The notes beneath the pieces were generated by a model. That model worked only from the letters and a program-made list of their open reading frames with translations, was not told the DNA's origin and did not search any database. A DNA stretch of 64,000 nucleotides, taken from the NCBI GenBank assembly GCA_017560765.1, contig JAFZEI010000053.1:48-64047 (forward strand), in the 5' to 3' direction. How positions within the stretch are numbered: position 1 is the first letter of the stretch; every line of letters begins with the position of its first letter. The stretch is from Clostridia bacterium. GTDB taxonomy: Bacteria > Bacillota > Clostridia > UBA1212 > UBA1255. Made by a program: the position numbers and the translations under genes. Positions 1 to 64,000 of the stretch are shown one piece after another.

Positions 1-142
1 CCGAAAGTGTTGCTCCGTCAATTGTAAGACTGTTATCCTCACCGGTTGCAACCGCTGTTGATAATTGAATTGGTACTTGTAATATAGTAATAAACATTAC
101 AATTGCAAGAAAAAGTGAAATATACTTTTTGCCTTTTCTCAT
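1..142 (-). CDS. 5' end of a gene for a secreted or membrane-anchored protein; the gene continues past the window start
   Basis: ATG at 142-140 on the minus strand, with AAGGAG (rev-comp of 149-154) 6 nt upstream. Translation is MRKGKKYISLFLAIVMFITILQVPIQLSTAVATGEDNSLTIDGATLS..., a basic n-region followed by a hydrophobic h-region. The frame is open to position 1. It is too short to appear in the ORF track. Confidence 0.45.
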   Translation of the reverse strand, partial: MRKGKKYISLFLAIVMFITILQVPIQLSTAVATGEDNSLTIDGATLS

Positions 143-238
143 AAAAATCTCCTTTGCGATAAATCATCATTTTTTAATTATGTTATCTCATTTTATTCTA
201 TCGTTTGATATACAAATTGTCAATTGATTATTTGTAAT

Positions 239-279
239 AAAAAATGAGTTGAAGTCTTAATTACTTCAACCCATTTTTG
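239..279 (-). terminator. Intrinsic terminator downstream of paralog A
   Basis: 8-bp stem gttgaagt (248-255) / acttcaac (263-270) with a 7-nt loop. An A-run at 239-244 gives a T-tract on the minus strand. Confidence 0.5.
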
Positions 280-308
280 TAATATTATTTACAATCCAAA
301 TGTTCAAA

Positions 309-3300
309 TCAGCTTATTTTAAATGTTCCTTCCCAAACATTCATTCCTTCTAAGTAATAGTTGTGAGCGAAATAGTATTTACCATTCACCCAGAACATAC
401 TCTCTGCTTCGCGAGTAACGTCACTTTGAATTGTCATTACATAATTGCCGTACCAGTCATAAACAACTATTACATTCTTTTTATCCTGATAACTCATCGG
501 GAAATATAAATAATTGTCATCACTGCCCATACCTTGTGCTGTATATCCCGTTTTATCGGTTCTTGTATATGTCTTGATAATTTCAAAGTTAGAATTTAAT
601 ATTTCTAACGTCTTACCGCCTCTGCTGATAGCGTAACAATCATATTTTTCGTTATACGTAATTGCGCCAGCGTATGTATCAATAGTAACGGAGCCTGTAA
701 TCGTCAACGTGTTAGGGTCGATGAAAATAAGCTCATTGCCAAGCGATCCGCCACGTGCACAAACGATGCGATTATGTTTTGAATCGTATGTCAAGTCATT
801 ACCATGACCCAAGAATAATACCTTGCTCGTAGCAACGTATGAACCGTCTGAAAGTTTATGCTTTCTGATTATTACACCTGTTTCGTCGCTGTTTCTGATA
901 GCACCGTAAATGTATACACCATCAGAGCAGCATCCTTGAGAAAGATTGTACTCACTTGTTTTGGCAAGAATAGCAATCTTCTTTGATTTCAATGACAATG
1001 TATATCCTTTTGTACTGGCAAGTATAGAAAAGTCTGCCATACCATTTACAAGCAAACCATTAGATGCCTTATCCAAAGCTTGATATTTATTAACTGTCAT
1101 ATAATCGTATATCTTGTTAAAATCAATTGAAATCTTGATATCATCAAAAGCTACTTTTGTGCCGTTAACTTGCAATCCAATCTTTCCTTTTGAAAGTGCA
1201 TTAATTTCATGAGTACGCAAAAGTTTTTTGTTGTTAATATATCCGCCTGCCGTATTACCATACGCTTCTAATTTAAACAAGTAACTCTTTGAAGCATTTA
1301 ACGCTTCGGAATATGATGTCTGCGCCTGGTATGACCATGCTGATGAAGACTCTCTCAATTGGTGAATAATACCATTTGATGCTGTAGTACCAACTTTAGC
1401 TATAAAATGATAATACAAATTTGCATTTTGTAATCTGTACATGAATGAGAACCATTTACTGGAGGACTCTCCCGATAATAAAGTTGCATTAGAAGTAATA
1501 GTATAATTGTAGAAATCAGCAAGATATGAAGGCAAGTAAACTTTACCTACACCATTCATAATAAACTTACCACCGGAAAATGTTGCTGAACCGCTACTCA
1601 TATTAACACTTAATCCATCAAAGCTGCCGGAATTAAAATCATTATAATAGAGTGTGTAATCAGAATCAGAAGGATTCTTCGCAACAATATAAACATTAAT
1701 CGTTTTTGAACCTGTTTTAGCATTAAGTTTATATACACCACTCGTTTTGATTTCAATCTTATTATCTACAATAGCAATTTCATCAGAACTCCAAATAATA
1801 TTTTTAGAACTAACGATTTTATCGTTTTTAGAGAATTGAACATTGTAGTAATCTAAGTCAACTATGTCACCAACCTCTGCAGGGAAAGCAGGTGTATCAT
1901 TCCATATAACACTTTCGATATTATTATCAATTTTAAGCATAGCAATATCAAACTTTTGACCTGCAGTGTTTCCGTATGAACACAAACGGACATTAGTACC
2001 TTCGGCTGTTTTACTGTCTGTAATATCTAAAGAAGCTGCAGAAGAACATTTAGGTACAAAAATATATGAACCACTAACCTCAAAAATATACCATTTTTGA
2101 GCATTTGATGTATCTTTTGCAGAAACACTGATATTCGTTCCTGTTACTCCGAAACCTCCGTCAACATTAAGTGATTTGCCTGTAGATACATTAATGATTC
2201 TGTATGTACCATCTGCATTCTTTTCAAATTTCCATATTTGATTCGTATTTGCAGCCATTTTATTAGATACAACATTTGTACCCGATACAGCCAATGCTGT
2301 ACCTAATCCACTGTTATTGATTCTTGCATAAAAATCATTGCCCAAATCAACAGGTGTCATTGTTTCTATTTCATTTATATTGTTAAATGCAAACACTTGA
2401 TTATTACCGCCGTTATATGTGTAAATTTCAGCATTTGAACCTGGTACAACATTAAGTCCCTGCATTTCAAGTACGCATGAAGGAGCACTCAAAGGACGAA
2501 GCACATATCTGTCTGTGCTGTATTTATGAATATACCAGCGTTGTTCCTTGCCTGTGTTTACTTCCTTCAAACAAACATTTGTGCCTGAAAGATATGTATA
2601 ACTTTCCAGTGAAAGCGCAAGTCCCGCAGTTTTATTAACGATAGTATAGGAGCCATCACTATTACGTGTGAATTGCCATACTTGTGTAGAGTCAAATGTT
2701 GTTGCAGTATCAAGAATAACATTTGTTTCTGCATAATCTAAAGCCATACCATTTGCACAAATAATTCTTGTTTCGAATGTATCGCCAAAATTCATGTATG
2801 GAGCAGTTTGTGTTCTGAAAGACTCTTTCCATCCACTGTTAACAAAATGCTTCATGCCTTGAACGTAATTGGTAGCACCATAACCATTGGCCAAGTCGCT
2901 GTTATTTTGCATATAATACTTGATGCTGAAAATCGGGCTTGCCTGACGTCCTTCTTTAATGCCGTGATTATAAAAATGCTTATATAAACCGGCTGCAGTT
3001 GAACCAAAACCCGGAATTACGTCTGAACTGTATTCTGCATAATAATTTGAATCAAAAATAACGGGTGTTACAGTATCAAATGAAGTATTATTGCTAATTT
3101 TAAACAACTGATTGTTACCACCGTTATATGTGTAAATTTCAGCATTAACACCCGGCTTACTTGTTAAACCTTGCATTTCAAGAACACAAGAAGGCGCACT
3201 CAAAGGACGAAGTACGTATGTATCAGGACTAAACTTATGAATATACCAACGTTGTTCTCTTCCCGTGTTTATTTCTTTTAAGCAAACATTTGTGCCGGAA

Positions 3301-3881
3301 AGGTATGTGTAACTTTCAAGAGAGAGTGCAAGTCCCGTAGTTTTGCTGACAATAGTATATGAACCATCGCTGTTACGAGTAAATTTCCAAATCTGTGTTG
3401 CATCAAAAGCAGCTGCAGTATTAAGAATGGCATTTGTACCTGAATAATCCAATACCAAACCGTCCTGTCCGATAACTTTTGTCTCAAAACTTTCACCTAA
3501 ATTCTCGTAAGGAGCCGTTTGTGTTCTGAAAGACTCTTTCCATCCACTGTTAACAAAGTGTTTCATTCCTTGAACATAATTGGTTTTACCATAACCATTG
3601 GCTAAGTCACTGTTATTCTGCAAGTAATATTTTACATTGAAGATAGGACTGCCCTGTCTGCCTTCACCAATACCGTGATTATAAAAATGCTTGTATAATC
3701 CGGCCTCGGTAGAACCAAATCCCGGAATAACATCCGAACTGTATCTGGCGTAATAATTGCGATCAAAAACAACAGATTTTCTGGCGGCAGGAATATAGTC
3801 TGCTGCATTAACAGGAAATGCTGTCGTAATCATCGTAAACACCAACACAAGTAGAAGTAACCTTTTAAAATTTCCTTTCAT
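309..3881 (-). CDS. Giant secreted modular lectin protein, paralog A. Order: signal peptide; 2x [YY..HF..EGR double-repeat domain + ricin-type beta-trefoil]; [ricin / Ig-like / ConA-like DUF1080-like] triad; beta-rich C-terminal domain of unknown function
   Basis: Track ORF 309-3989. The start was moved to Met37 (CAT 3879-3881) because GAAAGGA lies about 8 nt upstream and MKGNFKRLLLLVLVFTMITTAFPVNAA is a signal peptide nearly identical to that of paralog C. QxW-type motifs are present (QIWKF, QRWYI, NQLFKI). The ConA-like part ends in GKIGLQVNGTKVAFDDIKISI. Confidence 0.85.
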   Translation of the reverse strand: MKGNFKRLLLLVLVFTMITTAFPVNAADYIPAARKSVVFDRNYYARYSSDVIPGFGSTEAGLYKHFYNHGIGEGRQGSPIFNVKYYLQNNSDLANGYGKTNYVQGMKHFVNSGWKESFRTQTAPYENLGESFETKVIGQDGLVLDYSGTNAILNTAAAFDATQIWKFTRNSDGSYTIVSKTTGLALSLESYTYLSGTNVCLKEINTGREQRWYIHKFSPDTYVLRPLSAPSCVLEMQGLTSKPGVNAEIYTYNGGNNQLFKISNNTSFDTVTPVIFDSNYYAEYSSDVIPGFGSTAAGLYKHFYNHGIKEGRQASPIFSIKYYMQNNSDLANGYGATNYVQGMKHFVNSGWKESFRTQTAPYMNFGDTFETRIICANGMALDYAETNVILDTATTFDSTQVWQFTRNSDGSYTIVNKTAGLALSLESYTYLSGTNVCLKEVNTGKEQRWYIHKYSTDRYVLRPLSAPSCVLEMQGLNVVPGSNAEIYTYNGGNNQVFAFNNINEIETMTPVDLGNDFYARINNSGLGTALAVSGTNVVSNKMAANTNQIWKFEKNADGTYRIINVSTGKSLNVDGGFGVTGTNISVSAKDTSNAQKWYIFEVSGSYIFVPKCSSAASLDITDSKTAEGTNVRLCSYGNTAGQKFDIAMLKIDNNIESVIWNDTPAFPAEVGDIVDLDYYNVQFSKNDKIVSSKNIIWSSDEIAIVDNKIEIKTSGVYKLNAKTGSKTINVYIVAKNPSDSDYTLYYNDFNSGSFDGLSVNMSSGSATFSGGKFIMNGVGKVYLPSYLADFYNYTITSNATLLSGESSSKWFSFMYRLQNANLYYHFIAKVGTTASNGIIHQLRESSSAWSYQAQTSYSEALNASKSYLFKLEAYGNTAGGYINNKKLLRTHEINALSKGKIGLQVNGTKVAFDDIKISIDFNKIYDYMTVNKYQALDKASNGLLVNGMADFSILASTKGYTLSLKSKKIAILAKTSEYNLSQGCCSDGVYIYGAIRNSDETGVIIRKHKLSDGSYVATSKVLFLGHGNDLTYDSKHNRIVCARGGSLGNELIFIDPNTLTITGSVTIDTYAGAITYNEKYDCYAISRGGKTLEILNSNFEIIKTYTRTDKTGYTAQGMGSDDNYLYFPMSYQDKKNVIVVYDWYGNYVMTIQSDVTREAESMFWVNGKYYFAHNYYLEGMNVWEGTFKIS

Positions 3882-3915
3882 AGTTGAATCCTTTCTATGT
3901 TTTATTGTTAAAAAT

Positions 3916-3943
3916 ATTTTAACACTTTTTAACACTATGTCAA
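3916..3943 (-). promoter_or_regulatory. Sigma-A-type promoter of paralog A (TTGACA-N16-TGtTAAAAT)
   Basis: On the minus strand the -35 is TTGACA (3943-3938). A 16-nt spacer follows, then an extended -10 TGT+TAAAAT (3924-3916). The architecture matches the one upstream of paralog C. Confidence 0.5.
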
Positions 3944-3976
3944 TTAAATAAATTAGACATAACCATTGTTTTTTGA

Positions 3977-4005
3977 TTGATTTAAACATCAGAAAATGAT
4001 ATAAT
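3977..4005 (+). promoter_or_regulatory. Sigma-A-type promoter for the DUF1846-GT2 operon
   Basis: TTGATT (3977-3982), 17-nt spacer, extended -10 TGaTATAAT (3997-4005). It lies 77 nt upstream of the ATG at 4082. Confidence 0.45.
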
Positions 4006-4081
4006 AACGAATGTTGTTTTTTTTATACACAGGAACAAATTCAGCACAATAATTATTTTTCTTAATGAGGGGTATGTTTTC

Positions 4082-5569
4082 ATGCAATCTGCTTTTAACA
4101 ACAAGATTTATTTTGAGAAACAAACAAAACATATAAAAGAACGTATAAGCCAATTTGGCAACAAGCTTTATCTTGAATTCGGAGGTAAGCTCTTTGATGA
4201 CTATCATGCAGCAAGAGTATTGCCCGGGTTTGAACCTGATAACAAAATCAAGTTATTACTTGAATTTAAAGAAATTTGTGAAATTATAATTTGTATTAAT
4301 GCTTCAGATATTGAGAAAAATAAAATTCGCGCAGACCTGGGCATTACATACGATCGTGAAATGCTTAGACTTATAGATTCTGTACGTTCTTTGGGTATTT
4401 TAATAAACAGCGTTGTTATTACCCAATATACAGGACAAGCGGCTGCCGACGTATTCCGTAGCAAGTTAGAAAAGCGTGGAATAAATACTTATTTGCACTA
4501 CCCTATCCCCGGTTATCCTGCAAATGTTGATTTAATCGTTAGTGATGACGGTTACGGTAAAAACGACTATGTAGAAACGACGAGACCACTTGTTGTTGTT
4601 ACTGCGCCCGGTCCTTGCAGCGGAAAAATGGCTACATGTCTTTCGCAAATGTATCATGAACATAAGCGCGGCATAACAGCAGGTTATGCTAAATTTGAAA
4701 CTTTCCCTGTGTGGAATCTTCCTTTAAAGCATCCTGTTAATCTTGCGTATGAGGCGGCTACTGCTGATTTAAAGGATGTAAATATGATTGATCCTTATCA
4801 CCTTGAGATGTATAACATCAGCACAGTAAATTACAACAGAGACATAGAAGTATTCCCTGTTGTTAAGACTATTTTAAATAAAATTCTCGGCAAGGATGTT
4901 TACCATTCTCCCACCGATATGGGTGTAAATATGCTTGCTTATGCTATTGACGATGACGAGGCTGTGCGCAAAGCTGCAAACGACGAAATCATTCGTCGTT
5001 ACTACAAGATTCATTGTGATTATATTCAAGGTCTTTTTGATTCTGCTACTGTTGATAAAATAGAATTAATAATGAATCAGGCAGGTTTAAAACCAACAGA
5101 CAGACCTGTTGTTGATGCTGCTGCAAAAAAGGCAAAAGAGAAAAATGCACCTGCTATGGCTATTGAGCTGCCAAATGGTGAAATTGTAACAGGAAAGACA
5201 ACTAATCTCATGACTGCCCCGGCAAGCTGTACTTTAAATGCTTTAAAAAAGCTATCAGGACTTGACGATGCTCTTCTTATGATTGCTCCGCTTGTTTTGG
5301 AGCCTACACTTAAGTTAAAAAAAGATATTTACGGCACAGACAAGCCTCTTTTAAGCCTTGAAGAAGTTTTGATTTCTCTTAGCATTTGCGCTGTTACAAA
5401 TACACTGGCTGATATTGCGTTAAAAAATCTCAGCGCTCTTTCAGGTTGCGAGGCTCATTCTACTGTAATTCTATCTCAAAGCGATGATATTGTATGCAAA
5501 AAATTAGGATATAATCTTACTTGTGAACCTGCTTTTGCAAGCAACGACTTGTACGACGGGAATATTTAA
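4082..5569 (+). CDS. UPF0371/DUF1846 family protein
   Basis: 495 aa. The N-terminus ...KLYLEFGGKLFDDYHAARVLPGFEPDNK is the hallmark of the UPF0371 family as I recall it. GAGGGG RBS at 4067-4072. Confidence 0.8.
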   Translation: MQSAFNNKIYFEKQTKHIKERISQFGNKLYLEFGGKLFDDYHAARVLPGFEPDNKIKLLLEFKEICEIIICINASDIEKNKIRADLGITYDREMLRLIDSVRSLGILINSVVITQYTGQAAADVFRSKLEKRGINTYLHYPIPGYPANVDLIVSDDGYGKNDYVETTRPLVVVTAPGPCSGKMATCLSQMYHEHKRGITAGYAKFETFPVWNLPLKHPVNLAYEAATADLKDVNMIDPYHLEMYNISTVNYNRDIEVFPVVKTILNKILGKDVYHSPTDMGVNMLAYAIDDDEAVRKAANDEIIRRYYKIHCDYIQGLFDSATVDKIELIMNQAGLKPTDRPVVDAAAKKAKEKNAPAMAIELPNGEIVTGKTTNLMTAPASCTLNALKKLSGLDDALLMIAPLVLEPTLKLKKDIYGTDKPLLSLEEVLISLSICAVTNTLADIALKNLSALSGCEAHSTVILSQSDDIVCKKLGYNLTCEPAFASNDLYDGNI

Positions 5570-5587
5570 TTCTAAAGGAGATTTTTT

Positions 5588-6553
5588 ATGACTACACCAG
5601 CCACTTTATATATTGTTGTTCCGTGTTATAACGAAAGTGAGGTTTTTCCCATAACCTCAGCAGAATTGACTGCGCTTTTAAAAGAAATGATTGCACAAGA
5701 TAAGATTTCTGAAAGCAGTCGTATATTGTTTGTGGATGACGGCAGTCGCGATAACACATGGGAGCTCATCTCTACGGAATACTCTTCTAACAAATATGTT
5801 TGTGGTTTAAAGCTTGCATGCAACGTTGGTCATCAAAATGCTCTTTTTGCCGGTTTAATGGCTGCAAAAGACAAATGCGATATTACTGTTTCAATTGATG
5901 CTGATCTTCAAGATGATACTAACGCCATTATTGAAATGGTCGATAAATTTTATCAAGGTAACGATATTGTATACGGTGTACGAAGCAGCCGAAAAAAAGA
6001 TTCATTCTTTAAACGCACCACTGCACAAAGCTTTTATAAATTTATGAATAAAATGGGTGCAAAAACAGTATACAATCATGCAGATTTCCGACTTATGAGC
6101 AGAAGAGCTGTTGAACAGCTCAGCAATTACAGCGAGAGAAATATGTTTTTAAGAGGTATAGTACCTCTGATCGGTTATAAATCTGATTGTGTTTATTACG
6201 ACAGGAAAGAACGTGTTGCCGGAGAATCAAAATATCCATTAAAAAAAATGATTAATTTTGCTTTTGACGGAATAACCTCTTTTAGTATTAAACCAATTAC
6301 TTTTATTTTTACTTTAGGTATTATTATAATTATCTGTTCCTTAATAGCCGCTGTTTATGCCTTTGTGGCATATTTTTGCGGAAATACAGTTCCCGGTTGG
6401 ACATCATTAATGCTTTCAATATGGTTTTTAGGCGGTGTACAACTCGTTTCTGTAGGCTTAATAGGACAGTATATAGGTAAAATTTACATCGAATCTAAGA
6501 AACGTCCAAGATATAATAACGAGATATTTTTAGGTGATGAAGATCGCAATTAA
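5588..6553 (+). CDS. GT2 polyprenol-phosphate glycosyltransferase (GtrB/CsbB-like), with two C-terminal TM helices
   Basis: YIVVPCYNE..., ...FVDDGSRD..., ...SIDADLQDD... (DxD) GT-A motifs, plus a C-terminal hydrophobic pair. AAAGGAG RBS at 5574-5580. The gene sits 18 nt after the DUF1846 stop. Confidence 0.85.
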   Translation: MTTPATLYIVVPCYNESEVFPITSAELTALLKEMIAQDKISESSRILFVDDGSRDNTWELISTEYSSNKYVCGLKLACNVGHQNALFAGLMAAKDKCDITVSIDADLQDDTNAIIEMVDKFYQGNDIVYGVRSSRKKDSFFKRTTAQSFYKFMNKMGAKTVYNHADFRLMSRRAVEQLSNYSERNMFLRGIVPLIGYKSDCVYYDRKERVAGESKYPLKKMINFAFDGITSFSIKPITFIFTLGIIIIICSLIAAVYAFVAYFCGNTVPGWTSLMLSIWFLGGVQLVSVGLIGQYIGKIYIESKKRPRYNNEIFLGDEDRN

Positions 6554-7569
6554 TGTAAGGATACGAAATAATTCTTAATCCCTTCTGCGATTTTATCCTG
6601 ATACTCAGCGGAGTTTAGCAATTTATCTTCTTTCTCATTAGATAAAAAGCCGCACTCTATAATTATACATGTATTTTCACACCAATTTATGCCTGTATAA
6701 TCATCTGTTTTGTGCACATATCTTTTTCTCGCACCTGTAGCGTTACAAATATATTCGAGAAGATCTGCGGCAATCGCATAATCCTTATCTGATTGTGCCA
6801 AATATTCTTGTGTACCTGTTCCTTTTCCACGAACAAAAAGATCAATACCTTCTGCTGTACTTGATGCTGCAGAATTACAATGAATTCGAAGTGTAATATC
6901 TGCTCCATATTCATTTGCCATTTTAGCTCTTTCAATATTTGATATGTCAACTTCATGGCTCTGTCTTGTCATTAAAACATCAGCGCCTAAATCAAAAAGT
7001 TTATTTCGTATTTTTTCGGCAATCTGCAAATTTATAATGTACTCATCTACCCCTGTAAAATTTCCGGTTGTTCCTGATGTACATTTTGTCTTTAAGGCAT
7101 CACTCCACGGAGCACATTGTTCTTTATTGTAATTTCCTTTAATTTGATGTCCCGGATCTATACAAATTTTCAATCCCGACAAAATATCTTGATCTACAGG
7201 TGTCTTTGTAGGTTTTAATGTAGGTGTAGCAGTAGGCATTGCTGTTTGTGTAACAGTAGGCATTACTGTATGTGTCGCAGTAGGTATTGATGTAGGTGTA
7301 GAAGTAGATGTAGATGTTACGGTAGGTTTTGTTGTTGGTGTAATAGTATTGGAATTTGTGGGAGATAAAGTAGACGTTGGTTTAACGGTTGGTGTCATTG
7401 TTGGCTGTATTGTCACCAAGGATGTTTCTTCAATCTTTGACGTTGTAATAATAACAAGCGCATTTGTAGATGTTTCATCTGCCGGCTTGTTATTAAAATT
7501 ATCACATGCCACAATAAATATAAAAATTGAGACAATTAAAAATAAGTATAAAATTTTTTTATTAAACAT
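6550..7569 (-). CDS. N-acetylmuramoyl-L-alanine amidase (Amidase_3, CwlD-like) lipoprotein with a long Thr/Pro-rich linker
   Basis: ICIDPGHQ..., ...TRQSHEVDISNIERAKMANEYGADITLRIHCNS... are Amidase_3 motifs. The start was set at Met6 (CAT 7567-7569), giving MFNKKILYLFLIVSIFIFIVAC with an IVAC lipobox. The alternative ATG at 7584 would overlap trmFO. Confidence 0.8.
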   Translation of the reverse strand: MFNKKILYLFLIVSIFIFIVACDNFNNKPADETSTNALVIITTSKIEETSLVTIQPTMTPTVKPTSTLSPTNSNTITPTTKPTVTSTSTSTPTSIPTATHTVMPTVTQTAMPTATPTLKPTKTPVDQDILSGLKICIDPGHQIKGNYNKEQCAPWSDALKTKCTSGTTGNFTGVDEYIINLQIAEKIRNKLFDLGADVLMTRQSHEVDISNIERAKMANEYGADITLRIHCNSAASSTAEGIDLFVRGKGTGTQEYLAQSDKDYAIAADLLEYICNATGARKRYVHKTDDYTGINWCENTCIIIECGFLSNEKEDKLLNSAEYQDKIAEGIKNYFVSLH

Positions 7570-7570
7570 A

Positions 7571-8923
7571 TTACACACCACCATTTACAATGTCTTTAAC
7601 TCTATTAAGAGCATTCTCTGCTGTATAAAGTTTTTTCAATTTTTTATCTTTCACTCTACCATATACAGACTCAACATCAAAATGCATAATGCCGAAATTA
7701 GCACCCATAGGTTGAAAATCATTCCCGGCATAACTTGATACATAATTAGCAAGTGCCCCAATTTGTGTATCATTTTTAAAGATTATTCTTTCTTTATTTA
7801 AGAGCTCTCTTGATGCATTTATACCCGCTATAAGACCTGATGAAGTAGATTCCATATATCCTTCTACCCCTGTTATTTGTCCGGCAAAATAAATCGGCAC
7901 ACCGATACTATTCTTTTCATCTTTAAGTCTATATGTTGAATCAAGCATATCTGGTGATTGTATATAAATATTTTTATGCATAACGCCATATCTTACATAT
8001 TCTGCATGTTCAAGTCCGGGAATCATGCCGAACACTCGTTTTTGCTCGCCAAACTTTAAACGTGTTTGAAAGCCAACCATATTAAATAAAGTACCCTCTA
8101 TATTATCTTGACGCAACTGAACAACTGCATAATATTCTTCATTAGTTATGGGATGCCTTAAACCTACAGGCTTTAAAGGACCAAAACGCAAAGTATCTAT
8201 TCCTCTTTTAGCCATAGATTCAACAGGCATACAACCCTCATATAAATCAAGCTTATCAAAATCTTTAACATCAGCACACTCAGCATTAATCAATTCTTCA
8301 TAAAAGGCAAAATATTCATCACGCTTCATAGGACAATTAATGTAGTCTGCTGTTCCCTTGCCGTACCTTGCGGCTCTGAAGACTTTTGATTCATCAATGC
8401 TATCTTCTAAAATCACAGGAGCTGCAGCATCAAAAAAGTGAAGCTTTTTAAAGCCAAACATTTCAATAATTTCATCTGATAAGGCTTTAGAAGTAAGTGG
8501 TCCTGTAGCAATAATAATGCATTCACAGTCATCGTTTTCTGATAATAGCTTTTTTAGAGAAACAACCTCATCTCTGATTACGGTAATGTAAGGAGACTCC
8601 TCTATTTTTTGCGTTACCTTATTTGAAAAAACTTCTCTGTCAACAGCAAGTGCTCCACCTGCAGGAACAGAACTTTCATCTGCACACGAAATAACCATTC
8701 CCCCAAGCAAACGCATCTCTTCTTTTAAAAGACCCGTTGCATTTTCTAAATTCGTTGCTTTTAAAGAATTACTGCAAACAAGCTCGGCAAGCTTATCAGA
8801 AGAATGTGCCTCTGAAAATTTAACAGGCTTCATCTCAAACAATTTTACATTTATCCCATATTTTGCTATCTGCCATGCTGCTTCACAACCGGCAAGGCCG
8901 CCGCCAATAACATATATTGCCAT
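7571..8923 (-). CDS. trmFO: Methylenetetrahydrofolate--tRNA-(uracil-5-)-methyltransferase
   Basis: 450 aa. N-terminal FAD fold VIGGGLAGCEAAWQ, and full-length resemblance to Gid/TrmFO. The classic Firmicute dprA-topA-trmFO neighbourhood is present. Confidence 0.92.
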   Translation of the reverse strand: MAIYVIGGGLAGCEAAWQIAKYGINVKLFEMKPVKFSEAHSSDKLAELVCSNSLKATNLENATGLLKEEMRLLGGMVISCADESSVPAGGALAVDREVFSNKVTQKIEESPYITVIRDEVVSLKKLLSENDDCECIIIATGPLTSKALSDEIIEMFGFKKLHFFDAAAPVILEDSIDESKVFRAARYGKGTADYINCPMKRDEYFAFYEELINAECADVKDFDKLDLYEGCMPVESMAKRGIDTLRFGPLKPVGLRHPITNEEYYAVVQLRQDNIEGTLFNMVGFQTRLKFGEQKRVFGMIPGLEHAEYVRYGVMHKNIYIQSPDMLDSTYRLKDEKNSIGVPIYFAGQITGVEGYMESTSSGLIAGINASRELLNKERIIFKNDTQIGALANYVSSYAGNDFQPMGANFGIMHFDVESVYGRVKDKKLKKLYTAENALNRVKDIVNGGV

Positions 8924-8956
8924 ATAAATCTACCTTACATCTTTTAATTATTATAA

Positions 8957-11068
8957 TTATGATTTTTTCTTTTTAAAGAAAGAAATATAATCACATTCTT
9001 TATTACTGCACTTTAGATACTTACCGCGTTTACCCTGAGCAATTTCAATATACTCACCACATTTGGGGCATTTGTCATTTGTGGGAATATTCCATGAAGA
9101 AAATTTACAATCAGGATAGTTACTGCACGCTACATATTTTTTTCCTGTTTTAGTTTTTCTATATATGAGTTTTTGACCGCAAGTAGGACAGTCTGCGCCA
9201 ACTTCTTCAATGATTGGCTTTGTATTCTTACATTCAGGATATCCGGGGCACGCTAAAAACTTGCCGAATTTTCCCGTTTTAATTACCATCATTCTTCCGC
9301 ATTTGTCACATGGCACATCACTCTCAGGATCAGATAACTTAACATGCTCAAGTTCCTTTGTTGCCTTGTCAACTTCCTTAGAGAAATCTCCGTAAAATTC
9401 GCTGACAACATCAACCCATTGACGATTGCCTTGCTCAATCTTATCAAGATTTTCTTCCATTTGAGCGGTAAACTCAATATCAACTATATCTGAGAAACTG
9501 CTTTTCATTAAATCATTAACAACTCTGCCCAATTCTGTGGGATACAAGCTTTTTTTCTCTTTGCCTATATATCCGCGAGCAAGAATTACGGAAATCGTCG
9601 GAGCATAAGTACTAGGCCTACCTATACCGTTCTCTTCAAGAGCTTTTACCAACGAAGCCTCTGTATATCTTTGAGGTGGTTGAGTAAAATGCTGTTCCGG
9701 CTTAATATTGTCTACTATTACCCGTTCTTTTGCTTCTAATGCAGGAAGCTTTCCATTGTCACTTTCTGTTTTTTCATCGAAAGATTCCTCATAAAGTTTA
9801 GTAAATCCTGCAAACTTTACTGTGCTGCCTACTGATCGGAAAGTATGTCCGACTACATCAAAATCAACTGTACAAACATCATAAACAGCATCTGCCATTT
9901 GACTGGCAATAAACCTGTCATATATCAATTTATATAACTTATATTGGTCATTTGTAAGCTTATCCTTAATCTCTGCAGGTTTATATTCGATATGAGAAGG
10001 TCTTATTGCTTCGTGTGCATCCTGAGCCGCATTTTTATTTTTATATATTCTTTTGTGATTAGGTAAAAAATCACTACCAAATTCACTTAAAATATGTGCT
10101 TTAGCTGCCGCTGCCGCCTCATCGGAAATACGTGTAGAGTCAGTTCTTATATAAGTCACTAAACCGGTAGGACCGCCTTTTCCTACATTTACACCCTCAT
10201 ACAAACCTTGAACAACTGACATTGTTTTCGATGCAGAAAAGCCAAGCTTTCTTGAGGCTTCCTGTTGAAGTGTACTTGTAATAAACGGAGGAGCAGGAGA
10301 TCTTTTTTTCTCTGTTCTTTTAACAGATGACACTATAAAGTCTTTATTTAATATGTCATTATATATTTTATCTGCTGAATCCTTATCTTTAATTTGATTT
10401 TTTTTACCGTTTTCACCGTAATATTTTGCAACAAAACAATCTGCCTTAGATATTTTCTCTTTGCCCGTATTCTTCCTCAAATCAACTCTTATTGACCAAT
10501 ATTCTTGAGGTATAAAAGCTTCTATTTCATCTTCTCTGTCACAAACCAATCTGGTGGCAACAGATTGCACTCTGCCTGCACTCAAACCTTTTTTAACCTT
10601 TTTCCACAGAACGGGACTTATTGAATAGCCCACAAGACGGTCAAGAACGCGTCTTGCTTGGTAAGCATTTACTAATTCAGCATCAATTGTACGAGGCGAT
10701 TTAAAAGCCTCAGTAACTGCATTTTTTGTAATTTCATTAAATGTTACTCTGCAAATTGATTTCTCATCAATTCCAAGTATTTGTGCAAGATGCCACGAAA
10801 TTGCTTCTCCCTCACGGTCAGGGTCAGTTGCAAGAAAAACTTTTGAAGCCTCTTTAGCTTCTTTTTTTAAAGTTTTAATAATATCTCCCTTACCTCGTAT
10901 ATTCATATATTGAGGAGCAAAATCATTTTCTATATCTATAGCCATCTTACTTACGGGCAAATCTCTTAAATGACCCGCAGAGGCTTCAACTTTATATTTT
11001 TTACCTAAAAATCTACCTATTGTTTTTGCTTTTGCAGGTGACTCAACAATAACAAGATATTCGGACAT
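8957..11068 (-). CDS. topA: DNA topoisomerase I
   Basis: 703 aa. Toprim start LVIVESPAKAKTI, catalytic-Tyr region GLVTYIRTDS, and C-terminal CxxC zinc ribbons. Confidence 0.95.
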   Translation of the reverse strand: MSEYLVIVESPAKAKTIGRFLGKKYKVEASAGHLRDLPVSKMAIDIENDFAPQYMNIRGKGDIIKTLKKEAKEASKVFLATDPDREGEAISWHLAQILGIDEKSICRVTFNEITKNAVTEAFKSPRTIDAELVNAYQARRVLDRLVGYSISPVLWKKVKKGLSAGRVQSVATRLVCDREDEIEAFIPQEYWSIRVDLRKNTGKEKISKADCFVAKYYGENGKKNQIKDKDSADKIYNDILNKDFIVSSVKRTEKKRSPAPPFITSTLQQEASRKLGFSASKTMSVVQGLYEGVNVGKGGPTGLVTYIRTDSTRISDEAAAAAKAHILSEFGSDFLPNHKRIYKNKNAAQDAHEAIRPSHIEYKPAEIKDKLTNDQYKLYKLIYDRFIASQMADAVYDVCTVDFDVVGHTFRSVGSTVKFAGFTKLYEESFDEKTESDNGKLPALEAKERVIVDNIKPEQHFTQPPQRYTEASLVKALEENGIGRPSTYAPTISVILARGYIGKEKKSLYPTELGRVVNDLMKSSFSDIVDIEFTAQMEENLDKIEQGNRQWVDVVSEFYGDFSKEVDKATKELEHVKLSDPESDVPCDKCGRMMVIKTGKFGKFLACPGYPECKNTKPIIEEVGADCPTCGQKLIYRKTKTGKKYVACSNYPDCKFSSWNIPTNDKCPKCGEYIEIAQGKRGKYLKCSNKECDYISFFKKKKS

Positions 11069-11139
11069 AAACCACTCAGCCTTTCAAAAAATTCAATGTT
11101 CTATATAATAAACAGAAATAAAAAAAAAGTAAAGCTAAT

Positions 11140-12246
11140 TTATTTCTTTATTATGTAGGCTCCGTCTAAGCCTTTAGTTACAATACCTTTTATTTCCAAC
11201 ATTGTCAAGGCACTTAAAACATTTCCCATATTTCTGCCTGTTACACAGCTAATATCATTTGCTGCATAGTTCCCTTCTAAAATCGCCTCCGCAACAGCAG
11301 CTTCCGCACCTGTCAGACCAAGAATCCATTTATTTACTTTATTTGGATCGTCACACGATATATTAAATTCTTCTAAAATATCACCGTACGAAGTAGTACA
11401 AATTGCACCTTGCTTTATAAGAAAATTACATCCGAAAGAATTTGCAGAATTAATATTGCCCGGTATTGCAAAAATATTTTTCCCTTCATTTAATGCATAA
11501 TTGACAGTAATCATTGCACCGCTGTTTTCTGTTGCTTCCACTACAAGCACACCTCTTGACATACCCGATATTATTCTGTTTCTTGCCGGAAAATGACTTT
11601 TCAGCGGTGGTGTTTTAGGCGGAAACTCTGATATTACACAACCACACTCTGCTATTTGCTCGAATAATTTAACATGCTCCTTAGGATAAATACATTCTAT
11701 ACCACTGCCCAGAACAGCAACAGTATACCCGTTTGATGCGATAGCACCCTTGTGTGCTTCACCATCAATTCCCCTTGCCATACCGCTAATAATTCCCATA
11801 CCGCATTCTGATAATGACTTAGAAAATTGGTATGCATTTACTCTCCCATAAGCAGAACATCTTCTGGAACCAACAACACCTAATAAATACTCATCTTTAA
11901 TTCCTGCTTCAGCAGGCAAAGAGCCTTTATAATATAATAAATACGGTTTATTTTCTGAATATTTTAAATTCAACGGATAATTATCATTCTCATGTGTTAA
12001 GATTTTTATATTATTGTTTATGCACTCCTCATAAATTTTTATTGACTCAGTTCTGACTTCAGGTTTTATAAAATTCTCATAAAAGAAACAATCCTTACTC
12101 AATAATATTTCATCGTCATTTTCTGCCGCAAACCACGCTTCATCTATACTACCATAAGTTTTATTTAAAACATCTGCCACCTTATTTACCGGTCTTCCCA
12201 ATAAAGTTATCCAAATACGTATAATAATATTTAAATCTGTTATCAT
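11140..12246 (-). CDS. dprA: DNA processing protein DprA/Smf
   Basis: GVVGSRRCSAYG and ...ISGMARGIDGEAH... are DprA Rossmann motifs. The ATGA start/stop overlaps the upstream comM. Confidence 0.9.
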   Translation of the reverse strand: MITDLNIIIRIWITLLGRPVNKVADVLNKTYGSIDEAWFAAENDDEILLSKDCFFYENFIKPEVRTESIKIYEECINNNIKILTHENDNYPLNLKYSENKPYLLYYKGSLPAEAGIKDEYLLGVVGSRRCSAYGRVNAYQFSKSLSECGMGIISGMARGIDGEAHKGAIASNGYTVAVLGSGIECIYPKEHVKLFEQIAECGCVISEFPPKTPPLKSHFPARNRIISGMSRGVLVVEATENSGAMITVNYALNEGKNIFAIPGNINSANSFGCNFLIKQGAICTTSYGDILEEFNISCDDPNKVNKWILGLTGAEAAVAEAILEGNYAANDISCVTGRNMGNVLSALTMLEIKGIVTKGLDGAYIIKK

Positions 12247-13760
12247 ACAGCAACCTCCGGTCTAAAAGAATCAAGAAAACGATATTGCAAAGCTTCTGCA
12301 ATATCCTCTTCATTTATATTTTCTCTGCCATCCAGGTCTGCAATTGTTCTACCTATTTTTATAAATTTCTCATATCCTCGCATGCTTGATTCCGCAAGGT
12401 CGGCAGCACTTTTTAATAACAGTTCACATTCTGTTGTGATGTGACAATACTCTCTGATTTGTTTTCCTGTCATTTTGCCGTTTAGATGAATATCAGTGCC
12501 GGCAAATCGCTTTTTTTGCTTTTCTCTTGCTGCAATAACTCTTTCTCGTATAATACTTGATGTTTCATTTGACTTTTCACTATTAAAACATACTTGTCTT
12601 ACAGGAACATGAATATCAATCCTATCAAGTAAAGGTTTTGATATTTTAGATAAATACTGTTTTGCTTGATACGGAGTACATGAGCATCTGCCGTTTCCTT
12701 CAAGCAATTTACCGCATTTGCATGGATTTGTTGATGCTACTAACATAAAATCAGACGGAAATTCAACAAAATCACCGCATCTTGAAATCAAAACTTTTCC
12801 GGCTTCCATCGGTTGTCGCAAACTTTGAATTACATTTCTGTCAAATTCAGCCAGTTCATCTAAAAACAAAATACCTTTATGTGCAAGACTTATTTCTCCC
12901 GGAACGGGTTTGTTACCGCCTCCTATCAATCCGGCTTTTGTCACATCAGGATATACAGTCCTAAACGGTAAATTCCTTATAAGCATTCCTTCTTTACCAA
13001 GCATTCCCAAAACACTGTAAATCGGTGTAATTTCCATTGATTCTTCAATTGAGAGTTTTGGCATGATACTCGGAATTCTACTGGCAATCATTGTTTTTCC
13101 GCACCCCGGAGCACCTATAAAAAGAATATTATGCCCCCCTGCTGCTGCTATTTCAGCAGCTCGAATTGCCTCTTTTTGACCTTTAACATCTATAAAATCT
13201 CCAAATGAAACATTATTATGCAGATTATTTTCGCAAATCCTCCATGGATTGCGTGAATTCTCTGTAATGTATAAAACTTCATTTAATGTAGCTGCAGGGA
13301 AAATTTTGCAATTATTTACAAGAGCAGCTTCGTCTGCATTTTCTAATGGTACAATACACTTATATATCCCACTTTGAGCAGCTGATTGTATCATTGGCAT
13401 AATTCCTTTAACAGGTCTTAAAACACCATCTAACGATAGTTCTCCGATAAAAGCATATTTTTCTATTTTACTTTTGATATAACCTGCACATTTTAAAATA
13501 CCCACAGCAATTGCTAAATCAAAGTGAGCACCCTCTTTTCGTATAGACGCCGGTGCAAGATTTACTGTTATTCTGCCTAAAGGGAATTTATATCCTATAT
13601 TTTCTATTGCCGGTTTAATCCTGTCGGCGGCTTCTTTTACCGCAATATTTCCCATACCTATAATATCAAAATACGGCAAACCCTTTGCAAGATTAATTTC
13701 AGCATCTACAAAGAAACCCTTAATACCGGACAAGCCGAACGTATTAACATGGACTATCAA
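12243..13760 (-). CDS. comM: YifB/ComM family Mg-chelatase-like AAA+ ATPase
   Basis: Walker A GAPGCGKT, ILFLDELAEF, and a Lon-like N-terminal domain. TTG start at 13760 with GGAGGAG 5 nt upstream. Confidence 0.9.
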   Translation of the reverse strand: MIVHVNTFGLSGIKGFFVDAEINLAKGLPYFDIIGMGNIAVKEAADRIKPAIENIGYKFPLGRITVNLAPASIRKEGAHFDLAIAVGILKCAGYIKSKIEKYAFIGELSLDGVLRPVKGIMPMIQSAAQSGIYKCIVPLENADEAALVNNCKIFPAATLNEVLYITENSRNPWRICENNLHNNVSFGDFIDVKGQKEAIRAAEIAAAGGHNILFIGAPGCGKTMIASRIPSIMPKLSIEESMEITPIYSVLGMLGKEGMLIRNLPFRTVYPDVTKAGLIGGGNKPVPGEISLAHKGILFLDELAEFDRNVIQSLRQPMEAGKVLISRCGDFVEFPSDFMLVASTNPCKCGKLLEGNGRCSCTPYQAKQYLSKISKPLLDRIDIHVPVRQVCFNSEKSNETSSIIRERVIAAREKQKKRFAGTDIHLNGKMTGKQIREYCHITTECELLLKSAADLAESSMRGYEKFIKIGRTIADLDGRENINEEDIAEALQYRFLDSFRPEVAV

Positions 13761-13856
13761 AAAATCTCCTCCTGACTTATAATTTCATTTCTGATGACCA
13801 TATTAACAAATTCGGCTTGTTTTTTTAATGTTTAAATTATTTCCCGGGAAATAATA

Positions 13857-14318
13857 TCAGTGCTTATTCTCACTGATGATTTTTGAAAGCTCTGACATAA
13901 ACGTATCTACATCCTTAAATTGCTTGTAAACAGATGCAAAACGAACATACGCAACCTCATCAAGTTCTTTAAGATGTTTCATTATCATTTCTCCTATCTC
14001 AGAAGAATGAACCTCTCTTTTTACAGTATTCATCAGTTGCTGTTCTACATCCAAAGCTAAATTCTCAGCCTGCTGTAACGAAACAGGACGTTTACCGCAT
14101 GCTTTCATAACACAGTTAACAACTTTATTTCTATCATAAACTTGTCTTGTGCCGTCTTTCTTAACAACCATAAGAGGAGTATCTTCTATTTTCTCATAAG
14201 TTGTAAAACGAGAATTACACTTAATGCACTCTCTTCTTCTTCTGATTGCACTACCCTCTTCTGTAGGACGTGAATCAATAACTTTATCTTCCATGTGACC
14301 GCAATAAGGACATTTCAT
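13857..14318 (-). CDS. nrdR: Transcriptional repressor NrdR
   Basis: MKCPYCGH...[12 protein letters not shown] zinc ribbon plus an ATP-cone. The start was set at the ATG at 14318, with AGGGAG 12 nt upstream. The track start at 14330 is a TTG that abuts the RBS. Confidence 0.92.
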
Positions 14319-14342
14319 AATGTAACACAACTCCCTAATAAA

Positions 14343-16109
14343 TTATGAAAACGACACCAGCAAACCATATCCGCCGGCCTCTTTTACTATAATATAACTT
14401 TTTTCTTTGATTTTTTCAATATTCCGTGACAAATTTTTAATGCAAGTATCCAAAAACTCGCGCCCTCTTCCGAAGCGATCGCAGATTGTCAGATAGAACG
14501 CATCACCGCCCGATATATCTTCGGAATATCTGAGCATAGCAAAAACATTTCCGTCAGAATCACCAAAATATTCTGCGTCACCCGTAACAAGAGTTGTTAG
14601 CGATTTTCGCATGGCAGCAAGCTCAGTAAACCACATAACCATATCAATATCTTCCTTGCCCCAAGGGTATGTCCTTCTGTTGTCCGGGTCTTTACCTCCC
14701 TCAAGACATGTTTCATCGCCGTAATAAACAAGAGGAACACCAACAGAAGTAAATTGAATCAGAGAATAGCATTTAATCAAATCTCTTGCCAATCTTCTGT
14801 CATTCTTCGTGATATCAAGCATTAATGACATTAATCTTTCCACATCGTGAGAACCGGTCATATTAACCTGCGCGTAAAAATTGTGCTTCGGATACGTTTC
14901 CTTGATATTTTCAAAAACCTCAGCCGTATCATAACCGCTTGCTTTGCCTTTAAAAAAGTCAACTAACGAATCGCGAAAAACATAATTAGTATGTGTATGC
15001 AACTCCGGTTTAGTAAAATACATTTTTCGTTGTCCGTAGCTCATTTTGTTTGAAGCATTTTCCCAAACTTCCCCTATGATTACAGGCTCATCAATTTCTT
15101 TTTCGGCTGCACTTCTTATTTTTTGCAACAGCACGTCCGAAAGTTCATCCGCAACATCAAGACGCCAACCGTCAATGCCTTTTCTGCTCCAATATCTTAC
15201 TACGGAATCCTCACTGTCAGCCACAAATTCAGCAAAACTTTGGCAACTTTTATTAATTGACGGCAAATCATCAACGCCCCACCAGCAATCATATGTACCA
15301 TCCTCTTTAAAGCAATACCAATCTTTATAAGGCGAATTTTCATTTTTACAATCAGAAAAATATTTACTGCACTTACCGGTATGATTAAACACTCCGTCAA
15401 GTATTACGTGCATGTTTTCCGTTTTCATTTCATAAACAAGTTCGCAAAAAGCCTCGTCGCCACCTAATAAACTATCAACCATATGATAATCAGCAGTATC
15501 ATATCTATGATTGCTACGTGCTTCAAAAATCGGATTTATATAGACAGTATCTGCGCCAAGATTCTTTATATATTCTAATTTTTCTTTAATTCCTTTTAAA
15601 TTCCCTCCAAAGAACTCCCATCTGGCAATTCTCTGTTTGTTGTCTTTTATATACATCGGAATATCATTCCAATCAGAATATAAAAATGAGTTTGGTTTAG
15701 GAACGGCTCTTTTATCTGCCGCTTTATAAAATCTGTCAGGAAACACCTGATAAATAATACTATTTAAAAACCAATCGGGAACAGTGAGCTGTTTTTCGTA
15801 TACAGTAATTTGAAAATCATTCGTTCTTTCTCCATTTTTCGCTGAAAACCAATAAAAATATACGCCGGCATCATGAAAAACCGTAGAATCCAAGTTAAAT
15901 TCTACAGTAAAAATGCCGTCACGCAAGATTGTCTTATCAGGCTCAAAAGAAAAAGTTTTGCAACAGTCAAAAGCCTCATATCTAAAATAAAGAACCGGCA
16001 CACAGTTATAATCTGTATAATCGCACCGAAGCAGTACCGCTGTATCACACGGTACTGCTCCATATGGATTTCTATAATAAGCATTTCTTGAATAATGAGT
16101 TAATGACAT
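14343..16109 (-). CDS. Cytoplasmic GH13 alpha-amylase-family enzyme (neopullulanase/maltogenic-amylase-like)
   Basis: GH13 conserved regions are present: DGVFNHT, GWRLDVADE, IGEVWE, GSHDVER. There is no signal peptide. It is the last sugar gene of the glg run. Confidence 0.85.
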   Translation of the reverse strand: MSLTHYSRNAYYRNPYGAVPCDTAVLLRCDYTDYNCVPVLYFRYEAFDCCKTFSFEPDKTILRDGIFTVEFNLDSTVFHDAGVYFYWFSAKNGERTNDFQITVYEKQLTVPDWFLNSIIYQVFPDRFYKAADKRAVPKPNSFLYSDWNDIPMYIKDNKQRIARWEFFGGNLKGIKEKLEYIKNLGADTVYINPIFEARSNHRYDTADYHMVDSLLGGDEAFCELVYEMKTENMHVILDGVFNHTGKCSKYFSDCKNENSPYKDWYCFKEDGTYDCWWGVDDLPSINKSCQSFAEFVADSEDSVVRYWSRKGIDGWRLDVADELSDVLLQKIRSAAEKEIDEPVIIGEVWENASNKMSYGQRKMYFTKPELHTHTNYVFRDSLVDFFKGKASGYDTAEVFENIKETYPKHNFYAQVNMTGSHDVERLMSLMLDITKNDRRLARDLIKCYSLIQFTSVGVPLVYYGDETCLEGGKDPDNRRTYPWGKEDIDMVMWFTELAAMRKSLTTLVTGDAEYFGDSDGNVFAMLRYSEDISGGDAFYLTICDRFGRGREFLDTCIKNLSRNIEKIKEKSYIIVKEAGGYGLLVSFS

Positions 16110-16112
16110 AAA

Positions 16113-18530
16113 TTATACATTCCAAATTTCTTCTGCATATCTCTGAATGGTATTGTCACTTGAGAAAATACCTGAAGCAGCAATATTAATTGCAGACATT
16201 TTATTCCATTTGTCTTTATCAGTATAAAGAACGCCAACCTTTTCCTGAGCCTTTACGTAGGAATCAAAATCTCTAAGTGTAAAGTATGGATCATTGTCAA
16301 CTGTAAGATGATTGATAACAAGCTCAAATTCTCTGTCTGACGCAAGTCCGAAATAGCCTTGCTTCATCTGATTTATAATCCTTTGAAGTCTGGGATCACC
16401 ATTAATAACATCCATTGCTCTGTAATTTCTGTTGTTTTGGTATGCTATTACTTCATCTGATTTAAGACCGAAGAGTACAATATTATCGTCTCCCACAGCT
16501 CTGTGAATTTCTACATTAGCACCATCAAGTGTTGCCAAAGTAACTGCACCATTCATCATAAGTTTCATGTTTCCTGTACCGGAAGCTTCCTTTGATGCAG
16601 TTGAAATCTGCTCACTTACATTGCCTGCAGGAATCATTATCTGTGCCAAACTAACACCGTAATTAGGCATAAATACTACCTTAAGCTTATTCTTCATCTT
16701 TGGATCACTGTTAATCTTATCAGCAACTGTACAGATAAGCTTAATTGTATTTTTGGCAAGATGATATCCCGGGAAAGCCTTAGCGCCGAAAATAAAAGTT
16801 CTTGGTGTTACGGGCATATTGGGATTATCGCAAAGTCGATTATACAGATCCATAACATGAAGTATATTAAGAAGCTGACGCTTATACATATGAAGTCTTT
16901 TTACCTGTATATCGAATATAGATGATGTGTCAGTAACGATATTATATTTATCTTTAATGAAATCCGCCAATTGTTGTTTTTTAACTTGTTTTACCGCAGC
17001 ACACTTTTCAAGGAATGCTTTATCCTGAGTATACGGCATAAGGTCATTAAGCTTTAAAGGCTCAGTACGCCAAGCTGTGCCGATTGTATCATCAATAAGA
17101 TTTGAAAGCTCAGGGTTAGCTTGCATAAGCCATCTTCTGTGAGTAATACCATTTGTTTTATTATTAAATTTTCCGGGGTAAAACTCATGGAAATCTTTAA
17201 GTTCCTGGTGCTTGAGAATCTCTGTATGAAGCTCTGCAACACCGTTAACACTGTGACTTCCTACTATTGCAAGATGTGCCATCTTAACAACACCGTCTTG
17301 AATCACAGACATTCTGTTAATTCTGCTCCAATCTCCGTTATACTTGTTATAAAGGTCACCTGTAAATCTGCGGTTAATTTCTTCAACAATCGTATAAACT
17401 CTCGGAAGCAATTTCTTAAACATGTCAATGTTCCATTTTTCAAGAGCCTCAGCCAAAATTGTATGGTTTGTATATCCAAGTGTCTTTACAGTAACATTCC
17501 ATGCATCATCCCAAGTGAATCCCTCTTCGTCAATTAAGAGACGCATAAGTTCCGGCACAGCCAAAGCAGGATGAGTATCATTAATTTGAATTGCAACATA
17601 ATTGTAAAGCTCATAAAGAGAAATACCATTCTTTTTAATCTTTCTCAAAATGCTTTGAATACCAGCACTTGTGAAGAAATATTCCTGTTTTAATCTAAGG
17701 AGCTTACCTCTTGGTGTAGAATCATCAGGATACAAAACGTTCGTTATAGCATCCACGTTTGTCTTACTTTCAATCGCTCTTTCGTGGTCACCCTTACTGA
17801 ACATAGCAAAGTCAAAGCCGGGACCTTCTGTTTCTGCACTCCACAAGCGAAGTGTATTAACAGTACCATTGCAGTATCCGGGAACAGGCATGTCATAAGG
17901 TACAGCAAGAATCGGCTCATAATCTCTGTGTGTAATATACATTTTACCGTCAAGCCCCCAATGAGACTCTACAGTACCGCCAAATTTAATCATACAAGCA
18001 TCATCATCACGTCTTGTTTCCCAAACATTAGCAATTTTAAGCCAGTTATCAGGACTTTCAATTTGGTAACCATTATTAATCTGTTGTTGGAAAAGTCCAT
18101 AACGGTAGCGTATACCAACACCTGTTCCTGCGATTCCCAATGAAGCCATTGAGTCAATAAAACAAGCAGCAAGTCTACCAAGACCGCCATTTCCCAAACC
18201 GGCATCAGGCTCAACCTCTTCAAGAGATTTAAGTTCAACACCGAAGTCTTTTAATCCTGCCTCTACAACATCTCTGATTCCCAAATTAACAAGAGATGCA
18301 TCCATCAATCTGCCAATCAAATATTCAAGAGAAAAATAGTAAACTTGTTTTGTTTTTTCTCTTTCATACTTAACCTCAGTATCATGCCAATCATTTGCCA
18401 TATAATCTTTAATCAAAGAACCTAATGCCATATACTTAAGAGTATCATTTGCATCTTCAACAGATTCTCTGTAAAGAGAAATTAATTTCCTTTTATAATC
18501 ATTCTTAAAAGTTTCCTTATCCAAATACAT
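16113..18530 (-). CDS. glgP: Glycogen/maltodextrin phosphorylase
   Basis: 805 aa. The PLP-site region EASGTGNMKLMMNGA is diagnostic of GT35 phosphorylases. Confidence 0.93.
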   Translation of the reverse strand: MYLDKETFKNDYKRKLISLYRESVEDANDTLKYMALGSLIKDYMANDWHDTEVKYEREKTKQVYYFSLEYLIGRLMDASLVNLGIRDVVEAGLKDFGVELKSLEEVEPDAGLGNGGLGRLAACFIDSMASLGIAGTGVGIRYRYGLFQQQINNGYQIESPDNWLKIANVWETRRDDDACMIKFGGTVESHWGLDGKMYITHRDYEPILAVPYDMPVPGYCNGTVNTLRLWSAETEGPGFDFAMFSKGDHERAIESKTNVDAITNVLYPDDSTPRGKLLRLKQEYFFTSAGIQSILRKIKKNGISLYELYNYVAIQINDTHPALAVPELMRLLIDEEGFTWDDAWNVTVKTLGYTNHTILAEALEKWNIDMFKKLLPRVYTIVEEINRRFTGDLYNKYNGDWSRINRMSVIQDGVVKMAHLAIVGSHSVNGVAELHTEILKHQELKDFHEFYPGKFNNKTNGITHRRWLMQANPELSNLIDDTIGTAWRTEPLKLNDLMPYTQDKAFLEKCAAVKQVKKQQLADFIKDKYNIVTDTSSIFDIQVKRLHMYKRQLLNILHVMDLYNRLCDNPNMPVTPRTFIFGAKAFPGYHLAKNTIKLICTVADKINSDPKMKNKLKVVFMPNYGVSLAQIMIPAGNVSEQISTASKEASGTGNMKLMMNGAVTLATLDGANVEIHRAVGDDNIVLFGLKSDEVIAYQNNRNYRAMDVINGDPRLQRIINQMKQGYFGLASDREFELVINHLTVDNDPYFTLRDFDSYVKAQEKVGVLYTDKDKWNKMSAINIAASGIFSSDNTIQRYAEEIWNV

Positions 18531-18538
18531 AAATAGTA

Positions 18539-19972
18539 TTACTCCTCCACAATTTCATTGTAAATTTTTAAGTATTCATCAGCTTGTGTTTTCCACTCAA
18601 ATTTAGTTCTCATGGCGTTCTTAACGAGTTTTGTCCATGTTTTCTTGTCTTGATAGCAAGAAACGGCGTATTCTATTACATTTAACATATCATGTGCATT
18701 GTAATTAGTAAATGAAAAACCATTGCCATCTCCCGTAAACTCGTTATACGGAATAACAGTGTCGCTCAATCCGCCTGTCTCACGTACCAGCGGCAGTGTT
18801 CCGTATGCCATAGCAATCATTTGACTTAATCCGCAAGGCTCAAACAATGACGGCATGAGAAGTATATCAGAACCTGCATAAACCTTAGATGCAATTGCAT
18901 TATTAAACTGTATAAATGATGCAATCTTTGCAGGATAAGATGATGCATAATATTCAAAGAAGTCCTGATAATCATTATCACCTGTTCCCAGAACAATAAG
19001 CTGAACATTCATTTTAAGAATATCTTCAATTACTCTTGTTACAAGGTCTAATCCTTTTTGTTTTACAAGACGTGTAACCATTGCAATAACAGGTACATCA
19101 GAATTAACAGGAAGTCCTGCAAGCTGCTGAAGCATTTCCTTGTTTACTGCTTTATTTTTTAAAGTAGTAAGACCGTAATTAACAATGTATTTGTCCTTTT
19201 TAGGGTCATTTGAACTATAGTCAATTCCGTTTGTTATTCCAACAAGTTTTGCAGATTTTTGACGTAAAAGACCGTCAAGTCCCTCACCATAGTATGCCGT
19301 CTGAATCTCTTTTGCATACGTCTTACTTACCGTTGTAATTTTATCGGCATAGACAATACCGGCTTTCATAAATGAAATACCATCGTAGAATTTAATTTTA
19401 TCCTCGCTGAAATATTCCTCACCTATACCGAGCAATTCCTGAATAACAGAATGTGAAAATACACCTTGATATTTAAGATTATGAATCGTAAATACAGACT
19501 TCGCTTTACTGAATTCAGGTCTGTCTTTGTATATCTCCGATAAATACAGCGGCACCATACCTGTTTGCCAATCATTACAGTGAACAACATCAGGATAAAA
19601 ATCATCCATGTATTTAACAGATTCCATAACTGCACGGCAGAAATACGAAAATCTTTCGCCGTCATCAAAATAGCCGTAACAACCATGGCGTTTAAAATAG
19701 TACTCATTATCAACAAAATAAACAGGTATTCCGTCGTAAGTAAGATACTTCAAACCGCAATATTGATTACGCCAACCAACACTTACACCATATGTGGCAA
19801 GCTGAGTCATTTTAGAAGTAAAATCTTCCGAAATATCTTCATATTTCGGCATAATTATACGTACATCTTCACCCTTTTCATGAAGTGCTTTGGGCAAAGC
19901 AAAAGAAACGTCGGCAAGACCGCCTGTTTTAATAAAAGGGTTTGCCTCAGATGTCACAAATAAAATCTTCAT
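18539..19972 (-). CDS. glgA: Glycogen synthase (ADP-glucose type)
   Basis: MKILFVTSEANPFIKTGGLADV contains the KTGGL motif. 477 aa, GT5. Confidence 0.93.
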   Translation of the reverse strand: MKILFVTSEANPFIKTGGLADVSFALPKALHEKGEDVRIIMPKYEDISEDFTSKMTQLATYGVSVGWRNQYCGLKYLTYDGIPVYFVDNEYYFKRHGCYGYFDDGERFSYFCRAVMESVKYMDDFYPDVVHCNDWQTGMVPLYLSEIYKDRPEFSKAKSVFTIHNLKYQGVFSHSVIQELLGIGEEYFSEDKIKFYDGISFMKAGIVYADKITTVSKTYAKEIQTAYYGEGLDGLLRQKSAKLVGITNGIDYSSNDPKKDKYIVNYGLTTLKNKAVNKEMLQQLAGLPVNSDVPVIAMVTRLVKQKGLDLVTRVIEDILKMNVQLIVLGTGDNDYQDFFEYYASSYPAKIASFIQFNNAIASKVYAGSDILLMPSLFEPCGLSQMIAMAYGTLPLVRETGGLSDTVIPYNEFTGDGNGFSFTNYNAHDMLNVIEYAVSCYQDKKTWTKLVKNAMRTKFEWKTQADEYLKIYNEIVEE

Positions 19973-19988
19973 ACTTAAATCCTCTCTT

Positions 19989-21104
19989 TTATTTAAATAA
20001 ATTTTTCTTTTCTATAACTAAAGGGAATGTTTCATTACCCTTGAGCTCTGTACCTTCTTCGATGTCAACATTCTTATCAATAATTACATGAGAAAGCTTG
20101 GCACCTTTATGAATTCTGATATTCTGCAAGATAATGCAGTTTTCTATTTCTACGTCATCTTCAATATCAACGTATCGACCAATGACAGAATTTTTCACCT
20201 TTCCTCTGATTATGCAGCCATCTGCAATAAGAGAATTTTCAACCTCACAGCCTTTTACATATAACGTGGGAGGCTCATCTTTTATTTTTGTATAAATAGG
20301 CCTGTCAGAACGGAATAATTTGTCGCTTACTTCCGGTGTAAGCATCTTCATATTGCTTCTGTAATATGAAGAAATTGTATTTATACAAAGAACAATACCA
20401 TCATATTTATATGTGTTAACATTGAGATTAACCATTTCATTAAAAATAAAACTTATAAAACTCTTAGAGTCAAGATTATGAGCACTTTTATAAATAAGTT
20501 CTACTAATTTTTCCTTTTTCATAAGGAATATTTCCATACAAATATTTGCATTTTGGCTAAAACCTATATTCTTACCAACACCCAAAAGGCGATTTGTTTT
20601 ATCATCAATATCAAGTGTATAACAATTAAGGAACTCCGAATCAGCCTCATCTGTTGACTTGTATACAACGGTCATATCTGCACCGGATGCTTCATGTGCA
20701 TGTACAACATCAGCCAAATCCATATTACAAACCATATAGGATGATGCTAAAATAACATTGTCGCTGTGACTTCTGTAAATATATTCCATGTTATTTTTAA
20801 GAAGCTTAGAATCATGGTTTACAAAGTCACATAATCCGTGATTAAAAACAAATAAACCGTCAATTTTTCTGTTCAAATCCCAAGCTTTTCCTGTACCGAC
20901 ATGGTCTGTAAGAGAACGAGAATTAGTACCCGAAAAAATACCCACATTTTGTATTCCGCAGTTAACAATATTTGAAAGAATAAAGTCAATTACACGATAA
21001 CGGCTGCCAAGCGGAATAGAAGCAATCGGTCTGTTCGTTGTAAGACTTCTTATGTCATTTTCATTTTCATCTAAATTAATTATTGCCATATAATCCTTAA
21101 TCAT
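19989..21104 (-). CDS. glgD: Glucose-1-phosphate adenylyltransferase regulatory subunit GlgD
   Basis: It resembles GlgC but lacks the GGxGxRL loop, and it follows glgC as in Bacillus. The start was moved to the ATG at 21104, with AAGGAGG (rev-comp of 21113-21119) 8 nt upstream. The track start at 21206 would overlap glgC by 89 nt. Confidence 0.88.
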   Translation of the reverse strand: MIKDYMAIINLDENENDIRSLTTNRPIASIPLGSRYRVIDFILSNIVNCGIQNVGIFSGTNSRSLTDHVGTGKAWDLNRKIDGLFVFNHGLCDFVNHDSKLLKNNMEYIYRSHSDNVILASSYMVCNMDLADVVHAHEASGADMTVVYKSTDEADSEFLNCYTLDIDDKTNRLLGVGKNIGFSQNANICMEIFLMKKEKLVELIYKSAHNLDSKSFISFIFNEMVNLNVNTYKYDGIVLCINTISSYYRSNMKMLTPEVSDKLFRSDRPIYTKIKDEPPTLYVKGCEVENSLIADGCIIRGKVKNSVIGRYVDIEDDVEIENCIILQNIRIHKGAKLSHVIIDKNVDIEEGTELKGNETFPLVIEKKNLFK

Positions 21105-21117
21105 GGTACAAACCTCC

Positions 21118-22263
21118 TTAATCCATCTTTGCTTGAGACAATATAACTTTATTGCTGTCAATAACGGCAATATCTTTTCCATTTCCGATAGCATTATGTG
21201 CCTCAACTTTTACATTTTCAAGTATTATGCTTTTACTTATTATTACATTATCCTCAATAACAGAATTCTCCATAATAATTGAATTCTCAATTCGAGTATT
21301 TTTGCCAACATAAACACCCGGAAAAACTATAGAATTAATAAGCTGTCCGTAAATGACACAACCTTCTGTAACGACTGAATTTTCCAACCGCGCATCAGGC
21401 CCTATGTACTGTGACGGTCTTGCCTCGGTAGAAGTATAAATTTTCCAATCATTGGCAAAGAGTTCTACATCGTTATCGGGGCTCAAAAGATCCATGTGTG
21501 CCTCCCAATAACTATCTACAGTTCCCACATCTTTCCAATAACCATTAAAGCTGTATGCAACTAATTTTTCACCATTATTTAACATAGAAGGAATGATATT
21601 TTTGCCAAAATCATTTTCGGAATCCTTATCTTCTGCATCTGCAATCAGATATTTCTTTAACTTGTCATAAGTAAAAATGTATATACCCATAGAAGCGAGC
21701 GTGCTTTTAGGGTTAGCAGGTTTTTCCTCGAATGACTCAATGACACCATCTTCATTTGTGTTCATAATGCCAAAACGAGAAGCTTCTGAAAGCGGAACAT
21801 CAATTACGGCAATTGTAGCATCAGCGCCGGAATCAATATGATGCTTAAGCATTTTTCTGTAATCCATTTTATATATGTGGTCTCCGGACAAAATAAGAAC
21901 ATATCCCGGGTTGTAACCCTCAAGGAAATTGAGATTTTGATATATAGCATTTGCAGTACCCTTATACCAGTCGCCGCCAACTTCTGTCATATACGGCGGA
22001 AGTGTCGCAATACCTCCGTGAACTCTGTCGAAATCCCATGGAGTACCTATTCCTATATGAGCATTAAGTACTTGAGGCTTGTATTGCGTAAGTATACCAA
22101 CAGTATCAATACCTGAATTACAACAATTACTCAGTGCAAAATCAATTATCCTGTATTTGCCACCGAAAGGAACTGCAGGTTTTGCCATTTGCTTTGTAAG
22201 CAAACCCAATCTGCTACCCTGTCCTCCGGCAAGTATCATAGCCACCATATTTTTCTTTGCCAC
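21118..22263 (-). CDS. glgC: Glucose-1-phosphate adenylyltransferase
   Basis: [10 protein letters not shown] motif. The likely start is the GTG at 22263, 8 nt after AAGGAG. The track start GTG at 22272 overlaps that RBS. Confidence 0.9.
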
Positions 22264-22296
22264 GCTTACCACTCCTTAATCATTCATTAATTATTA

Positions 22297-24183
22297 TCAG
22301 CTACGAAATACCGGCTTGTAAACTACTGCGCTATATCCCGGAAGCTTAATTTTTATACTGAAAGGCATATCATTTCTGCCCTCATTTATAACTTTACAAT
22401 TTACAGAAACTCCATCATCACCATTAGAAGCAAAAACTTTGTGATATTCTGCATCGTCAGGCACACCGACTATAAAATCAGAATGTTCAACAGGTGTGAA
22501 ATTACAAACCACAACAAGGTGATCGTGTTCATCTTTAGAATATCTGACATACGACAATATACTGTAATCAGCATCGTCTGCATTTATCCATCTAAAACCT
22601 GAATAATCATCGTCAACTTCCCACAATGCTTTATTAGACAAATAGAAAGCATTCAATGCCTTTACATAATCCTTCATCGATGCATGAATCGGAAAATCTA
22701 ACATTTTCCACTCAAGCGCTTCATAAAATCTCCATTCCAAAAACGGAGCAAACTCATTACCCATAAAAGAAAGTTTCTTGCCGGGATGAGTCAACATAAA
22801 CAAATAATATAATCTGAGAGCTCTGAATTTTGAATCATAATCTCCAAACATTTTATCTATCATTGCTTTTTTGCCATGGACTACCTCATCATGAGATAAT
22901 GGCAAAATAAAGTTTTCTTTGAAAATATACATCAAAGAAAAATTCATAAGATTATGATGCCATTTTCTGAAAACAGGATCAATACCTACATATTTTAATG
23001 TATCATTCATCCAGCCCATACACCATTTAAACGAAAAACCAAGCCCACCTTCATTAACAGGCTTTGTTACATCGGGCCATGCACTGGAATCCTCTGCAAT
23101 CATTAAAGGATTTTTAATATTTTCAAAAATTGCTGTATTGAGCTCTTTAAGAAACCAAATCCCCTCTAATTTATCTCTCCCGCCAAAAACATTTTTAAGA
23201 TTAGGATTTGAAATCCTCTCATAATCTATATATATCATATTAGCGACGGCATCAACTCTTAAGCCGTCAACATGGTATTCTTTGAGAAAATAAATAGCAT
23301 TTGATATTAAAAAGCTTCTGACTTCGCCCTTACCATAATCAAAATTAGCAGTTCCCCAGAGAAGGTTCTCCCTATAGTCGCGGTCAGTAGGCTCATAAGC
23401 CCAATTTCCGTCGAAATTATACAAGCCTGACTCGTCTTTACAAAAATGGGCAGGAACCCAGTCAAGAATGACGCCAATTCCGCAGCTGTGCATTTTATCG
23501 ACAAAATATTTAAAATCCTCCGGTGAACCGTAACGACTTGTAATGCAGTAATAGCTAAGCGTTTGATATCCCCAAGAATCATCGAGAGGATGCTCTGAAA
23601 CAGGCATAACCTCTACGTGAGTATAATTCATGTCTTTAAGATATTCGGCAAGCTCATCAGCAATCACTCTGTAATTAAGAAATGAATTCGAAGAAACGTC
23701 TCTTTTCCATGAACCAAGGTGAACCTCATAAATATTCATAGGACTGTGAACATAATCATGTTTTGCCCTTTTTTGCATCCATGATCTATCATGCCATTTA
23801 AAAGGTTTATTCTCGTACACAATTGAGGCAGTGTCAGGACGCAATTCACCTGTAATCGCAAACGGATCTGACTTTAAAACGCGGCGAAAATCCTGGTACT
23901 CAACGAGATACTTATATTTGTTGCCAAATTGTGCCTCAGTGGTAAAAAACGTCCATATTCCGTTTTCGTCCTTATTCATATATCCTGAAAGAGGGTCTCT
24001 TCTACCCCATTCATTAAAATCACTGACAACCCTTATACTTCGTGCTGAAGGAGCCCACACCGTAAAAAGTATACCTTTTTGTGAATCATTGACATATTCA
24101 TGGCTACCAAAAATTTTATAACAATCAATTGATTTACCATTTAAAAAGTCTGTTATTTTTTTCTTGGAAAAATATTCAGACAA
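22297..24183 (-). CDS. glgB: 1,4-alpha-glucan branching enzyme
   Basis: 628 aa GH13_9-like, with DGLRVDAVANM and IAEDSSAWP. TTG start at 24183, 8 nt after AAAGGGGG. Confidence 0.92.
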   Translation of the reverse strand: MSEYFSKKKITDFLNGKSIDCYKIFGSHEYVNDSQKGILFTVWAPSARSIRVVSDFNEWGRRDPLSGYMNKDENGIWTFFTTEAQFGNKYKYLVEYQDFRRVLKSDPFAITGELRPDTASIVYENKPFKWHDRSWMQKRAKHDYVHSPMNIYEVHLGSWKRDVSSNSFLNYRVIADELAEYLKDMNYTHVEVMPVSEHPLDDSWGYQTLSYYCITSRYGSPEDFKYFVDKMHSCGIGVILDWVPAHFCKDESGLYNFDGNWAYEPTDRDYRENLLWGTANFDYGKGEVRSFLISNAIYFLKEYHVDGLRVDAVANMIYIDYERISNPNLKNVFGGRDKLEGIWFLKELNTAIFENIKNPLMIAEDSSAWPDVTKPVNEGGLGFSFKWCMGWMNDTLKYVGIDPVFRKWHHNLMNFSLMYIFKENFILPLSHDEVVHGKKAMIDKMFGDYDSKFRALRLYYLFMLTHPGKKLSFMGNEFAPFLEWRFYEALEWKMLDFPIHASMKDYVKALNAFYLSNKALWEVDDDYSGFRWINADDADYSILSYVRYSKDEHDHLVVVCNFTPVEHSDFIVGVPDDAEYHKVFASNGDDGVSVNCKVINEGRNDMPFSIKIKLPGYSAVVYKPVFRS

Positions 24184-24344
24184 ATGTCAAACCCCCTTTA
24201 AATATACTAGAATAAGTATTACACTGTTACACTCTTTTTAAACAATACAAAATTAATTGTTTATTAACAAATTGTAACTTATTAATGCTTGTTTGTCAAC
24301 CGGACGAATAATCGTTCCAAACCGATTGCCAACGTGTATTTTTC

Positions 24345-26141
24345 ATGCTAAAATTTAATTGTAATTTTAATTTTGAAAGTGGCGATTTTTTGGAACAAAA
24401 ATTTTATTTTACGCTAATGTGGCCCGATTATGATTCAGGTCGCAAAACAGAAGCCGATATACGAAGCGGCAAATTATCCCTGTTTAATCAAGATTTATTG
24501 GAACGTGATGTTAATGCCGAAATGCTCCTTGAAGGTATGGAAATCCGCAATGAGAATAAAGGCTATATAAAAATGCGCCTTATGGACATGGTGCTTGATG
24601 ATAAAATAATAAAATACAGACAAGACGTATTAAAAGATTTTATGGAGCATCCCGAAATAGAACAAGCTTTTGACTCAACTTTATTACCTTTAATTACAAG
24701 ATTAAGAGAAATGAGAAAAGCTAATATATCCCATGATGACAGTTCTCGTAAAACTGCTTGGCGTATCGAAATGCTTAAAATGTACATGCAATGCGTTGAT
24801 ATGCTTTATGAGCTTATTTGCACAAAAGATAATGATTACAAATCAGAAGGAATGTGCAAACTTCGTACAATGTTGTCATCAATATATGACTCAGAAGGCT
24901 ACAAAGATTTAAAGAATATTCTTCCCGATTTATACGATAAATTACAAACTATGAAAAGTGTAACTATCGGTATAAATTTAAACAACGAATTAAGACCGGT
25001 AGAAGCAGTTTTATTGTCAATCGAAGAAAAACCTTTTAAACAAAAAGGCCTTGTCACTTCAATTTTAGGTCTTCACAAAAATGACGAAAATTATTTTGGC
25101 ATCGGTTCTTTTTATTCTATTTTAAAAGAAAATAAAGCAAATTCATTAGACCAAGGCATAATGCGTGATCTTGAAGCAGTTATGAAAGACTCTTTTAAGC
25201 ATTTGGCAGAGGTTTTAACTCGTTTTGAATGGATAGAAACAGAATTTTTATTTGAACTTCTGCCGGAAGTTTACTACTACATCGGCGGTACAAGACTTGC
25301 AAATAAACTAAAAAACGCAGGTCTTCCTGTTTGCTTCCCGCAACCTGCTCCAAAAGACGAACGTATTTTTAAGGTTAATGATATGTATGATGCAAGTTTT
25401 GCATTTCGAATTATGAGCGATATCGGTCTTGACCGTTTAGAAAATATTGTTGTTGGCAATGATGCGGAAATGTCTGATAAAGCCGGTAGAATTTTCGTAT
25501 TAACAGGTGCTAACCAAGGAGGTAAAACAACTTTTACTCGTGCACTTGGTATCTGTCAATTACTGTTCCAAGCCGGTTTTCCCATTCCCGGTACTTCAGG
25601 AAGAATCAGTCCTGTGGATAATATTTATACACACTTCCCTGAGTTAGAAAAAAATTCCATAAGTGAAGGTCGTTTGGGCGAAGAATGTATCAGATTAGAA
25701 ACAATATTACCTCGCCTTACAAAATACAGCATGATACTTATGAATGAATCACTTTCAAGCACAAGCCACCAAGAATGCTTATTTATCGCAGAAGAAATAA
25801 TGAGATATTTACGAAAAGTAGGTGCTCGTTGTGTTTTTGCCACGCATATACATGAGCTTGCCGAGAATATTCCGGAGCTTAATAAAGAGCCGGCCCTGTC
25901 GGATATGGTAAGCCTTGTTGCAGGTGTTGATGAAGGAACTGACTTTGAAGTTTTAACAGAGGAAGGACGCAAAACGCACCAAGGCTCAAAGCGTACATAC
26001 AAAATACGTCCAATGCCGCCGCAAGGCAAAAGCTTTGCACTTGATATTGCACGATCTTACGGCATAAGTTTTAAGCAGCTTTGTCAAACACACGAAGAAA
26101 AGTTTTCTGATCCTAACCTTGATCCCTCAAGAGGAAATTAA
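24345..26141 (+). CDS. MutS-related ATPase (core and domain V only; no mismatch-binding domain, no Smr)
   Basis: Walker A VLTGANQGGKTTFTRALG, Walker B ILMNESLSSTS, and ATHIHELA. The start is uncertain because no RBS precedes the ATG at 24345. An alternative TTG at 24390 is preceded by GAAAGTGG. Confidence 0.78.
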   Translation: MLKFNCNFNFESGDFLEQKFYFTLMWPDYDSGRKTEADIRSGKLSLFNQDLLERDVNAEMLLEGMEIRNENKGYIKMRLMDMVLDDKIIKYRQDVLKDFMEHPEIEQAFDSTLLPLITRLREMRKANISHDDSSRKTAWRIEMLKMYMQCVDMLYELICTKDNDYKSEGMCKLRTMLSSIYDSEGYKDLKNILPDLYDKLQTMKSVTIGINLNNELRPVEAVLLSIEEKPFKQKGLVTSILGLHKNDENYFGIGSFYSILKENKANSLDQGIMRDLEAVMKDSFKHLAEVLTRFEWIETEFLFELLPEVYYYIGGTRLANKLKNAGLPVCFPQPAPKDERIFKVNDMYDASFAFRIMSDIGLDRLENIVVGNDAEMSDKAGRIFVLTGANQGGKTTFTRALGICQLLFQAGFPIPGTSGRISPVDNIYTHFPELEKNSISEGRLGEECIRLETILPRLTKYSMILMNESLSSTSHQECLFIAEEIMRYLRKVGARCVFATHIHELAENIPELNKEPALSDMVSLVAGVDEGTDFEVLTEEGRKTHQGSKRTYKIRPMPPQGKSFALDIARSYGISFKQLCQTHEEKFSDPNLDPSRGN

Positions 26142-26162
26142 TTTTACGAAGGAGCTTCACAA

Positions 26163-26981
26163 ATGGATTATTTTAATTCTATAATAAAAAATTTACTCGA
26201 TGTCCTTGTTAAAAGCGGGCTGCGTCTTATAATCGCCTTAATTATTTTGGTGGTAGGTTTTAAACTTACAAAAGTAATCATAAAAAAAGTTACAAACGGG
26301 AAAGGTTTTAAACACATAGATATTAGTGCACAGTCGTTTATAAAAAGCTTTATAAATATTGGTTTAAAAGTACTTATTATTGTATTATGTGCCTCCGTTT
26401 TAGGTGTTCCAATGGCATCACTTGTGGCTGTTCTCGGTTCTATCGGTTTAGCAATAGGCCTTGCCCTTCAAGGCGGTCTTTCAAATGTTGCAGGCGGAGT
26501 ATTACTATTATTGTTTAAACCCTTCATTGTAGGAGATTATATAAAAACTGCAAGCGGACATGAGGGCACTGTTATAAAAGTTGACATCTTTTATACAACA
26601 TTAAAGAAAGCAGATAACACAAAGATTGTTGTACCAAACGGCGAACTTTCAAATGAAGCTATATATGATGTGTCACATTACGATACAAGGCGTGTAGATT
26701 TAAATTTTTCTACCGGCTACAAAGACGATGTACAAGGCACAATCAGGATTTTAAAGGAAGTTGCTTCAAATCATGAACTTGTACTTGATGATCCGGCACC
26801 ATTTGCTGCCCTTACCGAACATGCTGAAAGTTGTCTTAAATATACATTAAGAGTTTGGACAGATAAAGATAATTACTGGAAAGTATATTATGATCTTTGT
26901 GCTGCTGTAAAAGAAGAATTTGACAGCAGAGGAATTGAAATCCCCTATCCTCAAATGGACATACATATCAAAAACAAATAG
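26163..26981 (+). CDS. MscS-family mechanosensitive channel
   Basis: Three N-terminal TM helices, then GDYIKTASGHEGTVIKVDIFYTTLKKADNTKIVVPNGELSN (MscS beta-domain signature). GGAG RBS 8 nt upstream. Confidence 0.88.
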   Translation: MDYFNSIIKNLLDVLVKSGLRLIIALIILVVGFKLTKVIIKKVTNGKGFKHIDISAQSFIKSFINIGLKVLIIVLCASVLGVPMASLVAVLGSIGLAIGLALQGGLSNVAGGVLLLLFKPFIVGDYIKTASGHEGTVIKVDIFYTTLKKADNTKIVVPNGELSNEAIYDVSHYDTRRVDLNFSTGYKDDVQGTIRILKEVASNHELVLDDPAPFAALTEHAESCLKYTLRVWTDKDNYWKVYYDLCAAVKEEFDSRGIEIPYPQMDIHIKNK

Positions 26982-26998
26982 AAAGGTACGGATATTAA

Positions 26999-28975
26999 AT
27001 GAGCAATAATATAAACAAAGCAAAATGGATTTGGGTTATGGGTGACTTTGAGTTGTATCACTCAATATTGCTTCACTCAAGGAGAGAAGAATTTGGTATA
27101 GATCTTCCCCACTTTTGGGATTTGTCAACGCCCTACCCCAATGTTAGTTTCAGTAAAAATTTCTCAGCCAAAGAAGATACCTCCTTTAAAGTATTTGCAC
27201 ACGGAAAAGGCTATCTGACTCTTGATGATGTTCGCCATCGTCTTAATGAAGATGTATTTGTGAGTAAAGGCGACCATTCCGTAAGCGTATTTGTTATTTC
27301 TGACGGTCTCGGTCTGCCGTGTATATACATCAACAGTGAATATCTTAAAACTGATACTACATGGACTTCTACCCACATGACATCACAAATACATCCTGTA
27401 GGAGCTTATCCCGAATACTTTGAGCCTACTGATAATCCCGAAATATTCAAATTTGAATATGAGGAAATAATTCCCAAAAGTGTCAAAAAATCAAAAAACA
27501 AATTAGTAGCAGATTTCGGTAAGGAAACTTTTGCAGTTTTAAAACTTGACAATGCAAAAGCCGATACCGAGTATGAGGTATTCTATGGAGAATCTTTAGA
27601 AGAAGCTACTGATACTGAGTATACTCTTGTTCACATTAAAATTTCGGGACAAACAAGCTATACTCTCAGCGGCAGAGCTTTCAGATTTATAAATATTCAA
27701 GGTATCGATGCTGATAAAATCAATATCAAAGCTGAGTACGAGTTTTTACCATTAAAAGACAGAGCATATTTTTCTTGCAATAACAAAAAAGTATCAAATA
27801 TTTGGAATATTTGTGCCTATACTTTTCATTTGAATTCACGAGAATTTTTCCTTGATGGCATTAAACGCGACCGTTGGGTTTGGTCAGGCGATGCATACCA
27901 GTCATATATGGCAAACAATTATTTGTTCTTTAACAACGAAATTACTAAAAGGACTATCCTTGCTCTACTTGGCAAGCCACCTTATGAGCAACATATTAAC
28001 ACAATTAACGATTATTCAATGTATTTGTTGATTGCAATTAAGGAGTATTACGACAATACGGGAGATATTGATTTTATTAATTTTGTTTGGCCAAGAGCTA
28101 AAGCGTTATATGATTTTATAAGCTCTCGTACAAATGAAAAGGATTATATTTGCGCACGTCCCGGCGATTGGATTTTTATAGATTGGTCAGAAATGGATAA
28201 ATCAGGTCCTTTCTGTGCTGAGCAGATTTTGTATTGGCAAACTAAGAATTCAATGGCAAAATTGGCAGAACTTGCCGGAGAAGATTCCGAACCTTACACA
28301 AAAAGTGCTGCCACATTAAAAAAATCAATTATGAAGGACTTTTGGTCTTCTGAAAAGGGTGCCTTCATCGACTGTTATACTTCCGGCCTTAACAACGTTA
28401 CTCGCCATGCAAATATTTTTGCTGTTATTTATGATTTTGTGTGCAAAACGAAATCAAGAAGCATATATAAAAATGTACTTGAAAACGACAATATCACACA
28501 AATCACCACACCATATTTTGAATTCTTCCAATTAATAGCATACTGCAAATTAGGAGATATTAAGCACATGCAAAACAAATTTGAATCATATTGGGGCGGC
28601 ATAGTTGCACAAGGCGCAACCTCCATTTGGGAGCAGTACATTCCGTCTCGCAAAGGTGCTGAGCATTACGAAATGTACGGAATGAAGTACGGCTGTTCTC
28701 AGTGTCACGCATGGGGCAGCGGTCCAATATACCTTTTGGGCAAATACTGTTTGGGCGTATCCCCTTCTTCTGTCGGATACAAAACATTTACAGTAAAACC
28801 TAAACTTGGTAAATACAAGACAATTAAAGGCTGTGTTCCGCTACCTGAGGGTGAAGTTTACGTTGAATATACAAAGGACAAAAAGCTTCACGTTAAAGCT
28901 ACTGCCAGTGGCGGCAAACTAATCTGGAAAGGTCAAGAATATGAGCTTGTAAAAGATGAAGAAATTATAGTATAA
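26999..28975 (+). CDS. Cytoplasmic (alpha/alpha)6 glycoside hydrolase, GH78 alpha-L-rhamnosidase-like
   Basis: DGIKRDRWVWSGDAYQS resembles the RDERLGWTGDA motif of Bac_rhamnosid6H. The C-terminal ...CHAWGSGPIYLLGKYCLGVSP...FTVKP also fits. No signal peptide. The family call is from memory only. Confidence 0.6.
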   Translation: MSNNINKAKWIWVMGDFELYHSILLHSRREEFGIDLPHFWDLSTPYPNVSFSKNFSAKEDTSFKVFAHGKGYLTLDDVRHRLNEDVFVSKGDHSVSVFVISDGLGLPCIYINSEYLKTDTTWTSTHMTSQIHPVGAYPEYFEPTDNPEIFKFEYEEIIPKSVKKSKNKLVADFGKETFAVLKLDNAKADTEYEVFYGESLEEATDTEYTLVHIKISGQTSYTLSGRAFRFINIQGIDADKINIKAEYEFLPLKDRAYFSCNNKKVSNIWNICAYTFHLNSREFFLDGIKRDRWVWSGDAYQSYMANNYLFFNNEITKRTILALLGKPPYEQHINTINDYSMYLLIAIKEYYDNTGDIDFINFVWPRAKALYDFISSRTNEKDYICARPGDWIFIDWSEMDKSGPFCAEQILYWQTKNSMAKLAELAGEDSEPYTKSAATLKKSIMKDFWSSEKGAFIDCYTSGLNNVTRHANIFAVIYDFVCKTKSRSIYKNVLENDNITQITTPYFEFFQLIAYCKLGDIKHMQNKFESYWGGIVAQGATSIWEQYIPSRKGAEHYEMYGMKYGCSQCHAWGSGPIYLLGKYCLGVSPSSVGYKTFTVKPKLGKYKTIKGCVPLPEGEVYVEYTKDKKLHVKATASGGKLIWKGQEYELVKDEEIIV

Positions 28976-29008
28976 AAAAAGCAGGAGCAATAAAAGCTCC
29001 TGCTTTTT
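28974..29008. terminator. Bidirectional intrinsic terminator between the GH78-like gene and ilvE
   Basis: Stem gcaggagc (28981-28988) / gctcctgc (28995-29002), flanked by an A-run upstream and TTTTT downstream. Confidence 0.75.
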
Positions 29009-29024
29009 AAATTTCATATAAAAA

Positions 29025-30089
29025 TCAAACCTTAACTGTCCAACCCATTGTATCTTCAATCTTGCCTGATTGAATGCCTGTAATTGAATCATAAAGTTTT
29101 TGTGAAATTTTACCAATCTCACCATTGTTAATTGTCATAACGTGGTCTTCCCATTTGAGCTCGCCAACAGGAGAAATAACAGCAGCAGTACCTGTGCCGA
29201 ATACTTCATCAAGTTTACCTGCCTTGTGTGCCTCATAAACTTCGTCTATAGAGAGCTTTCTTTCTGTTACCTTGTATCCCCAACTCTTTAAAAGTGCAAT
29301 TGAAGAATCTCTTGTAACACCTGCCAAAATACTACCGTTAAGAGCAGGAGTAATTACTTCGCCATCAATAACAAAGAAAACATTCATTGTACCTACTTCT
29401 TCGATGTATTTACGCTCAATACCATCAAGCCAAAGAACCTGTGTATATTTAAGCTCGTATGCCTTCTCTTGCGCTCTGATACTTGCAGCATAGTTACCGG
29501 GTGTTTTTGCAAAACCAATACCACCACGTACTGCACGTACATAATCATCTTCTACAAAAATTTTAACGGGATTAAGTCCCTCAGGATAGTAAGCTCCAAC
29601 AGGTGAAAGGATTACCATAAACAAATATGTTTCTGCAGGTTTAACGCCGAGGAACGGGTCTGTAGCAATTATAAAAGGACGTATATAAAGTGATGTACCG
29701 GGTGCTTCAGGAATCCAATCTCTGTCGATATCAACTAATTTTCTGATAGCCTCTAAAGCAAATTCTTCATCAATTGCAGGAATGCAAAGTCTTTCGTTAG
29801 AAATATTTGCTCTTTCTAAATTCTTTTGAGGTCTAAAAAGAAGTACTTCTTTATTTGGTGTCTTATAAGCCTTTAATCCTTCAAATATACCTTGTCCGTA
29901 GTGAAAAATCATTGCTGACGGGTCAAGTGACAAAGGCGCATAAGGCTCAATTCTTGCATCATGCCAGCCTTTACCCTTTGTATAGTTCATAATGAACATA
30001 TGATCTGTAAAAATTTTACCGAAACCAAGCTTGTTCTCATCTGTAGGCTTTTGCTTCGGAGCAGTTGTTTTTGTAATTTTTATCTCCAT
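29025..30089 (-). CDS. ilvE: Branched-chain amino acid aminotransferase
   Basis: Class IV aminotransferase over its full length (..FEGLKAY.., ..GNYAAS.., ..GTAAVISPV..). The start was set at the ATG at 30089 (MEIKITK), with GGAGG 8 nt upstream. Confidence 0.92.
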   Translation of the reverse strand: MEIKITKTTAPKQKPTDENKLGFGKIFTDHMFIMNYTKGKGWHDARIEPYAPLSLDPSAMIFHYGQGIFEGLKAYKTPNKEVLLFRPQKNLERANISNERLCIPAIDEEFALEAIRKLVDIDRDWIPEAPGTSLYIRPFIIATDPFLGVKPAETYLFMVILSPVGAYYPEGLNPVKIFVEDDYVRAVRGGIGFAKTPGNYAASIRAQEKAYELKYTQVLWLDGIERKYIEEVGTMNVFFVIDGEVITPALNGSILAGVTRDSSIALLKSWGYKVTERKLSIDEVYEAHKAGKLDEVFGTGTAAVISPVGELKWEDHVMTINNGEIGKISQKLYDSITGIQSGKIEDTMGWTVKV

Positions 30090-30151
30090 AATATTATACC
30101 TCCAATGCATTTATAAATTCACTGTTTATTATAGCATTGCAAAAATATTAT

Positions 30152-30448
30152 TCAAGAAAAACTTTCTGCCTGTCTGTCAAATTTCCTGTTTCTGAAATAC
30201 AAAGCAATATCAATACTGACAATCGTTATATTAATAATATAAAAATAAAAAGCCGGCGTTATATTATTAAGCATAATTTTACCTACTATGCCTGCGATAT
30301 ATCCAAACCAAATAGCAAACAGAAATACAAAGCTTTTCCCTGCGGCACTTCTTGCCTTATATGACTTATATACGGAAAGCGGCCATGATATTCCGAAGCA
30401 TATCATCATAACAGTCTCAAGTATTTCACCAAAATTTTCAATTCCCAT
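30152..30448 (-). CDS. Small 3-TM membrane protein, PQ-loop/SemiSWEET-like
   Basis: 98 aa with three hydrophobic helices. After TM1, WPLSVYKSYKARSAAGKS resembles the PQxxKxxKxxSxxGxS PQ-loop motif with Q replaced by L. An AGGGTG RBS is present. The overlapping + strand ORF 30137-30364 has no such features. Confidence 0.45.
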   Translation of the reverse strand: MGIENFGEILETVMMICFGISWPLSVYKSYKARSAAGKSFVFLFAIWFGYIAGIVGKIMLNNITPAFYFYIINITIVSIDIALYFRNRKFDRQAESFS

Positions 30449-30545
30449 AAAATCACCCTATATACAACCTTTGTAAATGTTATTTTTACAATGAACATTA
30501 TATAAATTTTTTGCTTATACGTATAATATTTAAAATCAATACAAT

Positions 30546-30572
30546 TGATAATATATACATTATTAATTATCA
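30546..30572. promoter_or_regulatory. Candidate LysR-type (T-N11-A-like) operator
   Basis: Inverted repeat TGATAAT-N13-ATTATCA in the divergent lysR / membrane-protein-ilvE intergenic region. It is centred about 58 nt upstream of the predicted lysR TSS. Confidence 0.35.
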
Positions 30573-30581
30573 GTAATACAA

Positions 30582-30610
30582 TTGCTTATTTATTATATAT
30601 CTGTTATACT
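30582..30610 (+). promoter_or_regulatory. Sigma-A-type promoter of the LysR gene
   Basis: TTGCTT (30582-30587), 17-nt spacer, extended -10 TGtTATACT (30602-30610). Confidence 0.45.
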
Positions 30611-30641
30611 CTGTTTATAAACAAAACGAAAGGAAATTTTA

Positions 30642-31502
30642 ATGGAATTACAACAATTAAGATATTTTTCGGTAGCAGCAACACAACTGCATATAACACG
30701 TGCGGCAGAAATACTTCATATTGCACAACCTGCTTTAACACAGTCTATTAAACGACTTGAGGATGAGCTTGGTGTTAAACTTTTTATTCGAAATGGAAGA
30801 AATATAATTTTAAGTGATACAGGAAAACTTTTCTTAAAAAAATTAACACCGATACTCCATCAGATTGACATGCTTAAAGACGAGGTACGTGAAGCAGAAG
30901 GAGTATTCCGTCGCACCATTCACGTGAATATACTTGCCGCATCCTCAACTATCACCAATACGCTTATAGAATACAAGAAAAAACATCCTGACGTAGAATT
31001 TCAGCTTACCAGAAATGAAAAAGCAAAAGATTATCATATAGAAATATCTACGCTGCCTTACGGTAGCAAAATTAACAATTTAAATTCAAACTCAATCGAA
31101 GAAGAAATTATGCTTGCAGTGCCGTCTAATTCTGTATATGCACAAAAAGGCAGTGTTTCACTTCGTGAAATTTCTAAGGAAAGTTTTATTAGCTTATCTG
31201 TATTTTTGCCTTTAAGAGAAATATGCGATAACTTCTGCTCTTCTGTTGGTTTTCTTCCCCATATTGCCTTTGAATGTGACAGTCCGGAGGCTCTCAGAAA
31301 TTTAATTACAGCTAATATGGGAGTTGCTTTTTGGCCTGCTTTTTCTTGGGGTATACCTGATAAAAATAACATTTCTCTAATTCCAATTACAGAACCAAAA
31401 CAATGTAAAAGAAACCTAATAATAACAATTAACAGCAAATTTGAGAACTCAGCAATATTAAGAGATTTACATGATTATATAACAAAAGCAATGATATCAA
31501 AA

Positions 31503-31517
<15 letters not shown>
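30642..31517 (+). CDS. LysR-family transcriptional regulator
   Basis: N-terminal wHTH MELQQLRYFSVAATQLHITRAAEILHIAQPALTQSIKRLEDELGVKLF, plus a periplasmic-binding-like effector domain. Confidence 0.9.
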
Positions 31518-33545
<2,028 letters not shown>

Positions 33546-33620
33546 TTAGAATTCATTTATATTATTATACAACAAAAGTTACACATTAAAAAACCTTTTT
33601 TTGAAATTATATCCCCATTG

Positions 33621-33666
33621 CAAGAAAAAGCTCTGAGACCATATTAGAATGAATCTCAGAGCTTTA
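33621..33666 (-). terminator. Intrinsic terminator of paralog B
   Basis: 9-bp GC-containing stem gctctgaga (33630-33638) / tctcagagc (33654-33662). On the minus strand it is followed by TTTTTCTT. Confidence 0.75.
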
Positions 33667-33690
33667 TTTAAATTTTTTGTTTAATACAAA

Positions 33691-36600
33691 TTATTTCGCT
33701 ACAATGGTTACAGGCTGTGAATAAATATACACTGTGTTTCCATCGTTCAAATTGTAAGAATAACAGAATACAACAACAGAAGTTCCAGCTTCGCTTGCTG
33801 TTACGCTTGAACCGTTATACGAAATATTCGTATTACCGTCAACTACAACCATAGTCGCAGCAGTTGTTGTAGTCACTTTTTCAGCGTATGTCTTCGTCTT
33901 TACAGGTACAGAAACTGAACCGCCCACATTTACTGTATAACCTGTTTTATCAGTATACAATCTCTCAATATAATCTGTAGCATAGTTCGTTCTATTCGTT
34001 GTAATACCCCAAAGTCCCATTGCAAAGAAATCATCAAAGATTGCAGTATCATCTATTGTATATGGCCAGATAGTTAATCCTCTGTGCGCACATTCATTGA
34101 TTAATTCCTCTGTAAGGAGCTTGTAATTTGGGTTACAAGTAGAATTATAATGTGTATAATTCTGTAAAGCCGTTTGCAAATTAGGCATGTCACCAAGTAA
34201 ACCAGTCGAAATTCCGGGAATTTGTGCTCTTACTCTGTTAATTTGATCTTGGCTGAAAGCAATAATGCAACATTGATCAAGAATATCATATTTATCAATA
34301 AGAGCCTTTATAGCCGGAACAATTGCGCTTTTATCAGTTTTAATCTCCATGTACATTATCGTACCTGTTCCCTTAAATGCTTTGAAGTAATCCTCCAATG
34401 TAGGGATATTTTCAGAGAAACCTGAGAAATAATCTACTTTATACTTGCTGACTTGAGCGTATGTCATATCCTCAAGAACACCGGTACCATTTGTTCTGGC
34501 ATCAATTGTTTTGTCGTGCATTGCCATTACAACGCCGTCTGTTGTAATTTGAAGGTCCATCTCAACAATAGCCGCACCGTATTCAACTGCCTTTTGAGCA
34601 CTAATTACAGTATTTTCGGGAGCTTTGTGTCTAAAGCCCATGTGTCCTACTATTGCCACAGGTCTAATTAAAGATATACCTTTAAACAGCGTCTTGTTCT
34701 CTACACAAGCTTCGAAATCTGCTCTGTTAGTTGTAACTACACCGGCAGCTCCTGCTGTGATAAATTTATAGAACTCAACAGCATTGTTATCTTTAGATTT
34801 ATACCACACTGTAGTAGCAAGATTTGTAAGCAATGTTGTGTTGATATCAGTGGCTAAAGAAGCCGGAAGTATAACGACTCTGCTGCCATAAGTATTTGCT
34901 TGCTCACGTACTACTGTAAGATCCGTAATAGCAGCGTCTGACAAATCATAAATACCGCGTACCTTTGTGTATATCGAACGAACTTGTGTAATAAGCTTAC
35001 CATTTGTTGATACAACAAACACATCATACAATCCGTTTGCTTTAAGGAAATATGCCAACTCTGTAGCTTCTGCAGTTTTATCAAGTCTGAAGGCCGGAAT
35101 AATACCGCTTGAAAGTTCAAATAAAGCCTCAGGAATTGTACAAATAACATTATTATCTTTATCTACGACATTTAAATTACTATCAATAGACAATATAACT
35201 GTTGTAGGTGAATTTTTATGGATATTTGCAAAATCCTCTGATGTTTCAACTTCAAATACCATTGAAGGAGGAACAGAAATATTCGTTGTAAACTCTCTTA
35301 CATCAACAGTAGGTGCCACGTGTGAATGAACCTTGTCAAAATCGATTGTAACCTTGATATAGTCGGCTACAGCAGTCGCTCCGTCACCTGTTTGGAAACC
35401 TACGTTTCCTTTCTTGTAGTCAGTGAAAGCATCACTTACGTTAAACATCTGCTTTCCGCCAAGGTAACCTATTGCATCATCTCCGTAAATCGATAATGAC
35501 ATAGGATACATTTTGCTTGAGCTGATTGTTTCTGTATAAGAAGTTTTACCTTGATATTCCCAACTGCCTGAACTGTTCTTTTCAGCAAATTCAACACCAT
35601 TTTCAGCTTTTGCATTTTGGCGAATCGCAAATTGGTAGAAAGGATAATTGTTGTTTTGAACTCTATGCATAACAGATAACCAGCGGGACGAATTGCTCAC
35701 TGTCTTAAATGTTAAGCTTGTGTTAATTGTATAATCACCAAAGTCTGAAACAAAAGAAGGTAATAATACACTGGAGACCGGTTGGAGTGTCAAAACACCA
35801 TCGGATAATGAAGCAGATCCCTTACCAATAGTAAGTTCGTCTAAATCTGTTGCATCATTAAAGTCATTGTAATAAAGAACATACTCAGAATCTGTAGGAT
35901 TCTTAACGATAAGATAAATTACCTTCTTTAATGAGCCGCATGTTGCATTAATTTTGTATATGCCTGCATCAGAAGCTGTTATTTTATCCTCACTGTCAAT
36001 AGATATCTCTGTAGATGACCATTTAATCTTTTCTCCGGTGTAAATTTTACCGTTTTGAGCAAATTGAACATTGTAATTATCCAAATCCAAGGAGAAACCT
36101 ACATTTGCAGGAATAGCAGGTGCATTGTAAAATACTGTGCTTTCCGTACCGTTAACAAGCGAAACCTTGTTTATTTCATATTTCTTTGCAGCATTGTCAT
36201 CAAATGTCCATAACTGTACATTTGCACCGTTAGCTGTAGAACCACCTGAAATATCCATAACACATTCATACGCACAAACAGGAATGAATACATAATAACC
36301 ATTTCTATCATAGATTCTCCATTTTTGACCATTTGAACCTGTAAATGAATATGAAATTATATTAGTACCTGCTGTAGAACCTGATGAAGTTGCAGCCAAG
36401 AACTGTCCATTACCAAGATTCTGAATAAAGTAAGTACCATCAGAATTTTTAACAAAACGCCAAATTTGGCTTGCGTCTGTAGTTGGTGCACTGATAACTA
36501 CATTTGTGCCTGATAAGCTTATGTTTTTACCAACACTTGATTCAGAAATTCTCGCATAGAAATCATCACCTAAATCTGCAGGCTTATTGTTATACAGAGA

Positions 36601-39600
36601 AATAAGTTTTGTGTAAGCGTAAACCGTATCAAAGTCTACCGTAACTTTAATAGAATCAAACACACCGGTAGAATCCGCAGTTTGAATACCAATATCACCT
36701 ACAGCATAAGAAGTGAAAGCAGATGATTCAAGCACCTTTTTAGAATTAATATAACCTTTTGCGTTATTTCCGTATACGTATAATTTTAAAGAATACAGCT
36801 TCGCTGAATCAATTTTCTCGGTATATGATGTTTTTCCTTGGTAACCCCAACCACCTGAACTGTTCTTTTCAGCAAACTCAATACCATTCTCAACTGTTGC
36901 ATCTTTTCTGATTGCAAATTGATAGAAAGGATAACTGCTGTTTTGCACACGGTGCATAATTGACATCCATCTTGTGCTGTTTTTGCTATCTGTAATAGAA
37001 GCACTTGCATCAATTGTATAATTACCGAAGCCGCTGATATAAGCAGGAAGCAATAATGTTTTTGTTCCTTTAATAATTAATCTGCCGTTTGAAACAGACA
37101 GTGTTCCGGCACCTGCAATACTTCTGAAATCACTTAAATCGCTACTGTTAAAATCGTTATAATATAAAACGTATTCTTTATCTGTAGGATTCTTTGCAAT
37201 AATGTAAATCTTTTTAGTCGAAGAACCGGATTTAGCAACGAGCTCATAAACTCCCGGTACAGTTACATCAACCTTACCATCACTGATTGTAATAGCAGAA
37301 GAAGACCATGTTATGTTTGATTTTGAAGTAATTTTAGAATTCAATGTAAATTGAACATGGTAATTATTAAGATCAACAACATCACCTACATTAGCCGAAA
37401 TAGCCGGTGTAGTATGCCAAATAACATTTTCTCTTCCATCTTTTACTTCAACCTTTAAGATGTCAAATTTCTTGGAATTATTAGTATCATCATTATAAGA
37501 CCAAAGCTGTATATTTGTACCGTTAGCAGTTGAACCGCTTGCAAAGTCCATTACTGCAGCATGTGAACATGTTGGCACAATTACGTAACCGCCATTTGCA
37601 TAATAAATATTCCAATGCTGACCTTTAGAACCTGTATAAGTGTATGCATGGATATTCGTTCCGTTTGCACTTTTAGAACTTTCTGCACACAAGTATTTTC
37701 CGTTGCTTTGATTGCGGATAACGTATGAGCCATCTGCTTTTCTTGTAAATCTCCAAATTTGGCTGTCATCTCCTGTAGGAGTACTAATCATAACATTATC
37801 TGTGTCGGAAAGTGTGAGGTTCTTACCTGCTTTAGATTCAGAGATTCTAGCAAGGAAGTCATCTCCTAAATTGATTATTTCACCGGAGCGCAAAGTGGAA
37901 ACTCTTGCATAAGCATAAACTTTATTAAATTCTATAAACACCTTTATAGAATCATACTCGGCTGTAATATTTGATCCCGTACGGAATCCAATATCACCAA
38001 CGGCATAATCAGTATAAGCAGACGATGACAATAATAATTTTGTATTAATAAAACCTCTTAATTGATTTTGATAAACAAAAATCTTGTAATCATATAACTT
38101 TGAAGCATTAATGGCCTCTGTGAAAGATTTTTTACCTTGATATTCAAATGTACCTGAGTTGTTCTTTTCAGAAAACTCAACACCATTAGAAGCATTCGCA
38201 CCTTTTCTGATTGTCATTTGATAGAAAGGATAATCTTTTTTCTGCACACGGAACATGATTGATTTAAATCTATCTGCTGCAGTTGCAGTTTTAATTGTAC
38301 CGCGAGCATAAATTGTATAATCACCAAATTCACCTACATATGCAGGAAGCAATACTCTCTTAGCGTTTGTGATTACTAATCTGCCGTTTGAGATCTTTAC
38401 TGTGCCTGCACCGTCAATTACTCTCAATTCATTTAACTTAGATGCACTGTTAAAATCGTTGTAATACAAAACATGCTCAGTATCACTTGCTTTTTTTGCA
38501 ATAATATAAATCTTCTTTGTTGTGCTGCCACTCTTAGCGGTAAGAGCAAAAACACCTGAATTGGGAACAGTAACTTTACCATCCGTAACAGTAAGCACAT
38601 CGGATGACCATGTAATCGAAGATTTATTTGTAATTTTTGAATTCAAAGCAAATTGAACGTGATAATCACTAAGTGTAATAACATCACCCACATTTGCAGG
38701 AATTGCAGGAGCTGTAAACCAAATTACATTTTCTCTGTTATCTTTTATATCAACTTTTAAAATTTCATATTTTTTAGCTGCATTATCATCAAATCCCGAT
38801 AATTGCACATTCGTACCATTAGCGGTTTTTGCTCCGGCAACATCCATTGTAGCTGCATAGGAACAAGATGGAACGAATACATATTTACCGTTTTTATTAT
38901 AAATATGCCAACGCTGACCTGCAGCACCTGTGTATGCTTCAACAAGTATATTCGTTCCGTTTGCACTTGCTGAACCGGCCGCTGTTAAATACAGACCATT
39001 GCTTTGGTTGCGAATAATGTATGAACCATCAACATTTCTTTTAAAATACCAAATTTGGCTGTCATTACCTGCAGGAGAATTGATTACAACATTGTTTGAA
39101 GAAAGTGTAAGATTCTTGTATGCACCTGATTCAGATATTCTTGCATAAAAATCAGTACCAACGTCTGCTATATCTTTACTGTAAAGATTTGCAAGCTTTG
39201 TGTAACTGTATATTTGCGCAAAATCAATATAAACTTTTATTGAATCATAGTGAACTGTAATATTGGCACCTGTACGGAATCCAATATCACCAATCGCATA
39301 ATCAGTATATGCTGATGAAGATAAAAGTAATTTTGTATTAATATATCCTTTTAAATTATTCTGATATATCTGAATTTTGTAATCATATAACTTCGATGCA
39401 TTAATTTCCTCTGTAAATGCAACTTTGCCTTGATATTCAAATGATCCGGAGCTGTTCTTCTCAGAGAATTCTACACCATTTGAAGCATTTGCACCTTTTC
39501 TGATTGTCATTTGATAGAACGGATAATCTTTTTTCTGCACACGGAACATGATTGTCTTAAATCTATCTGCAGCAGTTGCGGAAGCAATAGTACCGCGAGC

Positions 39601-40560
39601 ATGTATTGAGTAGTCTCCAAATTCTCCTACAAACGCAGGAAGCAATACTCTCTTTGCATTTGTGATGACTAATTTGCCATTCGAAATCTTAACAGTACCG
39701 GCTCCGTCAATTACTCTCAATTCATTTAACTTAGCTGCACTATTAAAGTCATTGTAATACAAAACGTAATCAGTATCAGATGTCTTCTTTGAAATTAAAT
39801 AAATTTTCTTCGTTGTGCTGCCATTTTTTGCATTAAGAACGAAAACGCCTGCAGCAGAAACCTTAACTTTACCATCTGTTATAGTAATATCACTTGATGT
39901 CCAAGTAATCTTAGAACTTGGAGTTAACGAAGAATTCAAAGAGTATTGTACATGGTAATCATTAAGATTAATCGTGTCACCTACATTCGCAGGTATGGCC
40001 GGTGCAGTAAACCAAATTACATTTTCAAAATTTTTGCTCACATTTGCTTTTAAAATATCAAACTTCCCGGAGAAGCTGCTATCAATCGCATAAAGCTGAA
40101 CATTTGCACCGTTTGATGTGCTGCCATTTGCTATGTCCATTGAACATGCCGAAGTACACGCAGGAACAAATGAATAATGTCCGTCAAGTTCACATACATA
40201 CCATTTTTCTCCTGTTGCCCCTGTCGAATCTGCAGTAACTATATTGGTCCCCGATGCTGTGCCTGAATTAGAAGCACAGAGAACCTTACCATTACCTTGA
40301 TTGTATATGGTATATGTACCATCCGTATTCCTAATAAAACGCCAAAGCTGAGCAGTGGCACGTGCAGGAGCATTAATCACTACATTAGTACCTGATAAGG
40401 CAAGATTCTTTCCCGAACCTGCTTCAGCTATTCTTGCACAAAAATCGTCACCTAAATCTGCAGAGACAAGCTCTGTTGCAACTGAACTAATAGGTACATA
40501 TGATACCATGAGAACAAATACAAGCAGAAAAGCCATAACTCTTTTTAGATTTCCACTCAT
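33691..40560 (-). CDS. Giant secreted lectin-phosphodiesterase, paralog B. Order: signal peptide; 4x [ricin beta-trefoil / Ig-like / ConA-like DUF1080-like]; degenerate GDPD-like domain; GDPD domain; C-terminal Ig-like domain
   Basis: Track ORF 33691-40608. The start was set at Met17 (CAT 40558-40560), with GAAAGGGG 8 nt upstream, giving MSGNLKRVMAFLLVFVLMVSYVPISSVA. (QxW)3-like motifs occur in each lectin, e.g. AQLWRF / EKWYV / GKFDI. The GDPD motif is GHMGFRHKAPENT...VEMDLQITTDGVVMAMHD. Confidence 0.9.
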   Translation of the reverse strand: MSGNLKRVMAFLLVFVLMVSYVPISSVATELVSADLGDDFCARIAEAGSGKNLALSGTNVVINAPARATAQLWRFIRNTDGTYTIYNQGNGKVLCASNSGTASGTNIVTADSTGATGEKWYVCELDGHYSFVPACTSACSMDIANGSTSNGANVQLYAIDSSFSGKFDILKANVSKNFENVIWFTAPAIPANVGDTINLNDYHVQYSLNSSLTPSSKITWTSSDITITDGKVKVSAAGVFVLNAKNGSTTKKIYLISKKTSDTDYVLYYNDFNSAAKLNELRVIDGAGTVKISNGKLVITNAKRVLLPAFVGEFGDYSIHARGTIASATAADRFKTIMFRVQKKDYPFYQMTIRKGANASNGVEFSEKNSSGSFEYQGKVAFTEEINASKLYDYKIQIYQNNLKGYINTKLLLSSSAYTDYAIGDIGFRTGANITVHYDSIKVYIDFAQIYSYTKLANLYSKDIADVGTDFYARISESGAYKNLTLSSNNVVINSPAGNDSQIWYFKRNVDGSYIIRNQSNGLYLTAAGSASANGTNILVEAYTGAAGQRWHIYNKNGKYVFVPSCSYAATMDVAGAKTANGTNVQLSGFDDNAAKKYEILKVDIKDNRENVIWFTAPAIPANVGDVITLSDYHVQFALNSKITNKSSITWSSDVLTVTDGKVTVPNSGVFALTAKSGSTTKKIYIIAKKASDTEHVLYYNDFNSASKLNELRVIDGAGTVKISNGRLVITNAKRVLLPAYVGEFGDYTIYARGTIKTATAADRFKSIMFRVQKKDYPFYQMTIRKGANASNGVEFSEKNNSGTFEYQGKKSFTEAINASKLYDYKIFVYQNQLRGFINTKLLLSSSAYTDYAVGDIGFRTGSNITAEYDSIKVFIEFNKVYAYARVSTLRSGEIINLGDDFLARISESKAGKNLTLSDTDNVMISTPTGDDSQIWRFTRKADGSYVIRNQSNGKYLCAESSKSANGTNIHAYTYTGSKGQHWNIYYANGGYVIVPTCSHAAVMDFASGSTANGTNIQLWSYNDDTNNSKKFDILKVEVKDGRENVIWHTTPAISANVGDVVDLNNYHVQFTLNSKITSKSNITWSSSAITISDGKVDVTVPGVYELVAKSGSSTKKIYIIAKNPTDKEYVLYYNDFNSSDLSDFRSIAGAGTLSVSNGRLIIKGTKTLLLPAYISGFGNYTIDASASITDSKNSTRWMSIMHRVQNSSYPFYQFAIRKDATVENGIEFAEKNSSGGWGYQGKTSYTEKIDSAKLYSLKLYVYGNNAKGYINSKKVLESSAFTSYAVGDIGIQTADSTGVFDSIKVTVDFDTVYAYTKLISLYNNKPADLGDDFYARISESSVGKNISLSGTNVVISAPTTDASQIWRFVKNSDGTYFIQNLGNGQFLAATSSGSTAGTNIISYSFTGSNGQKWRIYDRNGYYVFIPVCAYECVMDISGGSTANGANVQLWTFDDNAAKKYEINKVSLVNGTESTVFYNAPAIPANVGFSLDLDNYNVQFAQNGKIYTGEKIKWSSTEISIDSEDKITASDAGIYKINATCGSLKKVIYLIVKNPTDSEYVLYYNDFNDATDLDELTIGKGSASLSDGVLTLQPVSSVLLPSFVSDFGDYTINTSLTFKTVSNSSRWLSVMHRVQNNNYPFYQFAIRQNAKAENGVEFAEKNSSGSWEYQGKTSYTETISSSKMYPMSLSIYGDDAIGYLGGKQMFNVSDAFTDYKKGNVGFQTGDGATAVADYIKVTIDFDKVHSHVAPTVDVREFTTNISVPPSMVFEVETSEDFANIHKNSPTTVILSIDSNLNVVDKDNNVICTIPEALFELSSGIIPAFRLDKTAEATELAYFLKANGLYDVFVVSTNGKLITQVRSIYTKVRGIYDLSDAAITDLTVVREQANTYGSRVVILPASLATDINTTLLTNLATTVWYKSKDNNAVEFYKFITAGAAGVVTTNRADFEACVENKTLFKGISLIRPVAIVGHMGFRHKAPENTVISAQKAVEYGAAIVEMDLQITTDGVVMAMHDKTIDARTNGTGVLEDMTYAQVSKYKVDYFSGFSENIPTLEDYFKAFKGTGTIMYMEIKTDKSAIVPAIKALIDKYDILDQCCIIAFSQDQINRVRAQIPGISTGLLGDMPNLQTALQNYTHYNSTCNPNYKLLTEELINECAHRGLTIWPYTIDDTAIFDDFFAMGLWGITTNRTNYATDYIERLYTDKTGYTVNVGGSVSVPVKTKTYAEKVTTTTAATMVVVDGNTNISYNGSSVTASEAGTSVVVFCYSYNLNDGNTVYIYSQPVTIVAK
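33967..34665 (-). other. GDPD (glycerophosphodiester phosphodiesterase-fold) catalytic domain of paralog B
   Basis: H-x-G...PENT...E-x-D...HD signature, and a C-terminal WGITTNR equivalent to the GDPD 'GvdgiiTD' end. Confidence 0.75.
35329..40458 (-). repeat. Intragenic tandem array: 4 copies of an approx 1.29-kb (429-433 codon) lectin/Ig/ConA-like module
   Basis: Module starts (D/N-LGDDF) map to 40458, 39165, 37872 and 36576. The conserved Met of M(F/H)RVQ maps to 39549, 38256, 36957 and 35670. Segments 39491-39570 and 38198-38277 differ at 3 of 80 nt by eye. Confidence 0.9.
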
Positions 40561-40645
40561 GCAAAAAACCCCTTTCATTGTGTATAATATTTTGTCATTA
40601 CAGCTCAAAAAAGCATAAACTTATCCGAGGATAATACTTATTGTA

Positions 40646-40673
40646 AGTATAACACATTTTTATCATAAAGCAA
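40646..40673 (-). promoter_or_regulatory. Sigma-A-type promoter of paralog B
   Basis: On the minus strand: TTGCTT (40673-40668), 16-nt spacer, extended -10 TGtTATACT (40654-40646). Confidence 0.45.
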
Positions 40674-40737
40674 TCATAATCTTAAAAAAGTAAATAAATT
40701 GTTAACAACGATTTCACTCTTTGACTTTTTCAAAAAC

Positions 40738-40784
40738 GTCAAAAAAAGCTCCGAAACTCACGTTATCATGAATTTCGGAGCTTT
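40738..40784 (-). terminator. Intrinsic terminator of paralog C
   Basis: Stem gctccgaaa (40748-40756) / tttcggagc (40773-40781), followed on the minus strand by T7. Confidence 0.78.
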
Positions 40785-40833
40785 AAACCTCACATTAAAA
40801 TTGTAATTTTAATATTTGTAGTTTTATGACCTA

Positions 40834-43800
40834 TTATTTAGCCACAATCGTCACAGGCTGTGAGTAAATATGAACTGTATTTCCGTCTGTTAATTTATAT
40901 GCAAAACGGAATACAACTGTTGATGTTCCTGCTTTGCTAGCTGAAACACTTGAACCATTAAACGTAATGCCTGTATTACCGTCAACAACAACCATTTCCG
41001 CAGCTGTTGTTGCAGCAACTTTCTCTGCATAAGTTTTGGTGTATACAGGAACTGAAACTGAGCTGCCAACATTTACGCTGTATGATGTACTTGTTGTGTA
41101 CAATCTTTCAATGTAATTTGTAGCAAAGTCTGTTCTGTTCGTTGTTATGCCCCAAAGTCCCATCGCAAAGAAATTATCAAACGTTGCAGAGCTATCAATT
41201 GTGTATGGCCAAATGGTAAGACCTCTAAACGCACATTCTTTAAGATGTGTCTCTGTAAGTGCCTTATAGTTTGGATTGCAAGTAGAGTTATAATGAGTAT
41301 ACACTTTCAAAGCTTCTTCTACTGTAGGCATTTCTGCAAGCAAACCTGTAGATATACCGGGTATTAATTGTCTTACCTTATTAATCTGGGCGTGTTGGAA
41401 TGAAATAATACAACATTGGTCGAGAATGTCATATTTATCAATCAATGCCTTAATTGCAGGAACAATAGTACTCTTACTTGATTTGATTTCCAAATACATT
41501 ATCGTGTTAGTTCCCTTAAATGCCTTGAAATAATCCTCCAAAGTCGGAATCTTCTCCGAGAAACCGGAAAAGTAGTCTACTTTATACTTGCTAACCTGAG
41601 CATACGTCATATTCTCAAGAACACCGGTACCATTAGTTCTGGAATCAATTGTTTCATCATGCATTGCCATTACAACGCCGTCTGTTGTAATTTGAAGGTC
41701 CATTTCAACAATTGTTGCACCGTATTCAACTGCTTTTTGAGCACTTAATACAGTATTCTCAGGAGCTATTTTTCTATAGCCCATATGTCCAACTATGGCA
41801 GCCGGTCTGATCAATGATTTAGCTTTAAACAATGTACTGTTCTCAACGCAAGCTTCAAAGCCTGTTCTGTCTTCTACGAGAACACCTTGAGCCCCTGCAG
41901 TAATAAATTTATAGAATTCTGCATTATTGTTTTGTTCTGCCTTAAACCAAACTGTAGTCGCCAAATTTCTGAGCATTGTAGCATTTGTATCCGTAGCTAA
42001 TGCGGCAGGTAAAATAACGACTCTGCTACCGTAAGTATTTGCCTGCTCACGGGCAACAGAAATGTCTGTTATCGATGCTTTTGACAAATCATATATACCT
42101 CTTACATTTGTGTAAATAGAGCGCACTTGATTTATAAGCTTACCATTTGAAGCTACAATAAATACATCGTACAAGGCATTTGCGCCAAGATAATTTGCAA
42201 TTGCTGTAGCCTCTGCTGTTGTATCAATTCTAAATGCAGGAATTACACCACCGGCAAGTTCAAGGAACGCCTCGGGAATTGTACAAATAACATTATTGTT
42301 TTTATCCACAACATTTAAATTACCGTCTATTGACAATATAACTGTTGTAGGTGAATTTTTATGAATATTTGCAAAATCTTCTGCTGTTTCTACCTCAAAT
42401 GCCATTGTCGGAGGAAGTGCAATATTAGTGGTAAATTCTCTAACGTCAACTGATGTGGAAATATGAGGATAAACCTTATCAAAATCAATTGTAACACAGA
42501 TGTAATCTACAACTGCAGTTGCTCCTGAACTTGTCTGGAATCCAATATTTCCTCTTGTATAATCAGTAAATGCATTACTTACATTAAACAATTGTGTACC
42601 ACTGAGAGTTCCTACGGCATCGTCACCATAAACAGATAATAAAAATTGGTACATTTTGCTTGCACTGATAGTCTCCGTATATGATGTTTTGCCTTGATAT
42701 TCCCAACCGCCTGAGCTATTCATTTCAGCAAATTCCACACCGTTAGCAGCCTTTGCATTATTTCTGACAACAAATTGATAGAAAGGAAAATTGTTATTTT
42801 GTACACGGTGCATCAGAGAGAACCAGCGCGAGGAATCAGATGCTGTTTTTATTGTTGCACTTGCATCTATTGTATAATCGCCGAATTCCGATACATAAGA
42901 TGGCAAGAATACCTTTGTAGCAGCAGCAATGTTAAGAAGTCCGTTTGATACAGATACCGAGCCTTGCGTTACCGTAAGGTCATTCTTGTCAGCAGCTTCA
43001 TTGAAATCATTATAATACAAAACATACTTTCCGTCAGAAGGTTTCTTAACTACAAGATATATAACTTTCTTTAACAATCCGTGTGTTGCATTAAGTTTGT
43101 AAACACCGGCAGATGTAGCAGTAACCTTATCTTCACTGTCGATTGTAATCTCAGTAGAAGACCATTTTATTTGCTCTCCCGAATAAATCTTACCGTTTTG
43201 CGCAAATTGAACATTGTATCTGTCAAGATCCAATGCAAAACCAACCTCTGCAGGTATTGCAGGAGCATTAAAGAATACTGTTGTTTCCGCACCGCCGTTA
43301 ATCGAAACCTTAGTGATATCGTACTTCTTTGCGGCATTATCATCAAAAGTCCAAAGCTGTACGTTCGTTCCGTCTGCTGTTGAACCTGACACAATATCCA
43401 TTGAACAGTCATAAGCACAAACAGGTACGAATACATATTTGCCATCCTTGCTGTAAATGTTCCATTTTTGTGCATTGGAGCCTGTATACGCGTACGAAAT
43501 AACATTTGTTCCTGCTGTGGAACCTGAGTTCTTTGCAGCCAAATATTGACCGTTGCTTAAGTTAATCATGCTGTAAGTACCGTCTGCATTCTTCACAAAT
43601 CTCCAAATTTGACTTGCATCTGTTGTAGGCGTACTGATTACAACATTTGTATCTGATAATGTAAGATTTTTACCAACGCTCGATTCAGATATTCTTGCAT
43701 AGAAATCATCACCCAAATCAGCTTTATTGTTTGCATACAAGGAAATAAGCTTTGTATAAGCAAAAATGTTGTTAAAATCAACAGAAACCTTAATATAATC

Positions 43801-46800
43801 AAATTCAGCCGTAGAATCCGCAGTTTGAATACCAATATCACCTACAGCATAAGATGTGAAGGCAGATGATTCAAGTACCTTATTAGAATTAATATATCCT
43901 TTTGCGTTATTTCCGTATACCGATAATTTTAAGGAATACATCTTCGCTGCATCAATTTTCTCAGTATATGATGTTTTTCCTTGGTAACTCCAACCGCCGG
44001 CGCTGTTCATTTCCGCAAACTCAACACCATTTGCAACTGTTGCATCTCTTCTGATTGCAAATTGATAGAAAGGATAATTACTATTCTGTACTCTGTGCAT
44101 TAAAGACATCCATCTGGTGTTATTTGTGCTTGCTGTAATTGTAGCTTTAGCGTCAATTGTGTAATTACCAAATGTGCTGATATATGCGGGAAGTAAAATA
44201 ACCTTTGTACCTTTTACTATTAATCTGCCATTAGAAACAGATAATGTGCCTCCGCCGCTAATTACTCTGAAATCACTTAAATCACTGCTGCTGAAATCAT
44301 TATTGTAAAGAATATATTCTGAATCACTTGCATTTTTGGCAACGATGTATACTTTCTTCGTAGTGTTGCCTGCTTTTGCAGTCAATTCATGTACTCCGGC
44401 AACGGAAACTGTAACCTTACCATCAACTATTTGAAAACTTGATGATGTCCATGTAATTTCTGTATTGTGAGTAATACATGAATTTAGAGCAAATTGAACA
44501 TTATACTTGTTAAGGTCTATAACATCGCCAACATTTGCCGGAATGGCAGGAGTTGTATGCCATACAACATTTTCTTTATTGTCAGCAATCTCAACCTTTA
44601 TAATATTAAATCTCTTCGCATCGGAAAGATCATCATTATATGCCCATAATTGTATGTTTCCTCCGTTAGATGTAGTACCGCCGGAAACATCCATTGTAGC
44701 AGCATAGGAGCATGTAGGAACGATTACGTATGAACCATCAACATAATAGAAATCCCAATGTTGACCCTTTGAGCCTGTAAATGAATACGAATGAATATTT
44801 GTACCGTTTGCAGACTGAGAACTTGTTGCACATAAATATGTACCGTTCTTTTGGTTGCGAATCATATACGAACCGTTAGTTCTTTTAATAAATTCCCAAA
44901 TTTGACTACTGTCTCCTGTAGGCGTGCTTATCATTACATTATTATCAGAAGAAAGAGTCAAGTTCTTTCCGGCTTTGCTTTCTTCGATTCTGGCATAGAA
45001 ATGATCTCCAAGATCAACAGGCTTATTCTGATAGAGAGAAATAACTCTTGCATAACTGTAAACAGTATCAAAGTTTACAGAAACCTTTATGGAATCATAC
45101 TCAGCTGTGATATTTGATCCTGTACGGAATCCAATATCACCCACAGCATAATCTGTGTACGCATTAGAATTCAAAAGTTGTTTTGAATTAATAAATCCAC
45201 GCATATTGCTTTGATAAATATTTACTTTATAATCATAGAGCTTTGATGCATTAATCGCCTCAGTAAATGCAACTTTACCTTGATACTCAAATGTACCCGA
45301 GCTGTTCTTTTCAGAAAACTCCACACCATTAGAAGTATTTGCACCTTTTCTGATTGTCATTTGGTAGAAAGGATAATCCTTTTTCTGCACACGGAACATG
45401 ATTGTCTTAAATCTGTCTGCTGCAGTTGCAGAAGTAATTGTACCGCGAGCGTGAATCGAATAATCACCAAACTCGCCTACATACGCAGGAAGTAACACTC
45501 TCTTTGCATTTTTAATTACGAGACGTCCGCCTGATATGCTTACTGTACCTGCTCCGTCAATTACTCTTAATTCATTCAACTTAGATGCGCTGTTAAAATC
45601 GTTATAATATAAAACGTACTCGGAATCTGTTGCGTTTTTAGCAATTATATAAATAGACTTAGATGTGCTGCCTGACTTTGCAGTAAGCTTATATACGCCT
45701 GTACCCGGAATCGTTACCTTGCCATCTTTTATTGTTAAATCACTTGATGTCCATGTAATTGATGACTTATCTGTTATTTTTGATTTCAAACCAAATTGCA
45801 CATGATAACTTGTAAGATCAACAGTATCACCCTTATCGGCACCGATTGCAGGTGTAGTATACCAAATAACATTCTCTCTGTTATTTCCTATATCAACCTT
45901 TAAAATATCAAATTTTTTGCAATTATTGCCATCGTAAGTCCACAAATGTACATTTGTACCGTCGTTTTTACTGCCGCCGCGAACATCTAATGATGTTGAA
46001 TAAGCGCACTTGGGTACAAATACATAAGTGCCGTCAACCTCAAAGATGTACCATCTTTGTGAGTTTGAATTATTACTCTCTGCAACACTTATGTTTGTTC
46101 TGTTTGTTGCCAAACCTCCGTCAACATTCAACGAAGTACCTGTTGCCTGATTTACAATTCTGTATGTGCCATCTGTATTGCGATTGAACTTCCAAATTTG
46201 ATTGGTGGCTGATGTTGTTTTATTTGATACAACGTTTGTACCCGACAAAGCAACAGAAGTACCTAAATCACTATTGATTATTCTTGCGTAAAAACCATCG
46301 CCTATATCAGCAGGTTTCATTGTTTCTATGTCATTAACTTTGTTAATTGTAAACAACTGATTATTGCCGCCATTATACGTATAAATTTCAGCATTTACTC
46401 CAGCTTTAACTGTTAAGCCTTGCATTTCAAGTACACAAGAAGGTGCGCTTAACGGACGAAGCACGTAAATATCTGTACTGTACTTATGAATGTACCAGCA
46501 CTGTTCTCTGCCGCCGGAAACTTCCTTTAAACAAACATTTGTACCGGAAAGGTATGTATAGCTATCTAACGAAAGTGCAAGTCCAGTTATTTTACTGACA
46601 ATAGAATAAGAACCGTCACTTTTGCGAGTAAATTGCCATATTTGTGTAGCATCAAATGTTGTTGCTGTATCGAGAATAACATTTGTTCCCGCATAGTCCA
46701 AAACCAAACCGCTAAGACCTGTAATTCTTGCTTCAAAGCTATCTCCTAAATTCACATATGGTGCTGTTTGAGTTCTGAAAGACTCTTTCCAACCACTGTT

Positions 46801-47133
46801 TACAAAATGCTTCATGCCTTCTACATAGTTCTTTGCACCATATCCGTTAGCCAAATCGCTATTATTCTGCATGTAGTATTTTACACTAAAAATAGGGCTT
46901 CCCTGTCGACCTTCAGCAATACCATGATTGAAAAAGTGATTATACAATCCTGATGCTGTTGAGCCAAATCCCGGTATTACATCAGAACTATACTCTGCAT
47001 AGTAGTTTGGATCAAAAACTACGGATTTTCTTTCTGCAGGAATATAATCGGTTGCTGCTGTAACAGGAAATGCTGTAACAACAATAGCAAACACCAAAAC
47101 GAGTGAAAATAACCGTTTAAAATTTCCTTTCAT
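40834..47133 (-). CDS. Giant secreted lectin-phosphodiesterase, paralog C. Order: signal peptide; YY..HF..EGR double-repeat domain; ricin; 3x [ricin / Ig-like / ConA-like]; degenerate GDPD-like domain; GDPD domain; Ig-like domain
   Basis: 2099 aa. ATG at 47133 with a GAAAGGA RBS. Signal peptide MKGNFKRLFSLVLVFAIVVTAFPVTAA. GDPD motif GHMGYRKIAPENT...VEMDLQITTDGVVMAMHD. The C-terminal ~545 aa are closely similar to paralog B. Confidence 0.9.
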   Translation of the reverse strand: MKGNFKRLFSLVLVFAIVVTAFPVTAATDYIPAERKSVVFDPNYYAEYSSDVIPGFGSTASGLYNHFFNHGIAEGRQGSPIFSVKYYMQNNSDLANGYGAKNYVEGMKHFVNSGWKESFRTQTAPYVNLGDSFEARITGLSGLVLDYAGTNVILDTATTFDATQIWQFTRKSDGSYSIVSKITGLALSLDSYTYLSGTNVCLKEVSGGREQCWYIHKYSTDIYVLRPLSAPSCVLEMQGLTVKAGVNAEIYTYNGGNNQLFTINKVNDIETMKPADIGDGFYARIINSDLGTSVALSGTNVVSNKTTSATNQIWKFNRNTDGTYRIVNQATGTSLNVDGGLATNRTNISVAESNNSNSQRWYIFEVDGTYVFVPKCAYSTSLDVRGGSKNDGTNVHLWTYDGNNCKKFDILKVDIGNNRENVIWYTTPAIGADKGDTVDLTSYHVQFGLKSKITDKSSITWTSSDLTIKDGKVTIPGTGVYKLTAKSGSTSKSIYIIAKNATDSEYVLYYNDFNSASKLNELRVIDGAGTVSISGGRLVIKNAKRVLLPAYVGEFGDYSIHARGTITSATAADRFKTIMFRVQKKDYPFYQMTIRKGANTSNGVEFSEKNSSGTFEYQGKVAFTEAINASKLYDYKVNIYQSNMRGFINSKQLLNSNAYTDYAVGDIGFRTGSNITAEYDSIKVSVNFDTVYSYARVISLYQNKPVDLGDHFYARIEESKAGKNLTLSSDNNVMISTPTGDSSQIWEFIKRTNGSYMIRNQKNGTYLCATSSQSANGTNIHSYSFTGSKGQHWDFYYVDGSYVIVPTCSYAATMDVSGGTTSNGGNIQLWAYNDDLSDAKRFNIIKVEIADNKENVVWHTTPAIPANVGDVIDLNKYNVQFALNSCITHNTEITWTSSSFQIVDGKVTVSVAGVHELTAKAGNTTKKVYIVAKNASDSEYILYNNDFSSSDLSDFRVISGGGTLSVSNGRLIVKGTKVILLPAYISTFGNYTIDAKATITASTNNTRWMSLMHRVQNSNYPFYQFAIRRDATVANGVEFAEMNSAGGWSYQGKTSYTEKIDAAKMYSLKLSVYGNNAKGYINSNKVLESSAFTSYAVGDIGIQTADSTAEFDYIKVSVDFNNIFAYTKLISLYANNKADLGDDFYARISESSVGKNLTLSDTNVVISTPTTDASQIWRFVKNADGTYSMINLSNGQYLAAKNSGSTAGTNVISYAYTGSNAQKWNIYSKDGKYVFVPVCAYDCSMDIVSGSTADGTNVQLWTFDDNAAKKYDITKVSINGGAETTVFFNAPAIPAEVGFALDLDRYNVQFAQNGKIYSGEQIKWSSTEITIDSEDKVTATSAGVYKLNATHGLLKKVIYLVVKKPSDGKYVLYYNDFNEAADKNDLTVTQGSVSVSNGLLNIAAATKVFLPSYVSEFGDYTIDASATIKTASDSSRWFSLMHRVQNNNFPFYQFVVRNNAKAANGVEFAEMNSSGGWEYQGKTSYTETISASKMYQFLLSVYGDDAVGTLSGTQLFNVSNAFTDYTRGNIGFQTSSGATAVVDYICVTIDFDKVYPHISTSVDVREFTTNIALPPTMAFEVETAEDFANIHKNSPTTVILSIDGNLNVVDKNNNVICTIPEAFLELAGGVIPAFRIDTTAEATAIANYLGANALYDVFIVASNGKLINQVRSIYTNVRGIYDLSKASITDISVAREQANTYGSRVVILPAALATDTNATMLRNLATTVWFKAEQNNNAEFYKFITAGAQGVLVEDRTGFEACVENSTLFKAKSLIRPAAIVGHMGYRKIAPENTVLSAQKAVEYGATIVEMDLQITTDGVVMAMHDETIDSRTNGTGVLENMTYAQVSKYKVDYFSGFSEKIPTLEDYFKAFKGTNTIMYLEIKSSKSTIVPAIKALIDKYDILDQCCIISFQHAQINKVRQLIPGISTGLLAEMPTVEEALKVYTHYNSTCNPNYKALTETHLKECAFRGLTIWPYTIDSSATFDNFFAMGLWGITTNRTDFATNYIERLYTTSTSYSVNVGSSVSVPVYTKTYAEKVAATTAAEMVVVDGNTGITFNGSSVSASKAGTSTVVFRFAYKLTDGNTVHIYSQPVTIVAK
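41110..41808 (-). other. GDPD catalytic domain of paralog C
   Basis: Same signature as in B. The 43-nt stretch 41661-41703 is identical to 34518-34560. Confidence 0.75.
42472..46308 (-). repeat. Intragenic tandem array: 3 copies of the approx 1.29-kb lectin/Ig/ConA-like module
   Basis: Module starts (DIGDGF / DLGDHF / DLGDDF) are at 46308, 45015 and 43719. Segment 45341-45420 differs from B 39491-39570 at 4 of 80 nt by eye. Confidence 0.9.
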
Positions 47134-47168
47134 AATTTATTCCTTTCTATAGTTTATTAATTATAATA

Positions 47169-47196
47169 ATTTTAACATCTCAATATATTTTGTCAA
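47169..47196 (-). promoter_or_regulatory. Sigma-A-type promoter of paralog C (TTGACA-N16-TGtTAAAAT)
   Basis: On the minus strand: TTGACA (47196-47191), 16-nt spacer, TGT+TAAAAT (47177-47169). The -35 box begins 6 nt after the gpr stop codon. Confidence 0.5.
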
Positions 47197-47201
47197 CCAA
47201 A

Positions 47202-48116
47202 TTATATCAAATATTCATTGATTTCGTGTCTTCCAAAACCTCTGTGCACAGCAAGATTGAACCCTGATGCAACAACCTCAGCAATCCGATCAATGGCAAT
47301 GTCAATATTTTTAGGTGTTACAACCATATTTGCTATTGTGTCGTTTTCCAAAGGCTTAATATTATCATCATTATATAAATCTTTAACGAGAGTTAAAGCA
47401 TCAACGACAGTGGGAACACCTACTGCAATAACCGGTATTCCTAATGTCGTTTCCGAAAGCTCCATTCTATGATTTCCCACTCCGGAACCGGGAACAATAC
47501 CGGTATCTGAAATTTGTATTGTTGAATTCACTCTCGAAGCTTTTCTTGAAGCTAGCGCATCAATCACAAAAAGTATATCAGGTTTGACAGTTTCAATTAC
47601 TCCTTTAATTATATCTCCTGTTTCAATACCTGTTATACCCATAACACCGGGAATAATAGCGCAAACATTCCCAAGCCTTTCGTCAAATTTCAAGTCACTC
47701 ATATTCTTAACATGTCTCGTAACCACAATTTTATCTGCAACCTTCGGTCCCAGTGAATCAGCAGTTATATTTCTGTTACCTAAGCCGGCAATCATAATGC
47801 GAGGTTCTTCTATATCTATTGACTGAATTAATTCATAAATTTCATTTGAAAAAACTCTTGAAATATTTTCTTGTATATCATTAGTATCAAGTGAAGGATT
47901 TTTAATTTCAAGTGTAATATATTTCCCCATTTTTTTGCCTATTGTATGTTCAGCCTCTTTGCTTAATATCTCAATATCTGTTATATAAACGTATGGTGTG
48001 TCTCTTGTATTGACATACATTCCGTTTGGGAGCTTCCCCTTTTTTTGCATCTCTTCGGAACGCTCTTCATCTATCATCTCTCGTGCTTCAAGTGCTAAAT
48101 CAGTTCGTATAACCAT
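47202..48116 (-). CDS. gpr: Germination protease (spore endopeptidase GPR)
   Basis: MVIRTDLALEAREM... N-terminus, with IAGLGNRNITADSLGP and VIDALASR motifs typical of GPR/A25 peptidases. Confidence 0.92.
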   Translation of the reverse strand: MVIRTDLALEAREMIDEERSEEMQKKGKLPNGMYVNTRDTPYVYITDIEILSKEAEHTIGKKMGKYITLEIKNPSLDTNDIQENISRVFSNEIYELIQSIDIEEPRIMIAGLGNRNITADSLGPKVADKIVVTRHVKNMSDLKFDERLGNVCAIIPGVMGITGIETGDIIKGVIETVKPDILFVIDALASRKASRVNSTIQISDTGIVPGSGVGNHRMELSETTLGIPVIAVGVPTVVDALTLVKDLYNDDNIKPLENDTIANMVVTPKNIDIAIDRIAEVVASGFNLAVHRGFGRHEINEYLI

Positions 48117-48180
48117 AAAAATACTCCAATACTTTTTTATATATTTTCTCTTGCTTTTTTTATTTTATACAGAGTAACAT

Positions 48181-48208
48181 TTGACTAAAAAATTTTTAAG
48201 GTTATACT
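48181..48208 (+). promoter_or_regulatory. Sigma-A-type promoter for the small zinc-ribbon membrane protein gene
   Basis: TTGACT (48181-48186), 16-nt spacer, TATACT (48203-48208). GGAGG at 48226-48230, 7 nt before the ATG. Confidence 0.45.
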
Positions 48209-48237
48209 TACAGTAATAACATATTGGAGGTCTAAAA

Positions 48238-48630
48238 ATGAATTGGTTAAGACGTTTTATGTACGGCAGATATGGCTTAGACACATTATCAAAATTTCTT
48301 TTTGTATTATCTTTTATATTATATATTATCTTTGCAATACTCAGATTAGAGATTTTATTAATCATCCCCTTGGGTATTATTGGTTATACTTACTTTCGAT
48401 GCTTTTCGCGTAATATACAAAAAAGACATAACGAGAACATTAAATTTAATTTACTTATTAAACCTGTAAAAAACTTTTTCAACATCAAAAAAAGAATGTT
48501 TAAAGACAGGAAAACACATAAATACTTTAAATGTCCCCAATGCAAGCAATATTTGCGTGTGCCAAAAAATAAGGGCAAGCTCCAAGTAACTTGCCCTAAG
48601 TGTAAACAAACGATAATTGCAAAAACATAA
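48238..48630 (+). CDS. Small membrane protein with a C-terminal zinc ribbon
   Basis: 130 aa with two hydrophobic helices, then CPQCKQYLRVPKNKGKLQVTCPKCKQ (2x CxxC). Strong RBS and promoter. The antisense ORF 48390-48659 was rejected. Confidence 0.65.
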   Translation: MNWLRRFMYGRYGLDTLSKFLFVLSFILYIIFAILRLEILLIIPLGIIGYTYFRCFSRNIQKRHNENIKFNLLIKPVKNFFNIKKRMFKDRKTHKYFKCPQCKQYLRVPKNKGKLQVTCPKCKQTIIAKT

Positions 48631-48692
48631 GCTACATCTGCTACTTGAGTTTTACTCATGCTTTCCCATCCGAGAGGCGGATTAAAAAACTT

Positions 48693-49505
48693 CTATTTCA
48701 GCAATTTATTCCATGTGTTCATGCCTACTATGCCGTCGGCCACAATATTCTGTTTAGCTTGGAATGTCTTAACGGCTTTTTCCGTGCCCTCTCCAAACGC
48801 ACCATCTATATCCATATCATAATACCCCATTTGTTTTAGCAGTCTTTGGACTGTATAAATTTGAGGATTTTTCCTTAATTTTCCCTTTGATAACTGCAAT
48901 AATTCTACCATGATTGTTTTTTCATTTTCACCGGGAATTGTAGGATTTGTCTGTACGGAATTAATATATTCCACATACGGAATCAAACCGTGCTTTTTCC
49001 ACACTCGCTCATTGTATCCGCTTTGTAAGGCGATATTATCTACCGCTGTTATCTGCACACAATTATCCCATCTTGTTGTACATTCAACAGCCAAACCATC
49101 TCCTATATATATTCCGCAATGGCCTTCTGTCCATAAATATTCGCCAACTTCTATTTTATTAAAATCTTCGCTGATATTAGAGCATTGCTGCAACATTCCG
49201 TACTCTGTTACATCGGGCACACCGTTACTTTCATAAACCGCACCGCCATTAACACTGTTTATGCTGCCGTTCCAACCCCAAAGCACACCTTTAATAAGGC
49301 AAATGCAGTCAAATCCAAAATAACCCTGACCGACTAAGGTTCTTAATTCTTGCTGCCTTTTTGATGTGTACCAATTCGGCAACTGTTTTGTTTTTTGAGT
49401 AATAATGCTCTCTGTAATAGGCTGACCAAACATTCCGTTGGCATAAATTGTTTTATAATTTGTTGCTATATCAAGTAGCTTATTGGTGAATTCTTTGTTG
49501 TTCAA
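48693..49505 (-). CDS. NlpC/P60-like cell-wall hydrolase with a C-terminal PG_binding_1 domain; no signal peptide
   Basis: YFGFDCICLIKGV (nucleophile Cys) and EGHCGIYIGDGLAVECT (His) fit NlpC/P60. C-terminal VQRLLKQMGYYDMDIDGAFGEGTEKAVKTFQAKQNIVADGIVGMNTW fits PG_binding_1. TTG start, with GGAG 11 nt upstream. Confidence 0.75.
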   Translation of the reverse strand: MNNKEFTNKLLDIATNYKTIYANGMFGQPITESIITQKTKQLPNWYTSKRQQELRTLVGQGYFGFDCICLIKGVLWGWNGSINSVNGGAVYESNGVPDVTEYGMLQQCSNISEDFNKIEVGEYLWTEGHCGIYIGDGLAVECTTRWDNCVQITAVDNIALQSGYNERVWKKHGLIPYVEYINSVQTNPTIPGENEKTIMVELLQLSKGKLRKNPQIYTVQRLLKQMGYYDMDIDGAFGEGTEKAVKTFQAKQNIVADGIVGMNTWNKLLK

Positions 49506-49585
49506 ATTAATTCATTCTCCAAAAATATCGTTGATATAGTATATGAAAATGCAGAGCTGATGGTACTAATTGAATATAAATAATT

Positions 49586-50722
49586 TTATTTAGTATTATC
49601 GTTCAGATCAATCCACAAGGCAGGACGAACGCCAATTGGAGCTCTACTATTAACATAATCGCCCAAATAATCAACAATTCCATTTGTATCTACTAAAGAT
49701 GCATCAGATTGAGTCCGACCCGGAGTTCTTAACCACCACCAACATGGTCCAGATGAAAATTTCCACATACCATTAGTGACAGCTGCATATTCAGTAGGAG
49801 AACATTTTCGTGCATCATCAGAACCGAAATATTTTTTTGCTTCTAAACCACTGAGTAAAAAAATATTATCTTGTGTTGTATTCCCCGGATTTGTTTCGTG
49901 TTTCGGATTATGATCTGCAGATGCTTTTTCTTTTGAGATCAGACTTTGTTCATCAGCAGAAAATGCAATTGTATAAAAGTCATTATTAAGCCATTTACGA
50001 AGTGTACACGATTCCCATGTAGTTTCAATGTAACTTGAATTGTATTTTTTATAATCAAGCAAATATTTACTAAGCAAAAGAATTTTGCCGTCTTTTTTGT
50101 CTGTTACAAGCCATTCAATTTTTTCTTTTCCATTTGAAAGATTGTTGTCTTGCTCGTATTTTCCAAACTTTATATAATCTCCCACGATAACGTTATTTAG
50201 CTGTTTTATTTCATTGATGAATTCAATTTTTAATATAGAATCTTTATAATCACCAAGTTGAAGAAATACATCATGTGCATCCTGAATTTTCCCTTCATTC
50301 ATTAACATCAATGCTTTCATGTAATTCTTTTCAATAATTGCGTTTTTACATTCCTCTATCTTTAATTTGCTATCTTTATATCCATCAAGTTCTTCAAAAG
50401 CCGATATTGCTTCAGCATACATTTCTTTTGTCATTAGCTCTAAGGTATTATTATATTTGTTATCAATAATTGCTTTTTTACATTCCTCTATCTTAATTTC
50501 ACTATCTTTATATTCCTTATGCTCTTCAAAAGCTGATATTGCTTCATTGTACTTTCCGTCATCCATCAATTTTATTGCATTATTATATTTAACTTTAGGA
50601 ATCATAACAATTAATAAAATACAAGCAATAACTAAAAATAAGAATACAAAACACGTAATAAAAATTTTAAATCTTATTCTTTTTTTCGGATTAATATAAG
50701 AATTTCCTTTTTCAATAATCAT
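49586..50722 (-). CDS. N-terminally membrane-anchored protein with 3x 44-aa 'GDYKDS' helical repeats and a DUF6273-like C-terminal domain
   Basis: TM helix FITCFVFLFLVIACILLIVMI. Repeats ...AISAFEE(L/H)..YKDS.(I/L)KIEECK.AI. C-terminal CWWWLRTPG...GVRPALWIDL resembles DUF6273 as I recall it. Confidence 0.7.
   Translation of the reverse strand: MIIEKGNSYINPKKRIRFKIFITCFVFLFLVIACILLIVMIPKVKYNNAIKLMDDGKYNEAISAFEEHKEYKDSEIKIEECKKAIIDNKYNNTLELMTKEMYAEAISAFEELDGYKDSKLKIEECKNAIIEKNYMKALMLMNEGKIQDAHDVFLQLGDYKDSILKIEFINEIKQLNNVIVGDYIKFGKYEQDNNLSNGKEKIEWLVTDKKDGKILLLSKYLLDYKKYNSSYIETTWESCTLRKWLNNDFYTIAFSADEQSLISKEKASADHNPKHETNPGNTTQDNIFLLSGLEAKKYFGSDDARKCSPTEYAAVTNGMWKFSSGPCWWWLRTPGRTQSDASLVDTNGIVDYLGDYVNSRAPIGVRPALWIDLNDNTK
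50195..50590 (-). repeat. 3 tandem copies of a 132-nt (44-codon) coding repeat
   Basis: tacattcctcta recurs at 50347 and 50479. The protein repeats start at residue K45 (top coordinate 50590). Confidence 0.8.
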
Positions 50723-50739
50723 AAAATCATCCCATAATA

Positions 50740-51774
50740 TTAAAATTTACTCATAACACTATTAAAATACTGCTTAAACCCTTCATCATTCGGATGTAAG
50801 CAAAGGTCTGCAAATAATGTTTCTTTGTGTTCTACGAAATTAATTCCTTGAATCACAACCATATTATCATACTCTTTTACTATATTGCGAATGTTTTTTT
50901 CAACATTGTCAAAAGAGCCGAATTGTGTTATATCATTGTGATTCTTTCGCCATATCGGAGTGAAAACGAAGACACGTGCATTAGGATAAGAAGTATTTAG
51001 ATTTTTAAAAAAACCATAGCAATTATCTATAAAATCACTCTCTTTGCACCTTGACCAATCATTAGTGCCATAAGCAACAGTAATATAGTCTGGTACGAAA
51101 TTTTCTTTCAATGCCGCCAATTGAGGAAAAAATATTTCTCCTCCGATAGCTTTATTATGTTCTTCTGCGTTTAAAAATTTAGCAAGTTGAGATGTGTACT
51201 TATTTGACGGATATAAAGCATCATATCCATGTGTTATCGAATCACCGAAACATAATAATTTTCTGCTATGTTTAATAGGTATTATTGTGGAATTATCGTC
51301 AAGAGTCATCTTTTTAATCACTGCCTTAACAGACCATGGTAAGTATATACAAACTTCTTTCATCCCTGTGCCAAGGATAAAGTTTTTACTGAATTCTCCT
51401 AACGGCAAAGACTTTCCCACATAATTCCCCACCATATCTGTATCTGTGAAATTCTTTAAAGAATCAAGCAGCTTGCCATTAACAAAAACATCAAACGAAA
51501 AATAGAGTCTGCTGCTTCCCGGCTCAACAAGTACATCCATATATAAATTATCGCTGTCGGTTTTAAAAGAAAGCATTATTCCCGAAGTAGAAAGTGCCTT
51601 TTTATAGAAATCAATGTTTGTTTTTTTATAAAGTTCTTCTTGCTGACAAGTAAAGCGATGAAAATTAAATCCATTAATATCCTCTGTTACTCTATCTGCA
51701 CCCAATGTAATTTCTTTAAATGCTTTAACATCTAAATCCAATGTATTCATCTCCCGAAAAAAAAGAGTACTCAT
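50740..51774 (-). CDS. SGNH/GDSL hydrolase with an N-terminal beta-sandwich domain (CE2-like esterase architecture)
   Basis: Block I LLCFGDSITHGYD, block III AYGTNDW, block V DLCLHPNDEG. No signal peptide. The start is uncertain: the ATG at 51774 lies inside the tRNA terminator hairpin, and the alternative ATG at 51750 abuts GGGAG. Confidence 0.75.
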   Translation of the reverse strand: MSTLFFREMNTLDLDVKAFKEITLGADRVTEDINGFNFHRFTCQQEELYKKTNIDFYKKALSTSGIMLSFKTDSDNLYMDVLVEPGSSRLYFSFDVFVNGKLLDSLKNFTDTDMVGNYVGKSLPLGEFSKNFILGTGMKEVCIYLPWSVKAVIKKMTLDDNSTIIPIKHSRKLLCFGDSITHGYDALYPSNKYTSQLAKFLNAEEHNKAIGGEIFFPQLAALKENFVPDYITVAYGTNDWSRCKESDFIDNCYGFFKNLNTSYPNARVFVFTPIWRKNHNDITQFGSFDNVEKNIRNIVKEYDNMVVIQGINFVEHKETLFADLCLHPNDEGFKQYFNSVMSKF

Positions 51775-51797
51775 AATCTAAAACATCATGAGCACTC
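51756..51797 (-). terminator. Intrinsic terminator immediately 3' of tRNA-Leu
   Basis: 10-bp stem gagtactcat (51765-51774) / atgagcactc (51788-51797) with one mismatch. On the minus strand it is followed by T8 (rev-comp of 51757-51764). Confidence 0.6.
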
Positions 51798-51801
51798 TCA
51801 A

Positions 51802-51888
51802 TGGTGCTGGTGACCGGACTTGAACCGGTACGGAGTTTTCCCCGAAGGATTTTAAGTCCTTTGCGTCTGCCGATTTCGCCACACCAGC
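51802..51888 (-). tRNA. tRNA-Leu (anticodon UAA), class II with a long variable arm and encoded CCA
   Basis: The reverse complement is GCTGGTGTGGCGAAATCGGCAGACGCAAAGGACTTAAAATCCTTCGGGGAAAACTCCGTACCGGTTCAAGTCCGGTCACCAGCACCA. Acceptor GCTGGTG/CACCAGC, anticodon stem AAGGA/TCCTT with loop CTTAAAA, T-arm ACCGG-TTCAAGT-CCGGT. Confidence 0.92.
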
Positions 51889-51906
51889 CTGTGTGAATCG
51901 TGTACG

Positions 51907-51935
51907 ATTATATCAAAACGAATTTAAAGTGTCAA
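51907..51935 (-). promoter_or_regulatory. Consensus sigma-A promoter of tRNA-Leu (TTGACA-N17-TGaTATAAT)
   Basis: On the minus strand: TTGACA (51935-51930), exactly 17 nt, TATAAT (51912-51907) preceded by TGa. The -10 box ends 18 nt before the mature tRNA 5' end. Confidence 0.7.
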
Positions 51936-51992
51936 TAACAAATTTTGATATATCACCGCCGGACTTATTCAACTAAAATTGTTACTAAGTAA

Positions 51993-53525
51993 TTATTCTT
52001 CGTCGTCGGTTTCTGATACGTTGTTAGCTGTCACGGGAACCGCTTTTTTCTTGTTGTAAACAATTGTCATGCAGATCGAAACAGCAGAAGCAACGAGAGC
52101 AAGTACTGCAACGAGCATTGCAAGCGAGCCTTCACCAAAGATGGATCCTACACCATTAGGAGCATCGGTATCAACAAACTGTGCTGCACTCTTATTATTA
52201 AAGGTTGCCTCTCCGAATTCGCAATCAACAAAGCTCAATCCCGCGTTGGAAATATTGAAAAAGAATGTATCATCAAGCTCCAACATAGGATCGTTATAGC
52301 TAAACTTACAGTTAGTAAATGAACTGTTAAATCCGGCGGCACAATTCCCATAGAAAGCAAAAGAATTATTTTCTGTAAAGTCCGAATTTGATGCGTTCAA
52401 CACCGTAGCTTCAGACTCTATTAAATGCACCTGATTATTATCTGAAAAATCACACTTTTCAATTGTAAGATAGCTTGCCTTGGAACTGATCACCGTAGTA
52501 TATTTAAGTGTGTTAAAACTGACATAGGTTTCATGCGCATAACCATTTTCCAAGAACTTTGTTTCCTTCATCGTGACTTTACTGCCGTTCAAGATACTAA
52601 TAATAGAATATGCAACCAAGCGTGTATCGCCATCGTTTGCCTTCATCAAACCGTTACCGATAACTTCACAGCCATCCATTACTAATGTGCCGTCATCAAC
52701 GTAAACGGCCGCTCCGTGTGTACTACGATTGTGTCCCTGATTATCCTGAAATGTCACATCCGTGAAAAAAGCACTTGCATCCTCCACATAAACACCGCCA
52801 CCATACACAAAATTGTACGACATATTATTAGAAATACATCCACCGTTCATAGTAAGAGTTGCTCCGTCATATACGGCAATTCCCGCACCATCATCGTAAT
52901 CAACCTTATTGCCGACAATATTTACGTTGTTGAGCAATAATTTTGAACCGTCCTGCATATGGATACCGCCTGCTCCGTTACAGCTAAAGCCACCGGTGAT
53001 AGTACCAAATTTAATCTCGCCGGGAGCACTTCCCGGCTTAACGATTGGATCGCCAGACTTGCCACCGTTGATTATAAGGTCAGCATCATCATTGATACAG
53101 ATAACCTCACCATCATACTCCCATTTGGTGAGTCCGCGGTTAATGGTGTGACCGTTAAGATTTATAGTAATTCTTGTGTCGCTGGGCACATAGATTGTAC
53201 TGTACTGAAATCCCGTCCAGGAACTCTTACCAAATTCACCCTTATCGTTAGCGTTCCAGTCGGCGTAGAAGTCTACTACAATACGAAGAAGGTCGTTATC
53301 ATCCATAAAGTCATCGTCACACGCATAGTCGACAGCTGCCTCCCATCCCTCTGCAAAATCTTTGTAATCACAATTCTCCGGGTAATAGAGAGTGATGCCG
53401 TCCTCTTTAAGTCCCGACACACGAATCACAGCGTTAGATGCAGGTTCCTCTACCGCAAACGATGTGATGCAAAATATACTTGCCATCAAATAAATTGTCA
53501 TAATGATTGTGAAAATTTTCTTCAT
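51993..53525 (-). CDS. Surface protein with a right-handed parallel beta-helix repeat region, an N-terminal signal peptide and a C-terminal TM anchor
   Basis: MKKIFTIIMTIYLMASIFCITSFA signal peptide. Repeats such as GGGVYVEDASAFFTDVTFQDNQG, HGAAVYVDDGTLVMDGCEVIGN and GAGIAVYDGATLTMNGGCISNN. C-terminal LAMLVAVLALVASAVSICMTIVY+KKK and an acidic tail. Start set at the ATG at 53525, about 8 nt after AAGGAG. Confidence 0.8.
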   Translation of the reverse strand: MKKIFTIIMTIYLMASIFCITSFAVEEPASNAVIRVSGLKEDGITLYYPENCDYKDFAEGWEAAVDYACDDDFMDDNDLLRIVVDFYADWNANDKGEFGKSSWTGFQYSTIYVPSDTRITINLNGHTINRGLTKWEYDGEVICINDDADLIINGGKSGDPIVKPGSAPGEIKFGTITGGFSCNGAGGIHMQDGSKLLLNNVNIVGNKVDYDDGAGIAVYDGATLTMNGGCISNNMSYNFVYGGGVYVEDASAFFTDVTFQDNQGHNRSTHGAAVYVDDGTLVMDGCEVIGNGLMKANDGDTRLVAYSIISILNGSKVTMKETKFLENGYAHETYVSFNTLKYTTVISSKASYLTIEKCDFSDNNQVHLIESEATVLNASNSDFTENNSFAFYGNCAAGFNSSFTNCKFSYNDPMLELDDTFFFNISNAGLSFVDCEFGEATFNNKSAAQFVDTDAPNGVGSIFGEGSLAMLVAVLALVASAVSICMTIVYNKKKAVPVTANNVSETDDEE

Positions 53526-53697
53526 AATCATGCTCCTTTCTGCTTTTTGTAAAATTGAAAATTTGCCTTATTACTAATAAAAAGCATGCTTTCCGATTAC
53601 TTTAATCTCCCCTTTTGCATAAACATATAATATTACTATTATATTACAAAAACAGATTTTTTCAATATTATATTTATGCAGAACTATAGGCGCCAAC

Positions 53698-53725
53698 TTG
53701 CAAAACAGTAATTTTGTGCTATACT
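53698..53725 (+). promoter_or_regulatory. Sigma-A-type promoter of the M50-like gene
   Basis: TTGCAA (53698-53703), 16-nt spacer, extended -10 TGcTATACT (53717-53725). Confidence 0.45.
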
Positions 53726-53777
53726 CTATGATGTTTATTTAACAGAAATAAATAATAATTTCTAGAGAGGTATTAAC

Positions 53778-54548
53778 ATGACACTTTCAGCATTAGGCTT
53801 TAGTGCAGATTATTTAGTTGATCAATTGCTTGGTATTCCCGGTTTTGTTTTGTTCCTGTGTTTCAGAGGCTTTTGTCAAGCGTTGACTGCACATAAGTTA
53901 GGTGACGATACAGCTTATTTAACAGGGTACATGACAATGAATCCAATGAAACATATAAATCTAATCGGTTTTATATTTATTATTATTTTTGGATTTGGCT
54001 TTAGTAATCAGGTTCCGGTAAATACAAGAAATTTTAAGAAAATAAAAAGAGATAATGCCATACAAATTCTTTCTGCCCCTATAAGCGGCATTTTGTTGAT
54101 GATAATATCGTCCTTTTTGCTGTATCTGTTATGGTTTATCGGAATTAAAACAGGTTTAGTATCCTCTTTTTTTTCTCCCGTCCACTATTTTACGGGAAGT
54201 TACGACATTTTGCAGATAATCGCATCAAATACAGAAAGTGTTTCAATTGTTTATACTGCCTTTTTGTGCATTATCGGTCGCACTGCTCTTGTATCAATAT
54301 TCTTAGCGGTATTCTTTTTCTTACCATTACCCGGCTTAGATGGATACAAACTTATTGCTAACTTCTTGCCATACAAATATTATTCAACACTATATAATAT
54401 CGAAAAATACAGCTTGTTTATTTTCTTAGGTTTTATAATGTTAATAGAGGTTGTACCCGGTGCGTATAGTATTGTAGAAGTACCTGCAATATCGTTATTA
54501 AATTTATTTAGCAAAATATTCGGACGTTTGTTCTCCTTATTCATATAA
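53778..54548 (+). CDS. Site-2-protease (peptidase M50)-like polytopic membrane protein lacking the HExxH motif
   Basis: RGFCQALTAHKLGDDTAYLTGYMTMNPMKHINLIG aligns with the M50B consensus HEfgHalaArklGD.ta...GrltLNPl.HiD.iG, but HExxH reads RGFCQ. The downstream LPLPGLDGYKL (Asp ligand motif) is retained. Confidence 0.72.
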   Translation: MTLSALGFSADYLVDQLLGIPGFVLFLCFRGFCQALTAHKLGDDTAYLTGYMTMNPMKHINLIGFIFIIIFGFGFSNQVPVNTRNFKKIKRDNAIQILSAPISGILLMIISSFLLYLLWFIGIKTGLVSSFFSPVHYFTGSYDILQIIASNTESVSIVYTAFLCIIGRTALVSIFLAVFFFLPLPGLDGYKLIANFLPYKYYSTLYNIEKYSLFIFLGFIMLIEVVPGAYSIVEVPAISLLNLFSKIFGRLFSLFI

Positions 54549-54571
54549 ATAAAATTTCCATATTTTACATT

Positions 54572-54601
54572 GCATACTTATTCACCACATTGCAAATATT
54601 A
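54572..54601 (+). promoter_or_regulatory. Candidate forespore (sigma-F/G-like) promoter of the SASP gene
   Basis: GCATA (54572-54576), 15 nt, GCAAATATTA (54592-54601), compared with the remembered consensus GCATR-N15-GGnnAnAHTR. The match is imperfect, so this call is weak. Confidence 0.3.
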
Positions 54602-54646
54602 CAATTGCCTTAAACAAGGCAATTATTTAAAGTGTGGTGAATTTTT

Positions 54647-54835
54647 ATGTCTAAGAAAAATAGTGCTTTTGATCAGATGAAGTACGAAGTTGCTGATGAA
54701 ATGGGTATTCAACTCAATCACGGATACAACGGAGACAAAACTGCAAGAGAGAACGGTGCTATAGGTGGCAGAATTACTCAAAAAGTATTTGAGCAATATA
54801 CAGGAAAGCCCTATAACAAGAAAAACTCAAAATAA
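54647..54835 (+). CDS. Alpha/beta-type small acid-soluble spore protein
   Basis: 62 aa. ...MKYEVADEMGI... (GPR-site-like) and ...TARENGAIGGRITQKVFEQ... match the two conserved SASP blocks. Confidence 0.9.
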   Translation: MSKKNSAFDQMKYEVADEMGIQLNHGYNGDKTARENGAIGGRITQKVFEQYTGKPYNKKNSK

Positions 54836-54860
54836 TATAAAAAAGGTATTGTAAAAACCT

Positions 54861-54908
54861 AAAAAAAGCTCTGAAATCCATTCAAATATGAGTTTCAGAG
54901 CTTTTTAT
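54861..54908. terminator. Bidirectional intrinsic terminator (SASP gene / rnhA-nudix)
   Basis: Stem agctctgaaa (54867-54876) / tttcagagct (54893-54902), with A7 upstream and TTTTATT downstream. Confidence 0.78.
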
Positions 54909-54919
54909 TGATATTTTCA

Positions 54920-55933
54920 TTACATAAAACTCTTGGCAGCCAAAATACCGGCAATAGTTTTAGCATCATTTAATTGACCGTTCATAACCATTTTATAAGC
55001 TATATCAAACGGCAATTTTATTACATGCAAAAATTCTTCTTCGTCCCTATGAATATGTCCAGGTTTTAAACCGGTAGCAAAATATATATGAAGTTTTTCT
55101 GCACAATAACCGGGAGTTGCATACATAGAAAATAAATGCTTAATCTCCCCTGCCTGCATACCCGTTTCTTCCTCAAGTTCTCTTATTGCACAATTAAGAG
55201 GATCTTCACCGATTTCAAGCTTACCTGCAGGAATCTCAAGCATCTCTTGACCTGCAGCGATTCTGTATTGTTTTACAAGAAAAATATTATTATTTTCATC
55301 TATAGCTACAATAGCCGCACCGCCGTTATGTCGAATAATTTCTCTCGTTGACCTTTGACCATCAGGAAGTTCAACCTCAGAAACTTCTACTTTAAAAACT
55401 CGGCCTGTAAACAATGTATCTGTTTTAATAATCTTCTCGAACAGTTCACCTGAATACTCTGTATCGCGCACCGAAGCGGTATTTTCTGAAACATTACCGT
55501 TTTTATATTTTGCGGCAGCTTGAACAGCAAGTTCATCACAACGATTGTTATACTCATTATCAGCATGACCCTTAACCTTAATCCACTTTACATTATGATA
55601 TTGGCACAACTCGTAAAGTTCTTTAATCAGCTCAGGATTCTTTAAAGGGCCATCTTTACGCTTCCAACCGTTATTTCTCCAACCTTGCACCCAACCTTTT
55701 GAAAAGGCATCTACAACATAGGAGCTGTCAGAATATATCTCAACCTCACATTTTTCTTTAAGGAGCTTAAGCGCCTCAATAGGCCCTCTTAACTCCATTC
55801 TGTTATTTGTGGTATCTTTCTCACCGCCGGAAATTTCTTTTTTCACATCGCCGCACATCAAAATAGCGGCATAACCTCCCGGCCCGGGATTTCCGGAGCA
55901 TGCTCCGTCAGTATATATAACGACTTTTTTCAT
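54920..55933 (-). CDS. rnhA: Fusion protein: RNase HI (N-terminal) + Nudix hydrolase (ADP-ribose pyrophosphatase-like, C-terminal)
   Basis: RNase H DEDD residues lie in YTDGAC, NNRMEL, YSDSSY and NRCDELA. The Nudix box GKLEIGEDPLNCAIRELEEETG fits GX5EX7REUXEEXGU. One uninterrupted 337-aa frame. Confidence 0.88.
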   Translation of the reverse strand: MKKVVIYTDGACSGNPGPGGYAAILMCGDVKKEISGGEKDTTNNRMELRGPIEALKLLKEKCEVEIYSDSSYVVDAFSKGWVQGWRNNGWKRKDGPLKNPELIKELYELCQYHNVKWIKVKGHADNEYNNRCDELAVQAAAKYKNGNVSENTASVRDTEYSGELFEKIIKTDTLFTGRVFKVEVSEVELPDGQRSTREIIRHNGGAAIVAIDENNNIFLVKQYRIAAGQEMLEIPAGKLEIGEDPLNCAIRELEEETGMQAGEIKHLFSMYATPGYCAEKLHIYFATGLKPGHIHRDEEEFLHVIKLPFDIAYKMVMNGQLNDAKTIAGILAAKSFM

Positions 55934-55943
55934 AAATACACCG

Positions 55944-56744
55944 TCACTTTTTACCTAAAGCTTTATTTTCACAAACCTCCATTGCATCAAAAATTGCTCC
56001 TCTGAAGCCACTTTTTTCTAAAGACGCAACTGCTTCTATGGTGGTGCCTGCAGGAGAACAAACCATATCTTTAAGAACTACAGGAAGCGTGCCGGTTTCC
56101 AACAAATACTTAGCAGTACCGTAAACAGTTTGCTCTGCCATAATGTAAGCATCTTTGCGAGAAAATCCTGCTCTTACAGCACCATCTGCCAAGGCATCAA
56201 TCATAATACAAATATATGCAGGACTGCTTGAAGTAACAGAAATGATTTTATCAACATAGCTTTCATCGGGGAGATTTACAACCTTTCCGCAATGTTCAAA
56301 CACACCCACAATCTGTTCTTTTGCGGATAAATATTTGTCATCATCCATATTGTAAAAATACATTCCCGTAAGACCTTCACCAACCATTGCCGGGAGATTT
56401 GGCATTGTACGTACAACGGCAACATTGCCAAGAACATTTGTAAAGCGTTCAATCTTTACACCTGCAGCAATAGAAACATATATTTTTGACTCATAGCCTT
56501 CGCATGTTTTTATTTCACTAATCAAAGCATCGATATGAACAGGCTTTACAGCAACAAGAATAACATCTGAAGACGCAATAAGCTCCTCTACGGAATTCTT
56601 ACGCTCCGCACCCGTTTCAGCAGAAATTACCGCTGCACGTTCTTCTGATTTTTCATATACAGCAATTTTGTAAAAACTGTTACATGCAATACCCTTTAAA
56701 ATGGCACTGCCCATATTTCCTGCACCTATAAAGCCTATTTTCAT
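55944..56744 (-). CDS. proC: Pyrroline-5-carboxylate reductase
   Basis: MKIGFIGAGNMGSAI Rossmann start, and C-terminal ...CSPAGTTIEAV... P5CR signature. Confidence 0.92.
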   Translation of the reverse strand: MKIGFIGAGNMGSAILKGIACNSFYKIAVYEKSEERAAVISAETGAERKNSVEELIASSDVILVAVKPVHIDALISEIKTCEGYESKIYVSIAAGVKIERFTNVLGNVAVVRTMPNLPAMVGEGLTGMYFYNMDDDKYLSAKEQIVGVFEHCGKVVNLPDESYVDKIISVTSSSPAYICIMIDALADGAVRAGFSRKDAYIMAEQTVYGTAKYLLETGTLPVVLKDMVCSPAGTTIEAVASLEKSGFRGAIFDAMEVCENKALGKK

Positions 56745-56771
56745 ATATAAAACTCCTTAATTCAACCGTTG

Positions 56772-59700
56772 TTATTTAGTAAAATACTCAACACCGGACG
56801 CAAAAATCTTTTGGTTCTTATCTCCGGGAATATTGCAGCCGATTAAATTGCCATATCTCTCAGAGTGTGCCATTTTACCCAATATTCTGCCATCAGGACT
56901 TGTAATACCTTCAATTGCACAAATACTGCCGTTAGGATTCCATTCAGAATCATTCGACGGATTACCTTTATCATCCACATACTGTGTTGCAATTTGATTA
57001 TTTTTAATTAAATTCTCCAATACAGCAGGCTCTGCAACAAAACGACCTTCACCATGTGAAATAGGCACCGCGTGAACTTCGCCGGGAGTTGTATTCATAA
57101 GCCAAGGCGACTTATTTGAAACAACTCTTGTGTAAACATATCTTGAAATATGTCTGCCTATTGTATTAAATGTAAGTGTGGGAGCCTCTTTTGAAAGAGC
57201 TCTTATTTCACCGTAAGGAACAAGTCCCAATTTAATCAACGCCTGGAAACCATTACAAATACCAAGCATTAGGCCGTCGCGTTTATTAAGTAAATTGTCA
57301 ACAGCTTCTTTGATAACAGGATTTCTGAAAGCAGTTGCAATAAATTTACCGGAACCATCAGGCTCGTCACCGCCGCTGAAACCACCGGGAATCATTATAA
57401 TTTGAGCATTATCAATAAGCTTTTTCATTTCAGCTACAGACTCTTCTATATCTGAGGCGCTGAGATTCTTGAAAATAAACGGAGTGGCAATTGCGCCCTC
57501 TTTCTCAAAAGCCTTAATTGTATCATATTCGCAGTTTGTTCCGGGGAAAACAGGAATAAACACGCGAGGTTTAGCGATTTTCACAGCGGGACTCTTGCGA
57601 TTAACCTCATTGTAAAGAGGAATGTTTACATTGTCGCTTGTATCAGCAGCCTTTTCAGGGAAAACATTATCAAGAGTTTTGCGCCAAACAGCAAGCATTT
57701 CCTCTACGGAAATCACGCTGTCGCCGTAAGTTACGCTGCTGTTTTCCGTAACCTCACCCAAAAGCAACAATCTGCTGTCAAGTGTGTTAACATTTACAGA
57801 ATCAGCAAGCTCAAGAATCAAAGAACCGTAGCCCTTTTCAAAGAGTTGTAATTCTTCAAGTTCAGGACTGTATTCAAACTTAAATCCAAGTTTGTTACCG
57901 AAGCACATATAGCTGATTGACTCTGCAATACCGCCAAAACCTACTGCTTTAGCAGATACAACATCACCCTTAACGATAAGTTCGTGGATATATGAATACA
58001 TTTCTCTGATATCTGCGTAGTTGGGGATGCCGTTTTCATCTTTGGGCATAGTATAAAGTACAACTTTATTGCCGGGCTTTTTAAACTCTTGCGATCTCAT
58101 GTTATTAATATTCTCTGCAGCAACTGCAAAAGAAACAAGCGTAGGCGGTACATGAATTTGCTCAAAAGTTCCTGACATTGAGTCCTTGCCGCCTATAGCA
58201 GATGTGCCCATCTCAACTTGTGCACGGAATGCGCCCAGCAATGCAGCAAAGGGAATGCCCCACTTATTAGGATCAGTACCGAGTCTTTCAAAATACTCTT
58301 GGAATGTAAGGTAACTCTTCTTATAATCGCCACCCATGGCTGTAAGCTTTGCAAGTGATGAAACAACGGAATACATAGCTCCTACATACGGATTATCCTC
58401 CATCATATAAGGATCAAATCCATAAGTCATTATGCTACCTGTCTTAGTATCACCCTTTTCAACAGCAATTTTGGCAGCCATACCGTCAGAAGGTGTAAAC
58501 TGATATTTGCCTGCATAAGGCATTACTACAGTATTATTACCGATTGTACTGTCGAAACGCTCCTCAAGACCCTTTTGAGAGCAAACATTGAGCTGTCCTA
58601 AAAGCGCAAGCCAATTTTCTTTTACGCTCTTACTTGAATCGCATTTGCAAATATGCTCTTTCTCCGGACGGAATTTTGTTACGTCAACAGTAACATCAGC
58701 ATTTTGTTTTACACCATTGGTATCGAGGAATTCTCTTGCAATATTAACTATTGTATTACCCTTCCAATACATTTTTAATCTGCCTGTATCCGTTATATCA
58801 GCAACTTTGACAGCCTCTAAATTCTCGGTATTGGCAAGCGCAATAAATTTATCTGCATCTTCAGCTTTAACAACTACTGCCATTCTCTCTTGTGATTCTG
58901 AAATGGCAAGCTCTGTTCCGTCAAGTCCCTCGTATTTTTTAGGAACTTTATCAAGGTCAATATTAAGAGCAGGAGCAAGCTCGCCGATTGCAACGCAAAC
59001 ACCGCCTGCACCAAAGTCATTACAGCGTTTGATCATTTTACTTGCTGTAGGATTTCTGAATAATCTTTGAAGTTTTCTCTCTGTGGGAGGATTACCTTTT
59101 TGAACCTCAGAACCGCAAGTAGTAACTGATTCAACCGTATGCTCTTTAGAAGAACCTGTCGCACCACCTATTCCGTCGCGACCTGTTCTGCCGCCAAGCA
59201 ATATAACAACGTCGCCTGCATCAGGTCTTTCACGAACCACATTATCTGCAGGAGCCGCAGCAATAACAGCACCTATTTCCATTCTCTTTGCCATGTAGCC
59301 TTTATGATATATTTCACGAACATGGCCTGTTGCAAGTCCTATCTGGTTACCGTATGAAGAATAACCTGCGGCTGCACCCGTTGTAATCTTTCTTTGTGAA
59401 AGTTTACCCTTAATCGTCTGAGAAACGGGAACTGTAGGATCAGCACTTCCCGTAACACGCATTGCCTGATATACATAAGATCTTCCTGATAACGGGTCAC
59501 GAATAGCGCCGCCCAAACAAGTAGCCGCACCACCGAAAGGTTCGATTTCTGTAGGATGGTTATGTGTTTCATTTTTAAACATCAAAAGCCAATCCTGCTC
59601 CTCGCCGTCAACATCAACTTTAATTTTTATACTGCAAGCGTTGATTTCTTCTGATTCGTCAAGATCTTTAATTTTGCCGTTTTTCTTAAGGTACTTAGTA

Positions 59701-60545
59701 GCTAATGTACCGGCATCCATAAGAGTAATATCTCTTGTTTTTGCTCTTTCTCCGTAAACATTTTCACGAGCAAGAAGATATTCTTTAAATGCCTTTTCAA
59801 CTAATTCGTTCTCAGGGCCTTTAGCAAATGTTATGTTATTTAATTTTGTTAAAAATGTAGTATGTCTGCAGTGGTCAGACCAATAAGTATCTATAACTCT
59901 GATTTCTGTTATAGTGGGATCTCTTTTTTCTGTGTCTTTAAAGTAATTTCTGCAAAACAGTAAATCTTCTGCTGACATTGCAAGTCCCATATCGCTTCTC
60001 ATTTTTTTGATTTCTTCATCGCCGAGATTAATAAATCCTTTAAGTGTGTCTACCATTTCAGGAATATCAAGTTTAAGTTTTAATGTTTCAGGCTTTTCAA
60101 GAGAAGCCTCTCTTGACTCTACAGGGTTTATACTGTACTTTTTTATTGCCTCAACGTCAGCGTCGGAAATATCACCCTCAAGCACATATATTTGTGCAGC
60201 TCTTACTTCAGGACGTTCCTTTTGTGTTAAAATTTGTATACACTGCGCTGCGGAATCAGCTCTTTGGTCATACTGTCCGGGTAGATATTCTACTGCAAAA
60301 AGTTTACATCCGTCAGGACACTTAAACTCTTCATCTGTAACATCATCAACGTTCGGCTCTGAAAATACAAGATATTTTGCCGCCTCATATTCTTCTTCTG
60401 ATATACCTTCTACATCATATCTGTTTAACAGTCTTACATTCTTAAGACCGGAAATGCCCAAGTTATTCTTAAGATCTGCTGCTACAGCTTTTGCGGAAAC
60501 ATCCATTCCCGCAATCTTCTCCACAAAAATACGTCTTACACTCAT
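56772..60545 (-). CDS. purL: Phosphoribosylformylglycinamidine synthase, single-chain large type
   Basis: 1257 aa with AIR-synthase-like duplicated domains and a C-terminal glutaminase (GICNGFQAL, ...HGEGR...). Confidence 0.95.
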   Translation of the reverse strand: MSVRRIFVEKIAGMDVSAKAVAADLKNNLGISGLKNVRLLNRYDVEGISEEEYEAAKYLVFSEPNVDDVTDEEFKCPDGCKLFAVEYLPGQYDQRADSAAQCIQILTQKERPEVRAAQIYVLEGDISDADVEAIKKYSINPVESREASLEKPETLKLKLDIPEMVDTLKGFINLGDEEIKKMRSDMGLAMSAEDLLFCRNYFKDTEKRDPTITEIRVIDTYWSDHCRHTTFLTKLNNITFAKGPENELVEKAFKEYLLARENVYGERAKTRDITLMDAGTLATKYLKKNGKIKDLDESEEINACSIKIKVDVDGEEQDWLLMFKNETHNHPTEIEPFGGAATCLGGAIRDPLSGRSYVYQAMRVTGSADPTVPVSQTIKGKLSQRKITTGAAAGYSSYGNQIGLATGHVREIYHKGYMAKRMEIGAVIAAAPADNVVRERPDAGDVVILLGGRTGRDGIGGATGSSKEHTVESVTTCGSEVQKGNPPTERKLQRLFRNPTASKMIKRCNDFGAGGVCVAIGELAPALNIDLDKVPKKYEGLDGTELAISESQERMAVVVKAEDADKFIALANTENLEAVKVADITDTGRLKMYWKGNTIVNIAREFLDTNGVKQNADVTVDVTKFRPEKEHICKCDSSKSVKENWLALLGQLNVCSQKGLEERFDSTIGNNTVVMPYAGKYQFTPSDGMAAKIAVEKGDTKTGSIMTYGFDPYMMEDNPYVGAMYSVVSSLAKLTAMGGDYKKSYLTFQEYFERLGTDPNKWGIPFAALLGAFRAQVEMGTSAIGGKDSMSGTFEQIHVPPTLVSFAVAAENINNMRSQEFKKPGNKVVLYTMPKDENGIPNYADIREMYSYIHELIVKGDVVSAKAVGFGGIAESISYMCFGNKLGFKFEYSPELEELQLFEKGYGSLILELADSVNVNTLDSRLLLLGEVTENSSVTYGDSVISVEEMLAVWRKTLDNVFPEKAADTSDNVNIPLYNEVNRKSPAVKIAKPRVFIPVFPGTNCEYDTIKAFEKEGAIATPFIFKNLSASDIEESVAEMKKLIDNAQIIMIPGGFSGGDEPDGSGKFIATAFRNPVIKEAVDNLLNKRDGLMLGICNGFQALIKLGLVPYGEIRALSKEAPTLTFNTIGRHISRYVYTRVVSNKSPWLMNTTPGEVHAVPISHGEGRFVAEPAVLENLIKNNQIATQYVDDKGNPSNDSEWNPNGSICAIEGITSPDGRILGKMAHSERYGNLIGCNIPGDKNQKIFASGVEYFTK

Positions 60546-60576
60546 TATAAAATACCTATCTTTCTAAATTTCTCTC

Positions 60577-61851
60577 TTAAATACACTTTAATGCGTTATC
60601 AATATCAGCAATAATATCATCTGCAAATTCAATGCCGACAGAAAGTCTGATTAAATCCGGTGAAACTCCTGCTGCCATTAACTCATCATCATTCATTTGA
60701 CGATGTGTAGTGCTTGCAGGATGAAGAACGCAAGTTCTTGCATCAGCTACATGCGTAACAATAGCCGCCAACTTGAGACCTTCCATAAACTTTACAGCTC
60801 CCTCTCTGCCGCCTTTTACACCAAATGAAACCACACCGCATGTGCCGTTAGGCATATACTTTTGAGCAAGCTCAAAATCCTTGCTGCTTTTAAGTCCCGG
60901 ATATTTTATCCATGTAATGCTGCCGTCTTTCATTTTACCTTCTAAGAATTCGGCAACCTTTTGAGCATTCTGTACGTGACGCTCAATCCTTAAAAATAAT
61001 GTTTCAAGTCCGAGATTTGTATAAAATGCATTTTGAGGACTTGCCATTGCGCCTATATCTCTCATAAGATGCGTTCTCATTTTTGTAATATAAGCTGCTT
61101 TACCGAAGCTCTTCGTATATGTTATGCCGTGATAACTGTCATCAGGAGTTGTAAGTCCGGGAAATTTACCGTTATCCCAATTAAAATTACCACTATCAAT
61201 CACAACGCCGCCTATAGCACAAGCATGACCATCGATATACTTTGTTGTTGAATGCGTAACAACATCTGCACCAAACTCAAAAGGTCTGCAATTTACCGGT
61301 GTAGCAAATGTGTTGTCTATGATAAAAGGAACACCGTGTTCGTGAGCAACCCTTGCAAACATCTCTATGTCAATCAAATCAAGCGAAGGATTTGAAATTG
61401 TTTCACCAAAAACGCATTTTGTGTTTTCTTTAAATGCTTTGTGAAGTTCTTCCTCTGTGATGTCAGGTTTAACAAAAGTAAAGTCAATGCCCATTTCACG
61501 CATTGTTTTATTAAATAAATTGAATGTACCTCCGTAAATAGCACTTGAGCATACAACATGATCACCTGCATGGCAAATATTAAATACTGCATAAAAATTT
61601 GCCGCTTGTCCTGCAGAAGTCATTACAGCTCCTACTCCACCTTCTAAATCAGCAAGCTTCTTTTCTACTGCATCTACAGTGGGATTTGCAAGTCTTGTAT
61701 AGAAAAAACCGGAAGCCTTCAAATCAAATAAATCACCCATATCTCCGGCTGTATCATACTTATACGTTGTGCTGTGAACAATGGGCACAACTCTGGGTTC
61801 ACCGTTTTTAGGCTCATATCCTGATTGAACACATTTTGTATTTATATGCAT
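60577..61851 (-). CDS. metY: O-acetylhomoserine sulfhydrylase/aminocarboxypropyltransferase (PLP, Cys/Met metabolism family)
   Basis: 424 aa. PLP-Lys region VTHSTTKYIDGH, and full-length resemblance to MetY/CysD. Confidence 0.88.
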   Translation of the reverse strand: MHINTKCVQSGYEPKNGEPRVVPIVHSTTYKYDTAGDMGDLFDLKASGFFYTRLANPTVDAVEKKLADLEGGVGAVMTSAGQAANFYAVFNICHAGDHVVCSSAIYGGTFNLFNKTMREMGIDFTFVKPDITEEELHKAFKENTKCVFGETISNPSLDLIDIEMFARVAHEHGVPFIIDNTFATPVNCRPFEFGADVVTHSTTKYIDGHACAIGGVVIDSGNFNWDNGKFPGLTTPDDSYHGITYTKSFGKAAYITKMRTHLMRDIGAMASPQNAFYTNLGLETLFLRIERHVQNAQKVAEFLEGKMKDGSITWIKYPGLKSSKDFELAQKYMPNGTCGVVSFGVKGGREGAVKFMEGLKLAAIVTHVADARTCVLHPASTTHRQMNDDELMAAGVSPDLIRLSVGIEFADDIIADIDNALKCI

Positions 61852-61853
61852 AA

Positions 61854-62168
61854 TTAGTCCTCCTCGAAATCATCATTATCGGCTCTTGATGCGTATTCAT
61901 CAAGAACTGCTTGTGCAAGATTTTCGTTATCAACAAAAGTAAATACGGGCTCGTTATTCTCGAATGTTGTCTCCATTATAACGATTCCCATATCGTCCTC
62001 AATACCCTCATTCTCCATCGGAACAAGAACTGCATAAAGATTCTCTCTGTAATCTACAAAATCCAACAGCTCAAATTCAAAATCAACACCGTCTTCATCG
62101 GTCAATGTAAAAGTATTTATGCCGTTATCAAAAAACTCTTCTTTAATGTCTCTGCTGTTCTTTCTCAT
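61854..62168 (-). CDS. DUF1292 family protein (YrzB-like)
   Basis: A 104-aa acidic protein (..DEDGVDFEFELLDFVDYRENLYAVLVP..) in the conserved ireB-ruvX-DUF1292 order. Confidence 0.8.
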   Translation of the reverse strand: MRKNSRDIKEEFFDNGINTFTLTDEDGVDFEFELLDFVDYRENLYAVLVPMENEGIEDDMGIVIMETTFENNEPVFTFVDNENLAQAVLDEYASRADNDDFEED

Positions 62169-62196
62169 AAAAATCTCCTAAAAACTAATTTATTCA

Positions 62197-62616
62197 TTAA
62201 GACTTGTTAATCTTATCTAAATATCCCTGTAAAATAATCATAGCGGCAAGCTTATCGCTGACACCCTTCTGCTTTTGATGCTTACCGGATTCTATCATAA
62301 GCCTGTCCGCATATTTTGTTGTAAGACGCTCATCCTCAAATACAATTTTTAAATCCGGAGAAGCTTCTGACAGTGCCTTTGCAAACTTCTCCGTTTTAAC
62401 AACTCTGTCTCCTCTGCTGCCATTCATATTTGTGGGCAAACCTATAACAAGAGTATCGGAACCGTATTTGTCAATTAACTGCAGCAATTCTGATACAGTG
62501 TTTTTGCGTCCTTTTGTCGCATCAATGACGCACAAATCAAATGCCAATCTGCAACCGTCATCACTTACTGCAACTCCTATTCTGCTGTCACCGTAATCAA
62601 TACCCAGTATTCTCAT
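62197..62616 (-). CDS. ruvX: Holliday-junction-resolvase-like nuclease RuvX/YqgF
   Basis: MRILGIDYGDSRIGVAVSD start and ...DERLTT... Confidence 0.9.
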   Translation of the reverse strand: MRILGIDYGDSRIGVAVSDDGCRLAFDLCVIDATKGRKNTVSELLQLIDKYGSDTLVIGLPTNMNGSRGDRVVKTEKFAKALSEASPDLKIVFEDERLTTKYADRLMIESGKHQKQKGVSDKLAAMIILQGYLDKINKS

Positions 62617-62622
62617 AACTCT

Positions 62623-62895
62623 TTAATCTTTAATTTCTTTTTCAAGATGCTCGTTAATATAAAAAGCAAACAGTTCTTCGATAATTTCATCTCTTTCAAG
62701 ACGTGTAATCATTGAGCGGGCATTCTTGTGACTTGTGATATATGTGGGATCTCCCGACATAACGTAACCCACAAGCTGACACAAAGGGTCATAGCCCTTT
62801 TCTTTAAGAGCTTTATAAACCTCACTCATTATATTGCTCATTTCTGACTGCTTCTCCGGCACTGTAAAAAGCATAGTGTTTTTTGTATTATCCAA
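62623..62895 (-). CDS. ireB: IreB family regulatory phosphoprotein (UPF0297)
   Basis: ...KTMLF..., ...VYKALKEKGYDPLCQLVGYVMSGDPTYITSHKNAR... TTG start, 7 nt after AAGGGTG. Confidence 0.85.
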   Translation of the reverse strand: MDNTKNTMLFTVPEKQSEMSNIMSEVYKALKEKGYDPLCQLVGYVMSGDPTYITSHKNARSMITRLERDEIIEELFAFYINEHLEKEIKD

Positions 62896-62929
62896 TTCTA
62901 TTCACCCTTTATCAAATATTGATTAAATA

Positions 62930-63169
62930 TTATTTAACTAAAAAATCTGATATTTTTGCAATAAATTTATCACATGCCTCGTCATTGTCGCTGTGAATCA
63001 CAAGCTCAATGGGTTGCGATAAGTTTAACGAAAAAATACCCATTATTGATTTCGCATCAACTGTATATCTTCCCGAAACAAGGTCTGCATCGTAAGGAAG
63101 CATGTTAATTTCATTAACAAATACCTTAACTGCATCTATAGAACTTAATGTAAGCATTACTTTTTTCAT
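62930..63169 (-). CDS. HPr-fold protein lacking the His15 phosphorylation site (Crh-like)
   Basis: The start was moved to the ATG at 63169 (AGGAG RBS), giving 79 aa. VDAKSIMGIFSLNL matches the HPr Ser46 region. The position of GLHARPA reads SSIDAVKV. The track start at 63304 would overlap the upstream gene. Confidence 0.68.
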   Translation of the reverse strand: MKKVMLTLSSIDAVKVFVNEINMLPYDADLVSGRYTVDAKSIMGIFSLNLSQPIELVIHSDNDEACDKFIAKISDFLVK

Positions 63170-63254
63170 AAAAACAACTCCTAATATCAATATAAAATTA
63201 TACTGTTTTATAGTACATTTTTCGTTCCCGTGTGTCAAGCTGTTTGTATCGAAA

Positions 63255-64000
63255 CTACATATAAAATTCATTGAAAAGTGAATTTTCGGGAATTTCAAAT
63301 CCATCTTTACCTTGGAACGGATACAGCGCCTCTATCGGAATTACATCACAAAATCTTTTTTTATCACTGTCAGATGATTTATCCAGTATATCAAATATTT
63401 TTTTCTTTAGATATGAGATCTCATACTCATGAGAAGTATTGATAAATATGTCTGCATAAGGAACCAAAGGCTTCATATAATTTTTTTCTCCTCGGCGTAC
63501 TCCTTTCCACATATCCATTGTTCGTCCTAACGGAGCTGCTCTGTGGACACTGTCTCTTATCGCCCTTCTCATAAATCTTATCTGATGAGGCTCAATCAAA
63601 TAATTCTCTTCTTTATACTGAGATTTATAGCTGTCAAAGGGACTGATATAAATTTTGATACTTGTATCGAATTTAAGCCCTTCTGTTAAAATAGGATTAA
63701 ATGAATGAATACCCTCAAGAATAATCATATCCTTGTGCGTTGACTCGATAGTTTTTGTCCCTTTAACCCTCTTGCCTATTGTAAAGTCGTATTTAGGCGG
63801 AGTAATGGATTTACCCAATGTGTATTCTTTCATTTGCTGTCTGAAATAATTAACATCAATGGCATCGATTGTCTCGTAGTCAAAGTCATTACTTCCCTCC
63901 GGAACAAGCCCCATTTCTATTTGTTTTCTTTGCGTTACTTCTGCATCAAAATAGTAGTCATCCAAAGATATTACCGTACAATTGTAACCATCCTCAGATA
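63255..64000 (-). CDS. Uridine kinase/phosphoribulokinase-family nucleoside kinase; the 5' end lies outside the window
   Basis: ...VISLDDYYFD..., ...PKYDFTIGKR..., ...MIILEGIHSFNP... match the Udk core. The frame remains open upstream of the track's TTG at 63965 up to position 64000, so the P-loop part is missing from the window. Confidence 0.75.
   Translation of the reverse strand, partial: SEDGYNCTVISLDDYYFDAEVTQRKQIEMGLVPEGSNDFDYETIDAIDVNYFRQQMKEYTLGKSITPPKYDFTIGKRVKGTKTIESTHKDMIILEGIHSFNPILTEGLKFDTSIKIYISPFDSYKSQYKEENYLIEPHQIRFMRRAIRDSVHRAAPLGRTMDMWKGVRRGEKNYMKPLVPYADIFINTSHEYEISYLKKKIFDILDKSSDSDKKRFCDVIPIEALYPFQGKDGFEIPENSLFNEFYM

Follow-up and report, generated by a model that had tools for sequence, protein, structure and literature searches.

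Gene A, which lies at one end of the window (the 64,000-nt stretch of contig JAFZEI010000053.1 from a Clostridia bacterium that was analyzed here), encodes a Sec-exported modular protein that joins a lectin-rich scaffold to a C-terminal five-bladed beta-propeller belonging to a large unannotated family. The family of A has expanded by domain shuffling and occurs in half of the species sampled within the genus. The system is not new in kind, and swapped heads are a familiar feature of modular surface protein and exoprotein families. As the best explanation we tentatively propose, at somewhat under an even chance, that A is a member of a domain-shuffled exoprotein family aimed at cell-wall glycopolymers, in which a lectin array is combined with a propeller linked to a GDPD pathway.

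The open reading frame at this site runs over 309..3989 on the minus strand, and gene A proper covers 309..3881(-) and encodes 1190 aa. The ATG at 3881 as the start of the gene is supported by a ribosome-binding site (RBS) and by the same start in P0004, a protein 98% identical to A throughout, and the promoter-like site of gene A falls within the spurious 5′ extension of the frame (3882-3989). Once the signal peptide is removed, the mature protein comprises ~1164 aa, arranged as two copies of an all-alpha YY/EGR module followed by a ricin beta-trefoil, one ricin-Ig-ConA-like triad, and the propeller (Table 1). The whole N-module (YY plus ricin) is present as a tandem duplication (687 nt, 78%; 3773-3089 and 3062-2378). 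The Pfam search of A returned PF14200 over three stretches (E=4.1e-43, 146 bits against a cut-off of 25.6 bits) and PF00652 (67.8 bits), together with a weak match of the triad to 3keto-disac_hyd that stayed under the cut-off with 21.7 bits. The YY/EGR module had no Pfam match and no PDB sequence match, and Foldseek found no match to its fold at E<=0.001. The junction between triad and linker comes after the conserved triad-end motif DF..YDY.

Table 1 Features of gene A and its surroundings, in window coordinates
Feature	Residues (aa)	Position	Strand	Remarks
A2 5′ end (MRKGKKYISLF...)		1..142	-	runs off window and contig
Promoter-like site of A2		195..223	-	TTGACA-17 nt-TAGAAT; 11/12 matches
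Terminator-like intrinsic hairpin 3′ of A		240..271	-	GGGTTGAAGTAATTAAGACTTCAAC then TCATTTTTT
Five-bladed beta-propeller head	962-1190	312..998	-	unannotated family
Linker, triad to propeller	931-961	999..1091	-	low-confidence helix in model
Triad	495-930	1092..2399	-	third ricin lectin, Ig-like segment, ConA-like/DUF1080-like beta-sandwich
Ricin-type beta-trefoil lectin, copy 2	368-494	2400..2780	-	Pfam match and duplication
YY/EGR module, copy 2	274-367	2781..3062	-	second half of tandem duplication
Ricin-type beta-trefoil lectin, copy 1	~131-270	3072..3491	-	PF14200 match
YY/EGR module, copy 1	27-125	3507..3803	-	two-repeat, all-alpha; model pLDDT 83, 7 helices
Sec signal peptide	1-26	3804..3881	-	MKGNFKRLLLLVLVFTMITTAFPVNA|AD; common to C; cleavage predicted from A-x-A motif
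RBS		3889..3895	-	GAAAGGA, 7 nt ahead of ATG 3881; read straight from the sequence
Promoter-like site, gene A		3916..3943	-	TTGACA-16 nt-TG-n-TAAAAT; 11/12 matches, extended -10

Two paralogs in the window, B and C, carry GDPD heads. B lies 29.8 kb from A on the same strand, in agreement with the ~30 kb given in an earlier note on this DNA. That A shares the signal peptide, the YY/EGR module, ricin modules and one triad with C, as the same note had stated, was borne out by Pfam and BLASTP, in which residues 1-282 of A align with 1-283 of C at 77%, and 274-930 with 38-697 at 58%. The note's further claim, that the head of A is unrelated to the GDPD region of B and C, also held: BLASTP matched nothing in A past residue ~930 to B or C, no PF03009 match was found in A, and Pfam identifies ricin modules in A, B and C alike but GDPD in the latter two only. 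B likewise shares the signal peptide, ricin modules and triads with A, while the YY module is present in C and absent from B; the triads number one in A, three in C and four in B. The heads of B, C and GlpQ-type teichoicases are unrelated to that of A in both sequence and fold class. Between A and C, identity falls from 80% in the N-modules through 60-70% in the triad ricin and 40-55% in the Ig part to 20-40% in the ConA-like part, and the heads are unrelated. Mapping of recombination breakpoints by pairwise alignment of A and C, as had been suggested, gave no sharp breakpoint; identity decreases gradually in the direction of the head, from ~85% to ~25%. Given that nucleotide identity between A and C is just 74-78%, there has been no recent recombination. 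Triads adjoining propeller heads group together across species (54-58%, versus 36-45% to GDPD-linked triads), and the triad of A is most similar to those next to the head in the other propeller-headed proteins.

The AlphaFold model of the head is a compact five-bladed beta-propeller (pLDDT 89, pTM 0.84). The head had been described as a ~290-aa beta-rich domain with four blade-like segments; its beta-rich nature was confirmed and the four segments are the inner-strand motifs of blades 2-5, but the size was overestimated, since the region measures 268 aa counting a ~35-aa linker and the propeller core ~230 aa. The sequence of the head gave zero Pfam matches even at E<=10 and zero PDB sequence matches. 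In domain numbering, H104, N106, D107, Q194, D199, E236 and E238 are invariant in 61 family members, and Q60 is conserved in at least 90% of them. The invariant polar residues stand at the start of each blade's inner strand and differ from blade to blade, and all of them are retained in A, in its paralogs A2 and A3, and in a free-standing copy. Judging from the strand topology of the model, these residues would be located at the central pocket. The family comprises 958 clusters at 50% identity and occurs in gut Clostridia and Bacteroidales MAGs, most of its members being free-standing proteins, either secreted or lipoproteins, and the propeller tree requires at least two fusion or fission events. 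Other propeller-containing proteins carry only binding-type modules (LamG, Big_2, Flg_new), a pattern that is compatible with a lectin no less than with an enzyme. This unannotated family combines a sharply conserved polar site with the lack of both a Pfam model and a solved structure.

The earlier note had proposed a family built by domain shuffling, in which different heads follow one conserved N-terminal scaffold, and had called for a survey of other C-terminal variants. Such variants exist, which together with the fusion or fission events supports the proposal: in sister species the YY+ricin scaffold bears CHAP (6), NAGPA (4), EEP (3), GDPD (2) and MBL (1) heads, and within the organism's own genome a GDSL esterase and CHAP (2). 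CHAP is a peptidoglycan hydrolase head, and the GDPD, NAGPA, EEP and MBL heads belong to families that include phosphodiesterases. Among the heads found on the scaffold in the own genome and sister species there was neither a glycoside hydrolase nor a lyase. The YY module is present in 5 of 10 genomes of the genus with up to 10 copies each, and both head type and lectin number vary among paralogs. Ricin modules number 26-28 in G000, G003 and G004, versus 0-5 in most relatives. The own genome encodes only three SLH proteins, with no CWB2 and no choline-binding repeats (PF01473).

The choline-binding proteins of S. pneumoniae include the LytA amidase, LytB, LytC and the MBL-fold phosphorylcholine esterase Pce/CbpE. 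By analogy, they appear to follow the same logic as the YY/ricin scaffold, with one repeated wall-binding module and many wall-active heads, among them peptidoglycan hydrolases and an MBL-fold teichoic-acid phosphodiesterase; both head types are also found on the YY/ricin scaffold. While the pneumococcal proteins use choline repeats, the A family uses a ricin beta-trefoil array with ConA-like and Ig domains as its putative wall attachment.

Analysis of the gene neighbourhoods showed that A has genes for a PgfS/ArnC-like polyprenol-P GT2 and an amidase among its neighbours. In a relative, the counterpart of A adjoins a gene cluster for glycopolymer synthesis (Bac_transf, EpsG, LicD, choline kinase, GTs and an LtaS-like sulfatase) and also has a CHAP-ricin gene beside it, and a convergent CHAP gene lies directly after P0007. 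The free-standing propeller genes nearest to A (74-77% identical) are located 28-58 nt upstream of a gene encoding a 244-aa GDPD, the head type of B and C, in an apparent operon. These pairs were seen on four contigs, which represent two protein clusters at 90% identity, and have genes for FGGY kinase, FAD oxidoreductase and Fe-ADH nearby. The pairing suggests that the propeller and GDPD act in one pathway. Across the order their proximity is weak, with 5 of 30 matches within ~10 kb and 4 of these at one syntenic locus. At the other free-standing propeller loci (Bacteroidales, other Clostridia and 15 same-family loci), the neighbours were housekeeping or non-conserved genes.

In the mechanism that we propose, the multivalent lectin array would anchor A to a teichoic-acid-type or phosphoglycan-type glycopolymer of the bacterial cell wall, which could equally be the cell's own or a neighbour's. 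The one asymmetric polar pocket of the propeller, at the mouth of the central channel, would then bind or process a component of this polymer, and the propeller and the GDPD heads would share one pathway. We lean slightly towards the pocket being that of an enzyme rather than a binder, and A, B and C are probably parts of one functional toolkit. A bolder form of the proposal, which we consider unlikely, is that the propeller is the founder of an undescribed enzyme family acting on teichoic-acid-type polymers, and that the YY/ricin array is a noncovalent wall-targeting system of some species of the genus. If so, the propeller might, for instance, remove a substituent or introduce a cut after which GDPD teichoicases could act, and this would account for the pairs of propeller and GDPD genes; the array would be comparable to choline-binding or CWB2 modules. 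The pairing offers a concrete biochemical hypothesis, and the shuffling of scaffold and heads a way to test how wall glycopolymers, their own or their neighbours', are bound and remodelled by uncultured gut Firmicutes.

Alternatively, A may be an adhesin for host or dietary glycans, or a CAZyme-like protein directed at them, whose modules bind mucin, plant or fungal glycans of the gut and whose heads serve nutrient capture or attachment instead of acting on bacterial walls. Ricin-type modules (CBM13 and ricin B families) classically bind Gal/GalNAc or xylan, and given that such lectins bind host and plant galactosides and xylans, the target of the scaffold could be dietary or mucosal. The occurrence of the organism in gut and bovine gut metagenomes, the cohesin-ricin protein encoded in its genome, and the adhesin-type modules joined to the propeller elsewhere are all consistent with this alternative. 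However, the scaffold bears CHAP and several phosphodiesterase-type heads with no glycoside hydrolase or lyase among them, the propeller genes are not located in sugar-utilisation loci, and the nearest free-standing propellers are paired with GDPD. We rate an adhesin of this kind as improbable.

Another possibility is that A is part of an interbacterial weapon set, in which lectin arrays direct heads that lyse cells or strip walls against the wall glycopolymers of Gram-positive rivals, as in bacteriolysins or in the way that lectins target umbrella toxins, and an arms race drives the diversification. The UmbA lectins of Streptomyces display a conserved scaffold with a varied C-terminal repertoire, their kit includes five-bladed propellers, ricinB, laminin-G, GDSL, GDPD and Ig-like domains, and UmbA4 was shown to bind a teichuronic-acid-like polymer that is linked to wall teichoic acid (PMC13274773). 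The A family draws on the same domain kit, and the likeness is confined to this lectin-domain repertoire. The trypsin-like UmbA domain is missing in A (no peptidase/trypsin match), and searches aimed at targets other than UmbB and UmbC partners revealed neither a toxin subunit nor a particle. In addition, the ligand-bound UmbA4 propeller has at least 6 blades with sites between and on the blades, while the modelled propeller of the A family would have one asymmetric central site. The expansion of the family in few species, the differing heads and lectin numbers of the paralogs, and the tandem arrays of diverged paralogs would suit a weapon set, but neither a toxin domain nor an immunity-like gene nor variation of the head among strains was found, and such lytic enzymes are equally typical of autolysins. 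We regard this possibility as doubtful.

The earlier note had likened A to polymorphic toxins and effectors, in which a delivery scaffold carries interchangeable toxic C-termini, each with its own immunity protein. The N-terminal half shared by proteins with unrelated C-terminal domains, and the fusion of the propeller to, or its separation from, lectin scaffolds at least twice, fit this comparison, but the remaining evidence largely refutes it and leaves it very improbable. A has a Sec signal only, and Pfam and NCBIfam revealed no trafficking domain of the Rhs, CDI, LXG or MafB kind. The note's "third family member" is indeed a member of the family, though not the lone one with its head, as two further paralogs with propeller heads, A2 and A3, follow A in tandem. 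The start of A2 is 97% identical at the nucleotide level to that of the P0005 gene, and its full form of ~1456 aa consists of an unannotated N-terminal stretch of ~350 aa followed by two triads and a propeller that shares 87% identity with that of A; the 3′ end of A2 is on contig C66, and A3 comes next, on C66 and C122. Downstream of A a terminator, a promoter and then A2 follow, with no immunity gene, as the earlier note had also observed, and an immunity ORF was absent at 3 of the 4 head-gene junctions examined (A, A2 and P0007), the fourth, after A3, being a contig end. Contigs of four gut metagenomes from four different studies (P1, P3, P5 and P8) span gene A end-to-end with 96-100% identity, and this collinearity, together with the 98% identity of P0004, indicates that no between-strain head replacement has occurred. 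The sequencing runs listed for the gene, in a search open to data of any kind, were solely metagenome contig sets provisionally typed as DNA. Moreover, P0006 and P0007 of other species share the full architecture of signal peptide, YY, ricin, triad and propeller. The gradual decay of identity between A and C, the mostly free-standing members of the head family, and the sibling heads, which are hydrolases, all argue against toxin logic as well.

The closest PDB folds to the head found by Foldseek were glutaminyl cyclases (3nol, 2iwa and 3mbr; TM 0.64-0.72, E 1e-10 to 9e-9), the receptor-binding proteins of phages phi11 (TMq 0.63) and NF5 were also among the best, and gut-phage tail spike and fibre propellers superpose on the head at rmsd 3.1 Å. 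That the head is itself a plant/bacterial-type glutaminyl cyclase, converting N-terminal Gln to pyroglutamate on secreted proteins, is scarcely credible: these enzymes are the best overall fold match, are similar in size (~230-250 aa) and have their functional site, as predicted for the head, at the central face of a five-bladed propeller, but identity is 12-14%, Glu_cyclase_2 (PF05096) gave no match at E<=10, PDB sequence and profile searches find no cyclase, the conserved residues seem to differ, the context is different, and a cyclase has no evident use for a lectin array.

The phi11 Gp45 platform (PDB 5EFV, PF21311) is, like the head of A, a compact five-bladed propeller with a central cavity; it is also closest to 3NOL, and the GlcNAc of wall teichoic acid has been suggested to sit in its cavity (PMC4901313). 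Gp45 is part of a trimeric tail protein, whereas the head of A is the C-terminus of a Sec-exported lectin array and its family relatives stand alone as lipoproteins or anchored proteins. PF21311 (Phage_RBD_prop) weakly matches 4 of 61 family members (best E=3e-4) and does not match the head of A. A phage origin of the head was rejected, since relatives of the propeller were found neither in 50,697 phage genomes (tblastn) nor in IMG/VR, and the chromosomal context is housekeeping. The sole match in a PDB profile search with the propeller family was the N-terminal domain of GH84 enzymes, which arises from an extra N-terminal region of the ~410-aa family members that A does not have. When full-length A was compared with genome contigs, one distant propeller match was obtained, in a rumen Clostridiales MAG.

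The open reading frame of gene A, one of three large lectin-array genes in the window (A, B and C), is longer than the gene itself. The true start of A is the ATG at 3881, preceded by a GAAAGGA ribosome-binding site, and the 36-codon 5′ extension of the frame is spurious and contains A's own promoter (sigma-70-type, 11/12 matches, extended −10). P0004, a 1190-aa protein from another metagenome that is 98% identical to A, starts at the same methionine. Given the ribosome-binding site, the position of the promoter and the start of P0004, the coordinates 309..3881 assigned to A in the earlier note are right.

BLASTP aligned A1-282 with C1-283 at 77% identity and A274-930 with C38-697 at 58%, and weaker matches joined the single triad of A (ricin lectin, Ig-like and ConA-like segments) to every triad of B and C. 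Past residue ~930 of A, no BLASTP match to the C-terminal domains (heads) of B and C was obtained. Pfam found ricin modules in A, B and C and GDPD in B and C only. The head of A is unrelated to the GDPD heads, as had been proposed. The whole N-module of A (the YY/EGR domain plus ricin) is duplicated in tandem (687 nt, 78% identity).

Positions of the genes, modules and loci discussed in the text
Feature	Sequence	Position	Strand
ORF A	window	309..3989	−
ORF B	window	33691..40608	−
ORF C	window	40834..47133	−
Spurious 5′ extension of ORF A	window	3882-3989	−
Promoter of A	window	3943..3916	
YY/EGR module of A	window	3507-3803	−
YY/EGR module of A	window	2781-3062	−
YY/EGR module of C	window	46711-47052	
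Start of A2	window	142	−
GT2 gene	window	5588-6553	+
N-terminal region of A2/A3 type (P0005 aa 1-364)	L026	159-1250	
N-terminal region of A2/A3 type	C66	2213-3199	
Propeller-GDPD pair	L048	6001-7599	
Propeller-GDPD pair	L049		
Propeller-GDPD pair	L065	536-2180	
Propeller-GDPD pair	L066	1135-2733	
Other ricin protein of this genome	C105	17018-19948	
Other ricin protein of this genome	C79	10395-14054	

Both N-modules of A and that of C share 78-80% mutual identity, as against 46-58% with N-modules of other species, whether propeller-headed (P0006, P0007) or GDPD-headed (sister-species genomes G003, G004). The head-adjacent triad clusters by head type across species, with 54-58% identity among propeller-headed proteins versus 36-45% to GDPD-linked ones. 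With N-modules this close and heads unrelated, the idea of a shared scaffold with swapped heads stands. Along the A/C alignment, identity declines gradually from ~85% to ~25% toward the head, and the nucleotide identity of 74-78% includes no near-identical tract, so the mosaic is genuine but old.

For the last 268 residues of A, neither Pfam (searched up to E ≤ 10) nor a PDB sequence search gave a match. A HMMER scan of 1.84 billion cluster representatives (E ≤ 1e-3) found the domain in 958 clusters, where the named matches are all "hypothetical protein" from Clostridia, Eubacteriales, Bacillota or Bacteroidales MAGs; no sequence relatives were found in phage genomes or IMG/VR. Most members are either ~410-440 aa long, with a ~190-aa N-terminal region followed by the domain, or free-standing at ~270-300 aa, while some carry two or four tandem copies (P0015, P0022, P0029, P0042; four in the 1342-aa P0015). 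The ~190-aa region of the longer and commonest architecture weakly matches N-terminal domains of GH84 O-GlcNAcase, NAGLU and GH67 (E 0.02-1e-5), and many of these proteins begin with a lipoprotein-like Cys.

An AlphaFold2 model of the head, built with a 61-member alignment (pLDDT 89, pTM 0.84), comprises a low-confidence linker of ~35 residues and then 20 strands, arranged as five blades of four; the four "blade-like" motifs quoted in the earlier note correspond to the inner strands of blades 2-5. When the model was compared with the PDB using Foldseek, bacterial and plant glutaminyl cyclases (3nol, 2iwa, 3mbr) ranked top by TM-score (0.64-0.72), and further matches included two receptor-binding proteins from Staphylococcus phages, those of phi11 (5efv) and NF5 (9m7x) (TMq 0.59-0.63). 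In BFVD, the best matches were gut-phage tail spike and fibre proteins (rmsd 3.1 Å). The phi11 propeller is itself reported to be closest in fold to 3NOL, and its central cavity has been proposed as the site for GlcNAc of wall teichoic acid (PMC4901313).

Eight residues are invariant across the 61-member alignment (H104, N106, D107, Q194, G195, D199, E236 and E238, domain numbering), and they vary from one blade to another. Judging from the topology of the model, they would lie where the innermost strand of each blade begins. The innermost strands of propellers surround the mouth of the central channel. Since the invariant residues differ per blade and are placed there, the model favours a single asymmetric pocket, such as an enzyme or a site for one ligand would have, over the sites repeated between blades that propeller lectins have. 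The predicted pocket could serve binding or catalysis.

Past the stop codon of A, the contig continues for only 355 nt, which contain a terminator, another strong promoter and the first part of a paralogous gene, A2. At the nucleotide level, this first part matches the 5′ end of the P0005 gene with 97% identity. The 1456-aa P0005 protein has ~350 unannotated residues at its N-terminus, two triads, and a propeller sharing 87% identity with the one in A. Contig C66 of the same genome carries the 3′ end of A2, with a further paralog, A3, beginning 170 nt later, and contig C122, the 3′ part of A3, encodes two triads plus a propeller that shares 54% identity with that of A. Assembly is broken in all three genes of this tandem trio, presumably since their N-terminal regions are 97% identical. 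In A2 and A3, the ~350-aa region, which has no match in Pfam, stands in place of the YY+ricin N-module. A fourth propeller copy is a free-standing 292-aa lipoprotein on contig C126, and the invariant residues are kept in all four copies.

In a tree of 136 propellers, a single clade (100% support) unites A, A2, P0004-P0007 and 13 genuine free-standing proteins with membrane anchors; A3 is placed with three lipoproteins that are likewise free-standing, C126, P0010 and P0177 (99% support). Fusion or fission must therefore have happened at least twice. Of 46 genomes of the order, 21 (7 of 15 genera) have the propeller, and among them this genome alone has it fused to lectins.

The YY/EGR module is predicted to fold as a bundle of seven helices in two repeats (pLDDT 83); searches of Pfam, of PDB sequences and, by Foldseek, of PDB folds found no match. 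Five of ten genomes of the genus carry it, in as many as 10 copies per genome, and it is absent from the other four genera of the family. Ricin modules number 11-28 each in the four ricin-richest of these YY genomes, 4 in the fifth and 0-5 in other genomes. The sister species (G003-G005, loci L027-L046) encode up to 10 YY+ricin proteins each, whose heads, N-terminal to the scaffold in some and C-terminal in others, are CHAP (6), NAGPA phosphodiester glycosidase (4), EEP with LTD (3), GDPD (2) and metallo-beta-lactamase (1). The head repertoire on the scaffold in the genome of A further includes CHAP (2) and a GDSL esterase.

Gene A is adjoined by a DUF1846 gene, a divergent GT2 gene, an Amidase_3 lipoprotein gene and housekeeping genes. 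The GT2 product matches PgfS and ArnC-type polyprenol-phosphate glycosyltransferases over its full length (225 bits, below the equivalog cut-off) and would fit an extracytoplasmic glycosylation route. The gene for P0007, a protein of A-type architecture from a related species, adjoins a 1617-aa CHAP-ricin gene and a wall-glycopolymer synthesis cluster (Bac_transf, EpsG, NTP-transferase, choline kinase, LicD, GTs and an LtaS-like sulfatase). On four contigs from other gut bacteria, covering two protein clusters at 90% identity, a 244-aa GDPD gene lies 28-58 nt downstream of the free-standing propellers nearest to that of A (278-283 aa, membrane-anchored, 74-77% identical). Genes for an FGGY kinase, an FAD oxidoreductase, an Fe-ADH and a GDSL protein are close by. 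The other propeller-gene neighbourhoods examined were uninformative.

The results above establish the architecture, fold class, family size, conserved site, tandem trio, mosaic pattern and head repertoire. By inference, the family is most likely a toolkit aimed at wall glycopolymers, since the scaffold bears peptidoglycan hydrolases and several phosphodiesterase-type heads, the nearest free-standing propellers pair with GDPD, and the staphylococcal phage phi11 is proposed to recognise wall teichoic acid with a propeller of this fold class. The targeted wall may belong to the producing cell or to a competitor. Alternatively, the lectins may be aimed at host or dietary glycans. The likeness to polymorphic toxins suggested earlier is rejected for A, as no immunity ORF follows A, A2 or the P0007 gene (after A3 the contig ends at 61 nt), A is without a trafficking domain, and contigs from four gut or bovine-gut metagenomes of different studies span scaffold and head collinearly at 96-100% identity. 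For a wall-directed scaffold/head family, the closest analogies in logic would be the choline-binding proteins of pneumococci and the UmbA lectins of Streptomyces, whose repertoire comprises five-bladed propellers and ricinB, LamG, GDSL and GDPD domains (PMC13274773). Among other ricin proteins encoded in the genome of A, a cohesin domain is present in one and six Big_2 repeats in another.
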